Below are positions 1 to 64,000 of a stretch of 64,000 nucleotides of DNA, in pieces. The notes below the pieces were generated by a model, which was given only the letters and a program-made list of their open reading frames with translations, did not search any database and was not told the DNA's origin. The DNA is from an uncultured bacterium (lineage in GTDB: Bacteria; Krumholzibacteriota; Krumholzibacteriia; LZORAL124-64-63), in the NCBI GenBank assembly GCA_963727525.1, contig CAVSGO010000007.1, positions 1,792,001 to 1,856,000 on the forward strand, given 5' to 3'. The translations under genes and the position numbers were made by a program. The number at the start of each line of letters is the position of its first letter. Within the stretch, counting starts at the first letter, position 1.

Positions 1-731
1 GGCGGAGCCAGCCGCTCACGTTCGAACGCATCGGCGCCGCTCCGGGCACCACGGCCAACGAGTTCGCCGACACGCGGCCACCGAAGCCGCGCAAGCACCT
101 CAGCCACTTCGCAGCCGCTGCGCGCGTGGGCTACTGGCACCCGATCTACGTGTTGAAGGAGAAGGTGCGCAACATCAACGACATCACGTCTTCTAAGACG
201 GCATTCGACGGCGGCGTGCGCTGGTACGTGCAGGACACGATCGCTTTCCAAGCGCGGGTGTTCCGCGGCGGTCTCGGTTTCAACACCAACGACTTCAACC
301 TCTCGCTCTTCGATCCCGTGGATGGCCCGCAGGGGACTGGCATCGCCCCCAGGATCACGAAGGATTCCTATCTGAAGCTCGACGGCTGGGAGTTCACGAT
401 CAACGGATACGTGGGGCCGTCGCTCTTTCCCGATTCTCGCTACAATCCCTACATCATCGGGCTGCTCGGACGCACCTCGTGGGAACTCGACGAAAACGGC
501 CGCGGAAGTAAGATCATCACCATCTTCGACGAGCCGGTCGAGGGCAAGGACTGGCACTTCGGCGCCGGCCTGGGCACCGAGTACGCGATCAATGAGCGCT
601 TCGGCCTCGAGGGCGAGTGGACCTGGGTGTACACGCTCACCCAGGACACGCAGCGGTGGACGAACAACACGATGCAGTGGACGAACACTCACGCCTTCCG
701 CTTCAGCCTCGGCGCGATCCTCTGGTTCTAG
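1..731 (+). CDS. Outer-membrane beta-barrel protein (5'-partial)
   Basis: The frame of ORF 126-731 is open back to the window edge. Alternating aromatic/Gly beta-strands (GGVRWY, WHFGAGLGTEY, FRFSLGAILWF) and a C-terminal Phe are typical of BAM substrates. Confidence 0.7.
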   Translation, partial: RSQPLTFERIGAAPGTTANEFADTRPPKPRKHLSHFAAAARVGYWHPIYVLKEKVRNINDITSSKTAFDGGVRWYVQDTIAFQARVFRGGLGFNTNDFNLSLFDPVDGPQGTGIAPRITKDSYLKLDGWEFTINGYVGPSLFPDSRYNPYIIGLLGRTSWELDENGRGSKIITIFDEPVEGKDWHFGAGLGTEYAINERFGLEGEWTWVYTLTQDTQRWTNNTMQWTNTHAFRFSLGAILWF

Positions 732-742
732 ATCGCGATCCC

Positions 743-789
743 CGCAGACACGAGCGCCGCTCTTGTATAGAGCGGCGCTCGTGTCTGCG
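743..789. terminator. Perfect 21-bp inverted repeat between convergent genes; likely bidirectional terminator or 3' stabilising hairpin
   Basis: cgcagacacgagcgccgctct-tgtat-agagcggcgctcgtgtctgcg, with no clear U-tract. Confidence 0.6.
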
Positions 790-807
790 ATGCTGGACGC
801 CCGGCAC

Positions 808-2085
808 CTACGTGCCCGACGCGTAGTCGGTGAGGTAAGCCACCTGTTCGGGCGAGAGACTGTCGATCCCCGTACCCAGCGTGGACAGCTTGATGCGGGC
901 GATCTCCTGGTCCTGCACTTCGGGAATGTCGTGCACGCCGTTGCTGAGCGCCTTACCTTCCTGAGCCAGCCGCACCATGGAGAGGAACTGGTTGGCGAAG
1001 CTCATGTCCATGACCTCGCTCGGATGGCCCTCGGCAGCGGCCAGGTTCACCAGGCGCCCCTTCGCGAGCAGGTAGATACGGCGGCCGTCCTTGAAGGTGT
1101 ACTCCTCGCAGTTGGCGCGGATCTCCCGCTTGCTCTCGGTGGCGGCCTCGAGGTCGTCGATGTTGATCTCGCAATCGTAGTGACCCGTGTTGCAGACCAC
1201 CGCGCCGTCGCGCATGCTCTCGAAGTGACGCTTCACCAGCACGTCCTTCATGCCCGTGGCGGTGATGAAGATATCGCCGACCTTCGCGGCCTCGTCCATG
1301 GGCATCACCCGGTGGCCGTGCAACGTGGCCTTGAGGGCGGCGGTGGGCTTGACCTCGGTGCAGATGACATGGGCGCCCATGCCCGCGGCGCGCATGGCGC
1401 ACCCGCTGCCACAATGACCGAAGCCAGCGACCACGAAGTTCTTGCCGGCGAGCAGCACGCTGGTGGCGCGCAGGATGCCGTCGATGCTCGACTGTCCGGT
1501 GCCGAAGACGTTGTCGAAGTCCCACTTCGTCTCGGCATCGTTCACCGCGATCACGGGGTAGCGCAGGGCGCCATCGTCGGCCATGGCGCGCAGACGATGC
1601 ACGCCGGTGGTGGTCTCCTCGGTGCCGCCGATGATGGTGCTCGCCAGCTCGGGGTGGCGATTGTGCACGGAGAAGATGAGGTCAGCACCGTCGTCGAGGG
1701 TGAGCGTGGGCTTCATCTCGAGAGTCTTGTCGATGCACCAGTAGAACTCGTCGACGTTCATGCCGTGCCAGGCGTAGATCGACACGCCGCCCCTGGCCAG
1801 CGCGGCCGCGACGTCATCCTGCGTAGACAGCGGATTGCAACCCGACCAGCTGATCTCGGCCCCGGCCGCCGCAAGGGTCTCCACGAGCACCGCCGTCTCC
1901 TTGGTCACGTGCAAGCAACCCGCGATGCGCATGCCCTTGAGGCTCTGCTTCTTCGCGTGCTCCTCGCGCAACGCCATCATCACGGGCATGCGGGCCTCGG
2001 CCCAGTCGATGCGCATGCGGCCGCTCTCGGCCTGATCGATGTCGCGCACCTTGTAACGGTCGTCCGCGCTGAACTTCTCGCTCAT
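808..2085 (-). CDS. ahcY: Adenosylhomocysteinase (SAH hydrolase)
   Basis: Motifs GCLHVTKETAVL, SGCNPLSTQD, EETTTGV, GRLVNLAAAEGHPSEVMDMSF. ATG at 2085 follows an AAGGAG RBS; the ORF-track extension to 2808 overlaps sahR. Confidence 0.97.
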   Translation of the reverse strand: MSEKFSADDRYKVRDIDQAESGRMRIDWAEARMPVMMALREEHAKKQSLKGMRIAGCLHVTKETAVLVETLAAAGAEISWSGCNPLSTQDDVAAALARGGVSIYAWHGMNVDEFYWCIDKTLEMKPTLTLDDGADLIFSVHNRHPELASTIIGGTEETTTGVHRLRAMADDGALRYPVIAVNDAETKWDFDNVFGTGQSSIDGILRATSVLLAGKNFVVAGFGHCGSGCAMRAAGMGAHVICTEVKPTAALKATLHGHRVMPMDEAAKVGDIFITATGMKDVLVKRHFESMRDGAVVCNTGHYDCEINIDDLEAATESKREIRANCEEYTFKDGRRIYLLAKGRLVNLAAAEGHPSEVMDMSFANQFLSMVRLAQEGKALSNGVHDIPEVQDQEIARIKLSTLGTGIDSLSPEQVAYLTDYASGT

Positions 2086-2089
2086 GGTC

Positions 2090-3127
2090 TCACTCCTTCT
2101 TCGGATCGATCGCCCCCCACGGGGCGGTGGTGGTGTCGGTCGAGGATTCTCGCGTGGCCACGGCCATGAACACGTCGGGCCAAGTGAAGGGTTCGCGGCC
2201 GGCCGCGGCCGCGATGTCGTCGTCGTCGCGCACGGTGCGCTTGCGCACCAGCCGCCGGCCGGCCACGAGGCCGGTGGCGGCGAACCACCGCGCGATGTCG
2301 TCGTCGGCGAAGCCGAGCCAGCGGTGGTCGAGTTCGTCGCGCATCCAGGCCAGGTTGTGGCGGGTGAATTCGATGAGCACCACCGTGCCGCCCGGCCGCG
2401 TGATGCGCGCCAGCTCGCGCACGGCGTCCAGCGGCTCGGACAGGTGGTGCAGCACCATGGAGCAATAGGCGGCATCGAATGACGCATCGCCGAAGGGCAA
2501 CGCGCGCACGTCCGCCTGCTGGAAGTGTACGTTGGTCTGCGCGGTGTCGGCGCAGAGCCGCCGCGCCCGCGTGAGCATGGCCGAGCTGTGGTCGACAGCC
2601 ACCACCTCGCGGGCCGCCGCGGCCAGCCCCGGCAGCAGGGCGCCGGTGCCGGTGCCGATGTCGGCCACGCGCAGGTCGGGCGGCACGAGCGCCGCCACGA
2701 CACCCGTCTGCAGATCCGGGTGCTCGTACTGCCGGCGGATGCGGTCCCAGTCATCGGCCACGCCGGCAAAGAAGTCGCGTCCGCGAGCCTCGCGCTCGGC
2801 AATGACATGCGCCAGTCGGATTTCGTCCTCGGTGCGCTCGGGCAGGTCTGTGAGCAGGGCGGTCACCGCCGCGTGCAGGGCCTCGCCGCCGGAGAACACC
2901 GCCGCCGGCACGGCCCGGTACCAACTCCACGTTCCCTCGCGCCGCTGCTGGATCCAGCCGGCGTCGCGCAACACGGCCAGGTGCTTGCTCACGCGCGGCT
3001 GGTTCAGCGCCACGGCGGCCACCAGTTCCTGCACGTTCAACTCCTCCCGGCCGAGCAAGCGCAGAAGGCGCAGGCGCGTGCCGTCGCTGACGGCGTGGAA
3101 GAGGAGAGTGGGGTCGATCGCGATCAC
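2090..3127 (-). CDS. sahR: ArsR-family HTH plus SAM-dependent methyltransferase-fold regulator (SahR-like)
   Basis: N-terminal ArsR motifs (DGTRLRLL, QPRVSKHLAVL), C-terminal DIGTGTG SAM-binding motif, and position directly upstream of ahcY. Confidence 0.85.
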   Translation of the reverse strand: MIAIDPTLLFHAVSDGTRLRLLRLLGREELNVQELVAAVALNQPRVSKHLAVLRDAGWIQQRREGTWSWYRAVPAAVFSGGEALHAAVTALLTDLPERTEDEIRLAHVIAEREARGRDFFAGVADDWDRIRRQYEHPDLQTGVVAALVPPDLRVADIGTGTGALLPGLAAAAREVVAVDHSSAMLTRARRLCADTAQTNVHFQQADVRALPFGDASFDAAYCSMVLHHLSEPLDAVRELARITRPGGTVVLIEFTRHNLAWMRDELDHRWLGFADDDIARWFAATGLVAGRRLVRKRTVRDDDDIAAAAGREPFTWPDVFMAVATRESSTDTTTAPWGAIDPKKE

Positions 3128-3143
3128 CGGGACTCCGGGGTTT

Positions 3144-3190
3144 ACATGATTAGATCGGAATATTGTAATTTATACGCATTCAGACGTCAA
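3144..3190 (-). promoter_or_regulatory. Sigma70-type promoter of sahR-ahcY with an overlapping candidate operator
   Basis: Minus strand TTGACG (3190-3185), 17 nt, TACAAT (3167-3162) in an AT-rich patch. A 20-bp ATAT-N12-ATGT (3163-3144) follows the -10 box. Confidence 0.65.
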
Positions 3191-3254
3191 GGCCAACGTG
3201 AATGGTGGTTTTTAAGATTTTAGCATAATCCGCGTCAGCGCAGCACACAGGAGA

Positions 3255-3824
3255 TCAATTCCCGGACGGCATGAGCCCCGCCATCTCCGCGAGCTGGCGC
3301 GCGATCGCGTCGGCGACCGTCGCCACGGAGATCCCGTCAGGAGCGTAGTCCAGGGCCACCTGGCAAAGGATCTTGCCGCTGAGCGTGTCCACCACGCGGA
3401 CCTGGCAGGCTACGACCATGAAGCCGCCGTAGAGGCGGCCCACGTGGCGGAAGAAGACCTCCCCCTTCACGACCACGTCGGCCGGCGGCTCCTCGCGCAG
3501 ATCGAAACCATCGTCGGCCAGCCGCAGCGCCAGCTCGCCGGTAAGGATCTGGCTCTCGGCCGTGACCACGAGCTCGGTCTCGGCATTCTCACCGGACGGG
3601 AAGCGCTGGAGCGGGTCGGGCCGCGGCGACGGGCCCGAATCGTCGATACGACGGATGAGTGGTGGCGGAGTCATCGCCGAGCGCAGCGATTCGAGCGTGA
3701 TCGTCGCCGGGATCGACGTCACGCCGGGCGACGGGATGGTGTGCATGGGTAGGGGCACGTAGGTCGCGCAACCCGCGAGGACGAGCAGCGCGCTGGCTCC
3801 CGCCAGACGCGATCGCGATGTCAT
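3255..3824 (-). CDS. Hypothetical lipoprotein
   Basis: MTSRSRLAGASALLVLAG-C lipobox; no recognisable catalytic motif. Confidence 0.6.
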   Translation of the reverse strand: MTSRSRLAGASALLVLAGCATYVPLPMHTIPSPGVTSIPATITLESLRSAMTPPPLIRRIDDSGPSPRPDPLQRFPSGENAETELVVTAESQILTGELALRLADDGFDLREEPPADVVVKGEVFFRHVGRLYGGFMVVACQVRVVDTLSGKILCQVALDYAPDGISVATVADAIARQLAEMAGLMPSGN

Positions 3825-3926
3825 GGGATCGGCTCCGAGCCCAGGGGTGGGTACCCTACAGACGATACCAGACCGGTACCGGACCGTCAACGCGGTGCGC
3901 CTTCCCTCCCCCATTCATCCCAGCCT

Positions 3927-5207
3927 TCACACGTGCCCGCGCCGCCAGGCATACCATACGAGGTCGCTGAGCGGAATGATCGGCACGTGCGGTGCGACGA
4001 GGGCGAGGCCGTCGGCGATCTGACCGAGGCAACCGGGGTTGCTCGTGACCACGACATCGCAGCCCGTCGCCGCAAGCACCTCGGCCTTGCGGCGGCCCAT
4101 CGCCGCCGACAGCTCGGGGCGCTGCACCGCGTAGGACCCGGCGCTGCCGCAGCACACCTCCACCTCCGCCGGCTCGAGCACGATGAGGCCGGGGATGCGG
4201 GTGAGCACACGCGCGGGCTCGTCCATGATGTGCTGGGCGTGGCGCGCGTGGCAGGGATGGTGGAGGGCCACGCGCAGGGGCACCGAGCCCAGCGGGGGCA
4301 GGGCGAGGCGGTTGAGCAGCACCACGGCGTCGCACACCTTCGACGCGAACTCCTCGGGGTAGTCGCTCAACGCGAAACCACAGCCGGCGGCCTCGACGAC
4401 GACGTGGTCACAGCGGTCGAGGTGCGGACCGAAGGCCTTCACGTTGCGCGTGCGGAGCGCGGCCGCGCGTCCGGGACGTCCGCTGTGCGCGGCCAGTGCG
4501 CCGCAGCAGTCCTGGCCGGCGACGTCGACGAGGTGGCAGCCCGCGGCCTGCAGCAGTTCGCGCAGACGACTCGAGGTGGCGCTCATGAGCGTGCCGCTGG
4601 CGCAACCCGCGAACCAGGCCAGCGTGAGCGGCGGTGAGCTCGCGACCTCCTGTGCCGGCTCCACGGGCGCAGCGACTGGCCGGCCGGCCAGCAACACATC
4701 GAGGCGCGCCACGATGTCATCCGGCACCGTGGGCAGCGTGCCCAGCAGCCGCCCCAGGCGACGCACCGGCCCCGGGCCGCGATCCAGGCGCCGGCGCCAC
4801 GATGCGCCGAAGCACCCGCGCAGCACGCGGCGGGTGGCACGTACGAGCGCGTGCACCGTGTGCAGTACCGCCGGGCGGTCGAGGGCGGACACGGGCACGG
4901 GCCCTGCCCACCCAGGATCACCAGCGGCGATGTCTTTGAGATGGTGCAGCAGGTCGGCCTGGATACCGCTCGGACACACGGTGACACAGGCCAGACAGCC
5001 GAGGCAGCTGTCGAAGGCCTCGCGCACGTCGGGCGCGAGCGGTGCCTGGCGGGCGTGGCGTAGCAGGAGCAGGCGACCTCGCGGCGATAGGGTCTCATCG
5101 CCGGAGGCGAGATGGGTGGCGCAGTATGGCAGGCAAAGGCCGCACTCGATGCAGCTGCGCAGGAGCGTGTCGAGACGCTGGTCGAGCTGAGCCGAGGATT
5201 CGCTCAT
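3927..5207 (-). CDS. GlcF-like Fe-S oxidoreductase subunit (2x[4Fe-4S] plus two CCG domains)
   Basis: CIECGLCLPYC, CLGCLACVTVC, CCGAL, HHPCH and CCGSAG; overlaps the stop of the upstream FAD oxidase gene. Confidence 0.85.
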   Translation of the reverse strand: MSESSAQLDQRLDTLLRSCIECGLCLPYCATHLASGDETLSPRGRLLLLRHARQAPLAPDVREAFDSCLGCLACVTVCPSGIQADLLHHLKDIAAGDPGWAGPVPVSALDRPAVLHTVHALVRATRRVLRGCFGASWRRRLDRGPGPVRRLGRLLGTLPTVPDDIVARLDVLLAGRPVAAPVEPAQEVASSPPLTLAWFAGCASGTLMSATSSRLRELLQAAGCHLVDVAGQDCCGALAAHSGRPGRAAALRTRNVKAFGPHLDRCDHVVVEAAGCGFALSDYPEEFASKVCDAVVLLNRLALPPLGSVPLRVALHHPCHARHAQHIMDEPARVLTRIPGLIVLEPAEVEVCCGSAGSYAVQRPELSAAMGRRKAEVLAATGCDVVVTSNPGCLGQIADGLALVAPHVPIIPLSDLVWYAWRRGHV

Positions 5208-7618
5208 GGTGCCACCACGTGCGTCGGCGCCACGAGCCAGGTGGGTGCGGGCAGCGTGCCGTCCGGATCGAAGAGATGCTTCAGACCCACGAGCAGCTCG
5301 CGCGGCACGTCGACCGACGGGGCCGGCGGCAGCGTGGCCACGGCATCGCGATAGATCGTGTCGGCGTGCCAGCCGGCCGGCGTCTGCGGCGCCTCCTGCG
5401 GCCGCCATACCACCTCGGGACGGCTCTGCCAGATTCCGCGCGCGGTGTCGGGCCAGTCGGCACCGACCTGGGCCGCGCTGAGCAGCGTCCAGTCGGGCGC
5501 GCCGCGCACCCAGCCGGGTAGGTCGGTGGCGATGGCGGGGTCGGCAAGGGCGCCTCCCTCGCGTACCTGTTCCGCCGCCCGACCCAGACCGAATTCCTCA
5601 CCCCACGCCTCCAGCTCAGCGCCGTATCGGCCGAGATCCCACGGCCGATCGCGGCCGGCGGCGAGCACATCGACTCGTACGCCCGTGCTGGCGATCTCGA
5701 GGGCGCCCACGACGGCCTGCGGCGCACGGCGCAGCAACGCCACGAGCGCGGGGCGCATCGCCGGATCGACAGTGCGCGCCTCGCGATGCCAGGACCAGTG
5801 CGCGAACGCGGCCGGCGCGGGACGCAGCAGGAACGTCGCCGCAAGCGTGCGCGCGAGGACCTCGCCGCTGCCGCAGAGCAGGCGTACCAGGTCGTAGCCC
5901 GCGACGTTCTTGGCAACCGGGGCGCCGGCGTGGAAGATGCGGCCGTCGCCAGTCTCCGCCCACAGCTCCACGAGTGCGTCGGCCACGCTGCCCGTCCCCA
6001 GCAGCGATGGCCCGCAGATGCCCATCGCCACGGCCTCCCCCACCGTGCCGGCGCGGCCCAGGCCTGGCAGTGCGCCCGCCACCGGCAAGGTCGCGCCGAT
6101 CGGAATCCACAGACCCCGTTGCAGCGCCTCGGCCTGGATTGCGGCGAGCGACGCGCCGGCCGGCGCGGTGAGGGTGAGGCTCGTCCAGTGGAAGTCGATC
6201 TGCACGGGCACCGGCGGCGGCGGCGCATAAGCCGCGTCGCGCGGCGGTAGCTTCTTGTCGGGATTGGCGAGGTGCTGCGGGTCGCAGAGATCCTTGATCG
6301 CGTGCATGAGCGCGCCGCTCCTGGCGTCGAGCTGGTGGTGCACGATGTGCCGCTTCTCCAGTCCCACGCCATGCTCGCCGGTGGCGCTGCCCCCGAGCGC
6401 GAGGGCGCGTAGCACGATGGCGTCAGCCGCCGCGTGGGCGCGCGTCACCGAGTCGGGATCGCCGTCGTCGTAGTGGATGCCCGGGTGCAGGTTGCCGTCG
6501 CCCGCGTGGAAGACGGTGGCGATCTCCACGCCATGGTCGCGCTTAATCGCTTGCACGTCGCGCACGAAGAGCGGCAGCGAACCGAGCGGCACGACCACGT
6601 CCATCGACACGTAGGCGGGCGCGAGTCGTCCCACCGCACCGAACGCGCGCTTGCGGCACCGCCACAGCGCCGCGCGCTCGGCGGCGGCGGTGGCCACGCG
6701 CACGCTGCGCGCACCGCCCTCGCGTAGCAGCCGGGTGGCCCGATCCGCGTCCTCGAGCACGCCCTCGGACACGCCGCTCAGCTCGGCGATCATGACGGCG
6801 TCGACATCGGTGGGGAAGCCGAACCGGAACGCGGCTTCCACGGCGGCGAGCATGGGGCGATCGACGATCTCCACGGCAGCAGGCAGCAGGCCGGCCCCGA
6901 GCAGCGTGACCACGGCAGCGGTGGCGTCGTCGAGGCGGGGAAAGTCGGCCAGCAGCGTGACCACCGCGGGCGCCAGCGGCAGCAGGGCGAGGTCGGCGCC
7001 GGTGACCAGTCCGAGCGTGCCCTCGCTGCCCGTGAGCAGGCCGAGCAGGCCGATGCCACGCTCGAAGCTCACGTTGCGACCCGTGCGCCAACTGCGTCCG
7101 GCGGCGTCGATCCAGTCGAGGCGCCGCAGGTGCTGCACGGTGACGCCCACCTTCAGGCAGTGTGGTCCACCGGCGTTGGCCGCCACGTTGCCGCCGATCG
7201 TCGAGGCTGCCTGGCTGCTCGGGTCCGGCGCAAAGTGCAGGTCGACGGCGGCCGCGAGCCGGCTGACCTCCTCGTTGCGCACGCCTGCCTGCGCGCTCAC
7301 GCCGCGCAGCACGGGATCCACGGCGCCCAGGGTGGTGAGCCGGCCCATCGCGATCACCACGGCACCTTCGGGCGGCAGCGCACCGCCCGCCAGACCCGTA
7401 CCGCCACCGCGCACCACCCATGGCGTGTGGTGCTCGGCGCAGAGCGCCACGACCTGGCGCGCCTGCTCGGGCGTCGTCGGCAAGCACACGCAGAGCGGCA
7501 GGCCGAGCGTGAGGTGGGACGCGTCGCGGGAATACACGATGCGGCTGGCCATCCCCGTCAGCACCTGAGGGGCGCCGAGCGCACGCCGCAACGCCGGGAC
7601 GAGAGCGGCCGCGCTCAC
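5204..7618 (-). CDS. FAD-linked oxidase, GlcD-like N-terminal part fused to a GlcE-like C-terminal part
   Basis: RGGGTGLAGG, PDPSS, TIGGNVAANAGG, GSEGTLG, HAGDGNLH, GEHGVG, followed by a second module with KNVAGYDL and KHLFDP. GTG start at 7618 is inferred. Confidence 0.85.
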   Translation of the reverse strand: MSAAALVPALRRALGAPQVLTGMASRIVYSRDASHLTLGLPLCVCLPTTPEQARQVVALCAEHHTPWVVRGGGTGLAGGALPPEGAVVIAMGRLTTLGAVDPVLRGVSAQAGVRNEEVSRLAAAVDLHFAPDPSSQAASTIGGNVAANAGGPHCLKVGVTVQHLRRLDWIDAAGRSWRTGRNVSFERGIGLLGLLTGSEGTLGLVTGADLALLPLAPAVVTLLADFPRLDDATAAVVTLLGAGLLPAAVEIVDRPMLAAVEAAFRFGFPTDVDAVMIAELSGVSEGVLEDADRATRLLREGGARSVRVATAAAERAALWRCRKRAFGAVGRLAPAYVSMDVVVPLGSLPLFVRDVQAIKRDHGVEIATVFHAGDGNLHPGIHYDDGDPDSVTRAHAAADAIVLRALALGGSATGEHGVGLEKRHIVHHQLDARSGALMHAIKDLCDPQHLANPDKKLPPRDAAYAPPPPVPVQIDFHWTSLTLTAPAGASLAAIQAEALQRGLWIPIGATLPVAGALPGLGRAGTVGEAVAMGICGPSLLGTGSVADALVELWAETGDGRIFHAGAPVAKNVAGYDLVRLLCGSGEVLARTLAATFLLRPAPAAFAHWSWHREARTVDPAMRPALVALLRRAPQAVVGALEIASTGVRVDVLAAGRDRPWDLGRYGAELEAWGEEFGLGRAAEQVREGGALADPAIATDLPGWVRGAPDWTLLSAAQVGADWPDTARGIWQSRPEVVWRPQEAPQTPAGWHADTIYRDAVATLPPAPSVDVPRELLVGLKHLFDPDGTLPAPTWLVAPTHVVAP

Positions 7619-7619
7619 A

Positions 7620-8924
7620 TCACACCTCCTGCAGGGCGAGCCCGGCGGCGGCACCGACGACGAGGGTGGTGGCCTGCGGCCCCACGGCATGCACGCCGAG
7701 CACGTCGCCAGTCTGCGCATCGAAGACAGCGGTGGCGACGGGCGCGGCGCCGTCGGAGCCCGCGCCGGTAGCCAGGCCGACGACGATCACGCGGCCCACG
7801 CGCACCTCGTAACCTTCCGCCCGCGCCTGCTCGGTCGAGAGCCCGACGGTGGCCACCGCGGGGCGGCTGGCGAACCACACCGGCAGCTTGCGGTAGCGGA
7901 TGGGCTCGCGCGTCTGACCCGCCGCGCAGCTCACCGCGGCCAGCGCCTCCGGCGCGGCCACCGAGGCGTAACCCGGCGTGGGCACGAGATCCCCGACGGC
8001 GAAGAGCCCGGGCTCGCCGGTCTGGCACGCGCCGTCCACGAGCACGTGGCCACGGCGATCCGTCTCCACGGTCACGGTGTCGAGCCCCAGCGCGCGGCTG
8101 TCGGGTCGCCGCCCGGTGGCGAGCACCACGCGCTCGACGGTGAGCGTCATCTCCGTGCGCGCGGCCGTGTCGAGCAACGACGCCGTCACGCCGCCGGACG
8201 CCGCCGCGGAGGCGATCAGGCGATGCGACGTGAGCAACCGGACACCCCGCTGCACCAGCGCGGCGGCGAGGGGCTCGGCCACCTCCTCTGGCAGACCGGG
8301 TAGCAGGCGTTCGCGCATCTCCACCAGCGTCACAGCACAGCCGAGGTCGGCGAGGATGCCGGCGACGATCGCTCCAACGGGGCCACCCCCGCTGACGAGG
8401 CAGGTGTTGGGCAGCTCCGCGAGGGCGCGCACCTGCGAGGGGAAGACCAGACGTTCGCCTTCGGCCTCGAGCCCCGCGGGCGGCTCCGGCCGTCCGCCGG
8501 TGACCAGCAGGATATTGCGGGCCGCCATGGCCTCCTCGGCGCGGTCGGGGGTCGTGACCTGCAGCCGCCCCGGTCCGTCCAGCCGGCCCGTGCCATGGCG
8601 CACCGCGACACCTGCCCGAGCGAGCTGAGCCAGGTTGGTCGCGCGTGCCGTGTCGGATATCGCCTGGGCGCGATACTGCAGGAGTTGCCAGTCGTCACGG
8701 GCGGCCACGGGCTTGGGGTCGCCGCGCAGCCCCTGACGATCGGCTAGCCAGAGGTCGACGACCTCGCGCAGGGTGGCCAGCGCCAGCGCGCCGTCATGCC
8801 CCAGGGCCGCCTCGCCGCGCGCCGAGACGAGGACGGTGCGCAGACCGAGCTGGCCACCCCGGATAGCCGCCGTCAGTGCACCGCGGCCGGCTCCCACGAT
8901 GGCGAGATCCCATGGTTCGTTCAT
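7620..8924 (-). CDS. Dihydrolipoamide dehydrogenase-like flavoprotein lacking the redox disulfide
   Basis: GAGRGA and GGGPVG Rossmann motifs, ATGRRP, TGEPGLFAVGD. No GGTCxxxxCIP and no C-terminal HPT motif. Confidence 0.7.
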   Translation of the reverse strand: MNEPWDLAIVGAGRGALTAAIRGGQLGLRTVLVSARGEAALGHDGALALATLREVVDLWLADRQGLRGDPKPVAARDDWQLLQYRAQAISDTARATNLAQLARAGVAVRHGTGRLDGPGRLQVTTPDRAEEAMAARNILLVTGGRPEPPAGLEAEGERLVFPSQVRALAELPNTCLVSGGGPVGAIVAGILADLGCAVTLVEMRERLLPGLPEEVAEPLAAALVQRGVRLLTSHRLIASAAASGGVTASLLDTAARTEMTLTVERVVLATGRRPDSRALGLDTVTVETDRRGHVLVDGACQTGEPGLFAVGDLVPTPGYASVAAPEALAAVSCAAGQTREPIRYRKLPVWFASRPAVATVGLSTEQARAEGYEVRVGRVIVVGLATGAGSDGAAPVATAVFDAQTGDVLGVHAVGPQATTLVVGAAAGLALQEV

Positions 8925-9112
8925 CGGCGGCGTCTCCTCGCAGTCGGCGGGCGGTCCGGGGTTCGGCAAACGGCGCCTAACATAGGCGACCGGGGCCGGG
9001 CGCTCAAGAGCGCGCCATCGCACGATACGAGGATATATTGTGTCCTGCATCCTTTGCCACCTCGCGACCACAGAGTGAATCGCGAATCCCCACCGCTCGG
9101 GAGGTTCGATCC

Positions 9113-10081
9113 ATGTCCGAGAAGAAGGTCATTGCCGTCGTCGGAGCCACGGGCATGCAAGGCGGCGGGCTCGTCCGCGCCATCCACGCCGATACTGACA
9201 GCGCGTTCACCGCACGCGCCATCACCCGCGATCCGGGCTCCGGGAAGGCGCAGGCGCTCGCGCGACTGGGCGCCGAAGTCGTGGGCGCCGACGTCGACGA
9301 CGAGGCCAGCCTCGCCCGCGCTTTCGCCGGCGCCCACGGCGCCTACTGCGTGACGTTCTACTGGGAGCACTTCTCGCCGGACAAGGAGAAGGCCCACGCC
9401 GGCAACATGGCGCGGGCCGCGAAAGCCGCGGGTGTCGACCACGTGATCTGGTCGACCCTCGAGGACACGCGCCGGTGGATCCCCCTCTCCGACGACCGTA
9501 TGCCCACGCTCATGGGCGCGTACAAGACGCCGCACTTCGATGCCAAGGGCGAGTCGGACCAGGTCTTCAAGGACCTCGATCTCCCCGTCACGTGTTTGCT
9601 GACGGCGTTCTACTGGGACAACCTCATCCATTTCGGCATGGCGCCGCAGCCGGGACCCGACGGGCAACTCCTCTTCACGCTGCCGATGGGCGACGCGAAG
9701 CTGCCGGGCATCGCCGCCGAGGACATCGGACGCTGCGCGTACGGCGTCTTCCGGAGCGGGAACGAGCTGGTGCGCAAGACGGTGGGCATCGCCGGCGAGC
9801 ACCTCACGGGTGCGGAGATGGCCGCCGCCCTCGCGCGGGTGCTGGGTCGCGACGTGCGCTACAACGCCGTGTCGCCGGAGGTGTACCGCGGCTTCGGATT
9901 TCCCGGCGCCGACGACCTGGGCAACATGTTCCAGTTCAAGCACGACTTCACCGAGTATTACTGCGGCGCGCGCGACATCGCCTTCTCGCGCACGCTGAAT
10001 CCGCAGTTGCAGACCTTCGCCGGCTGGCTCGAGGCCCATCGCGAGCAGATCGCGCTGGCGGCCCGTAGCGCCAGCGCGTGA
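9113..10081 (+). CDS. NmrA/HSCARG-family NAD(P)-binding protein
   Basis: VVGATGMQGG, HVIWSTL, PHFDAK; GGAGG RBS before ATG 9113. Confidence 0.9.
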   Translation: MSEKKVIAVVGATGMQGGGLVRAIHADTDSAFTARAITRDPGSGKAQALARLGAEVVGADVDDEASLARAFAGAHGAYCVTFYWEHFSPDKEKAHAGNMARAAKAAGVDHVIWSTLEDTRRWIPLSDDRMPTLMGAYKTPHFDAKGESDQVFKDLDLPVTCLLTAFYWDNLIHFGMAPQPGPDGQLLFTLPMGDAKLPGIAAEDIGRCAYGVFRSGNELVRKTVGIAGEHLTGAEMAAALARVLGRDVRYNAVSPEVYRGFGFPGADDLGNMFQFKHDFTEYYCGARDIAFSRTLNPQLQTFAGWLEAHREQIALAARSASA

Positions 10082-10211
10082 GCAACGGGCCGCGATTGAC
10101 TCGGAGCGCATGACTTTCTATCATGGGTTCGCGGCCGTCCGCGGCGCCCGCCGGGTGCCGCGCGCGTTCCCGTTAGCCCGCTTCCAAGCGATCCGCGCCG
10201 AAGGAGAACCC

Positions 10212-10994
10212 ATGAAGATCGCCGTCTGCGTGAAGCAGGTCCCCGATTCGGAAACCCGGATCAACCTGTCCGCGCCTGCCCCGACCCTGGATCAGTCGAG
10301 CTTCACGCGCATCGTCAACCCGTACGATCAGTACGCGGTCGAGGAAGCCGTGCGGATCAAGGAAAAGCTCGGCAACGTCGAGGTGACCGCCATCACCGTC
10401 GGCCCGCAGGACAAGGTCCGCGAGATGCTCAAGAAGGACTGCCTGGCCATCGGCTGCGACAAGGCCATCATCGTGTCCGACCCGGCTCTCGACGGCGCCG
10501 ACGGATTCGCCATCGCCCAGACGCTGGCCGCGGTGCTGGGGCGCGACGAGTACGACCTCGTCCTCTTCGGCATCAAGGCCATCGACGACGACAGCAGCCA
10601 GGTGGGCGTGATGGTGGCCGAGCTGCTCGGTCTGCCCCATGTGGGCTACATCGGCAAGCTCGACCTGCAGGCCACATCGCTCACCGCGCAGCGCGAGATC
10701 GAGGGAGGCAAAGAGATCGTCGAGAGCCCGCTGCCCGCGGTGCTCACCTGCGGCAAGGGTCTGAACGAGCCGCGCCTGCCGAGCCTGCCGAACATCATGA
10801 AGGCCGGCATGAAGCCCGTGGAAGTGCTCGACTGCGCCGGACTGGGCATCCCCGCACCAACCTCGCTCACCGAGGTAACGCAGTACAGCCCGCCGCCGCC
10901 TCGTGGCACCTGCACCATGATTCCGGCCGACGATCCCGTCGCCGCCGCCAAGGAACTCGCGCGCCTGCTCCACGAGGACGCCAAGGTCATCTAG
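10212..10994 (+). CDS. etfB: Electron transfer flavoprotein beta subunit
   Basis: MKIAVCVKQVPD, NPYDQYAVEEA, NEPRLPS; AAGGAG RBS. Confidence 0.95.
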   Translation: MKIAVCVKQVPDSETRINLSAPAPTLDQSSFTRIVNPYDQYAVEEAVRIKEKLGNVEVTAITVGPQDKVREMLKKDCLAIGCDKAIIVSDPALDGADGFAIAQTLAAVLGRDEYDLVLFGIKAIDDDSSQVGVMVAELLGLPHVGYIGKLDLQATSLTAQREIEGGKEIVESPLPAVLTCGKGLNEPRLPSLPNIMKAGMKPVEVLDCAGLGIPAPTSLTEVTQYSPPPPRGTCTMIPADDPVAAAKELARLLHEDAKVI

Positions 10995-11018
10995 ATCTCA
11001 TCGGGAAAGGACGAGACC

Positions 11019-11990
11019 ATGCCGAACATCGCCGTATTCATCGAGCAGCGCGGCGGCGAGATCAAGAAAGTCGCCTGGCAGATGCTCAGCGAGGCGCGGC
11101 GCCTGACCGACCAGCATGGCGGCGAGGTCACCGCGGTGCACCTGCACGCCGCCGACTGCGTGCTCGCCGAGGAGGCGGGCAAGCACGGCGCGCACAAGGT
11201 GGCCATCGGCGCCGACCCCGCCTTCAAGCAGTACGACAATGAAATGTGGACCACGGCGCTCGCCACCTACCTCCAGGCGCACGAGACGGACGTCCTGCTC
11301 CTGGCCGCCACCGCCATGGGCAAGGACCTCGCGCCCCGGCTGGCGGCACGCCTGAAGGCCGCGTGCATCAGCGACGCGATCGGCATCACGTGGGACGGCG
11401 CGGTCACCGTACGGCGTCCCATCTTCGCGGGCAAGTGCTACGCCGACGTGAAGGCGAAGACGAAGCTCGCCGTCGTCGGTATCCGGCCCAACGCATTCGC
11501 GGTGGCCGAGTTCACCACCGCCGCGACGGCCACCACCTTCGATGCCGGGATCGGTGGCACAGCACCGAAGGCCCGTGTCACGTCGGTGGAGGCCAGCGCC
11601 GGCGCCAAGGTCACGCTCACCGAGGCGGAAGTCGTGGTGTCCGGCGGCCGCGGCATCAAGGGCCCGGAGAACTACGTGCTCATCGAGAACCTCGCCAACG
11701 CACTCGGCGCCGCCGCGGGTGCCAGCCGCGCCATCGTCGATGCCGGCTGGATCGACTATCCGCACCAGGTGGGTCAGACGGGCAAGACCGTCGCGCCCAA
11801 TCTGTACGTGGCCTGCGGAATCAGCGGCGCCATCCAGCACCTGGCGGGCATGAGCTCGAGCAAATGCATCGTGGCCATCAACAAGGACGCCAACGCCCCC
11901 ATCTTCAAGGTGGCCGACTACGGCATCGTGGGCGACCTCTTCCAGGTCGTGCCCGCGCTCACGGATGCGGTACACGCGATTCGCAGCTAG
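11019..11990 (+). CDS. etfA: Electron transfer flavoprotein alpha subunit
   Basis: [40 protein letters not shown]. Confidence 0.96.
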
Positions 11991-12025
11991 CACCCGCGCC
12001 GCAAAGACGTACCACGCGGACCCGT

Positions 12026-12055
12026 GAAGGGCCGCTCCCCCGGGAGCGGCCCTTC
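12026..12055. terminator. Hairpin between convergent etfA and the TPR gene
   Basis: gaagggccgctccc-cc-gggagcggcccttc. Confidence 0.6.
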
Positions 12056-12079
12056 GCGGTCTTGCAACGGTGGGACGCG

Positions 12080-12934
12080 TCAGGGCTGGTCGTTGCCGCG
12101 CAACAGGTCCCAGACTTCCCGTACGTCGACGCCAGCACGCTCCGCCTTCGCGGCATGGCTATAGGCGTCAAGGTAGTTCTGCTGGTGGCCACACGCGACG
12201 GCGAGGTACGCATGGGCCAGCGCGTCCTCCGGGTCCAGCGTCAAGGCCTCGTGGCATGCCTGCTTGGCGGCGTCGTACTGGTGCATGCGGCAGAGCAGCC
12301 CCGCACGGTGGCTGTAGACGGTGGCCAGGTTCGGATCGAGCGCCTGGGCCTGGCCGTAGCTGCCGAAGGCGTCCTTGCTGCGTCCCAGTTTTTCCTGCGT
12401 CTCGCCCAGGGCCACGAGGAGCGGAGCCGTGTCGCCGGCACCCAGGAATTCTCGGCACTGGCGCTCGGCCTCGCGGGCCTGACCCGCGGCCGCAAGGCAC
12501 GTGACCAGCCGGAACTGGGCGTCCCCCGCGCCGGCGTCGCAAGCCAGCGCCGTGCGGAAGCACGCGAGCGCGCTGTCGCGCCAGCCGAGCCGCCAGTACA
12601 CCTCGCCCAGCAATGTGTGTCCGTCGGGGTCGCGACCGTCGAAGCCGAGGGCGGCCTGGGCCGCGCGCTCGGCCACGTCGAGATCACCCGCTCGCAACGC
12701 GCGGTGGCCGATCGAGATGAGCAGCGCGACCGACGGCAATTCCGTCACATCGGGTGCGAGGGAGCGGATCACGCCCACCAGATCCTGATCCGCGCGGGGC
12801 TGGACGGCGTCCCGGGCCGGTGGCCCTGTCGTGTCGACGACATTCGGCGGTGTCGCGGCGACCGCGGTCCCCTGCACCAGCAGGATCACGAGCAGAGTGC
12901 TGCAACATGCAGCCAGGCGAAGATGAGGTGGCAT
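12080..12934 (-). CDS. Secreted tetratricopeptide-repeat protein
   Basis: Hydrophobic signal peptide followed by repeated helical TPR-like units (ALxLDPxxAxA). Confidence 0.75.
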   Translation of the reverse strand: MPPHLRLAACCSTLLVILLVQGTAVAATPPNVVDTTGPPARDAVQPRADQDLVGVIRSLAPDVTELPSVALLISIGHRALRAGDLDVAERAAQAALGFDGRDPDGHTLLGEVYWRLGWRDSALACFRTALACDAGAGDAQFRLVTCLAAAGQAREAERQCREFLGAGDTAPLLVALGETQEKLGRSKDAFGSYGQAQALDPNLATVYSHRAGLLCRMHQYDAAKQACHEALTLDPEDALAHAYLAVACGHQQNYLDAYSHAAKAERAGVDVREVWDLLRGNDQP

Positions 12935-13175
12935 GGAACGACTCCCCTGGTAGCGCCCGGTCGGGCGCGTTGCACGACTGGTGATGTCGAAATCGGGGTG
13001 TTCCAAGAGGCGTGCCACGTCGTGTGCCCTCACGTGAGGAGACTCCGCGGCACCGAGCGGAATTGCGCCGTTTTTTCATCCGATTTGACGAGAGGAAAGT
13101 CAGGCCTCAAGTTTGTCGCCGAATCCGCGAAAACAGGACCACGGCAACCCTCGCTCGCCCCCCGAGGTCGACCAG

Positions 13176-13571
13176 ATGCAAGACGAACGATTTGTCCGCT
13201 GCCCGTGCTGCGAGACGTGGTTCTCGCAGGACGAGGTCCTGACGTCGCCAGAGATCCAGCCCATCGGGATGATGCTCGAGGACACCGATCCCCGCTGGAA
13301 CTTCTTCGTCTTCAACCACGCCGTCGCGGGATGCGGCAGTACGTTCGCGATGAGCGTCGACCTCTTCCGAGCCTGCATCACGGATCCGGTGCCCGAGGTG
13401 ATCTGCACCGGCACCACCGATTGCGAACGCCATTGTACCATGCTCGGGGATCTCGAGATCTGCCGCGTGAACTGCCACTGGGCGCCCTACCGGCGACTCC
13501 TGCAACAGATGCTCGCGACGCGCCGGGCAAACGCGCCGTCGCCAGCGACGATCCCGCCGAGCGAAGCCTGA
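13176..13571 (+). CDS. Small Cys-rich hypothetical protein (putative metal-binding)
   Basis: 131 aa with 10 Cys: CPCC...H-x4-C and Cx3Cx8Cx3C; GAGG RBS upstream. Confidence 0.65.
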   Translation: MQDERFVRCPCCETWFSQDEVLTSPEIQPIGMMLEDTDPRWNFFVFNHAVAGCGSTFAMSVDLFRACITDPVPEVICTGTTDCERHCTMLGDLEICRVNCHWAPYRRLLQQMLATRRANAPSPATIPPSEA

Positions 13572-13581
13572 CGACGGTCGC

Positions 13582-14658
13582 TCAATCCGCCGCGCGTCGC
13601 GCCCCCACGGGCTTGCCGGCCAGACGGGCCTCGGTCTCGGCAATGGCCTCGTCGGCATCGGCGACGATCTCGGCGAGGATCTCGCGCAGCGGTTGCACGC
13701 GACGGCAGAGCCCCACCGACTGACCGGCCATGAGCGAGCCGGTCTCCACGTTGCCCTCGACGGCGGCCTCGCGCAGGCTGCCAACCCAGTAGTGCTCCAC
13801 CTCGTACTGCGCATCCTGCCGGTTCAGCTCGCCCGCCTGCAGCCTCCCGAGCAGCTCGAGCTGCAGCGTGCCGAAATGCTCCATGGCCGGATTGTTGAGC
13901 GCGCGCACGGCCACCACCGGCAGCTTGCTGCTGTACTGGGGCGTGGAGATGGCCTCGCGAGCACGGGCCTTGATGAAGATCTCCTTGAAGCGCGGATGCG
14001 CCCGGCATTCCTCGGCCATCACGAAGCGCGTGCCCATCTGGGCGCCCGCGGCCCCCATCAAACCGAGATGCCCGATCAACTTGCCGGTCGCGATGCCGCC
14101 GGCGACGAAGATCGGCACTTCTTCGCCGAACTGGAAGAGGATCTCCTGCAGCAGGACCACCGTGGACACGTGGCCGATATGACCGCCCGCCTCACTGCCC
14201 TCCAGGATGAGTCCGTCGGCGCCGTAGTCCAGCATGCGCTTGGCGATCGTGTCGGTCGAGGCGAAGCACAGCACCTTGGCGCCACTCCTCTTGGCCTTCC
14301 CCACCTCGCTCTCGCGCGGGATCGAGCCGGCGAAGACGATGTGCGTGACACGGGCGTTGCACAGGATCTCGAGATGGGCCTGGTAATTGGGGGCGATGGT
14401 GATGAGGTTGCCAGCGAAGGGACGGTCGGTCATCGCCCGGGTCTGCTCCACGTACTCGGCGAAGGTCGCGGGGGGCATGTTGCCGGCAGCGAGGCACCCG
14501 AAGGCTCCGTGGTTGCTCATCAGCGACACCAGGTGCGGTTCGCTGATCCAGGTCATGGCACCGCACATGAGGGGCAGCTCGCTGCCCAGGAACTCCCGGC
14601 CGCGCGCAAAGACGCGGTCCAGGCGCGGAGTCGACTGCACGGGATCATACGAACTCAT
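13582..14658 (-). CDS. Nitronate monooxygenase / FabK-like FMN-dependent oxidoreductase
   Basis: GAMTWIS, EGSEAGGHIG, VAGGIATG, GAQMGTRF, GSLMAGQSVG. Confidence 0.85.
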   Translation of the reverse strand: MSSYDPVQSTPRLDRVFARGREFLGSELPLMCGAMTWISEPHLVSLMSNHGAFGCLAAGNMPPATFAEYVEQTRAMTDRPFAGNLITIAPNYQAHLEILCNARVTHIVFAGSIPRESEVGKAKRSGAKVLCFASTDTIAKRMLDYGADGLILEGSEAGGHIGHVSTVVLLQEILFQFGEEVPIFVAGGIATGKLIGHLGLMGAAGAQMGTRFVMAEECRAHPRFKEIFIKARAREAISTPQYSSKLPVVAVRALNNPAMEHFGTLQLELLGRLQAGELNRQDAQYEVEHYWVGSLREAAVEGNVETGSLMAGQSVGLCRRVQPLREILAEIVADADEAIAETEARLAGKPVGARRAAD

Positions 14659-14737
14659 CACACGCTCCTCGCGACCAACGGTTCCCGGGGTGAACACCCG
14701 CACACGATAATCGCGCGGACGGCGGCGGCCAGTGGGA

Positions 14738-16240
14738 TCAGGCCTCCGCGGTGAGGCCCGGCGGGCCGGGATAGTAGTCCTCGAGAACCGGGAAGTCGTC
14801 GAGACTGCGGTGCAACGCCGCCTCCAGGAAGGCGTTGACCCACCAGAAGACGTCCTGCCGGCGTACCGACTGGCGCAGGCGGCGCATGCGCCGGCGCCGC
14901 TCATCGGACGGCATGATGCAGGCGTCATGGATGGCCGTGGCCATGCCCTCGATATCGTGGGGATTCACCACGATGACATGGCGGTGGAGCTGGGCCGTGG
15001 CCCCGGCGAACTCGCTGAGCACGAGTGCGCCCTGCTCGTCGTGGTCGGCGGCGATGTACTCCTTGGCCACCAGGTTCATGCCGTCCTTCCAGGGCGTGAC
15101 GAGCATGACCTCGGCGGTGCGGTAGTACGCCAGGAGCTGGGTGCGTTCGATGCTCCTGTACATGTAGTGCAACGGCACCCAGCCGGGCCGCGTGAACTCG
15201 CCGTTGATCTTCCCGACGAGGCGATCCAGTTCCTCCTTCAGGTTGCTGTAATGCGGAATGTCCCAGCGGCTCGGCACCACCACCTGCACCAGCGTCACCC
15301 TCCCCTGCAAGTCGGGGTACCGGCGCAGCGCCGCCCGGTAGGCACGCAGCTTGTCCGGCAGCCCCTTCGTGTAGTCGAGACGATCGACGCCGAGAATGAT
15401 CTGACGGTCGGGAAAGTTCTCGTGCACGTACCAGGCCTGTTCCGCCACGGCATCGCTGGCCGAATCGCGGGCGAAGGCGGCGTAGTCGATGCTGATGGGA
15501 AAGACCCCGACCTGGATGTCGCGATTGCGAAAATTGATGGTGGTTCCCGCGCCCTGGCTGCGCACGACCGTCTCGTCCTTGTAGAGCGCGCGCACGCAGC
15601 CCACGAAGTTACGCCGGTCGCGGCGCGATTGGAAGCCGATGAGGTCGTGCGCCAGCAGATCTGCCAGGACCTGGTGCCGCCACGGCAACTTCAGGAAGAT
15701 GTCGACCGGCGGGAACGGGATGTGCAGGAAGAACCCGAGGCGTTCCTCGATACCCGCCTGGCGCAGATGCGCCGCCACCTGCATGAGGTGGTAGTCGTGA
15801 ATCCAGACGAAGTCGCGCGGACGCAGCCGGTTGATGACGGCCTCGGCAAATCGCGCGTTCACCTCCTTGTAGACCTCCCACGATCGCGGGGCGAAGCGGC
15901 AGAGCACCTGCATGTCGTGGAAGAGCGGCCAGATGATCTCGTTGCTGAAACCGCGGTAGTAGTGCCGCTTCTCGTCGGCGTCGAGGAAGACCGGCACCAG
16001 GTCGTAACCTGTGTTGGGGGTGGATCCGGCGATGGCTTCGCGCAGGGAATCGGTGGGCGGTTCGGTGGTGCCGGGCCAGCCGATCCACAAGCCGCCGCGA
16101 TCGCGCAGCACCGGCGCCAGCGCCGTCACCAGACCGCCACTGCCCGGCGCGATGCGCCAGTTGTCCTTGGTGCGCTCCATGATGATGGGCAGCCGGTTGG
16201 AGACGATGACGAGTCGGGTCGTGGTCGGATCACTATCCAT
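14738..16240 (-). CDS. otsA: Trehalose-6-phosphate synthase (GT20)
   Basis: VSNRLP, GGLVTAL, WIGWPG, WIHDYHL, FFLHIPFP, GVDRLDYTKG, DGMNLVAKEY. Confidence 0.95.
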   Translation of the reverse strand: MDSDPTTTRLVIVSNRLPIIMERTKDNWRIAPGSGGLVTALAPVLRDRGGLWIGWPGTTEPPTDSLREAIAGSTPNTGYDLVPVFLDADEKRHYYRGFSNEIIWPLFHDMQVLCRFAPRSWEVYKEVNARFAEAVINRLRPRDFVWIHDYHLMQVAAHLRQAGIEERLGFFLHIPFPPVDIFLKLPWRHQVLADLLAHDLIGFQSRRDRRNFVGCVRALYKDETVVRSQGAGTTINFRNRDIQVGVFPISIDYAAFARDSASDAVAEQAWYVHENFPDRQIILGVDRLDYTKGLPDKLRAYRAALRRYPDLQGRVTLVQVVVPSRWDIPHYSNLKEELDRLVGKINGEFTRPGWVPLHYMYRSIERTQLLAYYRTAEVMLVTPWKDGMNLVAKEYIAADHDEQGALVLSEFAGATAQLHRHVIVVNPHDIEGMATAIHDACIMPSDERRRRMRRLRQSVRRQDVFWWVNAFLEAALHRSLDDFPVLEDYYPGPPGLTAEA

Positions 16241-17481
16241 TACGCCACCTCGATGCGGCCGTCGAGCCCGTGGAGCAGACCATGGATCAACGTCAGATAC
16301 TCCACCAGGTGCCGCGTGAGCAGGAAGTTCTCGCGGATGAAGGCGTGTGCCTTGCGTCCCATAGCCATGCGCAGGTCCGGGTGGGACAGGAGATACCGGA
16401 TACGCAGCGACGCGCCTTCGGGCGTGTCGACCAGGAATCCGGTATGATGATTGGCGATTTGCAGGCGAATGCCGCCGGTGTTGCCGCCCAGCACCGGCTT
16501 GCCCTTCCACAACGCCTCGGTGACGGTGAGGCCGAAGCCCTCGCGTATCGACTTCTGCAGGACGATGTCGCTGAGCCGCTGCAAGGCATTGATCGTGCGA
16601 TGCGCGTCAGCGGGCAACAGCAGGATCCGCACGTCTTCGTCGTCGCCAGCCACCGCCTGCACTTCCTGCAGCACCGCCGCGCCCTCGGGATCATCGGTGG
16701 CCTCGCCTCCAGCCAGCACGAGTTGTAGAGACGGTACGTAACGTTTGGCAAGCTGGTAGGCGCGGACCACACCGACCGGATCCTTGAAACGATCGAAGCG
16801 GCTGATCTGCGTCAACAGGAACTTCTGCGGGTCGAGGTTGAAGCGCTGGCGCACCGACTCCATCTCGGCCGACTCGAGGTCCACGTTCTTGTCGCTCAGC
16901 GGATCGATGCTCGGCGGGATGAGGAACTGCGGATGCGGCAGGCGCTGAGTGAAATCGGGCAGCGAGAAGATGCTCGCGTCATAAGGTGCCACGTGCTTGC
17001 GCAGGTACTTCCATACCGGGCGGTACGGTCGGCTGGCGTCGATATGGCATCGCCACACCCACTTGCCCTTGCGCTCGGGAATGAGCCCCAGCAGCGGGGC
17101 CGGTTGCGGATCGTGGATCACCACCACGTCGGCCTCGCGCAGCGTGTCGCGAAGCATGTCAGCGTTGCGCGCGTTCGTGGACTCGTACGCGTCGATCAGC
17201 TCCTGCGACACCTGCTCGGCATTGCCCTGCAGCCCGTTGTGGAATTTCTTCGTGCAGGCGAAGAAGGGGTCATCGCCGAGGATCACGTCCCAGCGGCAGT
17301 CGAGCCCCAGTTCGTTGCAGAACGGCACCAGCTTGGTGAGGATCTCAGCCACGCCACCGCCCAGGCGCGTGGAATTCACGTGCACGAGGCGCAGGCCGCG
17401 CAGCGGGCGCGCCAGCGCCTGGAGCTGTTCGATGACGTCGGCACCGGCCACGGCGGCGTAACCGTCGAGAAACGCACTCAC
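16240..17481 (-). CDS. treT: TreT-type trehalose glycosyltransferring synthase (GT4)
   Basis: HVNST..GGGVAE, IHDPQP, WRCHID, SRFDRFKDP, EGFGLTVTEALWK. Confidence 0.85.
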   Translation of the reverse strand: MSAFLDGYAAVAGADVIEQLQALARPLRGLRLVHVNSTRLGGGVAEILTKLVPFCNELGLDCRWDVILGDDPFFACTKKFHNGLQGNAEQVSQELIDAYESTNARNADMLRDTLREADVVVIHDPQPAPLLGLIPERKGKWVWRCHIDASRPYRPVWKYLRKHVAPYDASIFSLPDFTQRLPHPQFLIPPSIDPLSDKNVDLESAEMESVRQRFNLDPQKFLLTQISRFDRFKDPVGVVRAYQLAKRYVPSLQLVLAGGEATDDPEGAAVLQEVQAVAGDDEDVRILLLPADAHRTINALQRLSDIVLQKSIREGFGLTVTEALWKGKPVLGGNTGGIRLQIANHHTGFLVDTPEGASLRIRYLLSHPDLRMAMGRKAHAFIRENFLLTRHLVEYLTLIHGLLHGLDGRIEVA

Positions 17482-18152
17482 GACGCCTCCTTCCAGTCGT
17501 ACTCGCGCACCATGGCGAGCACCTGCTGCTTGAGCTGGGCCAGCGTGCCCTGCAGCGGATCGACGTCGCCCAGCAGATCCGAGAGCATGCGGAAGCGCTC
17601 GCCGTACCCGTCGAGCCAGTTGCGGAGATCGTCGCGGCCGTCGGCATTACGGCGGCGGGCGTCGATGAAGTGGTAGAAGACGCTGCCGCGGCTGAAGTGC
17701 ACGAGCGCGTTCGGCAACTCGCGCGGATGGGCCACGCGGCGGCCCGCAGGAAACACCACCATCTGCGCGTCGAGGACGTGGAATTGCTCGTCGCGACGGG
17801 CCCAGGGCACCGTCTCCATCTCGTCGAGCCGGTCCTCGCAGATGTCCACGAGGTCGGTGCGCAGGTCCTCGAGATCGTCGTAGTCGGTGGGATCGACCAC
17901 GCCGAGCCGCTCGGCCAGCACGTCGTCGTGCAGACCGTGCCGCACCCAGGTGGCGAAGTCGTTGAAGAACTCGGGATCGTCGAAGCGCGGGCGCAGCATA
18001 CCGCCCCAGAAGTGGTGGTAGATGCTGCCGTGATCGGCGGTCAGAAACGCATCGCGCAGTTCGCGCAGGTTCTGCACGCTGCGCCCGGTGGCGCGCGGCA
18101 GCACGGCGCAGTCCATCACGTGGAACGGATCGGGAACGACTCCCGGCTCCAT
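17478..18152 (-). CDS. DUF5752-like protein, the usual TreT partner
   Basis: Duplicated SIYHHF/SVFYHF motifs with NDFATW/DDLRNW; translationally coupled to treT. Confidence 0.75.
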   Translation of the reverse strand: MEPGVVPDPFHVMDCAVLPRATGRSVQNLRELRDAFLTADHGSIYHHFWGGMLRPRFDDPEFFNDFATWVRHGLHDDVLAERLGVVDPTDYDDLEDLRTDLVDICEDRLDEMETVPWARRDEQFHVLDAQMVVFPAGRRVAHPRELPNALVHFSRGSVFYHFIDARRRNADGRDDLRNWLDGYGERFRMLSDLLGDVDPLQGTLAQLKQQVLAMVREYDWKEAS

Positions 18153-18274
18153 GGCGCTCCTTCCCCTGCTCTGCGGCAACCGGTATTTCTCTAACAAAAA
18201 TTTATCAAAGACATGCAAAAGTTAGGCCAAACCCCCGCGGTCGGCCACCTCGACAGGTCGCGGGGCTTGCCGGC

Positions 18275-20305
18275 TCAGGCGTCGACGAGATTGGCCGCGA
18301 TGACCTCGGCGATGTCGCGCACGTGGAGCGATTCCTGCCGATCCGTCTCCTTCACGCCGTCCTCGAGCATGGTGAGGCAGAACGGGCAACTCGTACACAC
18401 CTCGCTCGCGCCGGTGGCCGCCGCCTCCTCGATGCGGTTGATATTGATTCGGGATCCGAGGTTCTCTTCCATGAACATGCGGCCGCCGCCGGCGCCGCAG
18501 CAGAAACCGCCTCGCCGCGAGCGCGGCATCTCGACCTGTTGCAGCCCGCCCACGGCGCCGAGCACCTCGCGCGGCGCATCGTACTCGTCGTTGTGACGGC
18601 CGAGATAGCAGGAATCGTGGAATGTCACCTCGTGCGCCGCCTCTGGCTTTACCCGCAGGCGACCCGCCTGCAGGAGGTCGCGCAGGAGTTGGCTGTGGTG
18701 CACCACCTCGACCCCGTCCAGGCCGAAATCGGGATATTCGTTCCTGATGATGTTGTATCCATGCGGGCACGCGGTGACGACCTTCGCCACCTTGTACTTC
18801 TTGAAGTGCTCGATGTTCTGCTGCGCTTGCATCTGGAAGAGATACTCGTTGCCCACGCGCCGCGAGACGTCGCCGCAGCACCCCTCCTCGATGCCGAGGA
18901 TCGCAAAGTCCACCGCGGCGCGCTGCAGACAGGTGACGAGGGCGCGCTGCACCTGCTGGTTTCGCGCATCGAAGCTACCCGCGCACCCGACGAAGAGCAG
19001 GTACTCGGCCGTGCCCTTGTCGCGCAGCTTCGGCACGTCGAGCCCCTCGCACCAGTCCTCGCGCGCTTGCGCGCTCTGATTCCACGGGTTGCTGTTGGTC
19101 TCGAGGCCGCGCAACGCGTTCTGTAGCGCGCTCGGCACCTTGGCCTGCATCATGGTCAGATGGCGACGCTGGTCGATGATGTTGGGCACGTGGTCGATCT
19201 GTACCGGACAGTGCGCCATGCAGTAGCCACAGGTGGTGCAGGCCCAGAGCACGTCGTCCTCGATCACGCCGCCGGCCAGCGGCGGTCGCTCGATCGACTC
19301 GCTCAGCGCCTTGTACTCGGTCGTGCGTCCGCTGGCGCGCAGGCGTCCGAGCGCGGCGAGACGATCGGCGATGCCGTACACGTGGTCGCGTTCGGCGGTG
19401 ATCAGCTCGCGCGGGTGCAGCGGCTTGCCCGTGACGTGCGTGGGGCAGCCGGAGTTGCAGCGGCCGCACTCGGTACAGGTGTACATATCGAGCACACGGC
19501 GCCAGGAGAAGTCCTCCACCCTGCCCACGCCAAAGCTCTCCACCCCCGCGGCGGCAAGGGCCTCGAAGTCCATCTTCTGCAGGTGCGCCGAGGGCGTCAG
19601 GCGCGCCAGGAACACCGCGGGCAGTGCGGTGATCACGTGGAAGTGCTTGCCGAAGGGCAGGTAGTTCAAGAAGGCGAGCACGAGGACGACGTGCGACCAG
19701 AAGCACACGTGGTGCCACGTCATCTGGGTGCCGGGCGGCAGGCCCCCGAACGCGCCGCTGAGCGCCGTGGCAGCCCAGGCCCAGCCGCGCTCGCTCGCCC
19801 CCGCGTCGTGTGCGAAGCGCGCCGCATCGCCGGCGAGGTCGGTGAGCATGAGCAACCCGATCCAGAGCAGGATGAGCACGGCCTCGCCGCTGAATTTCAG
19901 ACGCGCCGGCCGCGTGACCAGGCGCCGAAGGATCGCATAGGTCACCGCTGCCAGCACCAGCAGCTCACCCGCATTCAGGATCACCAGGTAGAACTTGCCG
20001 AACCAGCCGCCGAAGCCGGGCAGGTTGAAGTCGGACACGAAACCACGTCCGACGAGCGTGGTCGTGCGGAAGGCGACGATCAGGAATCCGCCGAAGATCG
20101 TGGCGTGCATCCAGCCGGGGCCGCGCTCGTAGAGGAGCTTGCGCTGGCCAAAACCCACGGCCAGCAGCTCGCGCAGCCGGCGCCCGAGATGGTCGAGCCG
20201 GTTGTCCGGTTCCAGCGCCCGCATGACGAGGATGCGGTGGACCATCGTGTTGACGAAGAGGGCGAGGGTAGCGAGTAGCAAGAGGACCATGGCCAGCGGA
20301 CCCAT
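18275..20305 (-). CDS. Membrane-bound Fe-S oxidoreductase (FadF / HdrD-like with CCG domains)
   Basis: N-terminal TM helices, KHFH, CTECGRCNSGC, CTTCGYCMAHC, CCGD, HDSCYLGR, CCGAGGG. Confidence 0.88.
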   Translation of the reverse strand: MGPLAMVLLLLATLALFVNTMVHRILVMRALEPDNRLDHLGRRLRELLAVGFGQRKLLYERGPGWMHATIFGGFLIVAFRTTTLVGRGFVSDFNLPGFGGWFGKFYLVILNAGELLVLAAVTYAILRRLVTRPARLKFSGEAVLILLWIGLLMLTDLAGDAARFAHDAGASERGWAWAATALSGAFGGLPPGTQMTWHHVCFWSHVVLVLAFLNYLPFGKHFHVITALPAVFLARLTPSAHLQKMDFEALAAAGVESFGVGRVEDFSWRRVLDMYTCTECGRCNSGCPTHVTGKPLHPRELITAERDHVYGIADRLAALGRLRASGRTTEYKALSESIERPPLAGGVIEDDVLWACTTCGYCMAHCPVQIDHVPNIIDQRRHLTMMQAKVPSALQNALRGLETNSNPWNQSAQAREDWCEGLDVPKLRDKGTAEYLLFVGCAGSFDARNQQVQRALVTCLQRAAVDFAILGIEEGCCGDVSRRVGNEYLFQMQAQQNIEHFKKYKVAKVVTACPHGYNIIRNEYPDFGLDGVEVVHHSQLLRDLLQAGRLRVKPEAAHEVTFHDSCYLGRHNDEYDAPREVLGAVGGLQQVEMPRSRRGGFCCGAGGGRMFMEENLGSRININRIEEAAATGASEVCTSCPFCLTMLEDGVKETDRQESLHVRDIAEVIAANLVDA

Positions 20306-20412
20306 GAACGACCTTTCTGTCGAGACCTAAGGAACGGCGTAGGGCGGATTTCTTCCCCACTATAGCGTTCCTCGCCGCGAGGGGAAGGACAAAGCCCGGT
20401 GATCGGCGACTG

Positions 20413-21093
20413 TCAGTCGGCCGTCTGCTTGTCGCTCTCGCGGGTGCAGAGCAGGGCGCGGCACATCGCCATGCCGGACGGCCCGTCGGCGACGACAGCC
20501 TCGCGTGGACTCAGCTCGAGGGGGACGACGCGCCCGCAATGGCGCTGGCGCGCCTCCAGGTAGTCGGCGACGCGCAGGAGATAGAGGGAGCCGTCCTCGC
20601 ACAGCCAGGTCGCGTGATCCGCGTGGTCGCCGCTGACGCGGCGGCTCGCCGGGTCGAAATACGGCACCAGCCCCATCGGCGACGCCTGCCATAGCGGCGC
20701 CGCCTCGCGATGGCAGGTGAAGACGCAGCCGGCCGCGTGGCGGCGGGCCAGGTCCCTCGCTTCGAGCAGGCGGTGTGCGCCGAGAAGAGGCCGCTGCGGA
20801 TCGAGCACGAGCACGCCGTCGGGCGCCGGCCCGGGATCGGCCAGTAGCTGGTCCAGCACCGATTCCAGGCAGACGTGTCCCTGCGGATGGACGCGCGCGA
20901 TCGCGCCTGCCGATCGCGCCAGGACCTCCCAGCCAGTGGCGGCCGGCACGCTCAGGACGATCCGGGACGGCTCGACGGCGAGGCAGGTCCAGACGGCCCG
21001 CGCCAGGAGCGACACGCCCCCCAGCACCTGGCGCACCGGACCGGCCGATTCGCCCTGCCATCCGACGCCGATCACGGCCCAGAGATCACGCAC
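20413..21093 (-). CDS. Degenerate acylneuraminate cytidylyltransferase (NeuA)-like protein
   Basis: LGGVSLL near the N-terminus and EDGSLYLL...GRVVPLEL at the C-terminus resemble NeuA, but PARGGSK/KN and DID are absent. GTG 21093 follows GGGGAGG. Confidence 0.45.
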   Translation of the reverse strand: MRDLWAVIGVGWQGESAGPVRQVLGGVSLLARAVWTCLAVEPSRIVLSVPAATGWEVLARSAGAIARVHPQGHVCLESVLDQLLADPGPAPDGVLVLDPQRPLLGAHRLLEARDLARRHAAGCVFTCHREAAPLWQASPMGLVPYFDPASRRVSGDHADHATWLCEDGSLYLLRVADYLEARQRHCGRVVPLELSPREAVVADGPSGMAMCRALLCTRESDKQTAD

Positions 21094-21346
21094 GTTCCAC
21101 GCCTCCCCTCCCCGGCTTGGACGGCCGCGCCAGCCTTTACATCGCGGCCCGCGACCGTTACTGTGTGCCGGATCCCACCTCTGGCGGCAGTTTCTGCCGC
21201 CCGGGCGCGATGCTTTTCCCGGACCGGATCCCACGCCACGGAGATTCCTGCCCGGAGAACGACATCCGGCGATGTGAGCCTCGCCCTTGCAAGTTCGAGC
21301 CCACTTCGGCCGACCCATTGCGCCGGCTGCGGAACGGGGGACTGCC

Positions 21347-21751
21347 ATGGACGACACACGGATGAAAACGCTCTTCACGACCATGCGGACCGTGGCCGTG
21401 GTCGGCCTGTCTCCGAACCCGGAGCGTGCCAGCCACGGGATCGCGAAGTTCCTCATCGGGGCAGGATTCGACGTGGTGGGGGTGAATCCTGGTCATCAGG
21501 AGATCCTCGGCGTTCCGGTGTACCCGACGCTGGGGGATGTCCCCCATCCCGTGGACCTCGTCGACATCTTCCGACGCAGCGACACGGTGGAGCCGGTCGT
21601 CCAGGCGGCCATCGCCCGCGGCGACGGCTTCGTGTGGATGCAGGAGGGCGTGGTCAACGAGACCGCCGCCGACGCCGCCGGCGACGCCGGGATCCCCGTC
21701 GTGATGGACCGTTGCGTCTACAAGGAGTGGCTGCGCCTGATGAACGCGTAG
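21347..21751 (+). CDS. CoA-binding protein (YccU-like)
   Basis: VAVVGLSPNPERAS, VNP, VDLVDIFR, WMQEG, VMDRC. Confidence 0.9.
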   Translation: MDDTRMKTLFTTMRTVAVVGLSPNPERASHGIAKFLIGAGFDVVGVNPGHQEILGVPVYPTLGDVPHPVDLVDIFRRSDTVEPVVQAAIARGDGFVWMQEGVVNETAADAAGDAGIPVVMDRCVYKEWLRLMNA

Positions 21752-21760
21752 CCGGCAACC

Positions 21761-22828
21761 ATGATATCAGGACAGGACAGCCAGCGTCGCGCGGGACCGA
21801 GCCTCGTCACCGGGGCTCTCGGTTTCGTCGGCCCCTACCTCGTGGAGGCCCTGCTGCACGATGGCGAGACCGTGGTGGGGCTCGACCGGCGGCGAGCCGG
21901 TGGCGTACCGGCCGTGCGGGGGACGTTCCAGCTGGACGCGGCGTCCCCGGCCGACGGAACCACGGCCAATCTGGGCATGGCCCGGTACTCGGGTCCCGCC
22001 GGCACGTGGGACTGCTTTCTACAACCGCTCGGGGATGCCGAGGCGGTACTGGAACTCGTCCACCGGCTCCGCCCGGCAGCCATCTACCACCTGGCGGCCC
22101 AGAGTTCCGCCGCCGCATCTTTCACCGATCCCCGAGCCACGCTCGTGGGCAACCAGGCTGGCATCCTCAATCTCCTCGAGGCCGTGCGCAGCCTCCCCGC
22201 GGCCGAGCGCCCGAAGCTCGTGGTCACGGGATCGGCCGAGGAGTACGGCACCGCGATCCGCAGCGGACGACCCTGCCGCGAGGACGACGCGCTCGCGCCG
22301 GTCTCGCCCTATGGCGTCAGCAAGGCGACGCAGACCCTCCTCTGCCGCCAGTACCACCGCTCCTGGGACGTACCGGTGGTGGTCGCCCGCTCCTTCGGGC
22401 ATACGGGGGTCGGTCAGGATACCCGCTTCGTGTTTCCCAACTTCGCGACCCAGATCGCCCGGCTCGAGCGCGACGAGGCCGAGGGCGCCCTCGAGGTGGG
22501 CGACCTCTCCCCGATGCGCGACTATCTCGACGTGCGCGACGTCGTGGACGCTTACCGCCTGCTACGGGAACAGGGGCGCTCCGGTCAGGTCTATAACGTG
22601 TGCTCCGGACGGTCGTTGACGATCGGTGCCGGGCTGGAGATACTCCTCGGTGCCGCCCATCGGCCGATCTCCGTCCGCCAGGATGCGGCGCGACTGCGAC
22701 CGGCGGACATCCCGTGGTTGGTGGGCGACCCCGGTAAGCTGCAACTCGACACTGGCTGGCAACCTCGCCACCTCTTCGCTCGCACCCTGGGCGAGTTGCT
22801 GGCGACCGCCCGGAAGGAACAGGTATGA
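21761..22828 (+). CDS. Extended SDR nucleotide-sugar dehydratase/reductase (GDP-mannose 4,6-dehydratase / RMD-like)
   Basis: TGALGFVG, YHLAAQS, SPYGVSK, RDYLDVRDVV. Confidence 0.85.
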   Translation: MISGQDSQRRAGPSLVTGALGFVGPYLVEALLHDGETVVGLDRRRAGGVPAVRGTFQLDAASPADGTTANLGMARYSGPAGTWDCFLQPLGDAEAVLELVHRLRPAAIYHLAAQSSAAASFTDPRATLVGNQAGILNLLEAVRSLPAAERPKLVVTGSAEEYGTAIRSGRPCREDDALAPVSPYGVSKATQTLLCRQYHRSWDVPVVVARSFGHTGVGQDTRFVFPNFATQIARLERDEAEGALEVGDLSPMRDYLDVRDVVDAYRLLREQGRSGQVYNVCSGRSLTIGAGLEILLGAAHRPISVRQDAARLRPADIPWLVGDPGKLQLDTGWQPRHLFARTLGELLATARKEQV

Positions 22829-24159
22829 CGCGCATCTGCATGATCGGCACCGGCTACGTGGGTCTCGTCTCGGGGGCTTGCTTCGCCGATTTCGGCCACG
22901 ACGTGGTCTGCGTCGACATCCTCGAGGAACGCATCCAGGCCCTGCGCCGCGGCGAGATCCCGTTCTACGAGCCGGGCCTCGACATGCTGGTCACCAAGAA
23001 CGTGCGCGAGGAACACCTGCGCTTCACCACCGACCTGGCCGAGGGCATGCGCGAGGCCCAGGTGGTCTTCATCGCCGTGCAGACTCCCCAGTCGGCCAGC
23101 GGCGAGGCCGACCTCAGCTACGTCATGGAAGTTGGCAAACAGATCGGCTCCCTGCTCGACGACTACAAGGTCATCTGCACCAAGAGTACGGTGCCCGTGG
23201 GCACGGCCCACATTCTCGCGGACGTGATCCGCGCCGCGCAGCCGCACCCGGTGGACTTCGACATGGCAAGCAATCCGGAATTCCTGCGCGAGGGCAGCAG
23301 CATCGAGGATTTCATGCGGCCCGACCGTGTTGTCATCGGTACGGAATCGCCCCGCGCCGAGGAACTCATGCGAGGCATCTACCAGCCACTCTACTTGCTC
23401 GACACGCCGATCGTGCACTGCCCGCGCATCGAGACGGCGGAGCTGATCAAGTATGCCTGCAACAGTTTCCTCGCCGTGAAGATCAGCTTCATCAACGAGA
23501 TCGCGACGCTGGCGGAAGCGGTGGGCGCCGACGTGTCGCAGGTGGCCAAGGCCATGGGCCTCGACCGACGCATCGGGCCGAAGTTCCTGCACGCCGGGCT
23601 CGGTTTCGGCGGGAGCTGCTTTCCCAAGGACACCAACGCGATCGTGCGCATCGGCCACGACCACGACGCGCCCATGAGCATCGTGGCATCCGCCATCGCG
23701 GTCAACGACGCCCTGCCAGCACGCGCCTTCGCGAAGGCCGGCGCCATGGTGGGCGACCTGCGCGGCAAGACAGTGGGCTTGCTCGGCCTGTCGTTCAAGC
23801 CCAACACCGACGACATCCGTCAGGCCGGTAGCCTCGAGCTCACGCGGCTGCTCATGGAGAACGGCGCCACGGTGCGTGCCCACGATCCAGTCGCCATGGA
23901 CAACTTCCGCAAGGTCTACCCCGACATCGCCTACTGCCGCAATGCGTACGAGACCTGCGAGGGCGCCGACCTCTGTGTGCTGGTGACCGAGTGGAACCAG
24001 TACCGGCAGCTCGATTTCAACCACCTCGGCGAGATCATGACGCGCAAGCTCTTCCTCGATTGCCGCAACGTGTACAACCGCGAACGGATCGCGCCGTACG
24101 GATTCGCATATGCGTGCTTCGGCCGCCCCCACGAAACGATCGCGGAGGTCCACCCATGA
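22825..24159 (+). CDS. ugd: UDP-glucose 6-dehydrogenase
   Basis: GTGYVGL, KSTVPVGT, NPEFLREG, GFGGSCFPKD, FKPNTDDIR. Confidence 0.93.
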   Translation: MTRICMIGTGYVGLVSGACFADFGHDVVCVDILEERIQALRRGEIPFYEPGLDMLVTKNVREEHLRFTTDLAEGMREAQVVFIAVQTPQSASGEADLSYVMEVGKQIGSLLDDYKVICTKSTVPVGTAHILADVIRAAQPHPVDFDMASNPEFLREGSSIEDFMRPDRVVIGTESPRAEELMRGIYQPLYLLDTPIVHCPRIETAELIKYACNSFLAVKISFINEIATLAEAVGADVSQVAKAMGLDRRIGPKFLHAGLGFGGSCFPKDTNAIVRIGHDHDAPMSIVASAIAVNDALPARAFAKAGAMVGDLRGKTVGLLGLSFKPNTDDIRQAGSLELTRLLMENGATVRAHDPVAMDNFRKVYPDIAYCRNAYETCEGADLCVLVTEWNQYRQLDFNHLGEIMTRKLFLDCRNVYNRERIAPYGFAYACFGRPHETIAEVHP

Positions 24160-24611
24160 TCGATGGCGCCCTCGTCAAACCGCTCAAGCTGATCCCCGAC
24201 GAGCGTGGCTTCCTCTACGAGATGCTGCGGATCGACGACCCCTTCTTCCAGCAGTTCGGCCAGTGCTACCTCACCGCCGTGTACCCCGGCGTGGTGAAAG
24301 GCTGGCACTGGCACAAGCTGCAGACCGATCACTTCGTCTGCGTCAAGGGCATGGCGAAGGTGGTGCTCTACGACCGTCGCGAGGACTCGCCAACCCACGG
24401 CGAGGTAAACGAGTTCTTCATGGGCGAGCGCAACCCCATCCTCCTGGTCATCCCCCGCGGCGTGCTGCACGGCATGAAGGGTATCGGCACCGAGACCACC
24501 ATGATCATCAACCTGCCGACGCATACTTACAACCATCAGGACCCCGACGAGTACCGCGTCGACCCCCACGCCAACGAGATCCCTTACGACTGGGCCGCCC
24601 GCGATTTCTGA
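24156..24611 (+). CDS. dTDP-4-dehydrorhamnose 3,5-epimerase-family cupin
   Basis: DERGFL, VKGWHWH, IPRGVLHG; ATGA overlap with ugd. Confidence 0.85.
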   Translation: MIDGALVKPLKLIPDERGFLYEMLRIDDPFFQQFGQCYLTAVYPGVVKGWHWHKLQTDHFVCVKGMAKVVLYDRREDSPTHGEVNEFFMGERNPILLVIPRGVLHGMKGIGTETTMIINLPTHTYNHQDPDEYRVDPHANEIPYDWAARDF

Positions 24612-24633
24612 CGGGCCGGCCTGAAAGGCGACC

Positions 24634-25761
24634 ATGACCCCCAAGGAACTCCAGCGCGTCGGGCGCTACGACCTGGTGACGCCCATGATCCCGTGCAAAG
24701 ACGAGATCATGGCCGGTTTCGAGCGGATCCTGATGTCCGGCAACTACATCCTGGGAGAGGAAGTGCGCCTGCTGGAGCACGAGATGGCCGAGCAATGTGG
24801 CGTGCCCGACGCAGTGGGCGTGGCCAGCGGGTCCGAGGCGCTCTACCTCGCGCTCGCCATGGCGGGCGTGCGGCCGGGGAGCGAGGTGATCACCACCCCG
24901 TACACCTTCGACGCCACGATCGAGGCCATCATCATGCTCTATGCCCGCCCCGTGTTCGTCGACATCCGACCGGGCGACCTCAACATCGACCCCGGCCTGA
25001 TCGAGGCCGCCATCAGCCCGCGCACGCGCGCCATCCTGCCGGTGCACATCTTCGGCGCCCCCTGCGACATGGACCCCATCATGGACGTGGCCCGGCGCTT
25101 CGACCTGCAGGTCATCGTCGACATGGCCCAGGCCTGGGGCACCCTCTTCGAGGGCAAACCATGCGGCAGCATCGGGCGCATGAGCACCCTGAGCTTCTAT
25201 CCCACCAAGAACCTGCCGGGAATCGGCGACGGCGGTCTGGTCTTCTGCCGGGAGCGTGAGGACGCCGATCGCATCCGCCAGCTCCGCGGCCACAAGGCCC
25301 TGTGGATGAACAAGCATCTCTACTGCGGCTGGAACAGCCGCCTCGATGAGGTGCAGGCCATGGTCATCCGCGCTCGTCTCGCTCGGTTCGACGACGAGCA
25401 GCGCGACCGCAACCGCGTGGCGGAGATCTACGATTCCCTGATCCCGGCGGCCAACCGTCTGGACACGGCGACCTCGCCGGCGGGAACCCTCGTCACGTAC
25501 CACCAGTACTGGGTCCGGTCGCGGGCCCGGAACCAGCTCCGAGACGTGCTCGACGCCGCCGGGATCGACACCGGCATCTACTATGATCCGCCGCTTCACA
25601 AACACCCGCTCTCCGAGTACTGTCGCACGGGTACCCCGCTGCCCCAGGCCGAGGCTGCCGGCCGCGAGGTCTTGACCCTGCCGATCCACGCGGCCCTCCC
25701 CGAGGAACAGGCCCGCCGGATCGGCTCGATTGTCGGCGAGTTCCTGGCTGCCCACGGCTAG
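24634..25761 (+). CDS. DegT/DnrJ/EryC1/StrS PLP-dependent sugar aminotransferase
   Basis: PVHIFG, DMAQA, SFYPTKNL, NSRLDEVQA. Confidence 0.92.
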   Translation: MTPKELQRVGRYDLVTPMIPCKDEIMAGFERILMSGNYILGEEVRLLEHEMAEQCGVPDAVGVASGSEALYLALAMAGVRPGSEVITTPYTFDATIEAIIMLYARPVFVDIRPGDLNIDPGLIEAAISPRTRAILPVHIFGAPCDMDPIMDVARRFDLQVIVDMAQAWGTLFEGKPCGSIGRMSTLSFYPTKNLPGIGDGGLVFCREREDADRIRQLRGHKALWMNKHLYCGWNSRLDEVQAMVIRARLARFDDEQRDRNRVAEIYDSLIPAANRLDTATSPAGTLVTYHQYWVRSRARNQLRDVLDAAGIDTGIYYDPPLHKHPLSEYCRTGTPLPQAEAAGREVLTLPIHAALPEEQARRIGSIVGEFLAAHG

Positions 25762-25784
25762 CGAACGGATCGAAAGGCTCGGAC

Positions 25785-26834
25785 GTGAGCGCCAAGGTGC
25801 TAAGCTTCGGTACCCTCGACGCAAGCCTGGCCAAGGACCAGACGCAGATCGTCATGGACCGGATCCAGGCCGCCAGTCCGCGTCTGGCCTGCCAGATGCA
25901 ACGCTTGCCCTCGCCGCTGTCCGACGGCGAACGCGAGGGCGAGCCCTTCCTAGCGTGCAGTGCCCAGGAAGTCGAGTTCCTCGAGAATCAGCTCCTGGCC
26001 GGCGAGTTCCGCCTGCTCGTGGTGCGGGCTCCCGATCTCGTGCTGCCCCTGCGCAAGGGCCTCTGCATCGCCGCCGTTCCGGTGCGCGACACGCCCTTCG
26101 ACGCCCTGCTCTCGCGTCGCGGCATCATCATCGACGACCTCGAGGAAAGCGCCCATGTCGGCGTGCTCACGCTGCGCTCCAAGGTGCAGGTGCAGGCGCT
26201 GTGGCCGCACATCACGGTGTCGCTCCACCACGGCGGGGTGATGGCCTCTCTCGACCTGCTTTTGCGGCAGAGCGAGATCGATGCCCTCGTGGCCCCGGCG
26301 GCGGTGGCCGAGCATCTGGGTCTGCAGAGCGTGGTCTCCGAGATCTTCAATCCCGATCTGGTGCTACCTGGCGGCGGTCAGGGCATCCTCGTGGTGCTCG
26401 GGCGCAGCGACGACGCCGAAGCCCGCGAGCTGCTCGCCCCCATCCACAGTGAGGCCGCCCTGCGCGAGATGGAGGCCGAGCACGCGTTCCTGCAGCGCTT
26501 CGCCAGCGACCAGGACCTCCCGCTGAGTGTCCTGGCGCGCTGCGCCGGCGACCGCATCTCCATTGCCGGCGCCATCAGCTCGTCGCAGGGCGCCAGCGCT
26601 GCGCGGGCGGAAATCGAGGGCCCGCTGGATCAGGCCACGAACCTCGGGGCCCAGCTCGCCGAAGCGTTGCTGCAGAACGACGCCGTCGTGATCGGCCTGC
26701 TCGAGGCCGATTTCCCCGAGGGCGTGCCTGAAGACGACACGCTCGACGAGGCTGTCCCCAGCGAGCTGGAGCCGGACGTGATGGAGGAACTGGATCAGCT
26801 CACCGGGGAGTACGACGACGACGACGACATCTGA
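25785..26834 (+). CDS. HemC (porphobilinogen deaminase)-fold protein, probably catalytically inactive, with an acidic tail
   Basis: HemC layout is recognisable (GT..SLA..Q, RDTPFDAL, PGGGQG, AEHAFL). The cofactor Cys and most substrate-binding Arg are replaced. Ends in EYDDDDDI. Confidence 0.75.
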   Translation: MSAKVLSFGTLDASLAKDQTQIVMDRIQAASPRLACQMQRLPSPLSDGEREGEPFLACSAQEVEFLENQLLAGEFRLLVVRAPDLVLPLRKGLCIAAVPVRDTPFDALLSRRGIIIDDLEESAHVGVLTLRSKVQVQALWPHITVSLHHGGVMASLDLLLRQSEIDALVAPAAVAEHLGLQSVVSEIFNPDLVLPGGGQGILVVLGRSDDAEARELLAPIHSEAALREMEAEHAFLQRFASDQDLPLSVLARCAGDRISIAGAISSSQGASAARAEIEGPLDQATNLGAQLAEALLQNDAVVIGLLEADFPEGVPEDDTLDEAVPSELEPDVMEELDQLTGEYDDDDDI

Positions 26835-26857
26835 CGAAACGACCGTGGCAGGTCGCG

Positions 26858-26885
26858 GAAGGCCCGGGCCGTTGCCCGGGCCTTC
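26858..26885. terminator. Hairpin between convergent genes
   Basis: gaaggcccgggc-cgtt-gcccgggccttc. Confidence 0.6.
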
Positions 26886-26911
26886 GTCATACCGGCAGGA
26901 TCGCAAGCGCC

Positions 26912-29740
26912 CTACTGGACGATCACCATCTTGCGCGTCTCGGTGAAGTTCTTTCCGCTCAGACGGTAGAAATACGTGCCGCTGCTGGTCTTCAGACCGT
27001 GATCGTCACGGCCGTCCCAGGTGCGCGTGTACTGACCCGCCACCAGCGGTGCGTGCTCGAGCGTGCGAACTCGCTGGCCGCGCACGTCGAAGATCGTCAG
27101 CGACACCACGCCGGCGTCGGCCGGCACGCTGAAGCTTATCTGCGTGGAAGGATTGAACGGGTTCGGCGCATTCTGCGCCAGACCGAAGGCGGTGGGCAGC
27201 GCATCCGGCGTGGCCGTAGCCGCGCCGTCGCATTCGAAACCCGAGATATCGTAGAGCGCCCAGCCCACGAGCGTCCCGGTGCCGCCGTTGCCCTGGTCAC
27301 GCACGATGAGCTGCCAGTCGCCATCAAGCGGCTGACCCAGGAACGTGCTCAGCGGTTGCGCCGGCGTGAGCGTGTTGGGGTAGTTGCCGATGATGTTGTC
27401 GGCCGAGCCACCCTGGAACGCCGTCAGGAAGATCGACGTGCCCTGCGGCGAGACCAGGCGCACGATGAGATCGCCGATGTAGTCGTGCAGGATGTTCACG
27501 TCGAGGTTCAGGTTCTCGTCGACGGTGGCACCCGTACCGCTGATCGTGATCGTGCTGACGACCTGGTTGCCATCGTTGTCCGGCACCGGGGTGTTCGGGC
27601 TCGCCACACCGTAACCGCCGAGCGGTACACCCACGTAGAGCTGAGCCGATCGCGTCACGCTGGCCGGAACGCCGTTCACCTGGTAGTCAATGGCCAGGGA
27701 GAAAGCCATGAGAGTCCCGCACGCGACGTTGCCATCCACGGTGACGGTGTAATCCACCGTGCTGGTGCTCTGACCGTTCACTGGCAGGTCGGGATAGTTC
27801 GCCGTGTCCTGGACCACTGTCACACCCGGCGTGGAGGTGCTCAGCACCGCGCTCACCGCGGTGGCGCCGGCCAGTCCGCTGTTCGCCAGCGTCACCTGCA
27901 CGTCCACCGTCTCGCCAGGATCCGCCGCGCCGTTGCCCGACGGCTCGGACGTCACGGCGAAGGACGCGACACCCACCGCCGGCAGCGGTTCGAGGATGAT
28001 GTTGTGCACGAGGAACTTCTGCACGAAGACCCCGGCGTGCGGGCCGCCGGGCTCCATCGCCTGCGCCGTGGCGATGATGACGTTGGCCATGTCACGCATC
28101 TTGAGACCGCTGCCAAGACCGAACTTCGACTCGAGCAGGATCGAGTCTACCGATTCGCGGGTCTCGCCCATGCCCACCAGCGTGATCAGCGACTGGAAGA
28201 GCGGCGTGCTCCACAGTTCGTCCGACTGGTAGCCGCCGGGGATCGACACGTGCGCCGGGTAGAAGGTGGTGTGCACGTACTGCGCGCCGTTGGCGTTCAG
28301 GATGCGTCCCGGCCAGCACTGGTTGCCGTTGCCATGGCCGTCCCAGGAGTAGATGTAGTTGGGAAAGAACGTGGGACCATTGGGGGTGCTGTAGCTGTAG
28401 GAACCACCCCAGTAGTCGCCCCAGCCCTCGCCCATGGCGCCGGTGTCGCCGCCTGACCAGTTGTGATTGATGTCCGAATCGATCGCATGGCCATACTCGT
28501 GCCAGATCACGTCGGCATCCTCGTCGTCATCGACACAGCCGTGACCAAAGGCCAGTCGGTTGGAGCCGGGCAGGTAGTGCGAGTTGTCGGCGCCGCTGAG
28601 GCCGTCGGTGTCCGTGCCGATCGAGCCGTCCTGGATGCCCATGGCGCCCACGAAGCCGAGGTCCTGCATGTAGCGCTGGCTCTTGTCGAGCTGGAAGTAC
28701 ACCATCGCATCGTCGAAGGAATTGTCGCCGCGGGCGCGATTCCAGTTGCCGTCGGGCGTGGTGCTGGGCGCCGTATTGGGAGTCTCGAAGTTGATGATAT
28801 TCACCCAGGGGCCGTTGAGGCGATAGACGGAACCGTCGAATTCGATGTCCATCAGCGGCTCGGTGAAGTAAGCGTTGGTAAAGGCGCTGGCCGGCGAGTT
28901 GTCCTGGAGGTTGTTGTTGATCAGCGTGGTGCGCGGATCCGGGTCGAAGACCAGGCCGGTGCCGTTCACGCGCGACTTCGCCGCGTTCATCATGGCGGCG
29001 CGCTTGGCCTCGAGCTCGGTGATGCGCGCGAAGGCCGCCTGGCGATCGGCCAGCGGGCCCTGGTGCTGACTCAGACGAACCTCGACCGGATCGACCGGCT
29101 GACGGTACATGGCCGTGTCCGTCACCTCGACGATCTGGCCGGTCACCGCGTCGATGCGGCAGCGCCAGGCGCCGTCTGGACCGTCGAGATCGAGATCGAC
29201 CAGCCAGTTCAGGCGGAAGCTCTCGCCCTCGGGCGTGTAGACCAGCTTCGCCGCCGGTAGCGACCGCAGGTCGCCGTAGGCACCCAGATAGCCCCAGGCG
29301 ATGTCGTACGCCGTTTCGGCGTCCATGCCACCGCGGGGCAGGAACGTCGCGTTCTCGCCCACGGGGTAGGTATTGTTGAAGATGCGCATCACGTGCCCGT
29401 CGCGCTTGCTCACGGACACGATGAACTCGGCGCCCTCGACGGGCAGGCCATTGAGCATTTGCTGGAAGGTGACATGGCGGGCAAGCAAGCTTTCGCGTTC
29501 GCCGCTGGGCATGAGATTGCCCAGGTCGGACGGCAACGCATACCTGGTCGCCTGATCTTGCAGGAAAGCCTCGGCGGTGCCTTGCGCGGTCGCACCCGCG
29601 ACGGCGTGCCAGGCGGGGTCGAACTGGACCTTCGCGGTCTCGCGATAATCCGTATGATAGGTGTCCGTCGCCAGCGAGGCCGCGCTCGCGGCAAAAGCAC
29701 CGGTAGCTAGCAGACCGATGACCAGTACCTTCAATTTCAT
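26912..29740 (-). CDS. Secreted M36/M4-like zinc metallopeptidase with propeptide, proprotein-convertase P-domain and FlgD-Ig-like C-terminal domain
   Basis: Signal peptide; FTP/PepSY-like propeptide (IDAVTG); HEYGH...EGWGD zinc site; HDYIGDL...GDWQLIVRD P-domain; QNAPNPFNP...YFYRL tail. Confidence 0.85.
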   Translation of the reverse strand: MKLKVLVIGLLATGAFAASAASLATDTYHTDYRETAKVQFDPAWHAVAGATAQGTAEAFLQDQATRYALPSDLGNLMPSGERESLLARHVTFQQMLNGLPVEGAEFIVSVSKRDGHVMRIFNNTYPVGENATFLPRGGMDAETAYDIAWGYLGAYGDLRSLPAAKLVYTPEGESFRLNWLVDLDLDGPDGAWRCRIDAVTGQIVEVTDTAMYRQPVDPVEVRLSQHQGPLADRQAAFARITELEAKRAAMMNAAKSRVNGTGLVFDPDPRTTLINNNLQDNSPASAFTNAYFTEPLMDIEFDGSVYRLNGPWVNIINFETPNTAPSTTPDGNWNRARGDNSFDDAMVYFQLDKSQRYMQDLGFVGAMGIQDGSIGTDTDGLSGADNSHYLPGSNRLAFGHGCVDDDEDADVIWHEYGHAIDSDINHNWSGGDTGAMGEGWGDYWGGSYSYSTPNGPTFFPNYIYSWDGHGNGNQCWPGRILNANGAQYVHTTFYPAHVSIPGGYQSDELWSTPLFQSLITLVGMGETRESVDSILLESKFGLGSGLKMRDMANVIIATAQAMEPGGPHAGVFVQKFLVHNIILEPLPAVGVASFAVTSEPSGNGAADPGETVDVQVTLANSGLAGATAVSAVLSTSTPGVTVVQDTANYPDLPVNGQSTSTVDYTVTVDGNVACGTLMAFSLAIDYQVNGVPASVTRSAQLYVGVPLGGYGVASPNTPVPDNDGNQVVSTITISGTGATVDENLNLDVNILHDYIGDLIVRLVSPQGTSIFLTAFQGGSADNIIGNYPNTLTPAQPLSTFLGQPLDGDWQLIVRDQGNGGTGTLVGWALYDISGFECDGAATATPDALPTAFGLAQNAPNPFNPSTQISFSVPADAGVVSLTIFDVRGQRVRTLEHAPLVAGQYTRTWDGRDDHGLKTSSGTYFYRLSGKNFTETRKMVIVQ

Positions 29741-29863
29741 GTTCCACTCCTCGGAGAGTCGCCAGAAACACTACAGAGGCTGCCTATGATAACACAAAAA
29801 CCAGAACCGTACGTGAGGCGATTTCTACACCGACGGCCAAGGCTCGGCACTCCGGCATGCGAA

Positions 29864-29895
29864 GCGGCCCCCGGCGCCGCAGCACCGGGGGCCAC
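29864..29895 (-). terminator. Hairpin closing the cytochrome-rhodanese unit
   Basis: Minus-strand RNA GUGGCCCCCGGUGC-UGCG-GCGCCGGGGGCCGC pairs fully only with G-U wobbles, so it is strand-specific; it lies just after the rhodanese stop. Confidence 0.6.
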
Positions 29896-29916
29896 AAGTT
29901 AAACTCATACAATAAG

Positions 29917-31782
29917 TTACATGTTTGGCAGCGGCGTGACTTCCAGCGGGAAATCGTGCTGCGAGCCCGGCCCCCACGCGTGGGCCGTGAGGCTGTCGTG
30001 GAACAGGGCATTCGAGCCATTGCGAAGGCTGTAGGCCTCGTAGCCCAGCATGTTCAGGAACGCCGTGATCTGGGACGAGGTCTGCCCCGTCCAGCAGTAG
30101 ACCACGATCGGCTTGTCCAGGGGCAGGTGCCCGAGCAACTGGTCCAGGCCGAGGCTGCTGCCCGGCGAGAACTGGTAGGCGCCAGGAATGTGGCCCGGCG
30201 TGCCGGCGCTGCCGGTACCGTCGTAGTCGGCCTCGCCGAAGTAGTTGAGGATGAAGTAGTCACCCAGGTTGTCCTGGATGTCGGAGTACCCGATGCTCTT
30301 GAAACCGTCGGTGAGCATCGCCGCCACGCGGTCGGCCACGACGGTCTGCGGGGTCTCGTCCGCGAGCGTCGGATAGTCGTGCCAGACCAGCATGGTATTG
30401 TTGTGCGTGGTCTCGGGGTTGGTCAGCAGGTTGGCGCAGCTCGACGTCCAGTGGTCATAGCCGTCCTGGGTGCTCCATGACGACATGCCGAAGCCCAGCG
30501 TGTAGGTGTCGGTGTAGCCCATCATCTCGAGCGCGATCTTGGCGTGGCCTGCCGACTGGCCCGAGTAGCAGGCGACGACGAGCGGCTTGTCCGTGGGAAT
30601 CGTCGTGCCGACGTCGCTCAGCAGCGTGCCCAGCGAGGAATGGTACGCCCCGGCGATATGACCCGCGTCATACGTGGCCTGCGAGCGGATATCGATGACG
30701 GTGTAGTCCGACAGGTTGTCATAGAGCACCTGCGCCGAGATCACGCCCGGACAGTCGGCGGTGTTCACATAGTTGATGCCCGCGTCGAGCAACGTCTGGA
30801 AGGTCTCGTTCGGCTGGTAGCCGGAGGCCAGTGAGTAGTCGTGCTTCGACGTTTCGGCCCACGTGTGCGCCGTCAGGCTGCTGTGGAAGAGCGTGTTGGC
30901 GCCGTAGCGCAGGCTGTAGGCGTCGTAGCCGAGCATCTGCAGGTACGCGGTGACCTGCGACGACGTCTGGCTGGTCCAGCAGTAGACGATGATCGGCATG
31001 TCGGTGGGCAGGTATTTCAGCATCTGGTCCGCGCCCAGGCTCGCGCCCGGCGTGAACTGGAAGGCGCCCGGGATGTGGCCGGGCACGCCGGCGGTGCCGA
31101 CGCCGTTGTAGTCGTCCGCGCCGAAGTAATTCACGATGAAGTACGCGTCGAGATTGTCCTGGATATCGGACCATGCCTTGCCCCAGCTGCCGTTCAGCAG
31201 CATGGCCTGCACGCGCTCCTGAACGACCGTGGCCGGGGCCTCGGTGAGCACCGGGAATTCGTGTTCCACGAGACTGGCATTGTTGTTCGTGGTCTCGGGG
31301 CTGGCCAGGTTGTCGCCAACCGCGCCGTCCCAGCCGCCGCACAGCGCCGTGCTCCACGACGACATGCCGAAGCCCAGCGTGTAAACATCGGCGTAACCCA
31401 TCATCTCGAGAGCGATCTTGCCGCGGCCCGCGCTCTGACCGGTGTAGCAGGCCACGACCAGCGGCTTGTCCGTGGGAATCGTCGTGCCGACGTCGGTGAG
31501 CAGGGTGGCCAGCGACGAGTTGTAGGCGCCCGGGATGTGGCCGGCGAGGTAGGTGGCATTGCTACGGATGTCGATGACGGTGTAGTCGGCCAGATTGTCC
31601 TTCAAGGTCTGGGCCGAGATCACGCCCGGGCAGTCGGGCGAGTTGATGTAGGCCGCGCCCGCGGTCGCCATGGTCTCGAAGGCCGTGGTCGTGGGCGGCT
31701 GCGTGGTATCGTCATCCGAGCAACCCCAGAAGAGTGCCAGGACGAGCATAAGGAAAATCCAGCTGAGTCCCTTGCGATTCAT
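29917..31782 (-). CDS. Lipoprotein with four rhodanese domains (tandem duplication of a two-domain unit)
   Basis: Lipobox LFWG-C; GHIPGA/GHIAGA four times; active-site loops CYTGQ, CWTSQ, CYSGQ, CWTGQ; internal repeat at 879 nt offset. Confidence 0.9.
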   Translation of the reverse strand: MNRKGLSWIFLMLVLALFWGCSDDDTTQPPTTTAFETMATAGAAYINSPDCPGVISAQTLKDNLADYTVIDIRSNATYLAGHIPGAYNSSLATLLTDVGTTIPTDKPLVVACYTGQSAGRGKIALEMMGYADVYTLGFGMSSWSTALCGGWDGAVGDNLASPETTNNNASLVEHEFPVLTEAPATVVQERVQAMLLNGSWGKAWSDIQDNLDAYFIVNYFGADDYNGVGTAGVPGHIPGAFQFTPGASLGADQMLKYLPTDMPIIVYCWTSQTSSQVTAYLQMLGYDAYSLRYGANTLFHSSLTAHTWAETSKHDYSLASGYQPNETFQTLLDAGINYVNTADCPGVISAQVLYDNLSDYTVIDIRSQATYDAGHIAGAYHSSLGTLLSDVGTTIPTDKPLVVACYSGQSAGHAKIALEMMGYTDTYTLGFGMSSWSTQDGYDHWTSSCANLLTNPETTHNNTMLVWHDYPTLADETPQTVVADRVAAMLTDGFKSIGYSDIQDNLGDYFILNYFGEADYDGTGSAGTPGHIPGAYQFSPGSSLGLDQLLGHLPLDKPIVVYCWTGQTSSQITAFLNMLGYEAYSLRNGSNALFHDSLTAHAWGPGSQHDFPLEVTPLPNM

Positions 31783-31846
31783 CGCGTCAACTCCTCGGTC
31801 TGGCCCTGTGGGCCGTGAGCAGGGCGGCGGTCGCCCCATCGCGGTA

Positions 31847-31874
31847 CCGGCCGGCTCCCTCCGGAGCCGGCCGG
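31847..31874. other. Intergenic 12-bp GC stem-loop between the cytochrome and rhodanese genes
   Basis: ccggccggctcc-ctcc-ggagccggccgg with no U-tract; possibly an mRNA stabiliser or processing site. Confidence 0.45.
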
Positions 31875-31882
31875 CATGCGGA

Positions 31883-33298
31883 CTATTTGCCCGGGAACGA
31901 ACCCGGGATCACGATGTCGATGTTCGCGTCGTAATCGGGCAGCCTGGTCACGCCATCCGACTGGTAGAGATCGGACTCGCGCAGGAAGAAGCCCTCCGGT
32001 CCGTCCTGCGTGCCGTGGCACGACACGGTGCAGCTCTGGCCGTCCGGCACCGTTGTCTGCGCCGTCCACCGCTGGATGTTGTGCGGCGACGTGTAGACCC
32101 AGGTGGGACGGTCCAGGTAATTGGTCAGCGTCAGCCCCCAGTCGGCGAACGTATCCGGATCGACCGGCACGTGCCGCACGAGCGCGTAGTCATACCCGGT
32201 ACGATACGGGCTGGGGTTGCGCGCGATCTTGAGCTGCAGCACGCTGGGATCGATGTCCGACTTCAGCACGCCCTCGTCGCCGAGGTTGTGGCAGTTCGTG
32301 CAGTTCTTGTAGGGCTGCGAGTGACAGACCTGGCACTGCAAGCTCTTCCCCGGGCTGTTCACGTGTATCGAGTGGTAGGTGTTCGACGGCAGGGTGCCGT
32401 GGCAGCTCGCGTCCTCGCAACGCGGCATCGTGGCCACCTCGTAGCGGGCCACGTAGTGCGCACCGGTGTGCTGGTTGTCGCCGTGGATCTCTTCCTTGGT
32501 GTGGCAACCCTGGCACTGCATGCCGTTGGTGCGGTGAACGTCGGCCACGTTGCCCGCCAGCTCGCCCTTGAAGTCGGCGCCGATGCGGCTGCCGTGACAG
32601 GCGGTGCACTGCTCGTTCATGTCGGGCGTGGCCCGGAAACGGTGCGAGTAGTACGAGCCGATCTTCGGGAAGCCGCCGCCCACGCTGGCGGGTCGGCTGA
32701 TATGGCACTGGCCGCAGGTCGTGTGGCAACCGCCGCAACGTACCTCGTAGGCACCCTCGAAAGCCGAACCCTCGAAGGTGCAGCCGCAGCGCGCGGAGAT
32801 GGTGGCTTTCTCGCCCCACAGGTTGGTGTGCAGGCTGTTGGCGTTGGCCGCCGCTTCGGTGGCATGGCAGCCATCGCAGGCGCCGGTGGCGCTCGGATCG
32901 GATGTCAATCCCACGTGCGCCTCGGCCATCGTCGTGAACGTGCTGTCGGCCGCGCCGCCGTGGCAATCCTGGCAAGCGATCTGTCCGTGCACGCTGGAGA
33001 GGAACTGGTTTCCGTTGCTGCCGGTGATGATGACCTTTTCCCAAGCTTCCAGCTCGGGCACCTCGCCACCTCAGCCATCGTCCTTGTTGTAATCCGTATG
33101 CGCGACCTTGGTCGTAACACCGAGCGCGTCCTTGAGCATGGTCTCGTTCGCGTGGCAGCCGAGACAGGTCTTGTCCGTGGTCGTGTCGCCGCCGCCGCCA
33201 CCGGGATCGGTGGGGCCGCCGTCGTCGCTGCCGCCGCAGCCCCAGACCGCTACCAGAAGCAGCGCCGGCAAGAGTCTGCGAATGCCGTGTATCTTCAT
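31883..33298 (-). CDS. Selenocysteine-containing multiheme cytochrome c lipoprotein (471 aa, Sec76 encoded by TGA at 33073-33071)
   Basis: One frame from ATG 33298 (GGGAG RBS, lipobox VWG-C) through ...GAT GGC TGA GGT GGC GAG GTG CCC... to the stop at 31883. 9 CxxCH plus CEDASCH and CTVSCH. SECIS-like hairpin 12 nt after the TGA. The downstream part alone has no export signal. Confidence 0.82.
33040..33070 (-). promoter_or_regulatory. Candidate bacterial SECIS element
   Basis: UGA-GGUGGCGAGGUG-CCCGAGCU-GGA-AGCUUGGG: an 8-bp stem with one G-U pair and a G-initiated apical loop 20 nt after the UGA. Confidence 0.72.
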
Positions 33299-33317
33299 GG
33301 CCACTCCCATGGTTGCG

Positions 33318-33938
33318 CTACGGCGTTTCCACCGCAGCATCCGTACGTAATCCGCGAGCAAAGATCGGAACCGTATTGCAATAGACGTCGCGCGCGACGA
33401 ACTCCGGGCAGCTCATCACGCGCTCCCAGACGCCGAAATTCAGCGCGCAGTCCATGGCCATACCCACGAAGCAGCGGCTGGTGATGAAGGGTTCGATCGG
33501 ACGCACCTCGCCGCTGGCGATGCGCGCGTTGAGTTCTTCCGTGAGGAACCGGACGTAGGGCAGACGCACTTCCTTGAAAAGCACGTGCGCGACGTCGCCG
33601 CTCTCGAAGCTGTTGTTGACCATCAACCGCATGAGCGTGGAATCATCGAGAGTGATGGCGAGGATGTGCGCCGAGACCGCCTCGAGAAGCTGCTCCAGGC
33701 TGCCTTGACCCCGGCGTTGCGCGAGATAGCCAGCGATCTCGTGTTGCGCGGCCTTCTGCCGGATGACTGCCTCGTAGAGCGCGAGTTTGCTTGCAAAGTG
33801 ACGATAGATGGCGCCTTCCGTGATCCCGCACGCCGTGGCGACGGCGCGTACCGCCGTGCCGGCGAAACCGTGCTTCGCGAAGAGTTCGGTCGCGACCTCG
33901 AGGATCTGCTGCTTCCGATTGCCTGTGGCCTGTGGCAT
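33318..33938 (-). CDS. TetR/AcrR-family transcriptional regulator
   Basis: RKQQILEVATELFAKHGFAGT...GAIYRHFASK HTH; alternative GTG start at 33944. Confidence 0.93.
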   Translation of the reverse strand: MPQATGNRKQQILEVATELFAKHGFAGTAVRAVATACGITEGAIYRHFASKLALYEAVIRQKAAQHEIAGYLAQRRGQGSLEQLLEAVSAHILAITLDDSTLMRLMVNNSFESGDVAHVLFKEVRLPYVRFLTEELNARIASGEVRPIEPFITSRCFVGMAMDCALNFGVWERVMSCPEFVARDVYCNTVPIFARGLRTDAAVETP

Positions 33939-33968
33939 TGACACGTCCCGCTGGGTTCCCCGGAGTCA

Positions 33969-34015
33969 GTGAACGTTTACCAACTCGACGGTAATGGCTG
34001 TGAATGTATTGTCAA
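33969..34015 (-). promoter_or_regulatory. Promoter and candidate TetR operator of the tetR-cytochrome-rhodanese unit
   Basis: Minus strand TTGACA (34015-34010), 16 nt, TACCGT. Near-palindrome GTGAACGTTTAC at 33969-33980 just downstream of the -10 box. Confidence 0.55.
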
Positions 34016-34270
34016 GAACAGATCCCATGTTAACAATCCAGGATCACAACAATCGCGCTTTGTGGGCCAATATCTAGCGGTTTTCAGAAACAATCGAGGT
34101 GTCTTGAAGCAAATATCGGGCTAGACAGGGATGAATATGTTTATCAAATAACATATCATACCGTTTAAGTATGCGTCCGCCGCCTCGATCGAAATCCGGC
34201 GAGGATCCACCGTGGGCAGGAAGCGGTGGTGGCGCTATCATCCCGAAAACCGACAGCCAGCGAGGTGAGC

Positions 34271-34834
34271 ATGTCTGATCTCTACCATCGCGACCACGCC
34301 CTCACGCTCCTGCACGAGTTCACGCACGGCGAGGCCCTGCGCCGCCATGCCTACGCCGTGGAAGCCGCCATGCGCGCGGCCGCCCGGCGCACCGATCAGG
34401 ACGAGGATTACTGGGGCGCCGTGGGCCTGCTGCACGACTTCGATTACGAGATGTATCCCGAGCCGCCGGACCATCCGCTGAAGGGGGCGGACATTCTGCG
34501 CGAGCGGGGCTACCCGGAGACGTTCGTGCGCACCATCCTCGCCCACGCCAGCTACACCGGCATACCGCGCGACAACGAATGCGCGCGCTGGCTCTTCGCG
34601 GTGGACGAGCTGTGCGGCTTCTGCATGGCCTGCGCCATGGTGCAGCCGGATCGCCTCATCGCGCAGGTCAAGCCGTCTTCAGTGCGCAAGAAGCTCAAGA
34701 AGAAGGACTTTGCCGCCAAGGTGAATCGCGAGGAGATCGCCGAGGGCGCGGCCGACCTCGGCCTCACGGTGGACGAGACGATCGTCCACGTGCTCGAGGC
34801 GCTGGTGCCCATCGGCAACACTCTTGGCCTGTGA
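34271..34834 (+). CDS. HD-domain (HDIG-type) metal-dependent phosphohydrolase
   Basis: RRHAYAVEAAM, GLLHDFDYE, AVDEL, KDFAAKVNRE. Confidence 0.85.
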   Translation: MSDLYHRDHALTLLHEFTHGEALRRHAYAVEAAMRAAARRTDQDEDYWGAVGLLHDFDYEMYPEPPDHPLKGADILRERGYPETFVRTILAHASYTGIPRDNECARWLFAVDELCGFCMACAMVQPDRLIAQVKPSSVRKKLKKKDFAAKVNREEIAEGAADLGLTVDETIVHVLEALVPIGNTLGL

Positions 34835-34859
34835 GGCGGGCCGCGGCCATGGTGAACTC

Positions 34860-36059
34860 ATGACGCCATCGATTCCCACCGTCACCGTCACGGTGGACGC
34901 GCTGCGCGACCGCCTCGCCGCGCTCTGCCCCGACCAGGCCATCGATCTCGCCGGCGCGGTGCCGCTGCCGGTCGCTCTGCCGCACCGCGAAGCCTGGCTC
35001 GACTGGGTGGCCAGTGGGCGTCACGCTGGCCTGGAGTACCTGGCGCGCGACCCCGAGGGGCGCGCCGATCCCACGCGCCGCGACCCCTGGGCCCGCGCGC
35101 TGCTCGTCTTCGCCCAGCGTTACACCGACGGCTGGCCGGCCGACGACCCCTCCGCGCGTGAAGGAATCACGGCCGGCGGGACGTGGATCGACGGTGTCGC
35201 ACGTTACGCGCGCGGCGACGACTACCACGAGGTTCTGCACGACGCCATCGCCGCGGTGCTGAGGGGACTGGCGGACACGTGGCCCGGTCTGCGCGCGCAC
35301 CCGGCCGTGGACACCGGTCCTTATCTCGAACGCGAGTACGCGCTGCTGGCCGGTCTCGGCTTCGTCGGCAAGAACACTTGCCTCATCCACGAGCGCCTGG
35401 GTTCCGGCCTGTTCCTGGGCACGGCGCTCACGAATCTCGCGATCACGGGCCTGCCCGCCGCTGATCCGGGACGCGCCGAACCCCTCTACGCCACGGCCCC
35501 GCGTCCCCATCGCGCCCGGATCGGTCCGGCCGCCGCGAGCCGTTGCGGTTCATGCACGCGCTGCCTGGAGGCCTGCCCCACCGGCGCGCTCGTCGCCCCC
35601 TACGTGATGGACGCCAACCTCTGTCTCGCCACCTGGACCATCGAGTGGAAGGGGCACGCGCCGGCCGCCGCGCGCCACCGCCAGGGGGGCATCGTCTTCG
35701 GTTGCGACATCTGCCAGGCCGTGTGCCCCTGGAACGTGCGCGCCGCGCGCCGGGCCGCCGACGGCGAGACGGAGGTGCCGCCGCCTCCACCGGCCTACGC
35801 CACCCGCGCGGACCACGCCGAGATCGCCCTCGCCGACCTGATCGTGCTCGGCCGCGATGCCTTCCGCCAGCGCTTCCGCGCCACCGCGATCTGGCGTTGC
35901 CATCCCGAGGGCCTGCGCCGCAACGTGATGGTAGCGGTGGCGAATGCCAGGCGCCGCGATCTGCGCCTCGCCCTTGGCGCGGCTGCTCAGGAAGACCCTG
36001 ACCCGGAAGCCCGGCAGGTGGCCACCTGGGCCACGGACCAGCTTGGCGAGGAGGCCTGA
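34860..36059 (+). CDS. queG: Epoxyqueuosine reductase
   Basis: ARYARGDDYH, VDTGPYLER, GFVGKN, CGSCTRCLEACPT, FGCDICQAVCPWN. Confidence 0.92.
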   Translation: MTPSIPTVTVTVDALRDRLAALCPDQAIDLAGAVPLPVALPHREAWLDWVASGRHAGLEYLARDPEGRADPTRRDPWARALLVFAQRYTDGWPADDPSAREGITAGGTWIDGVARYARGDDYHEVLHDAIAAVLRGLADTWPGLRAHPAVDTGPYLEREYALLAGLGFVGKNTCLIHERLGSGLFLGTALTNLAITGLPAADPGRAEPLYATAPRPHRARIGPAAASRCGSCTRCLEACPTGALVAPYVMDANLCLATWTIEWKGHAPAAARHRQGGIVFGCDICQAVCPWNVRAARRAADGETEVPPPPPAYATRADHAEIALADLIVLGRDAFRQRFRATAIWRCHPEGLRRNVMVAVANARRRDLRLALGAAAQEDPDPEARQVATWATDQLGEEA

Positions 36060-37048
36060 TGGACGCGCAGTGGTGGCAACCCCTGGATGGCGACCGCGTG
36101 GCCTGCGCACTCTGCCCCATCGGCTGCCGGCTGCGCCCTGGACAGGACGGCCCCTGTGGCACGCGCGGCAACCGGCGCGGCCGCATGGCCACGCTCCACT
36201 ACGGCAAGGTCGTCGCCCTCGGTGTCGACCCCATCGAGAAGAAGCCGCTCTACCACTTCCTGCCGGGCAGCCTCGTCCTTTCGGTCGCGGCGCCCGGCTG
36301 CAACATGCACTGCTTGTTCTGCCAGAACTGGGGCATCAGCCAGAAGCACGACGCGGCCACGCGCGACATGTCGCCGCAGCACGTCGTCGACCAGGCCGTG
36401 CGCGCGGGATCGCGTTCGGTGGCCTTCACGTACAGCGAGCCTCTGGTGTGGTACGAGTTCGTGTGCGACACGGCGCAACTCGCCCGCGATGCCGGCCTGC
36501 GCACCGTGATCGTGTCGAACGGATTCCTCAATCGCGAGCCGCTCGCCGCGCTCATCCCGTACATCGACGCCGCCAACATCGACCTCAAGTCGATGGACGA
36601 TGGGTTCTACCGCAAGGTCTGCAAGGCACGCCTGCAGCCGGTGCTCGATACGATCACCGACCTCCACGCGGCCGGCGTCCATCTCGAGATCACGAACCTC
36701 GTGATCCCGGGCCAGAACGACAGCGATGCGGCCATCGCCGCCCTCGCCGACTTCGTCGGCGGCTTGAGCCGTACCATCCCGCTGCATCTTTCGGCCTACC
36801 ACCCGAGCTATCGCTTCGACGCGCCGGCCACGCCGCCGGCCACACTGGCGCACGCCGCCGCTGTTTGCGCGCAGCAGGTCGATCACGTCTACGTGGGCAA
36901 CTGCGATCTGCCGGAGTGGAACGATACCCTATGCCCCCAGTGCGGCGCCACGGTGATCGCGCGCGTGGGGTACCATACGCAGAATCGCCTCACAGCCGAC
37001 GGCCAATGTCCGCGTTGCCGGCACCTCATCGCCTGCGTCGTGACCTGA
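36059..37048 (+). CDS. amrS: AmmeMemoRadiSam-system radical SAM enzyme
   Basis: DPIEKKPLYHFLPG, GCNMHCLFCQNW (CxxxCxxC), FTYSEP, NIDLK, YVGN. Confidence 0.9.
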   Translation: MDAQWWQPLDGDRVACALCPIGCRLRPGQDGPCGTRGNRRGRMATLHYGKVVALGVDPIEKKPLYHFLPGSLVLSVAAPGCNMHCLFCQNWGISQKHDAATRDMSPQHVVDQAVRAGSRSVAFTYSEPLVWYEFVCDTAQLARDAGLRTVIVSNGFLNREPLAALIPYIDAANIDLKSMDDGFYRKVCKARLQPVLDTITDLHAAGVHLEITNLVIPGQNDSDAAIAALADFVGGLSRTIPLHLSAYHPSYRFDAPATPPATLAHAAAVCAQQVDHVYVGNCDLPEWNDTLCPQCGATVIARVGYHTQNRLTADGQCPRCRHLIACVVT

Positions 37049-37056
37049 CGATCGCG

Positions 37057-37413
37057 TCAGGCTTGCGGGTAGGTGCAGGTGACGCGGGTCGTGATGCCCC
37101 CGCGTACGAACCAGTCGCCGGTGACGACCAGGCGGCGCGGCTGCGTGACCGCCACGATGTCGTCGAGGATCTGGTTGGTCACCTTCTCGTGGAATGCCCC
37201 TTCGTCGCGATAGCTCCACAGATACAGCTTCAGCGACTTCAGTTCCACGCACCGCGCGTCCGGCATGTAGGTGATACGGAAATGGGCGAAGTCCGGCTGC
37301 CCCGTCAGCGGGCACAGACAGGTGAACTCGGGACAGTCGAAGGCGATCTCGTAGTCGCGGTCAGGCGCCGGGTTGGAAAACGTCTCCAGCGTGCGCGACG
37401 GCTGCGTGGGCAT
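37057..37413 (-). CDS. queF: NADPH-dependent preQ0 reductase (type I)
   Basis: [32 protein letters not shown]. Confidence 0.95.
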
Positions 37414-37548
37414 CGGCAAACCTCCTCGGGGTGACAGCCAAGGTAGGGCGCCGCAGAGGCCGTGGCCAGGGGGAGACGCCGGCGCCATGCAGGCGGCCCC
37501 CGGTCGCGAAGACCAGGGGCCGCAGGTGCCGGTCGGGCGGGGCCGCGC

Positions 37549-38739
37549 TCAGCGCAGGCGCTTGCCCGGCAGCTTCTGGGGATACATGGGTTCGTCGTGG
37601 CATCCCTGACAATCGGGTTTGCGCGCGAAGTCGCGGTCATGATGGCAGTCGCCGCAGCTCACCTCCTGGTGGATCTCGTCGAGTTCCACACCGGTAACGC
37701 TGTGGTTGAACGCCCCCTCTTCCCAGTGGATGTGGCAGTTCGTGCAGCGAGGCGACGGCGTACGGAACGCCTTCGGCTCGCCGTGGCAGGTATTGCAGGC
37801 CACCTTGGCGTGGAAAGGCGTCAGCGAGAATTTCGCCGACTCGGCGTGGTGGAACGCCGGCTCCTCCTGCTGCGAGTGGCAGAAGTCACAGTTGCGCTCG
37901 GCGTGACAGGCTCCACATGTCGTGACGTGGTCGACCTTGCGCACGGGAACGGTGGTGGCCGTACCCTTCAGGTTATCATGGCAACGACTGCAGCTCTCGC
38001 CGCGATGGCAGTCGACGCACTTGAGGCCGAACTTCTCCACGTGATCGTTGTGATGGAAGGTCACCACTGGACCCTTGGCGTAGCTCGTCTTGTAGGTGTA
38101 GAACGGCGTCGCCTCGATTTGCGGATGCCGCACGCCCAGAAGATCCGTCTTGTCCGGCTTCGCGGTCACGTGATTCGCTCCCGATTCCGCGTGACAGAAC
38201 TCGCAGGCGTTGTCGTGGCTCCAGTCGAGGTGGCAGTTGATGCACTGCCGGTGATACGCGCCCTTGAGCGATGGCTGCCGGAGGTCCATCGCCGCCGGGG
38301 CCGGATCATGGCAATCGCGACAGGGCGGAATCGTTCCCGATTGCTCCGAGTAATGGTGGCAGTTCTCGCAGCCGCCGGTCATCGCCGACATCTGCGCGTG
38401 CAGGCGATGCGCGAACACGACCGGTTCGTAGAGCTTGGAGAGCTGATCGATCACGACGACCTCCGGCCCCTCTTCCAGCTTGTGCGTGCCCACGAAACTA
38501 TCCTTGTGCCGGGGACAGGTGCCCATGCAGGGATCGTCGGCCGTGGGATTGTCGCACTGGTGGCACTCGGCGCAGGCCAGCGACGTGTTCACGTGTGACG
38601 ACGGAACGGCCTCCCGGGGATGGGCCGGGTCCATCACCTGGCCAGCCGCCGTTGCGGCCAGCACGGTCACGCCGACGGCGACGAGCAGGGACAGGAACCG
38701 GGTGCGGTTCTCGGGGCAGCAAAACTGCACGTCACGCAT
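37549..38739 (-). CDS. Periplasmic multiheme cytochrome c (13 CxxCH, cytochrome c3-like modules)
   Basis: Signal peptide; 13 CxxCH counted; FxH-type distal His motifs (VFAHRLH, TFHHNDH, FNH). Confidence 0.9.
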   Translation of the reverse strand: MRDVQFCCPENRTRFLSLLVAVGVTVLAATAAGQVMDPAHPREAVPSSHVNTSLACAECHQCDNPTADDPCMGTCPRHKDSFVGTHKLEEGPEVVVIDQLSKLYEPVVFAHRLHAQMSAMTGGCENCHHYSEQSGTIPPCRDCHDPAPAAMDLRQPSLKGAYHRQCINCHLDWSHDNACEFCHAESGANHVTAKPDKTDLLGVRHPQIEATPFYTYKTSYAKGPVVTFHHNDHVEKFGLKCVDCHRGESCSRCHDNLKGTATTVPVRKVDHVTTCGACHAERNCDFCHSQQEEPAFHHAESAKFSLTPFHAKVACNTCHGEPKAFRTPSPRCTNCHIHWEEGAFNHSVTGVELDEIHQEVSCGDCHHDRDFARKPDCQGCHDEPMYPQKLPGKRLR

Positions 38740-40033
38740 GGTCGGCTCCTTCTTCGACTGGCAGCACGGGGAACACGAACACGAACAGCCGGTACAGTAG
38801 TGTCAGCAGGGAGATGAAGCCGACGGTCAGCACGATCTCGGTCCACCGCGGGATGTAGGGGCCGGTGGCGAACGGCGGGTGGTAGGCGATGATGAACACG
38901 TCGAAACGGTTGAGCGCCACGCCGAAGACCACCATGGCCGCCGCCGCGAAGAGCCAGCCGGGATGACGACGCAGGCGGTGGCTCAGGAAGATCGCCCACG
39001 GGATCACGATGCCCACGATCAGCTCGATCCAGTACATCGTGCTCTGCAGCGACCCCTCGAAGAGGTAATGCCAGGCGTTGCGGTTCACGAGGTCGATGAC
39101 CTTGGCCGCGAAGTAGACCGTCAGCAGGAAGGGGATCAGTCTTGCCAGCGGACTGAGCACCTTCATCTCGTAGGGACGTTTCAGCGAGCGCGACGCCAGG
39201 AGCGACTCGAAGACCACCATCGACAGGCCCACGGCGAAGGCCGACAGCAGGAAGAACAGCGAAAGGACCTTGGTGTGCCAGAGCGGATGCAGCTTGGTCG
39301 GCGCGAGCACCATGAGCGTACCCAGCGACGACTGGTGTGCACATGAAAGCACGACACCCATGATCACGAAGAACCCGATGACCTTGCTAAGGGTCTTGTC
39401 GATCAGGCGCAGCAGACCATCGAGAGGACGGTTCAGCACGCGCAGCGCGCCGGGCAGGTTCACCCGGCCGATGAACCGCTCGCAGACGATCGGCAGGAAC
39501 TCGATGTACAGCACTGTGAGATAGCAGCACACGCACATACCGACCTCGAAGAGCGCCGAATTGCCCTGCCACATGGACGGCACGAGCACGTGCCAGATGT
39601 TGTAGTAGCGGCCCAGATCGACCACCACGCCCAGCGCCACGAAGGTGTAGCCGAGCATCGCCGTCAGCAGCGCAGGCCGCACGATCGCCTCGTAACGATC
39701 GTTGTGCAGGATGTGCGCCACGAAGGCGCTCGTGAAGCCGCCGGCCGCGAGGGCCACGCCCGTCGCCACGTCGATTCCGATCCAGATGCCCCAGGGGTAC
39801 TGGTTGTTGAGATTCGTGACGGCGCCGAGACCGGCGAAGAGGCGGTAGATCAGCACGGCGATGCCCGCGGCCGCGAGCACCGCGAGCACCATGACGCCGG
39901 GCGTGAAGAAGGGCACCGCGGAGCGCCCGAACAGGGGTGCGGCGTGTTCGTGGTGCGGAGCGTGTGTCGCCGCACGGGGTGCGACGGCTCCGTCGAGGAC
40001 GGCGGCACCGCCCCGGGACGTGGCGCTAGACAT
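38732..40033 (-). CDS. NrfD/HybB-family integral membrane quinol oxidoreductase subunit
   Basis: PWGIWIG.D, ALAAGGF, DLGR, SALFEV, HQSSLG, LHPLW; many TM helices. Confidence 0.9.
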   Translation of the reverse strand: MSSATSRGGAAVLDGAVAPRAATHAPHHEHAAPLFGRSAVPFFTPGVMVLAVLAAAGIAVLIYRLFAGLGAVTNLNNQYPWGIWIGIDVATGVALAAGGFTSAFVAHILHNDRYEAIVRPALLTAMLGYTFVALGVVVDLGRYYNIWHVLVPSMWQGNSALFEVGMCVCCYLTVLYIEFLPIVCERFIGRVNLPGALRVLNRPLDGLLRLIDKTLSKVIGFFVIMGVVLSCAHQSSLGTLMVLAPTKLHPLWHTKVLSLFFLLSAFAVGLSMVVFESLLASRSLKRPYEMKVLSPLARLIPFLLTVYFAAKVIDLVNRNAWHYLFEGSLQSTMYWIELIVGIVIPWAIFLSHRLRRHPGWLFAAAAMVVFGVALNRFDVFIIAYHPPFATGPYIPRWTEIVLTVGFISLLTLLYRLFVFVFPVLPVEEGADHA

Positions 40034-40934
40034 CGGAGTCCTCCTTTTCACGGCGCCGGTCACTCGAAGACTTCATCAGGACGGTCAGCAGGCCTAGGAG
40101 CATCAACGGACCGGTGAACCCCTTGAAGATGCCGTGCTGGATCCGCTCGGTCACCTCGTTGGGACTCTCGTCCGATACACCCGGGAAGCCGGCTTCCTGG
40201 AAGTCACGGTCCGCGAGGTAGAGCCAGGAGGTCCCGCCCACCTCGTGCTCGCCGTAGATGTGGGAAACGTAGCGCTCGGGATAGTTGCGCAGGCGCTGAT
40301 TCGCGAGTTCGACCAGCTCATCTCGCCGGCCGAATACCAGTGCCTCGCGCGGACAGATTTCCACGCACGCCGGCAACCCGCCCTCGAGAGTCCTCTCGGC
40401 GCAGAGAGTGCACTTCATCACCTTGGGCGTGAGCGCGTTCTGGAACTCGTACGCGGGGATCTGGAATGGGCAGGCCACCATGCAGTAGCGGCAGCCGATG
40501 CACTTTCCGGCGTCGTACGTCACGGGGCCTCGGTCGTTCTTCTGCAGAGCGCCCACGATGCAGGCCGAAACGCAGGCCGGGTGCTCGCAATGCAGGCAGT
40601 TCACCTTCACGTCCACCTTCTTGGCGTGCGTGGCATCCTCGGGATACCGGTTGACCACCGTGAAGGCCTGGGCGTCGGGGCGCCGCATATGCTGGAATAC
40701 GCCGGTGTCGTCGTACGCCTCGAGGTCGCCATGGGGCAGGCCGTTCTGGCGCGCGCAGGCCCACTCGCAGCGGCGGCAGCCGATGCAGAGCGTGGTATCC
40801 ACGAGCACGCCGAACCGATCGGGCGCAAGCTCGTGGTGCGTGGCCGCGGAGGCCACCGATGCGCTCGTCACGGCGATGGCGGCTGTCCCCGTCGCTGTGC
40901 CGGCGAGCTTGAGGAAATCTCGACGACTGACCAT
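40026..40934 (-). CDS. HybA/HmcB-like Tat-exported 4x[4Fe-4S] protein with a C-terminal anchor
   Basis: SRRDFLK Tat motif; CIGCRRCEWAC, CLHCEHPACVSAC, CIGCRYCMVAC, KCTLC...PACVEIC, IYGEHEVGGT. Confidence 0.92.
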   Translation of the reverse strand: MVSRRDFLKLAGTATGTAAIAVTSASVASAATHHELAPDRFGVLVDTTLCIGCRRCEWACARQNGLPHGDLEAYDDTGVFQHMRRPDAQAFTVVNRYPEDATHAKKVDVKVNCLHCEHPACVSACIVGALQKNDRGPVTYDAGKCIGCRYCMVACPFQIPAYEFQNALTPKVMKCTLCAERTLEGGLPACVEICPREALVFGRRDELVELANQRLRNYPERYVSHIYGEHEVGGTSWLYLADRDFQEAGFPGVSDESPNEVTERIQHGIFKGFTGPLMLLGLLTVLMKSSSDRRREKEDSDV

Positions 40935-40944
40935 GCTAGCCTCC

Positions 40945-41547
40945 TCACTCGCACCGGGGGAGCGGCCGTTCGGCCTCCCCGCCGGGATGATCGACCGACG
41001 TTCCTGACGGATCTTGACGGCGGGCACACGTACCCAGGAATTCCTCGACGACGCAGTGGTCGTCCTCGCGCGCCACGCAATGCCAGCACGCGGACTCCGC
41101 GCATGCCTGCCCCACGAGCGCGCAGCGGATCAACCGCTGCATGAAGCTCAGGAGCAGGGTCTTCTCGTCGGCCTCGAATCCAGCGAACAGCGCGTCCGCA
41201 CGTGCGGCCGCCAGCTCCGCATACTTGGCCACGAAGGCGCGCCCGGGCTCGAGCAGACACACGCGCTGGCTACGCCGGTCTTCCGGGCTGGGGACGCGTT
41301 GCACGAATCCGAGTTGCTGGAGGTGGTCCACGTTCTTGCTCGCCGCGGAATTGCTGATACCGAGGGCCAGCGCGATTTTCCCGATCGGGAAACATCCATG
41401 CGGCCCCACGACGCGGAGCATCGTGACCTGATTGCGCGACAACGAGGCGTCGGTGGCAGAGAGCGCCAGATCCGGCACGCAGCCCTCCCCCAAGACCTGC
41501 GACAGGATCCGGAGGTTCTGACCGAGTGCGCGGGTGACGGCGTCCAT
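40945..41547 (-). CDS. MarR-family regulator with a Cys-rich C-terminus
   Basis: Winged HTH (LGISNSAASKNVDHL..LGFVQR...DRR); C-terminal C-x6-C-x4-CxxC-x7-C-x8-C. Confidence 0.8.
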   Translation of the reverse strand: MDAVTRALGQNLRILSQVLGEGCVPDLALSATDASLSRNQVTMLRVVGPHGCFPIGKIALALGISNSAASKNVDHLQQLGFVQRVPSPEDRRSQRVCLLEPGRAFVAKYAELAAARADALFAGFEADEKTLLLSFMQRLIRCALVGQACAESACWHCVAREDDHCVVEEFLGTCARRQDPSGTSVDHPGGEAERPLPRCE

Positions 41548-41558
41548 CGCTTAACCTC

Positions 41559-41572
41559 GTTAAATGTTTAAC
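41559..41572. promoter_or_regulatory. Candidate MarR operator 1
   Basis: Palindrome GTTAAA-TG-TTTAAC next to the marR RBS. Confidence 0.55.
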
Positions 41573-41765
41573 CAAGAAAATATTCGGCCGCTCTCGGAAT
41601 GAAATCAAGAAAATTCCTTGTTATCGACTGGGAGGCGCGGATAGCGTCGGCGTGATCGGAAACTTTGAGGAATTCTTGATGAATTTAATTTTTCTGAGGA
41701 AAACATCTATTATCCATTAAAATAATAGGTTACACCACTCGCAGCTGATTTTCGAATATCCCACC

Positions 41766-41783
41766 ATGTCAATATATTAACAT
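41766..41783. promoter_or_regulatory. Candidate MarR operator 2
   Basis: Near-perfect 18-bp palindrome ATGTCAATATATTAACAT with the same GTYAA-N4-TTAAC core as site 1. Confidence 0.5.
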
Positions 41784-41838
41784 CAATCGCACCCCTCACC
41801 GAACCTCCGGAGATCGTCCGCCCTGCCCTGCGGCAAGG

Positions 41839-42564
41839 TCAGACCTCCAGGCTGTCCCCATGGTCATCGAGCCAGGCCATGTGCGCGTCGTGGTCCGGGC
41901 AGTGGCGGCGTACGAGCCCGCGGAAGCGCGGTCCGTGATTGTGGTGCCGGAGGTGGCAGAGTTCGTGCACGATCACGGCGTCGGCCACCGCGGGGAGCGC
42001 CATCACGAGCCGGTAGCATAGGGAGATGGTCCCGCTCGTCGAGCAACTCCCCCAGCGAGTCACCCGTTCCCCCACCACCACCCGCGCCGGACGCAGCCCC
42101 GTCGATGCCGCCAGCGCCTCCACCCGGGCGCGTAGGGACACCCCGGCCAGATGGCGCAGCCAGCGGATGATCGCCGGACGCGGATCGAGCACCTCTTGCG
42201 GGGGCAAGCTGAGGTGCAAGACGTCAGCTGTCAGGTCGGCGACCGGCCGGACCCGTCCCGGCGGCAGGACCGTCAGGACGAGCCGCCGCGCGCGACCGAA
42301 GATCAACAGCGTGCTTCCGGTCCCGTAGGAGCGCCTCACGGGTCCGTCCCACACGCGATATCGCTCCACCTGCTTCACGAGCCAGGCGGTCGCCTCGCTG
42401 AAGAGACGTTCCACATCCGCACGTGTGGCGCTGCGCGGCATGACAACCTCGACCCCGTCGCGGGCATTCACGGACACGCCCAGGCGACGAGCGCGCGTAC
42501 TGCGGCGCACCCGGTAGCGAAGCCGGCGTCCAGCCAGGAGACGGTCTTCGAGTCGATCAGGCAT
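41839..42564 (-). CDS. YgjP/DUF45-like (M48-like) metal-dependent hydrolase
   Basis: RWGSCS, VHELCH...NHGPRF. Confidence 0.85.
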   Translation of the reverse strand: MPDRLEDRLLAGRRLRYRVRRSTRARRLGVSVNARDGVEVVMPRSATRADVERLFSEATAWLVKQVERYRVWDGPVRRSYGTGSTLLIFGRARRLVLTVLPPGRVRPVADLTADVLHLSLPPQEVLDPRPAIIRWLRHLAGVSLRARVEALAASTGLRPARVVVGERVTRWGSCSTSGTISLCYRLVMALPAVADAVIVHELCHLRHHNHGPRFRGLVRRHCPDHDAHMAWLDDHGDSLEV

Positions 42565-42743
42565 GCTCTGGATATCCGGTGAAGAGTGGCGACCCCTGCA
42601 GTATGGCGATCCGGGGGCCTCCAGAAAAGCCTGGAGTTGGAGAGACACGAAGTAGGCAACCCAATGAGCTGCTGGCATCGCTGGCGCAGCGCCGATGTCT
42701 GCGCTAGGCTGGCGGGAACGACCGCAACCAGGGGGCGATCGCG

Positions 42744-43502
42744 ATGCTTTTCTTCAGGCGGCGCAAGCGTCGGAAACTCCTGCAGCAGACGCTCATACCG
42801 GAGCAGGATGCCATTCTGCGCGCCCGCGTTCCGCTCTATGCCCGGCTCCCCGCAGACGTCCGGATGCGCCTCGCCGGCCCCACGCAGGTCCTGCTGGCGG
42901 AGAAGCACTTCGAGGGATGCCGCGGCCTGGACGTCACCGACACCATGTCCCTGATGATCGCCGCGCAGGCGGCGCTCCTGCAGCTCCGTCCCGGAGCCGA
43001 CCATTACCCGGCGCTGGACACGATCCTGGTCTATCCGGACACCTTCGTCGTCGATCACCCCCGCGAGGACGAGCACGGATTCGTCACCGTCGGCGAGGAC
43101 GAGCTGGCCGGGGAGTCGTGGCAACGAGGCGTGGTGATCTTGAGCTGGCGCGACATCGAACGCGACCTCGGCCCGCGCGCCGAGGGCACCAACGTCGTGC
43201 TGCACGAGTTCGCGCACCAGCTCGACGACGAGAACGACCGTGCCGAGGGAGCCCCGCGGTTGCCGGCCGCGCTGGTCCCGCGCTGGGCCGAGGCCTTCGG
43301 CGAGGCCTACACGCGCCACCGGCGCCGCGTGGCGCGCGGCCGGGAGGTGCTCTTCGACGCCGACGCCGCGGAAGACCCGGCGGAGTTCTTCGCCACGGCG
43401 GTCGAGCTATTCTTCACCGCGCCCAGGGCGCTGCGGGAGGAATTCGGAGCTGTGTCCGAGGTGCTGGCCCTCTACCTCGCCGTCGACCCCGGCGGCTGGT
43501 AG
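42744..43502 (+). CDS. M90-family zinc peptidase (MtfA-like)
   Basis: ILVYP, GESW, NVVLHEFAHQLD, EFFA. Confidence 0.88.
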   Translation: MLFFRRRKRRKLLQQTLIPEQDAILRARVPLYARLPADVRMRLAGPTQVLLAEKHFEGCRGLDVTDTMSLMIAAQAALLQLRPGADHYPALDTILVYPDTFVVDHPREDEHGFVTVGEDELAGESWQRGVVILSWRDIERDLGPRAEGTNVVLHEFAHQLDDENDRAEGAPRLPAALVPRWAEAFGEAYTRHRRRVARGREVLFDADAAEDPAEFFATAVELFFTAPRALREEFGAVSEVLALYLAVDPGGW

Positions 43503-43503
43503 G

Positions 43504-46285
<2,782 letters not shown>

Positions 46286-46462
46286 GGGCGCAAAAGTACT
46301 TGGCCCCCCCGGACCTGTCAATCGCACCACCCGGGCGGCGCGGCGCGCGCATTTCCGGTGGCGTCCCCGGGGGTGCACGGTGTATCATCCCCCTAGCCCC
46401 CGCCTCTGCGGCGGGGCGTCCGCGCCGCAACCAGATCGGATGGGTGCCTGCGGGAGGATCCC

Positions 46463-47746
46463 TTGCTCGAGAATATCGTGTCGCTGCTCGGCGTGGCCGT
46501 GCTGATCGCGCTGGCCTGGGTGCTGAGCAACAACCACCGCCGGTTCCCGTTCAGGGTGGTCGCCTGGGGGCTCGCGCTCCAGCTCACCTTCGCCCTGATC
46601 CTGCTGCGCACCGGCTGGGGCCACGCCGTGTTCGATTGGGCGCGGGGGGCAGTGGTACGCCTCCTCAGCTTCACCGACCCCGGGGCCGAATTCGTGTTCG
46701 GGCCCCTGTTTCGCACCAGCCCCGATTTCGTCGCCCATCTCGGTTCCGGGGCTACCTGGTGGCAGGGCGTGGACCCGGCCACCGGGCAGCCGGTCACCCT
46801 GGGCCTGATCTTCGCGATCCACGTGCTGCCCATCATCATCTTCTTCTGCAGCCTCATGGCCGTGCTCTATCACCTGGGCGTGATGCAGCGGCTCATCCAG
46901 GGCATCGCCTGGATCATGCAGCGCACCATGCGCACCGGGGGCGCCGAGACCCTGAGCGTGGCGGCCAATATCTTCGTGGGCCAGACGGAAGCGCCGGTGG
47001 TCATCCAACCGTTCCTGCGGACGATGAGCCAGAGCGAGCTGATGGCGGTGATGACCGGCGGATTCGCCACCATCGCCGGCAGCGTCATGGCGGCTTACGT
47101 GCGCTTCGGCGTGGACGCCGGCCATCTGCTGGCCGCCAGCGTGATGTCGGCTCCGGCCGCCCTGGTGATGGCCAAGATCATGTACCCGGAAACCGACCCG
47201 GCGGCGAGCACCCGGACGGTGCAGTTGACGGCCACCAGGGAGTACAGCAACGTTCTCGAGGCCGCGGCCGGGGGCGCCACGGTCGGGGTCAAGCTGGCGG
47301 CGAACGTGGCCGGCATGCTCATCGCGTTCCTGGCGCTCGTGACGATGATCAACTACGTTTTGGGCTGGGTCGGCACTTCGCTCCAGCAGATCTTCGGATT
47401 CGTGTTCGCGCCCTTGGCCTGGACCATGGGCGTACCCTGGAGCGAAGCGCGCACCTTCGGCGACCTGCTCGGCACCAAGCTGGCCATCAACGAGTTTGTG
47501 GCGTACATCCAGCTATCCGGTGCCGCCCATGCCGGGACCCTGTCCCCGCGCAGCGTCGTCATCGGGACCTATGCCCTGTGTGGGTTCGCCAATTTCAGCA
47601 GCCTGGCGATTCAGATCGGCGGTATCGGCGCCTTGGTGCCGGAACGCCGCGCCGACCTCTCGCGGCTGGGTTTGCGGGCCATGTTCGCCGGCGCGTTCGC
47701 GTCCTGGCTGACGGCCTGCATCGCTGGAATCCTGACCCCCGTGTGA
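46463..47746 (+). CDS. nupC: CNT-family (NupC) nucleoside transporter
   Basis: NIFVGQTEAP, GFATIAGSV, KLAINEFVAY, YALCGFANFSS. Confidence 0.92.
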   Translation: MLENIVSLLGVAVLIALAWVLSNNHRRFPFRVVAWGLALQLTFALILLRTGWGHAVFDWARGAVVRLLSFTDPGAEFVFGPLFRTSPDFVAHLGSGATWWQGVDPATGQPVTLGLIFAIHVLPIIIFFCSLMAVLYHLGVMQRLIQGIAWIMQRTMRTGGAETLSVAANIFVGQTEAPVVIQPFLRTMSQSELMAVMTGGFATIAGSVMAAYVRFGVDAGHLLAASVMSAPAALVMAKIMYPETDPAASTRTVQLTATREYSNVLEAAAGGATVGVKLAANVAGMLIAFLALVTMINYVLGWVGTSLQQIFGFVFAPLAWTMGVPWSEARTFGDLLGTKLAINEFVAYIQLSGAAHAGTLSPRSVVIGTYALCGFANFSSLAIQIGGIGALVPERRADLSRLGLRAMFAGAFASWLTACIAGILTPV

Positions 47747-47763
47747 CGGGAGTGAACCGCAGC

Positions 47764-48192
47764 ATGAGCCGGATCAAGCTTGAACCGCGTACGGCGTACG
47801 AGTTCGTCGTCGCCATCACGGTGCGCACCACCGACCTCAACTACGGTGGCCATCTCGCCAATGACCGCATGCTGGCGCTGCTGCACGAGGCTCGCGTGGC
47901 CTTTCTCGGCACCTACGGCTGGAGCGAGATGGACATGGCCGGTGCGAGCACGATCATGACTGACGCCGCCGTCGTCTTTCGGGCCGAGGCCTTCGCCGGC
48001 GAGGAGCTGCGCATCGAGGTGGCCGCTTATGACGCCGAGCGCGCCGGCTTCCGCCTATCCTATCGAGTCACCCGCGCGTCCGACCAGGTGCTGGTCGCGC
48101 TCGCGGAATCCGGACACGCCTGCTTCGACTACGCCAGCCGTCAGGTCGTCCCCCTTCCCAACCCCATTCGCGAGATCTGTCAGGAGACATGA
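47764..48192 (+). CDS. Hot-dog-fold thioesterase family protein
   Basis: VRTTDLNYGGHLAN...HEAR. Confidence 0.85.
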   Translation: MSRIKLEPRTAYEFVVAITVRTTDLNYGGHLANDRMLALLHEARVAFLGTYGWSEMDMAGASTIMTDAAVVFRAEAFAGEELRIEVAAYDAERAGFRLSYRVTRASDQVLVALAESGHACFDYASRQVVPLPNPIREICQET

Positions 48193-49094
48193 ACCGCAGA
48201 CGCAATGATCGACCCAGGGGCAGCGGCGGCGGTGGTCGCCGACGGCCCGCCAGCGAAGCGGCCAAGCCGGCCCCCGACCTGCGGGTGACCAGCCCGCAGA
48301 ATTCCCAGGTCAAGACCCTCGTGCGCCTGAGGCATCGACGAGAACGCGATCAACTCGGTCTGACCATCATCGAGGAACCGCTCGTCCTGCGCCGGGCCTG
48401 GGAGTCGGGATATCCGCTCAATTCCATCTACTACGCGACCGAGCTGCTCACGCCGCCGGCCGCCGAGCTGCTGGAGGATCTGCGCGCCGCCGTGCGCGCC
48501 GGCCAGAGCAATCTCGAGATGATCGATCTGGCGCCGGGCCTCCTACGCCGGGCGGCCTATCGCGACCAGCCCGAAGGGTTGCTGGCGATCGCGCCCCAGA
48601 AGCGCCTGACGCTGGCCGACCTCACGCTCCGGCCCACCGCCCTGCTCATCGTGGTCGAGAACGTGGAGAAGCCTGGCAACCTCGGCGCTCTCCTGCGCAT
48701 CGCCGACGGCGTGGGCGCCGACGCGGTGCTGGTGGCGGGCGAGGGTACCGACCTCTACAACCCGAACGTGCTGCGCGCCAGCCGGGGATCGTTCTTCTCG
48801 GTCCGGGCAGTGGAATGCGGCGTGGGCGAAGCCCGCGACTTCCTGCATGGCGCCGGCATCAAGGTGCTCGCCGCCACGCCGCACGCGCCGCAAACATATA
48901 CCTCCGCCGACCTCACGGGGCCGCTCGCCGTGGTCCTGGGCGCCGAGCACCGCGGCCTGAGCGAGGCCTGGCTCAAGGACGAGAACTGCGAACCGGTACG
49001 GATCCCCATGCTCGGACGCGGCGACTCCCTGAATCTGGCGACCGCTGCCGCCGTGCTCGTGTACGAGGCCGTGAGGCAGCGGGCAGCCGGTTGA
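48189..49094 (+). CDS. TrmH/SpoU-family RNA methyltransferase
   Basis: EKPGNLGALLR, GAEHRGL, IPM.G..DSLN. Confidence 0.92.
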   Translation: MNRRRNDRPRGSGGGGRRRPASEAAKPAPDLRVTSPQNSQVKTLVRLRHRRERDQLGLTIIEEPLVLRRAWESGYPLNSIYYATELLTPPAAELLEDLRAAVRAGQSNLEMIDLAPGLLRRAAYRDQPEGLLAIAPQKRLTLADLTLRPTALLIVVENVEKPGNLGALLRIADGVGADAVLVAGEGTDLYNPNVLRASRGSFFSVRAVECGVGEARDFLHGAGIKVLAATPHAPQTYTSADLTGPLAVVLGAEHRGLSEAWLKDENCEPVRIPMLGRGDSLNLATAAAVLVYEAVRQRAAG

Positions 49095-49098
49095 GGCG

Positions 49099-50361
49099 AT
49101 GCAGAACACGTTCTACAACGATTTCGACGGTCAGCGCCTCGTCCCCGGCCGGCAGGACTGGCGCACGGTGTTCCGCCGCGATCGCGATCGCCTCATCCAT
49201 AATGCCGCGTTCCGGCGGCTGCAGGCCAAGACTCAGGTCTTCCTCTCCGGCGAGTACGATTTCTACCGCACGCGCCTGACCCACTCGATCGAGGTCTCCC
49301 AGATCGCCGGTTCGATCTGCGGCTGGCTGAATCACAGCTCGCCCCTGCTCGAGCCCGGGTTCACGATCGATCGCGACCTCTGCGAGGCGGCGGCTCTCGC
49401 CCACGACATCGGCCATCCGCCCTTCGGCCATGCGGGCGAGGCCGCCCTGCACGCGTGCATGCGCCGGTATGGCGGCTTCGAGGGCAATGCCCAGACGCTG
49501 CGCCTCATCAGCGAGACGATCTTCACCGCCGGCGATACCCGGCGCGGGCTGAACCCCACCCGCGCCCTGCTCGACGGTGTGCTGAAATACAAGTCGCACT
49601 ACGGCGAGCTTGAAGCGCCCGACCGTCACTTCCTGTACGACGATCAGGCGCGCATCCTGTCCTTTGTCGTCGGCAGCTTGCCCTGGCCGGACGACCTGCC
49701 GGCGGGCGCAGCGCGCAATGGCTTCCGAAGTCTCGAATGCCAGATCATGGACTGGGCCGACGACACGGCGTACTCGCTCAACGACCTCGTCGACGCCGTC
49801 CACGCCGGTTTCGTGACCAGCGCCAAGATCCAGTACTGGGCCGAGCGCCACGCGGGCGACGACGACCGCGCCACGATCGCCGACCTCGTGAAATCCATCG
49901 ACAACGGCACGGTGGAGCGCGCCATGAACGCGCGTATCGGGCGGTTCGTGGAGACCTGCCAGCTCGCCGAGCGCGACGGCTTCCTCGCCGACCTCACCAA
50001 CCGGCATCGGTTCGCGCTGATCGTCGATCCCGTTGCCCGCCGCGAGCAGAAGCTCCTCGCTCGCCTCATCGCCGACCTGGTATTCCGGTCGCCGCAGGTC
50101 TGCCAGCTCGAGCACAAGGGTGAGATGATGCTGCGGCGCCTCTTCGACACGCTGCACGCCGCATACCTCGAACAGCCGCACCCGCACGCCACGCTGCTCT
50201 CGCGGGATTTCGAGCGGGAGATCGCCCGCGACGACCTCGACGGCACCGGCAAGGCCCGCGTGCTCTGCGACTACCTCGCGGGCATGACCGACGGCTTCGC
50301 GAGCCGCATCTACCGGCGCCTCTTCGACCCAGGCTACGGCAGCATCGTCGATCTGGTGTGA
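49099..50361 (+). CDS. dgt: Deoxyguanosinetriphosphate triphosphohydrolase
   Basis: RRLQAKTQVF, RTRLTHS, AHDIGHPPFGH, FEGNAQ, DYLAGMTD. Confidence 0.93.
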   Translation: MQNTFYNDFDGQRLVPGRQDWRTVFRRDRDRLIHNAAFRRLQAKTQVFLSGEYDFYRTRLTHSIEVSQIAGSICGWLNHSSPLLEPGFTIDRDLCEAAALAHDIGHPPFGHAGEAALHACMRRYGGFEGNAQTLRLISETIFTAGDTRRGLNPTRALLDGVLKYKSHYGELEAPDRHFLYDDQARILSFVVGSLPWPDDLPAGAARNGFRSLECQIMDWADDTAYSLNDLVDAVHAGFVTSAKIQYWAERHAGDDDRATIADLVKSIDNGTVERAMNARIGRFVETCQLAERDGFLADLTNRHRFALIVDPVARREQKLLARLIADLVFRSPQVCQLEHKGEMMLRRLFDTLHAAYLEQPHPHATLLSRDFEREIARDDLDGTGKARVLCDYLAGMTDGFASRIYRRLFDPGYGSIVDLV

Positions 50362-50363
50362 CC

Positions 50364-50557
50364 GACTCAGTCCACGTTATTCATGCTATCGCGTAGCGAG
50401 GCGAGTGGAACGGTCTCTGTGAGCGGGATCTCGCAGGGTTTGTGAGGGAGCCGTACCCCCTGGGGTACGGTGACCGAAGCAAACCCGAGAAAGCCCGCTC
50501 ACAGAGACCGTTACGCCGCCGCAGTAGCAATAGTATGAATAAGGTGGACTCAGTCCA
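50364..50557. mobile_element. ~190-bp palindromic MITE/ERIC-like element
   Basis: Nested inverted repeats: 50364-50389/50530-50555 (23 of 26 matches), 50409-50427/50494-50512 (19 of 19), 50451-50459/50462-50470 (9 of 9). GACTCAGTCCA is repeated directly at both ends. Confidence 0.6.
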
Positions 50558-50963
50558 ATTCCACGAGCAACGCGCCTCGAGCCACCAGCTGTCCCGTGGC
50601 CACGTGCAGCGCGGCCACGCGCCCAGCGACGGGTGCCTGCACATCGTTGGCCATCTTCATCGCCTCGAGCACGAGCAGACCCTGACCGCAGGCCACCTGG
50701 TCGCCCGGCGCCACCAGCACGCGCAGGATCGTGCCAGGGATCGCCGCCGTCACGCGACGAGGATCGCGCGGCTGCCACGGCGAGCTGCGCCGCGCCTTCA
50801 CTGTGAGGTGGGTCTCGTAGGCCGTGTCGTCGATGACCAGCACGTCCATTGGCTCTGTCGGCACGGACGAACGCGACCGTCGTCGATCGCGGTGAGCGGT
50901 CGGCGCGGTGGCGGTATCGCGTGACGGGGGTTGCCCGTCCTTTGGCTTCAGTTTGCCTTGCAT
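50550..50963 (-). CDS. Biotin carboxyl carrier protein
   Basis: EAMKM biotinylation motif; GGAGG RBS. Confidence 0.88.
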   Translation of the reverse strand: MQGKLKPKDGQPPSRDTATAPTAHRDRRRSRSSVPTEPMDVLVIDDTAYETHLTVKARRSSPWQPRDPRRVTAAIPGTILRVLVAPGDQVACGQGLLVLEAMKMANDVQAPVAGRVAALHVATGQLVARGALLVELD

Positions 50964-50976
50964 GGTTCCCTCCGGC

Positions 50977-52521
50977 CTAGAACGGCGGCACGCCGTGCTT
51001 GCGCCAGGGCCGGCTCTCCTCCTTGGAGGCCGACACCTGGATCGCGTGCAGCAGGTAATCGCGCGTCTCGTGCGGCTGGATCACCGCATCGATATGACCG
51101 TCGCGGGCCGCGATGTACGGATTGGCGAACTTGTCCTGGTATTCCTTGATCTTCTCCTGGCGCATGCGCTCCGGATCGGCGGCCGCCGTGATCTCCTTGC
51201 GGAAGATGATGTTCGCGGCACCCTCAGGCCCCATCACCGCGATCTCGGCGCACGGCCAGGCGAAAACGAAGTCGGCCCCCAGATGGCGCGAGCACATGGC
51301 GATATAGCCGCCGCCATAGGCCTTGCGAAGGATCACCGTCACCTTGGGCACCGATGCCTCGCTGTAGGCGTACAGCAGCTTGGCGCCGTGGCGGATGACG
51401 CCGGCGTGTTCCTGATCCACCCCAGGCAGGTAGCCCGGTAGGTCGACGAACGTCACCAGCGGAATGCCGAAGGCGTCGCAGAAGCGGATGAAGCGCGCGG
51501 CCTTGTCCGAGGCATCGACGTCGAGCACGCCCGCCAGGTACGCCGGCTGATTGCCGATCACCCCGACGGTTTGCCCGTCGAGGCGCGCGAATCCGACGAT
51601 GATGTTGCGCGCGAAGTGGGCCTGGATCTCAAAGAAATCCGAGTCGTCGCAGACCGCCTGCACCACCTGGCGCACGTCGTAGGGCTTGCGCGGATCGTCG
51701 GGCACGATGCGGTCGATCGCCAGTTGCGGACGCGGCGGTCTGGCGGGATAGGGTTCGGCGCGCTTGCGGTTGTTCCAGGGGATGTAGGTGACGAGCTTCT
51801 GGATCTGCGCGAAGCATTCCGCCTCGCTCTCGGCAAAAAAATGCGCATTGCCCGAGATCTCCGCCTGCACCCGGGCGCCGCCCAGATCCTCCATCGAGAT
51901 TTCTTCACCCAGCACCGTCTTGATGACCTCGGGCCCGGTGATGAACATCTTGGAGATCCTGTCGACCACGAACACGAAATCGGTGAGGGCCGGCGAATAC
52001 ACCGCGCCGCCCGCGCACGGGCCGAGGATCACCGAGATCTGCGGGATCACACCCGACGCGACGGTGTTGCGATAGAAGATCTCACCGTAGCCGGCCAGAG
52101 AGTTCACGCCTTCCTGGATCCGCGCACCACCGGAATCGTTGATGCCGATAAGAGGCACGCCCAGCTTGAGGGCGTGGTCCATGATCTTGGTGATCTTGCG
52201 CGCATGCGCGAGGCCGAGCGACCCCCCGGCCACGGTGAAATCCTGCGCGAAGACACAGATGGGAAAGCCCTGGATCGTGCCCGTGCCGGTGACGACGCCG
52301 TCGCCCGGTAACGACTTTGTGTCCATGCCGAAGTCCTGGCACTTATGCTCCACGAAGAGATCGTACTCGTGGAACGAGCCGTCATCGAGCAGGGCTCGCA
52401 CCCGCTCCCGCGCCGCCAGCTTGCCCTGCTGCTCCTGCTTCTCGAGCGCCTGGGGTCCGCCGCCCTGCATGAGCGTGCGCGTACGATTCAGGAATTCCTG
52501 GATCTTCTGACCGAGCGTCAT
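50977..52521 (-). CDS. Acyl-CoA (propionyl/methylmalonyl-CoA) carboxyltransferase beta subunit
   Basis: GDGVVTG, DSGGARIQEG, GPCAGGAVYSP, RKAYGG, KHGVPPF. Confidence 0.93.
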   Translation of the reverse strand: MTLGQKIQEFLNRTRTLMQGGGPQALEKQEQQGKLAARERVRALLDDGSFHEYDLFVEHKCQDFGMDTKSLPGDGVVTGTGTIQGFPICVFAQDFTVAGGSLGLAHARKITKIMDHALKLGVPLIGINDSGGARIQEGVNSLAGYGEIFYRNTVASGVIPQISVILGPCAGGAVYSPALTDFVFVVDRISKMFITGPEVIKTVLGEEISMEDLGGARVQAEISGNAHFFAESEAECFAQIQKLVTYIPWNNRKRAEPYPARPPRPQLAIDRIVPDDPRKPYDVRQVVQAVCDDSDFFEIQAHFARNIIVGFARLDGQTVGVIGNQPAYLAGVLDVDASDKAARFIRFCDAFGIPLVTFVDLPGYLPGVDQEHAGVIRHGAKLLYAYSEASVPKVTVILRKAYGGGYIAMCSRHLGADFVFAWPCAEIAVMGPEGAANIIFRKEITAAADPERMRQEKIKEYQDKFANPYIAARDGHIDAVIQPHETRDYLLHAIQVSASKEESRPWRKHGVPPF

Positions 52522-52626
52522 CGCATCGACCTCCATGACTGCGCCGCAAGCGCAACGAACCGGTCGATCCCGGGCCGGCCGCAGCGGCGAGTGGCGTCCC
52601 AACGATGGGCGATCGAGGAGCCGGCG

Positions 52627-55116
52627 TCAATGCATGGTGCGGGTGATATCCGAAGAACGTTGCGGTTTACCGAAGTAGAATCCTTGGACTTGTGGACACC
52701 CCAGACGCCGCAGCACGTCGGCTTGCGCCTCGGTCTCCACGCCCTCGGCGATTGCCGCAAGGCCCAGACTCGCGGCCAGGGTGATGATGGTGCCGACCAC
52801 GGCCTCGTCCCGCGCATCGGTCGCGATGTCGGCGACGAGTTCGGCCGCGATCTTCAGACGGTCCACCGGGAGTCGCTTGAGGTAACCGAGCGAGGAGAAC
52901 CCGGTGCCGAAGTTGTCGATGGCCAGGCGCACGCCATCGTCGTGCAGTGCCTGCAGCGTGGTCAACGCCTCCTGGGCATCGTGGAGAAGTGCGGCCTCCG
53001 TCACCTCGAGTTCCAGGAGTTCCGGACGCAGGCCGGTCTCCGCCAGCACGCGGCGCACCAGGTCCACCAGCCCCGGCTCGAGGAACTGGCGGCTGGACAG
53101 GTTCACACCCACGGCGAGGTCGGCGAATCCGAGCGCTTGCCACTCGCGCGCCTGGGCGCAGGCCGTACGCAGGACCCACTCGCCGATCGGCAGGATCGCA
53201 CCGGTCTCCTCGGCCAGGGGCACGAACTGCGCAGGGACTACCGTGCCACGTTCCGGATGGCTCCAGCGCAGCAACGCCTCCGTGCCGCGCAGCACTCCCG
53301 TGGCGAGGTCGTACTGCGGCTGGTACACCAGGGTGAACTCGTGCCGATCCAGCGCCTGGCGCAGCCCTGCTTCCAGCGACATGCGCTCGCGCGCCCGCCG
53401 GTTCATGTCCTCGCTGAAGAACTGGTAGCGATTGCGCCCGCGCGACTTGGCGGCGTACATCGCCATGTCGGCATGCCGGAGTAGGGTACCCACGTCCTGT
53501 CCGTCGTCCGGGAAGACGGCGATGCCGATGCTCGTCGACGTGTACACCTCGTGGCCTTCGAGATCGAATGAGCGCCCCATCGTGCGCTTGATCTTGCGCG
53601 CCACGGTCATGGCTTCGCGGTCGCCGACCGTGGCCGGCAGCAGCAGCACGAACTCGTCGCCGCCCAGCCGGCTCAACGTGTCACCCTTGCGGATGCACGC
53701 GCTCAACCGCGTGGCGATCTGCTTGAGCAGGACGTCGCCCTTGTCATGGCCCAGCGTGTCGTTGACGTCCTTGAAGTTGTCGAGGTCGCAGAAGAGCAGG
53801 GCCACGTGATTGTCGTTGCGACGCGCCGTGTCGAGAGCACGCTGCAATTGCTCGAGGAAGAAGGCGCGATTCGGCAGCCGCGTGAGAGCATCATAGTACG
53901 CGAGCTGCCGGATCTCCTCCTCGTTGCGCTTGCGCTCGCTGATGTCCGTCACCGAGCCGATGTAGCCGGTCAACTCGTCGTAGCTGTCGAAGACGGGCTC
54001 GGCCTGCGCCATCACCCAGGTGGTGAGCCCGCCGGGCCGTTTGAAACGGCACTCCGTGCGGAAGGTGCGGCGCTCGCCCACGGCCACGCGCCAGGCCGAC
54101 TGCACGACATCGCGATCATCCGGATGCACCGCGGCGAACCAGCCGTCGGTGGCGGCGCGCTCGGCCGTGAGGCCGGCGATCTCTCGCCAGCGCCGGTTCA
54201 CGTAGCGGCAGCGCCCCACGGGGTCGCAGCGGAAGATGCCGACCGGCGACGATTCGGCCATGATCTGGTATCGCCGCTCGCTCTCGCGCAGGGCCTCCTC
54301 GGCGAGCTTGCGATCGGTGGCGTCCTGCACCGTGGAGATCATCAGCCCCTGCTCCGGCAGCGGGATGTTGGCAGCGGTGACAATGCGTGTGGTGCCGTCC
54401 TGCCCCGTCACCCGGATGTTGTCCCATTGCATGCGCCGGAATGGCTGCCCCTCGCCCTGATTTTCGAGGTCGCGTCGGATACGCTCGCGATCGCGCGCAT
54501 CCGGGCAGAGGCGCTCGAGGAAGGATTCGCCCGTCTGCAGGCCGCCGTCGATCCAGGTGCCGTAGATCTCCTGGAAGCGCGCGTTGACGAAGCCGACCTT
54601 CGACATGTCGAGAGCATTGACGGCCAGACCGATGGGCAGATTATTGAGGATCGTCTCGATGAAGCGATTGCGGCGGCGCAACTCTCGCTCGAGGGAATGA
54701 TCGCGCTCGGCAAGGTCCAGCAGCACGGCCACGAGCCCGGCCGGCTGACCCTGGGCATCGGCAAGCGCAGCGGGCAACGCGAGCACGCGCACCTCGTCGC
54801 GTCCGGGTCGCGCCACCGTCAGCTCGGCGGGCTCCAGACTCGCGCCCTCACGCAGGCGCACCAGGGCGCCCGCGAGCGTCGCCCGCGTCGTGTCGTCGAG
54901 ACCGGCCGGATCGCGTCCCAGCACCCGTTCGGCATCCACGCCGAGCAGGTCGGCGATCGCCGCATTCCAGCACACCACCCGCCCTTGCAGATCGAGCGCA
55001 CAGACGGCGACCGGGAGCACCTCGACCAGCGGGTGCCGCAGAAAGGTCGCGTCGAGCCCGTTCGGCTCCGTGTGGTCCGGTGCCGATTCCACGGACTGGT
55101 GTCGCTCTGGCTTCAT
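52627..55116 (-). CDS. PAS(x3)-GGDEF-EAL c-di-GMP signalling protein
   Basis: Three PAS-like segments, DLDNFK, RLGGDEF, EALLRW, DNFGTG, EGVET. Confidence 0.93.
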   Translation of the reverse strand: MKPERHQSVESAPDHTEPNGLDATFLRHPLVEVLPVAVCALDLQGRVVCWNAAIADLLGVDAERVLGRDPAGLDDTTRATLAGALVRLREGASLEPAELTVARPGRDEVRVLALPAALADAQGQPAGLVAVLLDLAERDHSLERELRRRNRFIETILNNLPIGLAVNALDMSKVGFVNARFQEIYGTWIDGGLQTGESFLERLCPDARDRERIRRDLENQGEGQPFRRMQWDNIRVTGQDGTTRIVTAANIPLPEQGLMISTVQDATDRKLAEEALRESERRYQIMAESSPVGIFRCDPVGRCRYVNRRWREIAGLTAERAATDGWFAAVHPDDRDVVQSAWRVAVGERRTFRTECRFKRPGGLTTWVMAQAEPVFDSYDELTGYIGSVTDISERKRNEEEIRQLAYYDALTRLPNRAFFLEQLQRALDTARRNDNHVALLFCDLDNFKDVNDTLGHDKGDVLLKQIATRLSACIRKGDTLSRLGGDEFVLLLPATVGDREAMTVARKIKRTMGRSFDLEGHEVYTSTSIGIAVFPDDGQDVGTLLRHADMAMYAAKSRGRNRYQFFSEDMNRRARERMSLEAGLRQALDRHEFTLVYQPQYDLATGVLRGTEALLRWSHPERGTVVPAQFVPLAEETGAILPIGEWVLRTACAQAREWQALGFADLAVGVNLSSRQFLEPGLVDLVRRVLAETGLRPELLELEVTEAALLHDAQEALTTLQALHDDGVRLAIDNFGTGFSSLGYLKRLPVDRLKIAAELVADIATDARDEAVVGTIITLAASLGLAAIAEGVETEAQADVLRRLGCPQVQGFYFGKPQRSSDITRTMH

Positions 55117-55150
55117 CGCAACGGGCCTCCTCCGAGACAGGCGTGCACCG

Positions 55151-56440
55151 TCACTCCCGCCGTTGCAGCACGAGGATGGTGAGGTCGTCGGTAGCCGGTG
55201 TCGAGCCGGCATGGGCCTGCACCGCGTGGACGACATGGTCGACGATGACCCGCGACGGCTGGCCGCACAGGTCCTCCAGGATCTCGCGGATGCGCGCCTC
55301 GCCAAATGGAACGATCTGGTCGTTCTCCATGTCGGGAGCACCATCCGAGAACACAGCGACGAGGTCGCCGACCTCGAGATGGCAAACATCGTCTTCGTAA
55401 GGGACGTTGTCCATGAGCCCCACGACCAGCCCACCCGTGGCCAGCCGCCGCGGCTCGGCACCCGCGGACAGGTGGAAGGGGCGCTCGTGCCCGGCATTGC
55501 AGTACGTCAGCAGATGTGCGCGCGCATCGAGAACGCCGTAGAACAGCGTGGCGAACTTCTCGGTGGCCGTGCAACGAAAGAGCAGGCGATTGCACCAGCT
55601 CAGGCAGTCGCGGCAGGTGCCGTCGCGCAACGCCTGGCCGCGCAGAGTAGCCTGCAGATTGGCCATGAGCAGCGACGCCGGCAGCCCCTTGCCCGAGACG
55701 TCGCCGAGGCAGAACGCCAGGCGATGCGCGTCGATAGGGATGAAGTCGTAGTAGTCGCCGCCGACTACCTCCGCCGGGACGCTGAACCCAGCGATGTCGT
55801 AGCCCGCCAACTCCGGTGTGCTGCGTGGCAGCAAATCCTGCTGGATACGCTCGGCCAGACGCACCTCCTCGCGCAGGCGCACTGCCGCCTTCTCCTCCTC
55901 GAGCAAGCGCGCCGTCTCGAGCACCTGGCCCGACTGCGCCCCGATGATCGAGAGTAGACGCTGGTCCGACGCATCGAAGGCCTGGCCACCGCGCTTGTTG
56001 AACGCGATCAGCACGCCGATGAGACTCGATTTCACGAGTAGCGGCACGCACAGAAGATTGCGCAGCGTCGGCGGGATCTCCACGCCGGCGAGGCGCTGGT
56101 CCTCCGCTGGCTCGTTGCACAAGCATGGTTGCTTGTGATGCAGCATGTAGCCCAGGAGGCTCTGATTCAGGTGGTAGCGCTCCGAGCCCTCGCCCTCGGC
56201 GGCGTACCGCACGAGGGTGCCCGCCGAGACGCGGGCCTCCTCGTCGATCAGCGTGATCGTGGCCTGCTCCGCCGCCACGGCGCGGGCCGATCGATCGACG
56301 ATGATCCGGATGATCTCCTGGGGATCGAAGACCGAGCCGATGGACTGGGCGAGATCGTTCAGGACCGAGAGTTCCTCCACGGCGCGCCGAAGCCGGATGA
56401 TCTCGCCCTGGAGGACCTGTGTCTGCGGGACGTCGCTCAT
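55151..56440 (-). CDS. GAF plus SpoIIE/PP2C (RsbU-like) phosphatase
   Basis: GAF region, IQQDLLP, VGGDYYD, GDVSGKG, NAGH, SDG, DDLT. Confidence 0.92.
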   Translation of the reverse strand: MSDVPQTQVLQGEIIRLRRAVEELSVLNDLAQSIGSVFDPQEIIRIIVDRSARAVAAEQATITLIDEEARVSAGTLVRYAAEGEGSERYHLNQSLLGYMLHHKQPCLCNEPAEDQRLAGVEIPPTLRNLLCVPLLVKSSLIGVLIAFNKRGGQAFDASDQRLLSIIGAQSGQVLETARLLEEEKAAVRLREEVRLAERIQQDLLPRSTPELAGYDIAGFSVPAEVVGGDYYDFIPIDAHRLAFCLGDVSGKGLPASLLMANLQATLRGQALRDGTCRDCLSWCNRLLFRCTATEKFATLFYGVLDARAHLLTYCNAGHERPFHLSAGAEPRRLATGGLVVGLMDNVPYEDDVCHLEVGDLVAVFSDGAPDMENDQIVPFGEARIREILEDLCGQPSRVIVDHVVHAVQAHAGSTPATDDLTILVLQRRE

Positions 56441-56696
56441 AGGCCATTGCTCCCAACAACTTGGCTGCGGCGCAAGCGCGGTGGTCGTGCCGATGATACG
56501 GCGACCACCGGGCGCCCGCAATGCGCTTGGCGTTTCGTTTCCGTTTCTCCGGGTTCACCCGGCGCATCCATAAAGATACCATTTCTTGTTTTCAATCCCG
56601 CACATGCGGTATCATGTGCCCGCTTCATGTGATGGTATAAAATTTTCACCGCTAGCAGGCGGTTCGTCCCGGTCCCCCGCGGAAGGGTGTACGCTC

Positions 56697-58829
56697 ATGA
56701 GCAGTCGTCTTGCTCGTTCCACCATCCTGGGCTTCCTGATCCTCCTGGTCACCGGCAGCACGTCGCTCGCCACCACCGACATGCTCGTGGTCGATGGTCC
56801 CATGACCATCAGCGCCGACGACGCGACCTACGATGGCTACGACGTCGTCGTCACCGGGGAGACCGCCGTGCTGACGATCAGCGGCGATCACGTCCTGGCC
56901 AGCCTCGTGGTCACTGCGGGCGGCAGCGTCGAGCACGAATCGCTGCTCGGCCTCACGCTCACCGTCACCCACGATCTCGAGATCGACGCCGGCGCGTCCA
57001 TCGACGTGAGCGGCCTCGGTTTCCCGACCGATGAGGGCCCGGGCGCCGGACATTCGAGCACGTATTACGGCAGCGGCGCCGGCCACGGGGGCGTGGGCGG
57101 CGACGCCGCCGAGGGCGTGCCCGGTGGCGAGACCTACGGCTCGGCCGCCAATCCGCTCGCCCTCGGCAGCGGCGGCGGCTCGGGCGGCGAGACAGCCGGC
57201 GGCACCGGCGGCGGCCAGGTGTCGCTCGCCGTTGGCGGTACGCTCACGGTCAACGGCGCGCTGCGCGCCGACGGCGAGGACGGCGCGGCCGGCCTCACAA
57301 CCTGGCCCTATCGCAGCGGCGGCGGCTCCGGCGGCAGCATCCTGATCCACTGCGCGTCCCTGCAGGGAATCGGTACGATTTCCGCCAGCGGCGGCGAAGC
57401 GCCCGTGAATGGCGGCGGCGGTAGTGGCGGCCGCATCGCGATCTACTGCCAGGACAACCAGTTCCCATCCGAACAGATCGACACGGCCGGTGGCGGCGGC
57501 TATGACGATGGCGACGGTGGCACGGCCTATCTCGGCTTCGTGGTCGTGTCCCCCGACGGCACCGGCGACTATGCGACGATCCAGGGGGCAGCCGATGCCG
57601 TCGACGACGGCACCATCGTGCTGCTGGAGGACGGCGTCTTCTCCGGTGACGGCAACCGCGATATCGACCCGCGCGGCAAGGACCTCCTCTTCCGTTCGCT
57701 CAGCGGCGATGCAGCCAGTTGCATCATCGATTGCGAGGGATCCGCCGAGACGCCCCATCGCGGCTTCTTCATCCACAGCGGCGAGACTGCCCGCACAATG
57801 ATCGCCGCCATCACCATCCGGGGTGGCTGGGCCGCGGGACGCGACGGCGAGGGCGGCGGCATTCTCGTTGACGGCGGTTCATTCACCAACGTCGAGGGCG
57901 TGATCTTCAGCGGGAACCGCGCCGCGAGCGGTGGCGGCGGCCTGCACTACAATCCCGAGTCGGCAGGCAAGGTCATCGACTCGATCTTCGACGCGAACAT
58001 CGCCGACAGCGGCGGCGGCGGCCTCCACTACCGCGAGGGCTCCTCGGGCTCGGTAGTGAACTGTGTGTTCTTCGGCAACGTCTCGGGTCCCGAAGCCGCA
58101 GCCGCGAACTTCGACGGAAACGCGGTGGTGACGCTCCTGAGCTGCACCGTCGTCGGCAACACGGGCAACGGCGTCCGCTTCGGCGATCAGACGACGGCGT
58201 CGATCGAACGTTCGATCATCGCGTTCAACACGGGCACCTCGGTCGTCTGCGGCGACGCGGTTGCGATCACGGTCAGCTGTAGCGACATCTTTGGCAACGA
58301 CGGCGGCGATTGGACCGGCTGCATCGAAGGGCTCGACAGCGACGGCGGCCCCAGCGGCGGCACCAATATCTCGCTCGACCCGCTCTTCGTCGACTGGCCG
58401 GCGGGCGACCTCACCTTGCTGCCCGATTCGCCGTGCTTGCCGGATGCCAGCCCCTGCGGTCTGTTGATCGGAGCCGACCGCGGCGGCGTGATCGGAGGCC
58501 GCGCGGCCGCGCCCGGCCCAGGCTCCTCGCAGGCAGGCAGCACCCCGCGTCCAGGGGTGCAGCTCGGGCAGAATTACCCGAACCCGTTCAACCCCACGAC
58601 GACGATCGCCTTCGCACTGCCTCACCAGGACCAGGTGCGCCTCGCCGTGTACGCCCTCGACGGGCGTCGCGTGGCCACGCTGATCTCGGGCGCGGTGCCG
58701 GCGGGCTGGCACACGGTGACGTGGCCAGGCACGGACGACGCCGGCCGCGCCGTGGCCTCGGGCGCATACCTGTACCGCCTGCGGACATCGGCCGGCCTCT
58801 TCACGCGGGTGCTGACGCTCGTGAAGTGA
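56697..58829 (+). CDS. Secreted protein with a Gly-rich repeat domain, a parallel beta-helix (pectin-lyase-like) domain and a FlgD-Ig-like C-terminus
   Basis: Signal peptide; GSGGG/GGGSGG repeats; GDYATIQ.A; N-x-A-x-x-GGG repeats; DPLF...L...SPC; QNYPNPFNP...YLYRL. Confidence 0.8.
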   Translation: MSSRLARSTILGFLILLVTGSTSLATTDMLVVDGPMTISADDATYDGYDVVVTGETAVLTISGDHVLASLVVTAGGSVEHESLLGLTLTVTHDLEIDAGASIDVSGLGFPTDEGPGAGHSSTYYGSGAGHGGVGGDAAEGVPGGETYGSAANPLALGSGGGSGGETAGGTGGGQVSLAVGGTLTVNGALRADGEDGAAGLTTWPYRSGGGSGGSILIHCASLQGIGTISASGGEAPVNGGGGSGGRIAIYCQDNQFPSEQIDTAGGGGYDDGDGGTAYLGFVVVSPDGTGDYATIQGAADAVDDGTIVLLEDGVFSGDGNRDIDPRGKDLLFRSLSGDAASCIIDCEGSAETPHRGFFIHSGETARTMIAAITIRGGWAAGRDGEGGGILVDGGSFTNVEGVIFSGNRAASGGGGLHYNPESAGKVIDSIFDANIADSGGGGLHYREGSSGSVVNCVFFGNVSGPEAAAANFDGNAVVTLLSCTVVGNTGNGVRFGDQTTASIERSIIAFNTGTSVVCGDAVAITVSCSDIFGNDGGDWTGCIEGLDSDGGPSGGTNISLDPLFVDWPAGDLTLLPDSPCLPDASPCGLLIGADRGGVIGGRAAAPGPGSSQAGSTPRPGVQLGQNYPNPFNPTTTIAFALPHQDQVRLAVYALDGRRVATLISGAVPAGWHTVTWPGTDDAGRAVASGAYLYRLRTSAGLFTRVLTLVK

Positions 58830-58854
58830 TCGCGCCGATTCGTCGCCGACGAGA

Positions 58855-58887
58855 AAGCCCGGCCGCAAACGCGGCCGGGCTTCTTTG
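58855..58887. terminator. Intrinsic terminator, probably bidirectional
   Basis: aagcccggccgc-aaac-gcggccgggctt followed by cttt and preceded by A-rich gaga, between convergent genes. Confidence 0.75.
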
Positions 58888-58906
58888 TGGCGAACCGGAC
58901 TCGTGT

Positions 58907-59767
58907 CTAGCCGTAGTTGTCGAAGAGCTGGTTCAGATCGTCGTATCGCCCCACCCGCTCCTCGAGCGCGGCGATGCGATCGTGGATGGTGGCACGCTCC
59001 TTCTGGTACACGATGCCGGTCCAGAACGTGTCCGTGTCCATCGCCTTCTCCATGGCCGCCAGGCGGTTGCTGGAATCCCAGTCGTCGGGCAGCGGCTTGA
59101 CGACCTCGCTCATGGTCTTGAACGTGACCTGCTTGTTCATGGAGACGCACGGCGAAAAGACATGCACCACCGAGAAGCCCTTGTGCTTCAGCGCCGCGGT
59201 GAACACATGGCGCAGGTCCTTGGGCTTACCGGCATAGCCGCGGCCGATGAAACTCGCGTTATAGCTGAGGAACATCAGTAGCGGGTTCAGGGGATCCTCG
59301 ATGTTCGTGTAGGGCGCCGTCTTGCTGACCATGTCGATCGGCGACGTCGGCGAGCTCTGGCCCTTGGTGAGACCGTAGATCGAGTTGTCGATCAGGATGT
59401 AGGTCATGTCGACGTTCTTGCGGGCCACGTGCGGAATGTGCCCGCCGCCGATACCCATGCCATCGCCATCGCCACCCACTGCCACGATCGTGAGATCGGG
59501 CCGGGAGATCTTCATGCCCGCGGCCGTCGGCAGCGCGCGTCCATGCACGCCGTGGAAACCGTAGGTATCGCAGAAGTAAGGAAAGCGGCCGGAGCAGCCG
59601 ATGCCGGAGACGATCACCGTCGCCATCGGGTCGACCTGCACGTCCACGAGCGACTGGTAGAACGACGTGATCACGCCGTAGTCGCCGCAGCCGGCGCACC
59701 AGATCGGCTTGAGGTCCGATTTGTAGTCGGCAACCTTCAGGGCCGTCGAAGCCGTGGTTTCGCTCAT
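58907..59767 (-). CDS. 2-oxoacid:ferredoxin oxidoreductase beta subunit
   Basis: WCAGCGD, SGIGCSGR, HGRALP, GGDGD, NSIYGLTKGQ.SPT. Confidence 0.95.
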   Translation of the reverse strand: MSETTASTALKVADYKSDLKPIWCAGCGDYGVITSFYQSLVDVQVDPMATVIVSGIGCSGRFPYFCDTYGFHGVHGRALPTAAGMKISRPDLTIVAVGGDGDGMGIGGGHIPHVARKNVDMTYILIDNSIYGLTKGQSSPTSPIDMVSKTAPYTNIEDPLNPLLMFLSYNASFIGRGYAGKPKDLRHVFTAALKHKGFSVVHVFSPCVSMNKQVTFKTMSEVVKPLPDDWDSSNRLAAMEKAMDTDTFWTGIVYQKERATIHDRIAALEERVGRYDDLNQLFDNYG

Positions 59768-61491
59768 AGCTGCTCCTTGAACGCGGCGTACAGTTCCTCG
59801 GACGTGAAGGGCATGCCCTTGCACTTGTGGACCTCGATCGGCTTGATGCCGAACTTGCCCTTGAGGAAGTGTGCGTACTGGCCGGTGAAGTTCTCCTCGG
59901 GCACGATCAGCTTGCGTAGCGGACCGAGGAACTGGCGGATCCGCCACTCGTTCAGCGGCGACAGGATACGCGGATGCAGGTGCGCGATTCGTTTGCCCGT
60001 ATCCGCCTCGAGCATCTCGATGGCTTCCTGCACGGCGCCGTAGGTGGAACCCCAGCCGATCACGCCGATCTCGCTGAACTCCGGCTCCACTTCCTCGATC
60101 GGCTGCTGCTTGATGTTGGCCGCCAGCGACTCGAGCTTGCGAAAGCGCCGCGCGGTCTGGGCTTCGTGGTTTTCCGGCGTGTAGTCGGGGGCGCCCTTCT
60201 CGTTGTGCTCGAGACCGGTGCCCATGTATGGCAGCTTGTGCCAGCCGGGGATCGCCATCGGGCTCACACCCGACGGCGTGTCCTGGTAGCGCTTGAAGTT
60301 CTCGCGCGTGGCGTTGGCCGACGGCAGCAGGCGCTCGCCGATGTCGATCTGGCCGAGATCCGGGCGCGGGATGTTCTGGCTGGTATAGGCCAGCGCCTGA
60401 TCCGTGAGTACGATCACCGGCAACTGGTACTTCTCGGCGATGCGCACGGCGCGGATGGTTTGCCAGAAGCAGTCGTAGATGTCCAGCGGCGCCATGATCA
60501 CCCGCGGCGACTCACCGCTGGTGCCGTAGATGGCGAACTTGAGATCCGACTGCTCCGTCTTCGTGGGTAAACCGGTGGACGGGCCACCGCGCATCACGTT
60601 GACGATGGTCAGCGGTGTCTCCGCCATGGCCGCCAGATTCAACGCCTCGCTCATGAGCGACAGGCCCGGGCCGCTGGTCGCAGTGAGCACGCGTTTGCCG
60701 GCGTAGCTGGCGCCGATGCCGGCACATAGCGTGGCGATCTCGTCCTCGAACTGGACGGTCTGGCCGCCGAACTTGGGCAACTCGCGGCAGAGGAACTCGA
60801 AGATCGGCGTGGCCGGCGTGATCGGATAGCCGGGCACGAAGTTCACGCCTGCCGCAATGGCACCCAGGGCCACGGCCTCATTGCCCGTCACCAGGATGTG
60901 GTCGCGCTCCGGCTGGCGGTCGAAGGTGCGATGCAACGGTGCGAAGTGCTCGGTGGCGTACTTGTGACCGGCATCGAGCGCGCGCTTGTTGGCGTTGACG
61001 ACTTCTTCGCCCTTCTTGCCGAAGTGCTCGCCCACGAGCTTGTAGCCGTAGTCGACCGGCGTGTCGAAGAGCTTCATCAGCGCGCCGAGGGCTACCATAT
61101 TCTTGGCCCGGCTGGTGCCCATCGCCTCGCTCGACAATGCGTCGAGGGGCAGCGGGAACGCGCGGCGGCCGGCGAGCCGGTCGTCGGGCGTGCACTCCTT
61201 CGGATCGTACAGAAGCGCGCCATCCTTGTCGACGGCATGCACGTACCGATCGTAGGCGAGCTGATTGAAGGCGCAGTAGACGTCGACGATCTGCTTCAGC
61301 GACCGCGCCGGTCCGCTGCTGGCGCGAAGCTGGAACATCGCGAGCCCGCCGCGGATCTCGGCGGGAAACGTACGGAACGCATGGATGTTGAGTCCTCCAC
61401 GCGCCACGGCCTTCGACAGGATCTCGCCGCAGGAGATGACGCCCTCGCCACCTTCTCCGCCGATCCTGACGACCAAGTCCTGGGTAGCCAC
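59764..61491 (-). CDS. 2-oxoacid:ferredoxin oxidoreductase alpha subunit (gamma-alpha fusion)
   Basis: IGGEGGEG, AEIRGG, KNMVALG, YPITPAT, EDEIA, TSGPG, RGGPSTGLPT; GTG start after GGAGG. Confidence 0.95.
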   Translation of the reverse strand: MATQDLVVRIGGEGGEGVISCGEILSKAVARGGLNIHAFRTFPAEIRGGLAMFQLRASSGPARSLKQIVDVYCAFNQLAYDRYVHAVDKDGALLYDPKECTPDDRLAGRRAFPLPLDALSSEAMGTSRAKNMVALGALMKLFDTPVDYGYKLVGEHFGKKGEEVVNANKRALDAGHKYATEHFAPLHRTFDRQPERDHILVTGNEAVALGAIAAGVNFVPGYPITPATPIFEFLCRELPKFGGQTVQFEDEIATLCAGIGASYAGKRVLTATSGPGLSLMSEALNLAAMAETPLTIVNVMRGGPSTGLPTKTEQSDLKFAIYGTSGESPRVIMAPLDIYDCFWQTIRAVRIAEKYQLPVIVLTDQALAYTSQNIPRPDLGQIDIGERLLPSANATRENFKRYQDTPSGVSPMAIPGWHKLPYMGTGLEHNEKGAPDYTPENHEAQTARRFRKLESLAANIKQQPIEEVEPEFSEIGVIGWGSTYGAVQEAIEMLEADTGKRIAHLHPRILSPLNEWRIRQFLGPLRKLIVPEENFTGQYAHFLKGKFGIKPIEVHKCKGMPFTSEELYAAFKEQL

Positions 61492-61651
61492 CGTCAACCT
61501 CCAGACGTAGCGTCCCACCCCATACCTCCTACCGGGCACGGGGCAAGGGAGGCACCCGGCGCGATGTCGCCACGGCATCTCCCTTTTCGCGTTGCACGCG
61601 TTGGCCTAAAGTAATCGCTTGGCTCCAGGGGACCAAAGGGAAAGGCCCGAC

Positions 61652-62770
61652 GTGATACGTTATTTTCCAAACAAATTCGCCCCGGTCCCCCACGTCGCCT
61701 TCGTCAACTCGTTGCGCGAACTCGGGGGCGCGGAACTGTGGTTTCTCGACGCTGCGCAGGGTCTGGCCGACCGCGGCCTGCGCGTGACGATGGTGGCTCA
61801 GCCGGGCAGCCGCCTCCTCCAGCGCGCGCGCGCCGCCGGGCTCCCCACCGCCGCCGTGCCCATTCGCTGCGATGGCGCGCCGTGGACCCTCGCCGCTCTC
61901 GCCTGGACCTTCCGGCGCCGTGGGATCACGGCACTGGTCTGCAATCTCACCAAGGACCTCAAGGCCGCAGGCGTGGCCGGTCTCCTGGCGGGCGTGCCGG
62001 TGCGCCTCGCCTCGCGCGAGAGCGACTTCCCGCTCAAGAGCAAGGGCTACTACCGCTGGTACTTCACGCGCGCAGCCACCGGCGTACTGGTCAATAGCGA
62101 GGCAACCCGCGCCACCATCGCCGCCAGCGCACCCTGGCTCCCGCCGGAACGCGTGCACCTGCTCCCCAAGGGCATCGACGTGGCGCGCTTCCTCCCCGCG
62201 GCGGCGGCGCCTTCGATCCCGATTGTCGGTTTCGTCGGCCAGTTCATCGAGCGCAAGGGACTGGCTTGCTTGATGTCCGCCTGGTCGCAACTCGAGCATG
62301 ACGCCAGGACCGCTTCTGCGCGCCTGCGGCTCGCCGGCGAAGGCCCGATGCGCGACGCGATCGTGCGCTGGCGGGAGACGCTGCGGCGGCCCGACGCCGT
62401 CGAGCTCGTGGGCTTCGTCGAGGACGTGCCTGGATTCTGGGGCGGCTGCTCGGTGGCCGTGCTGCCGTCGCGCGCCGAGGGTTTCGGTCTCGCCGCGGCG
62501 GAGGCGGCGGCGTGCGCCCTGCCCGTCGTGGCGACAGACTCGAGCAGCCTGCCCGAGATCGTCCGCGATGGCGAGACCGGCCTGCTCGTGCCTCCCGACG
62601 ACGCCGCCGCTCTCGCCGGCGCCCTGGCGCGCCTGCTCCGCGATCCCGCCCTGGCCGTTCGCCTGGGCGCCGCCGGCCGTCGCCACATCACCGCCCACTA
62701 CGATCGTCGCCGCTGCCTGGACCGGCTGCAAGAGCTGGTCACAGACGGGCGGCCGGAGGCAACCAGATGA
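61652..62770 (+). CDS. GT4-family glycosyltransferase
   Basis: GGAE, ERKG, EGFGLAAAEA, PEIVRDGETG; start uncertain (61619-61652). Confidence 0.88.
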   Translation: MIRYFPNKFAPVPHVAFVNSLRELGGAELWFLDAAQGLADRGLRVTMVAQPGSRLLQRARAAGLPTAAVPIRCDGAPWTLAALAWTFRRRGITALVCNLTKDLKAAGVAGLLAGVPVRLASRESDFPLKSKGYYRWYFTRAATGVLVNSEATRATIAASAPWLPPERVHLLPKGIDVARFLPAAAAPSIPIVGFVGQFIERKGLACLMSAWSQLEHDARTASARLRLAGEGPMRDAIVRWRETLRRPDAVELVGFVEDVPGFWGGCSVAVLPSRAEGFGLAAAEAAACALPVVATDSSSLPEIVRDGETGLLVPPDDAAALAGALARLLRDPALAVRLGAAGRRHITAHYDRRRCLDRLQELVTDGRPEATR

Positions 62771-63564
62771 CACGTTTCGCCGCTGCCGTCGTGCAGACCT
62801 CGCCCAGCTTCGGCGAGGTCGACGCCAACCTCGCACAGGCGCTGGACCTCGTACCACGAGGATGCGACCTGGCCGTGCTGCCCGAGCTGTTCAGCACCGG
62901 CTACCAGTTCCGCGACCGTGCCGAGGCCCGCGCGCTGGCCGAGCCGGTACCGGACGGACCCACCTGCCGCACCCTCGCCGCCTTCGCGAGCGACACCGCA
63001 ATCACGGTCGTGGCCGGTCTCGCCGAGCGCGACGGCGACCACGTATACAATAGCGCCGTGCTCGTGCGCCCCGAGGGCACGCACGCGCTCTACCGCAAGA
63101 TGCACCTCTTCTGGGACGAGAAGGCGATCTTCGACCCGGGCGACCTCGGCTTTCCCGTATTCCCGGCCTGCGGCACCACGGTGGGCCTGATGATCTGTTT
63201 CGACTGGATCTTCCCCGAGGCGGCCCGCACCCTCGCGCTGCGCGGTGCGCTGGTGCTGTGCCACCCCGCAAACCTCGTGTTGCCGCATTGCCCGCAGTCG
63301 ATGCCCGTGCGCGCCCTCGAGAACCGGGTGTACGCCCTCACGGCCAATCGCGTCGGTACCGAGCACCGCACGGAGACGCCGCTGACGTTCATCGGCCGCA
63401 GCCGCATCGTCGCCCCGGACGCCGCGGTGGTCGCCAGTCGTGGAGATACCGACGTCGGAGCCGCCGTGGCCGATCTCGATCTCGCGTGCTGCACCAAGGC
63501 GATCACGCCGCGCAACGACGTGTTCGCCGACCGCCGACCCGAATTCTATGACCTCGGGGCGTAA
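62767..63564 (+). CDS. Nitrilase-superfamily carbon-nitrogen hydrolase
   Basis: Glu-Lys-Cys triad motifs LPELF, YRKMHL and ICFDW. Confidence 0.92.
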   Translation: MTRFAAAVVQTSPSFGEVDANLAQALDLVPRGCDLAVLPELFSTGYQFRDRAEARALAEPVPDGPTCRTLAAFASDTAITVVAGLAERDGDHVYNSAVLVRPEGTHALYRKMHLFWDEKAIFDPGDLGFPVFPACGTTVGLMICFDWIFPEAARTLALRGALVLCHPANLVLPHCPQSMPVRALENRVYALTANRVGTEHRTETPLTFIGRSRIVAPDAAVVASRGDTDVGAAVADLDLACCTKAITPRNDVFADRRPEFYDLGA

Positions 63565-63650
63565 ACGCCGGCCCGCCTCCGTCCGTCTACCCCAACGTGA
63601 CCCCGGAGGAGGTGACGGTGATGGGAGACACGACACATCGTCGGCGGATA

Positions 63651-64000
63651 TCAGTGCATCGTGGGCGGGGCCTGGCCCTCGACGGCGGTGCGGTCGTCGG
63701 CGGCCGCCTCGCCGCGGAACTCGGGGAAGGGCTCCGATTGCGGATCCAGCTCGAGGCTGTGTTCCCATATCTTGAGCAGATTGTCGAATTCCAGGCGCTG
63801 CGCGATGGCCACGACGTCGTCCTCGAGAAACGTCGTGAGGTACTCGGTGCGCCGATCACGGTCCCGCAGGCTCTCCACCAGCGGGATCTCGCGCATCCGC
63901 TGCTCGGGCACCACGCGCGGGCCCTGCAGGTAGTCGAGGTACATGTCCCAGTCGCCGCGGAAGTACCGCAGGCACACGAGGCTGATCTCGACCTCGAAAT
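63651..64000 (-). CDS. Hypothetical protein (5'-partial)
   Basis: Open frame running off the window edge with plausible codon usage. Confidence 0.55.
   Translation of the reverse strand, partial: FEVEISLVCLRYFRGDWDMYLDYLQGPRVVPEQRMREIPLVESLRDRDRRTEYLTTFLEDDVVAIAQRLEFDNLLKIWEHSLELDPQSEPFPEFRGEAAADDRTAVEGQAPPTMH

Follow-up and report, generated by a model that had tools for sequence, protein, structure and literature searches.

A predicted selenoprotein cytochrome and the multidomain rhodanese lipoprotein encoded beside it may form the terminal module of a sulfane-sulfur reductase outside the cytoplasm

MccSep, which is ExtKL (GSU2937-2936) of Geobacter sulfurreducens, was identified in August 2026 as a selenocysteine (Sec)-dependent multiheme polysulfide reductase with weaker activity on selenite (PMC13510729); NF040886 is the ExtKL model, according to a May 2026 review. 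The Geobacter extHIJKL cluster comprises ExtH, the outer-membrane barrel ExtI, ExtJ, and ExtKL. The original prediction for the locus studied here had drawn an analogy to this cluster, and rightly: ExtKL is reported to be a pentaheme cytochrome containing Sec, and ExtH a lipoprotein of the rhodanese family (PMC6148476). The same source places TetR regulators in some ext-like clusters. Rhodaneses are also reported to supply sulfur to sulfur reductases (PMC6378623), as in the Sud/PsrABC system of Wolinella succinogenes and the Aquifex sulfur reductases, in which an extracytoplasmic rhodanese-type carrier is described as feeding a respiratory reductase, much as we propose below. The reductase of our locus would be a Sec-heme protein, not a molybdopterin enzyme. 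Reductases of the Sud/Psr type are molybdopterin enzymes with an NrfD-type membrane anchor, and Sud itself is a small single-domain soluble protein.

Our locus lies in a 64-kb stretch of DNA, referred to here as the window. Three genes occupy the minus strand in the order TetR, cytochrome, rhodanese, with intergenic gaps of 19 and 100 nt; the coordinates bear out exactly the co-oriented trio that had been claimed. The first gene (33318..33938; ATG at 33938, TAG at 33320-33318) encodes a 206-aa TetR-family regulator (Pfam TetR_N, E = 8.5e-17). The second (31883..33298; ATG at 33298, TAG at 31885-31883), translated with TGA as U, encodes a 471-aa lipoprotein undecaheme c-type cytochrome that is a putative selenoprotein, and the third (29917..31782; ATG at 31782, TAA at 29919-29917) encodes a lipoprotein with four rhodanese domains (PF00581 in four stretches, E = 2.1e-48). 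The cytochrome lipobox (...LVAVWG-C) and that of the rhodanese (...ALFWG-C), both read from the sequence, agree with the earlier claim that the two are lipoproteins, and the observation as a whole (gene trio, Sec cytochrome, and rhodanese) was confirmed.

The cytochrome carries nine CxxCH heme motifs, one Cx4CH motif (heme 8), and one Cx3CH motif (heme 11), and all 11 are conserved (alignment A3). A word-indexed search found 1,584 relatives, and there were 555 genome hits. Many of these homologs bear the JGI label “thiosulfate/3-mercaptopyruvate sulfurtransferase,” which we rejected as automatic; the proteins have no rhodanese domain. Membership of the cytochrome in the MccSep/ExtKL family was likewise considered and rejected: it has no match in NCBIfam at E ≤ 10, with the ExtKL model NF040886 included, and no significant match in the PDB, either by sequence or by fold, which places it outside that family. 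True MccSep homologs with the usual C-terminal Sec occur in Krumholzibacteriota (Data S1), so the two cytochrome families coexist in that phylum. The architecture had been called uncharacterized; this holds for the protein family but no longer for the kind of system.

Despite the absence of a detectable sequence relation, the two cytochromes have much in common. Both are c-type multiheme proteins with one Sec, specified by an in-frame UGA that is followed by a hairpin; in each, the Sec belongs to an Asp/Glu-Gly-Sec loop, and each family has Cys as well as Sec forms. Both are extracytoplasmic, molybdenum is absent from both, and each has the gene of a rhodanese-family lipoprotein nearby (ExtH in the case of MccSep). 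The differences are also clear. The window cytochrome has 11 hemes and MccSep has 5; the window Sec is placed between hemes 1 and 2, 55 residues past the lipid-modified Cys, whereas that of MccSep is in a C-terminal Ig-like domain; and the window cytochrome is a lipoprotein, whereas MccSep is soluble and periplasmic. Unlike MccSep, the window family shows no conserved nonmotif Cys in its alignment that could ligate a heme. It has only 10 conserved nonmotif His residues for its 11 hemes, which probably leaves one heme with a distal site that is open or occupied by something other than His. In TsdA, SoxAX, and heme 2 of MccSep, which have His/Cys-ligated catalytic hemes, a chalcogen nucleophile stands beside the heme for S-S chemistry. 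The one heme in 11 that is left without a conserved His partner recalls this arrangement, but in a family with no conserved Cys the stand-in would putatively be Sec itself.

The frame of the cytochrome gene is broken only once, by a TGA (33071..33073, minus strand) that is codon 76 from the ATG and would encode the U of D-G-U-G-G. Of 80 species-level loci, 76 have TGA at this column, within the motif [D/E]-G-U-G-G-x-V-P-x-L-E-A-W. The other four have W, Q, R, or G there, so that Sec is dispensable for the fold in some lineages, and Cys occupies the column in 13 of 45 representatives with continuous open reading frames (ORFs). A SECIS-like hairpin with an 8-bp stem and a 3-nt loop (33040..33058, minus strand; fold z score, −2.3) starts 12 nt past the UGA. 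Its positions pair in 93.9% of cells, compared to 87.6% in shuffles, of which 0 of 500 reached the observed value, and in at most 63.5% when the hairpin was slid; one pair covaries, A-U (26) or C-G (25), at a synonymous Ala position. Shuffling of synonymous codons gave a z score of −3.67 for the window hairpin. Across the family, the mean z score was −1.01 versus −0.38 for a control stretch (Wilcoxon P = 0.006), and z was ≤ −1.64 in 14 genes at the hairpin versus 11 at the control, of 64 genes, so that family-wide synonymous-codon support for the hairpin is modest. The hairpin is largely dictated by the conserved peptide P-x-L-E-A-W.

Formally, the TGA could be a real stop, leaving either a pseudogene or two genes, one for a small monoheme lipoprotein and one for a cytochrome, with no selenoprotein. 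Gene callers split most database entries in the two-gene way, with most homologs beginning right past the TGA. Rfam gave no match in the window, and no tRNA-Sec was seen there, nor SelA, SelB, or SelD among its Pfam matches, although 64 kb is too small a stretch for missing Sec machinery to count. However, a signal peptide and heme 1 are encoded only 5′ of the TGA; the part 3′ of it lacks a signal peptide but must be exported for heme attachment. Reading frame, TGA column, and adjoining motif are all conserved in 76 of 80 species, Cys replaces Sec in 13 of 45 continuous relatives, and a conserved hairpin is present at SECIS distance. Taken together, these findings make a real stop extremely improbable. 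Recoding of the TGA is well supported, also by TGA being the usual stop of the window, in 24 of 34 Pfam-supported ORFs, and we infer that Sec is inserted at UGA76. In the predicted structure, residues 66 to 72 have pLDDT values below 50 and residues 71 to 80 average 57; with confidence this low just before the Sec, no geometry can be read from the model.

Linkage of the cytochrome and rhodanese genes had been set beforehand as a check on the original prediction, and it held strongly: a rhodanese lipoprotein gene comes next after the cytochrome gene, on the same strand, in 65 of the 68 loci with room (at least 2,000 nt downstream of the cytochrome). Many uncultured bacteria thus share the pairing. 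The rhodanese gene is present at 64 of 65 Sec-type loci and at 1 of 3 non-Sec loci (Fisher P = 0.004, not corrected for phylogeny). Relatives of the window rhodanese have two or four domains. The active-site Cys residues of the window protein (C112, C268, C405, and C563, in the loops CYTGQSA, CWTSQTS, CYSGQSA, and CWTGQTS) are all invariant among 29 four-domain homologs. In having two or four domains, each with a Cys, this family differs from the ext rhodanese. In both systems the rhodanese is a lipoprotein, but the Sec cytochrome is periplasmic in ext and a lipoprotein in the window.

The reading that we favor, to which we would give about an even chance, is that the unit is the terminal module of a putative extracytoplasmic sulfane-sulfur reductase, with polysulfide or S0 a likely substrate and selenite a possible one. 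By analogy, the polysulfide reductase activity of MccSep and its turnover of selenite make such sulfur/selenium chemistry plausible. The cytochrome would be exported by its lipoprotein signal and its 11 c-type hemes attached, with Sec76 inserted at the UGA, presumably aided by the hairpin 12 nt downstream. Rhodanese chemistry and the conserved gene pairing suggest that the rhodanese lipoprotein loads sulfane sulfur as a persulfide on its four active-site Cys residues and offers it to the cytochrome. The catalytic step would borrow the Sec-plus-heme logic of MccSep: Sec76, acting near the heme with the open or non-His distal site, might attack the S-S bond to form a selenosulfide, which electrons from the heme chain would reduce, releasing sulfide.

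The physiological substrate might instead be a selenium or tellurium oxyanion, with the unit serving as a selenite/tellurite reductase or detoxifier and the rhodanese carrying selenium as a perselenide. MccSep is reported to turn over selenite with a Vmax of 59 μmol/min/mg versus 83 for polysulfide (PMC13510729), the ext cluster was first tied to selenite and tellurite reduction (PMC5877670), and in NCBIfam ExtH bears the name of a “selenite/tellurite reduction operon” protein. However, the window rhodanese reaches just 19.5 bits against the ExtH model (cutoff, 200), MccSep is said to favor polysulfide about sevenfold (PMC13510729), and the module occurs in 555 or more species genomes although selenite is in short supply in the majority of habitats. 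We consider this substrate quite unlikely.

To place the unit in an electron path, we examined the genes around it. A DmsE-family decaheme cytochrome (TIGR03508; 202.7 bits, cutoff 192.2) is encoded upstream in 30 of 80 loci, and a 631-aa signal-peptide protein ending in Phe, a putative outer-membrane barrel, is encoded directly upstream in 35 of 80. In these 30 to 35 relatives, the order is thus periplasmic decaheme, barrel-like protein of ~630 aa, and lipoprotein multiheme cytochrome, with the TetR gene between barrel and cytochrome, and this order puts the Sec cytochrome in the position of MtrC. It fits the mtr pattern of the MtrCAB/DmsEF systems as described (PMC6148476). The likeness ends at the lipoprotein cytochrome, which is from another family (its match to the Pfam MtrC/MtrF domains II/IV is weak, at 24.5 bits, below the cutoff of 30) and has 11 hemes, a Sec, and a rhodanese partner, and at the inserted TetR gene. 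Compared with ext, the window's relatives likewise bring together a rhodanese lipoprotein, an outer-membrane barrel, and a Sec cytochrome, but ext does not have their MtrA/DmsE-type decaheme-plus-barrel conduit, and the window locus itself has neither barrel nor decaheme, with no match to the pair at the locus. Multiheme c/cytochrome b fusions are encoded downstream in four other loci (L044, L046, L050, and L057). With such neighbors in relatives, the unit appears to be the terminal part of a longer path for electrons, the rest of which is not encoded adjacent to it in the window. In many relatives, electrons would arrive through the decaheme and barrel encoded directly upstream; in the window genome, the module would be fed from elsewhere. 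The overall interpretation was supported only in part: linkage and the ext analogy stood, but a self-sufficient “compact oxidoreductase” it probably is not, given the decaheme and barrel that precede the unit in 30 to 35 relatives. A cytochrome in the MtrC position would probably lie on the cell surface. Acidic residues follow the lipid-bearing Cys in both proteins (C-S-D-D-D-D in 58 of 67 rhodaneses and C-[DE]-N-D in 50 of 66 cytochromes), a stretch that we take to resemble the surface-lipoprotein export signal of Bacteroidota, and the Sec cytochrome is possibly surface exposed.

Could the cytochrome then be a lipoprotein for extracellular electron transfer in general, working as an MtrC for minerals, humics, or partner cells, with Sec and rhodanese being accessory or protective rather than substrate defining? 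Its position behind the decaheme and barrel and its weak MtrC/MtrF domain match are consistent with this, as is locus L037, where a non-Sec (Gln) form keeps the decaheme and barrel without rhodanese or TetR. However, Sec is costly and usually catalytic, its column is conserved in G-U-G-G context in 76 of 80 loci, and it tracks with the rhodanese gene. Moreover, the electron-transfer hemes of MtrC-type proteins are bis-His ligated, whereas only 10 conserved distal His residues are available for the 11 hemes here. We judge both parts of this explanation very unlikely.

Nothing in the sequence fixes the direction of electron flow, and MtrAB/DmsEF-like conduits can run either way; MtoAB oxidation is reportedly the subject of a published paper. 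The same proteins might therefore oxidize sulfide, polysulfide, thiosulfate, or solid sulfides, the rhodanese gathering sulfur and the Sec-heme site drawing electrons inward via the hemes, as in Mto/Pio-type systems. The authors of the MccSep study themselves liken its mechanism to a possible reverse of thiosulfate oxidation by TsdA/SoxAX (PMC13510729). Against this, the sole characterized Sec-multiheme enzyme is a reductase, the window neighbors (pyruvate:ferredoxin oxidoreductase, an Hmc-like complex, and a radical SAM enzyme) look anaerobic, and the window showed no Sox, Dsr, or Sqr genes. Oxidation and the inward electron flow that it entails are both unlikely, and we retain the reductase reading.

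Regulation of the unit may involve its first gene. TetR would act as a repressor, binding a palindrome before its own gene and so controlling the unit; the candidate operator is an inverted repeat (33963..33986, no strand assigned) between a TTGACA hexamer and the TetR start. An AACGTT-centered element of the form GTnAACGTTnnCTnAC is found upstream of TetR in 21 of 43 TetR-carrying relatives. Two near-invariant cysteines, Cys156 (43 of 44 homologs) and Cys164 (44 of 44), may sense reactive sulfur. A TetR homolog lies 5′ of the cytochrome gene in just 42 of 74 loci with room, which counts somewhat against our preferred explanation.

The proposed boundaries of the unit fared less well than its genes. 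The TTGACA hexamer (34008..34013, minus strand), read from the letters, is present but is weak evidence for the promoter claimed; it is only −35-like, and a consensus promoter scan found no matching −10 and called no sigma-70-type site on the minus strand. The hairpin past the rhodanese stop (29866..29893, minus strand; 12-nt arms, 92% complementary) is real, but it has no T run, and the terminator scan made no call there. A perfect 12-bp GC hairpin without a U tract stands just past the cytochrome stop (31847..31874, minus strand) and is a candidate 3′ stabilizer, attenuator, or terminator; with so strong a hairpin between the cytochrome and rhodanese genes, their cotranscription in the window genome is only putative. 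Of 57 relatives, 32 have a structured region (z ≤ −2) between the two genes, and its sequence differs among them. In some lineages the genes overlap or are 0 to 16 nt apart; 8 loci have overlaps of −4 or −1 nt, for example −4 nt in L060, L061, L069, and L073.

The three genes lie co-oriented on the minus strand, as the original prediction had it: a TetR-family regulator gene runs from an ATG at 33938 to a TAG at 33320-33318 (span 33318-33938), a multiheme cytochrome gene with one in-frame TGA (33073-33071) runs from an ATG at 33298 to a TAG at 31885-31883, and a rhodanese gene runs from an ATG at 31782 to a TAA at 29919-29917. The claimed gaps of 19 and 100 nt are exact on this strand, and the lipoprotein nature ascribed to both structural proteins can be read directly from the sequence, each starting with a lipobox (WG-C). 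The observation was confirmed as a whole; of its details, the promoter proposed to bound the unit upstream was not recovered, the promoter scan having called none on the minus strand. A perfect 12-bp GC hairpin with no U tract (31847-31874) stands directly after the cytochrome stop codon, and the cytochrome-rhodanese spacer of close relatives is also ~100 nt long with a strong GC hairpin. Across relatives, 32 of 57 such intergenic regions were structured (z <= -2); in close relatives, the structure occupies the same place and the hairpin sequences differ.

Read through the TGA at codon 76, the cytochrome is 471 residues long, and comparison of its relatives makes it very probable that it is a genuine selenoprotein. 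Scanning a single genome for each species gave 599 pattern matches, 555 of them encoding a cytochrome relative, and the best 80 of these at least 555 loci (the L loci) were retained. TGA occupies the identical column in 76 of the 80, with coding conserved on both sides; the remaining four have TGG (L029, Trp), CAA (L037, Gln), CGG (L071, Arg), and GGC (L065, Gly). The context of Sec among the retained TGA loci is [D/E]-G-U-G-G-x-V-P-x-L-E-A-W, with both glycines after U and the tryptophan present in 76/76. Since the TGA is preceded by the lipoprotein signal and heme motif 1 and is followed by the other ten motifs, the part behind it could not be exported alone. Moreover, TGA is the usual stop codon of the window, where it ends 24 of 34 Pfam-supported open reading frames (ORFs), so that the in-frame TGA requires special decoding. 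A profile search of 1.84 billion representatives returned 1527 matches at E <= 0.001. We chose 45 representatives that run stop-free through the Sec column (40 from this search and 5 from an earlier homolog search), and these have Cys (13 sequences, mostly G-C-G-G), gaps (6), W (5), A (5), P (3), Q (3), S (3), or other residues (7) there. Cys was found at this column in none of the best 80 of at least 555 loci.

A SECIS-like hairpin of 8 bp (33058-33040, minus strand) begins 12 nt past the UGA. Across 71 sequences (68 distinct), 93.9% of its pair cells hold standard pairs, compared to 87.6 +/- 0.9% in column shuffles, of which 0/500 reached the observed value; slid registers were at most 63.5% paired. 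One pair covaries, being A-U in 26 sequences versus C-G in 25, with 17 further sequences unpaired there, and it joins the second base of a variable codon to the synonymous third base of an Ala codon. In a stricter control, synonymous codons of 64 genes were reshuffled with the peptide kept. The mean z value was then -1.01, versus -0.38 in a control stretch taken from these genes (paired Wilcoxon p 0.006); 14 of the 64 genes reached z <= -1.64, versus 11 for the control stretch, and the window hairpin itself scored -3.67. Because the conserved peptide already fixes much of the stem, these results support RNA-level selection on the hairpin only modestly. The family nonetheless combines a conserved in-frame UGA, a SECIS-like stem-loop, and Cys homologs, as is generic for bacterial selenoproteins. 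Genes selA, selB, and selD and tRNA-Sec were not found within the 64-kb window, a stretch too small for this to weigh much, and neither Rfam nor ARAGORN gave a match there.

The cytochrome has nine CxxCH heme motifs plus C-E-D-A-S-C-H (Cx4CH) and C-T-V-S-C-H (Cx3CH), and all 11 motifs are conserved across an alignment of 45 cytochrome sequences (A3). Set against these 11 hemes, the alignment has nine invariant and one near-invariant non-motif histidines, no conserved Met, and no invariant Cys besides the lipobox and the heme motifs; C174 of the protein sequence P0001 (C171 counted from the ATG; R-C-G-C) is not constant among homologs. Only subthreshold matches were found in Pfam, to MtrC/MtrF domains II/IV (PF22113; 24.5 bits versus a cutoff of 30) and to cytochrome c7. 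The window cytochrome thus falls short of the PF22113 cutoff that defines an MtrC/OmcA-type domain; many of its homologs carry a precomputed PF22113 label. No NCBIfam family matched at E <= 0.01, and at E <= 10 the sole match was DsrJ (E 3.5). Searches of the PDB gave two matches with the single sequence (E 0.96 and 1.6) and 14 with the profile, led by a 278-aa cytochrome c (E 4.6e-4) and followed by cytochrome c7 and NrfA; we set the profile matches aside as generic heme-motif similarity only. JGI names many truncated cytochrome homologs “thiosulfate/3-mercaptopyruvate sulfurtransferase”; they contain no rhodanese domain, and the name was probably carried over from the neighboring gene or from fused miscalls.

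The closest known system is that of Geobacter, which pairs ExtH, a rhodanese-family lipoprotein, with ExtKL (MccSep), a Sec multiheme polysulfide reductase. MccSep was described in August 2026 as a periplasmic homotetramer with five hemes, whose C-terminal Ig-like domain holds Sec325 in a D-G-U-P loop beside a His/Cys-ligated heme; it reduces polysulfide better than selenite, and S0 respiration depends on it (PMC13510729). The cytochrome-type families named in the available part of a May 2026 selenoproteome review are ExtKL (NF040886), the GSU2204 family (NF041027), and a GenBank-annotated octaheme tetrathionate-reductase type (TIGR04315) (PMC13188914), and the window cytochrome matches none of these three NCBIfam models, that for MccSep included. 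In contrast with the five CxxCH motifs of MccSep, the window family has 11 conserved heme motifs. Its Sec, at position 76 in a protein of 471 residues, falls between the first two hemes in a [D/E]-G-U-G-G motif, of which just D/E-G-U is shared; the strictly conserved Cys that serves MccSep as the distal ligand of the active-site heme has no counterpart in A3. The AF2 model of the window cytochrome is fair overall (pLDDT 79.9, pTM 0.77) and weak immediately ahead of Sec (residues 66-72 below 50; residues 71-80 averaging 57). Foldseek found 0 PDB matches for it at E <= 0.001 in a library that ends in April 2026, so that entries 9WT8-9WTC, for the MccSep fold of a five-heme cap and an Ig-like stem, are probably absent from it. 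HAO-like, MccA, and NrfA chains were the best matches and were discarded as fold relatives, since E values of 0.7-3 are unusable. Judged by the family model and the described features, the window cytochrome falls outside the MccSep family in every sequence-level comparison. True MccSep homologs of Krumholzibacteriota, with the usual architecture, are listed in Data S1 of the MccSep study (PMC13510729), which shows the two families to be distinct and both present in this phylum. MccSep-type genes (D/N-G-U-P after the hemes) were found neither in the window nor in the best 80 of at least 555 loci, and a search of the full-text literature outside subscription journals and bioRxiv supplements found no description of the window family. 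We conclude that the window cytochrome represents a new, widespread, misannotated selenoprotein family. At least 555 species-level genomes contain it, most of them from uncultured phyla, and because routine annotation splits the cytochrome at the TGA, the family is invisible there.

The proposed linkage of cytochrome and rhodanese held in the neighborhoods of homologs. Among the best 80 of at least 555 loci, 68 have at least 2000 nt downstream, and in 65 of these a rhodanese homolog is next on the same strand; the three without one are L037 (Gln form), L071 (Arg form), and L063, a Sec form in which an NrfC-like FeS gene comes next. A rhodanese is present at 64/65 Sec-type loci versus 1/3 non-Sec loci (Fisher p 0.004, on small numbers and with kinship ignored). 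L065 (Gly form) has just a weak single-domain rhodanese match, and at L029 (Trp form) the contig ends too soon to tell. In distant relatives, the two genes overlap or are almost contiguous (-4, -1, 2, 7, or 11-16 nt), and this spacing makes cotranscription near certain in some lineages; in the window genome, it is a possibility. The window rhodanese matches Pfam PF00581 in four stretches and has the rhodanese fold and active-site Cys, with C112, C268, C405, and C563 invariant in 29 four-domain homologs. Partners in relatives have two or four domains, with loops of the types C-Y-T-G-Q-S-A and C-W-T-G-Q-H/T-S, and 67 of 74 are lipoproteins by regex. Against the model of ExtH, the rhodanese-like lipoprotein of the selenite/tellurite operon (NF040901), the window rhodanese scored 19.5 bits versus a cutoff of 200, with the N-terminal 80 residues alone matching, which places it outside that family. 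A search for longer, fused cytochrome-rhodanese forms gave two matches among 5381 candidates, both database proteins that we set aside as evidence of fusion: P0122 looks like a frameshifted read-through of adjoining genes, because it has an internal lipoprotein signal, and P0123 is a fusion with rhodanese domains ahead of the cytochrome and a garbled Sec region.

Relatives also point to a possible electron path. By tblastn, which underlies the neighbor counts for rhodanese, TetR, decaheme, and ~631-aa protein alike, a decaheme cytochrome lies ~3.3-3.95 kb upstream of the Sec codon in 30 of the best 80 of at least 555 loci, and a ~631-aa protein that has a signal peptide, ends in Phe, and matches no family follows the decaheme in 35 of these 80. 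The decaheme exceeds the DmsE-family cutoff (TIGR03508, 202.7 bits versus 192.2), and the ~631-aa protein is a putative outer-membrane barrel, as read solely from its signal peptide and C-terminal Phe. Such relatives (L001-L049; decaheme and putative barrel at, e.g., L003:4274-7091) have the gene order decaheme, putative barrel, TetR, Sec cytochrome, and rhodanese. This order resembles the mtr pattern outlined in the available text of PMC6148476 (a decaheme in the periplasm, an outer-membrane protein, and a cytochrome lipoprotein), with the Sec cytochrome in the place of MtrC. Conduit neighbors are a feature of relatives and not of the window, at whose locus tblastn found no match to the decaheme or the ~631-aa protein. 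Locus L037 has the decaheme, the putative barrel, and a non-Sec cytochrome (Gln form; 8001-9569), with neither TetR nor rhodanese. The mtr-like order would also suit a less likely rival function, general extracellular electron transfer.

In Bacteroidota, lipoproteins are marked for export to the surface by acidic residues behind their lipid-bearing Cys. An acidic run follows this Cys in the rhodanese (C-S-D-D-D-D, 58/67) and in the cytochrome (C-[DE]-N-D, 50/66) and, by analogy, hints at a surface location of both, which we take as a lead. At four more distant loci (L044, L046, L050, and L057), large multiheme cytochrome c proteins are encoded downstream of the rhodanese gene (e.g., L044:10657-13398); the L044 protein, the one examined, has a fused cytochrome b561-type membrane domain, and these proteins may be a quinol-oxidizing entry point. 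In the window genome, the Sec cytochrome might receive electrons from the products of an Hmc-like operon on the minus strand (37549-41547), ~3.6 kb from the TetR gene. This operon encodes MarR, a TAT-signal FeS protein resembling HmcB, an NrfD membrane subunit of HmcC/HybB type, and a multiheme cytochrome c and may form a quinol-to-periplasmic-cytochrome module. We rejected it as a linked partner: among the best 80 of at least 555 loci, its NrfD and multiheme genes occur in none and its FeS gene occurs only at L063. ORF clusters C2 and C5 were likewise dropped as neighbor genes, being antisense artifacts of greedy ORF calling in high-GC DNA.

We hypothesize that the rhodanese would carry sulfane sulfur as a persulfide, that Sec76 would attack this sulfur, and that the heme chain would reduce the resulting selenosulfide with release of sulfide, both proteins probably being surface exposed. 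One of the 11 hemes may be catalytic, because nine invariant and one near-invariant non-motif histidines serve 11 hemes and there is no conserved Met or free Cys. The same parts might run in the opposite direction, with the unit oxidizing sulfur compounds, or might serve selenite or tellurite reduction; selenite is a poorer substrate than polysulfide for MccSep. The original prediction of a sulfur or selenium oxidoreductase built from a rhodanese and a Sec-heme protein is supported in part: the pairing stood, and the redox function stays a prediction. Its predicted function would make the window unit a repeat of the Sec-heme sulfur-reduction route with unrelated parts, adding a rhodanese partner and, in relatives, an MtrAB-type context. 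The idea is that of MccSep, realized in a different family with no detectable homology, 11 hemes, a lipid anchor, a multi-active-site rhodanese, and a porin-cytochrome conduit in relatives. The most elaborate form of this proposal, which we think rather unlikely, is a second, independently evolved Sec multiheme enzyme family: a cell-surface undecaheme lipoprotein with Sec as the distal ligand of a catalytic heme or over its open face, fed via an MtrAB-type conduit and served by a surface rhodanese. If it were true, uncultured bacteria labeled Krumholzibacteriota, Latescibacterota, Eisenbacteria, KSB1, Phycisphaerae, and Ignavibacteria could respire solid sulfur extracellularly without a molybdopterin polysulfide reductase, and a heme ligated by selenolate or gated by Sec would be a cofactor environment of a new kind. 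Molybdenum-free S0 reduction in bacteria was explained, for Geobacter, only in August 2026, by the Sec-heme MccSep. Should the function hold, the carrier phyla would gain a role in the sulfur cycle, Sec-heme catalysis would have a second route, and extracellular sulfur respiration would have a directly testable case.

The regulator has an N-terminal helix-turn-helix domain (PF00440, TetR_N; 61.1 bits versus a cutoff of 24), and a TetR gene precedes the cytochrome in 42 of the 74 loci with room (among the best 80 of at least 555), mainly in closer relatives. An inverted repeat upstream of the window TetR gene (33963-33986) is a candidate TetR operator, and it recurs as the AACGTT-centered GTnAACGTTnnCTnAC upstream of TetR in 21 of 43 loci examined. 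Cys156 (43/44) and Cys164 (44/44), in the ligand-binding half, are kept, and Cys37 (36/44) and Cys187 (33/44) are mostly conserved. Persulfide-sensing repressors exist, and by analogy our guess is that this TetR is a candidate thiol or persulfide sensor of reactive sulfur.

The surrounding window genes are 55-80% identical to genes of metagenome-assembled genomes, one of which (L037) is labeled Krumholzibacteriota. Synteny over window positions 34226-37488 with L015, L017, L022, L026, and L037 covers QueF, an AmmeMemoRadiSam radical SAM protein, QueG, and an HD-domain gene. In these five relatives, QueG and HD flank the cytochrome island, which in the window lies beyond HD; the island was apparently inserted or rearranged at a shared site. 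Elsewhere in the window, genes for an FAD-linked oxidase, ETF beta and alpha, and a membrane Fe-S protein with CCG domains (5204-7720, 10110-11990, and 18275-20305) look like an electron-transfer-flavoprotein-linked dehydrogenase set that is separate from the Sec cytochrome unit. Immediately downstream of the rhodanese, the minus strand carries a gene for a 942-aa secreted protein (26912-29740) that has an FTP propeptide motif and a proprotein-convertase P domain, weakly resembles M36 metallopeptidases, and ends in a C-terminal sorting domain for type IX secretion, a tail suggestive of the FCB group; just 5 of the best 80 of at least 555 loci have a homolog in their flanks.
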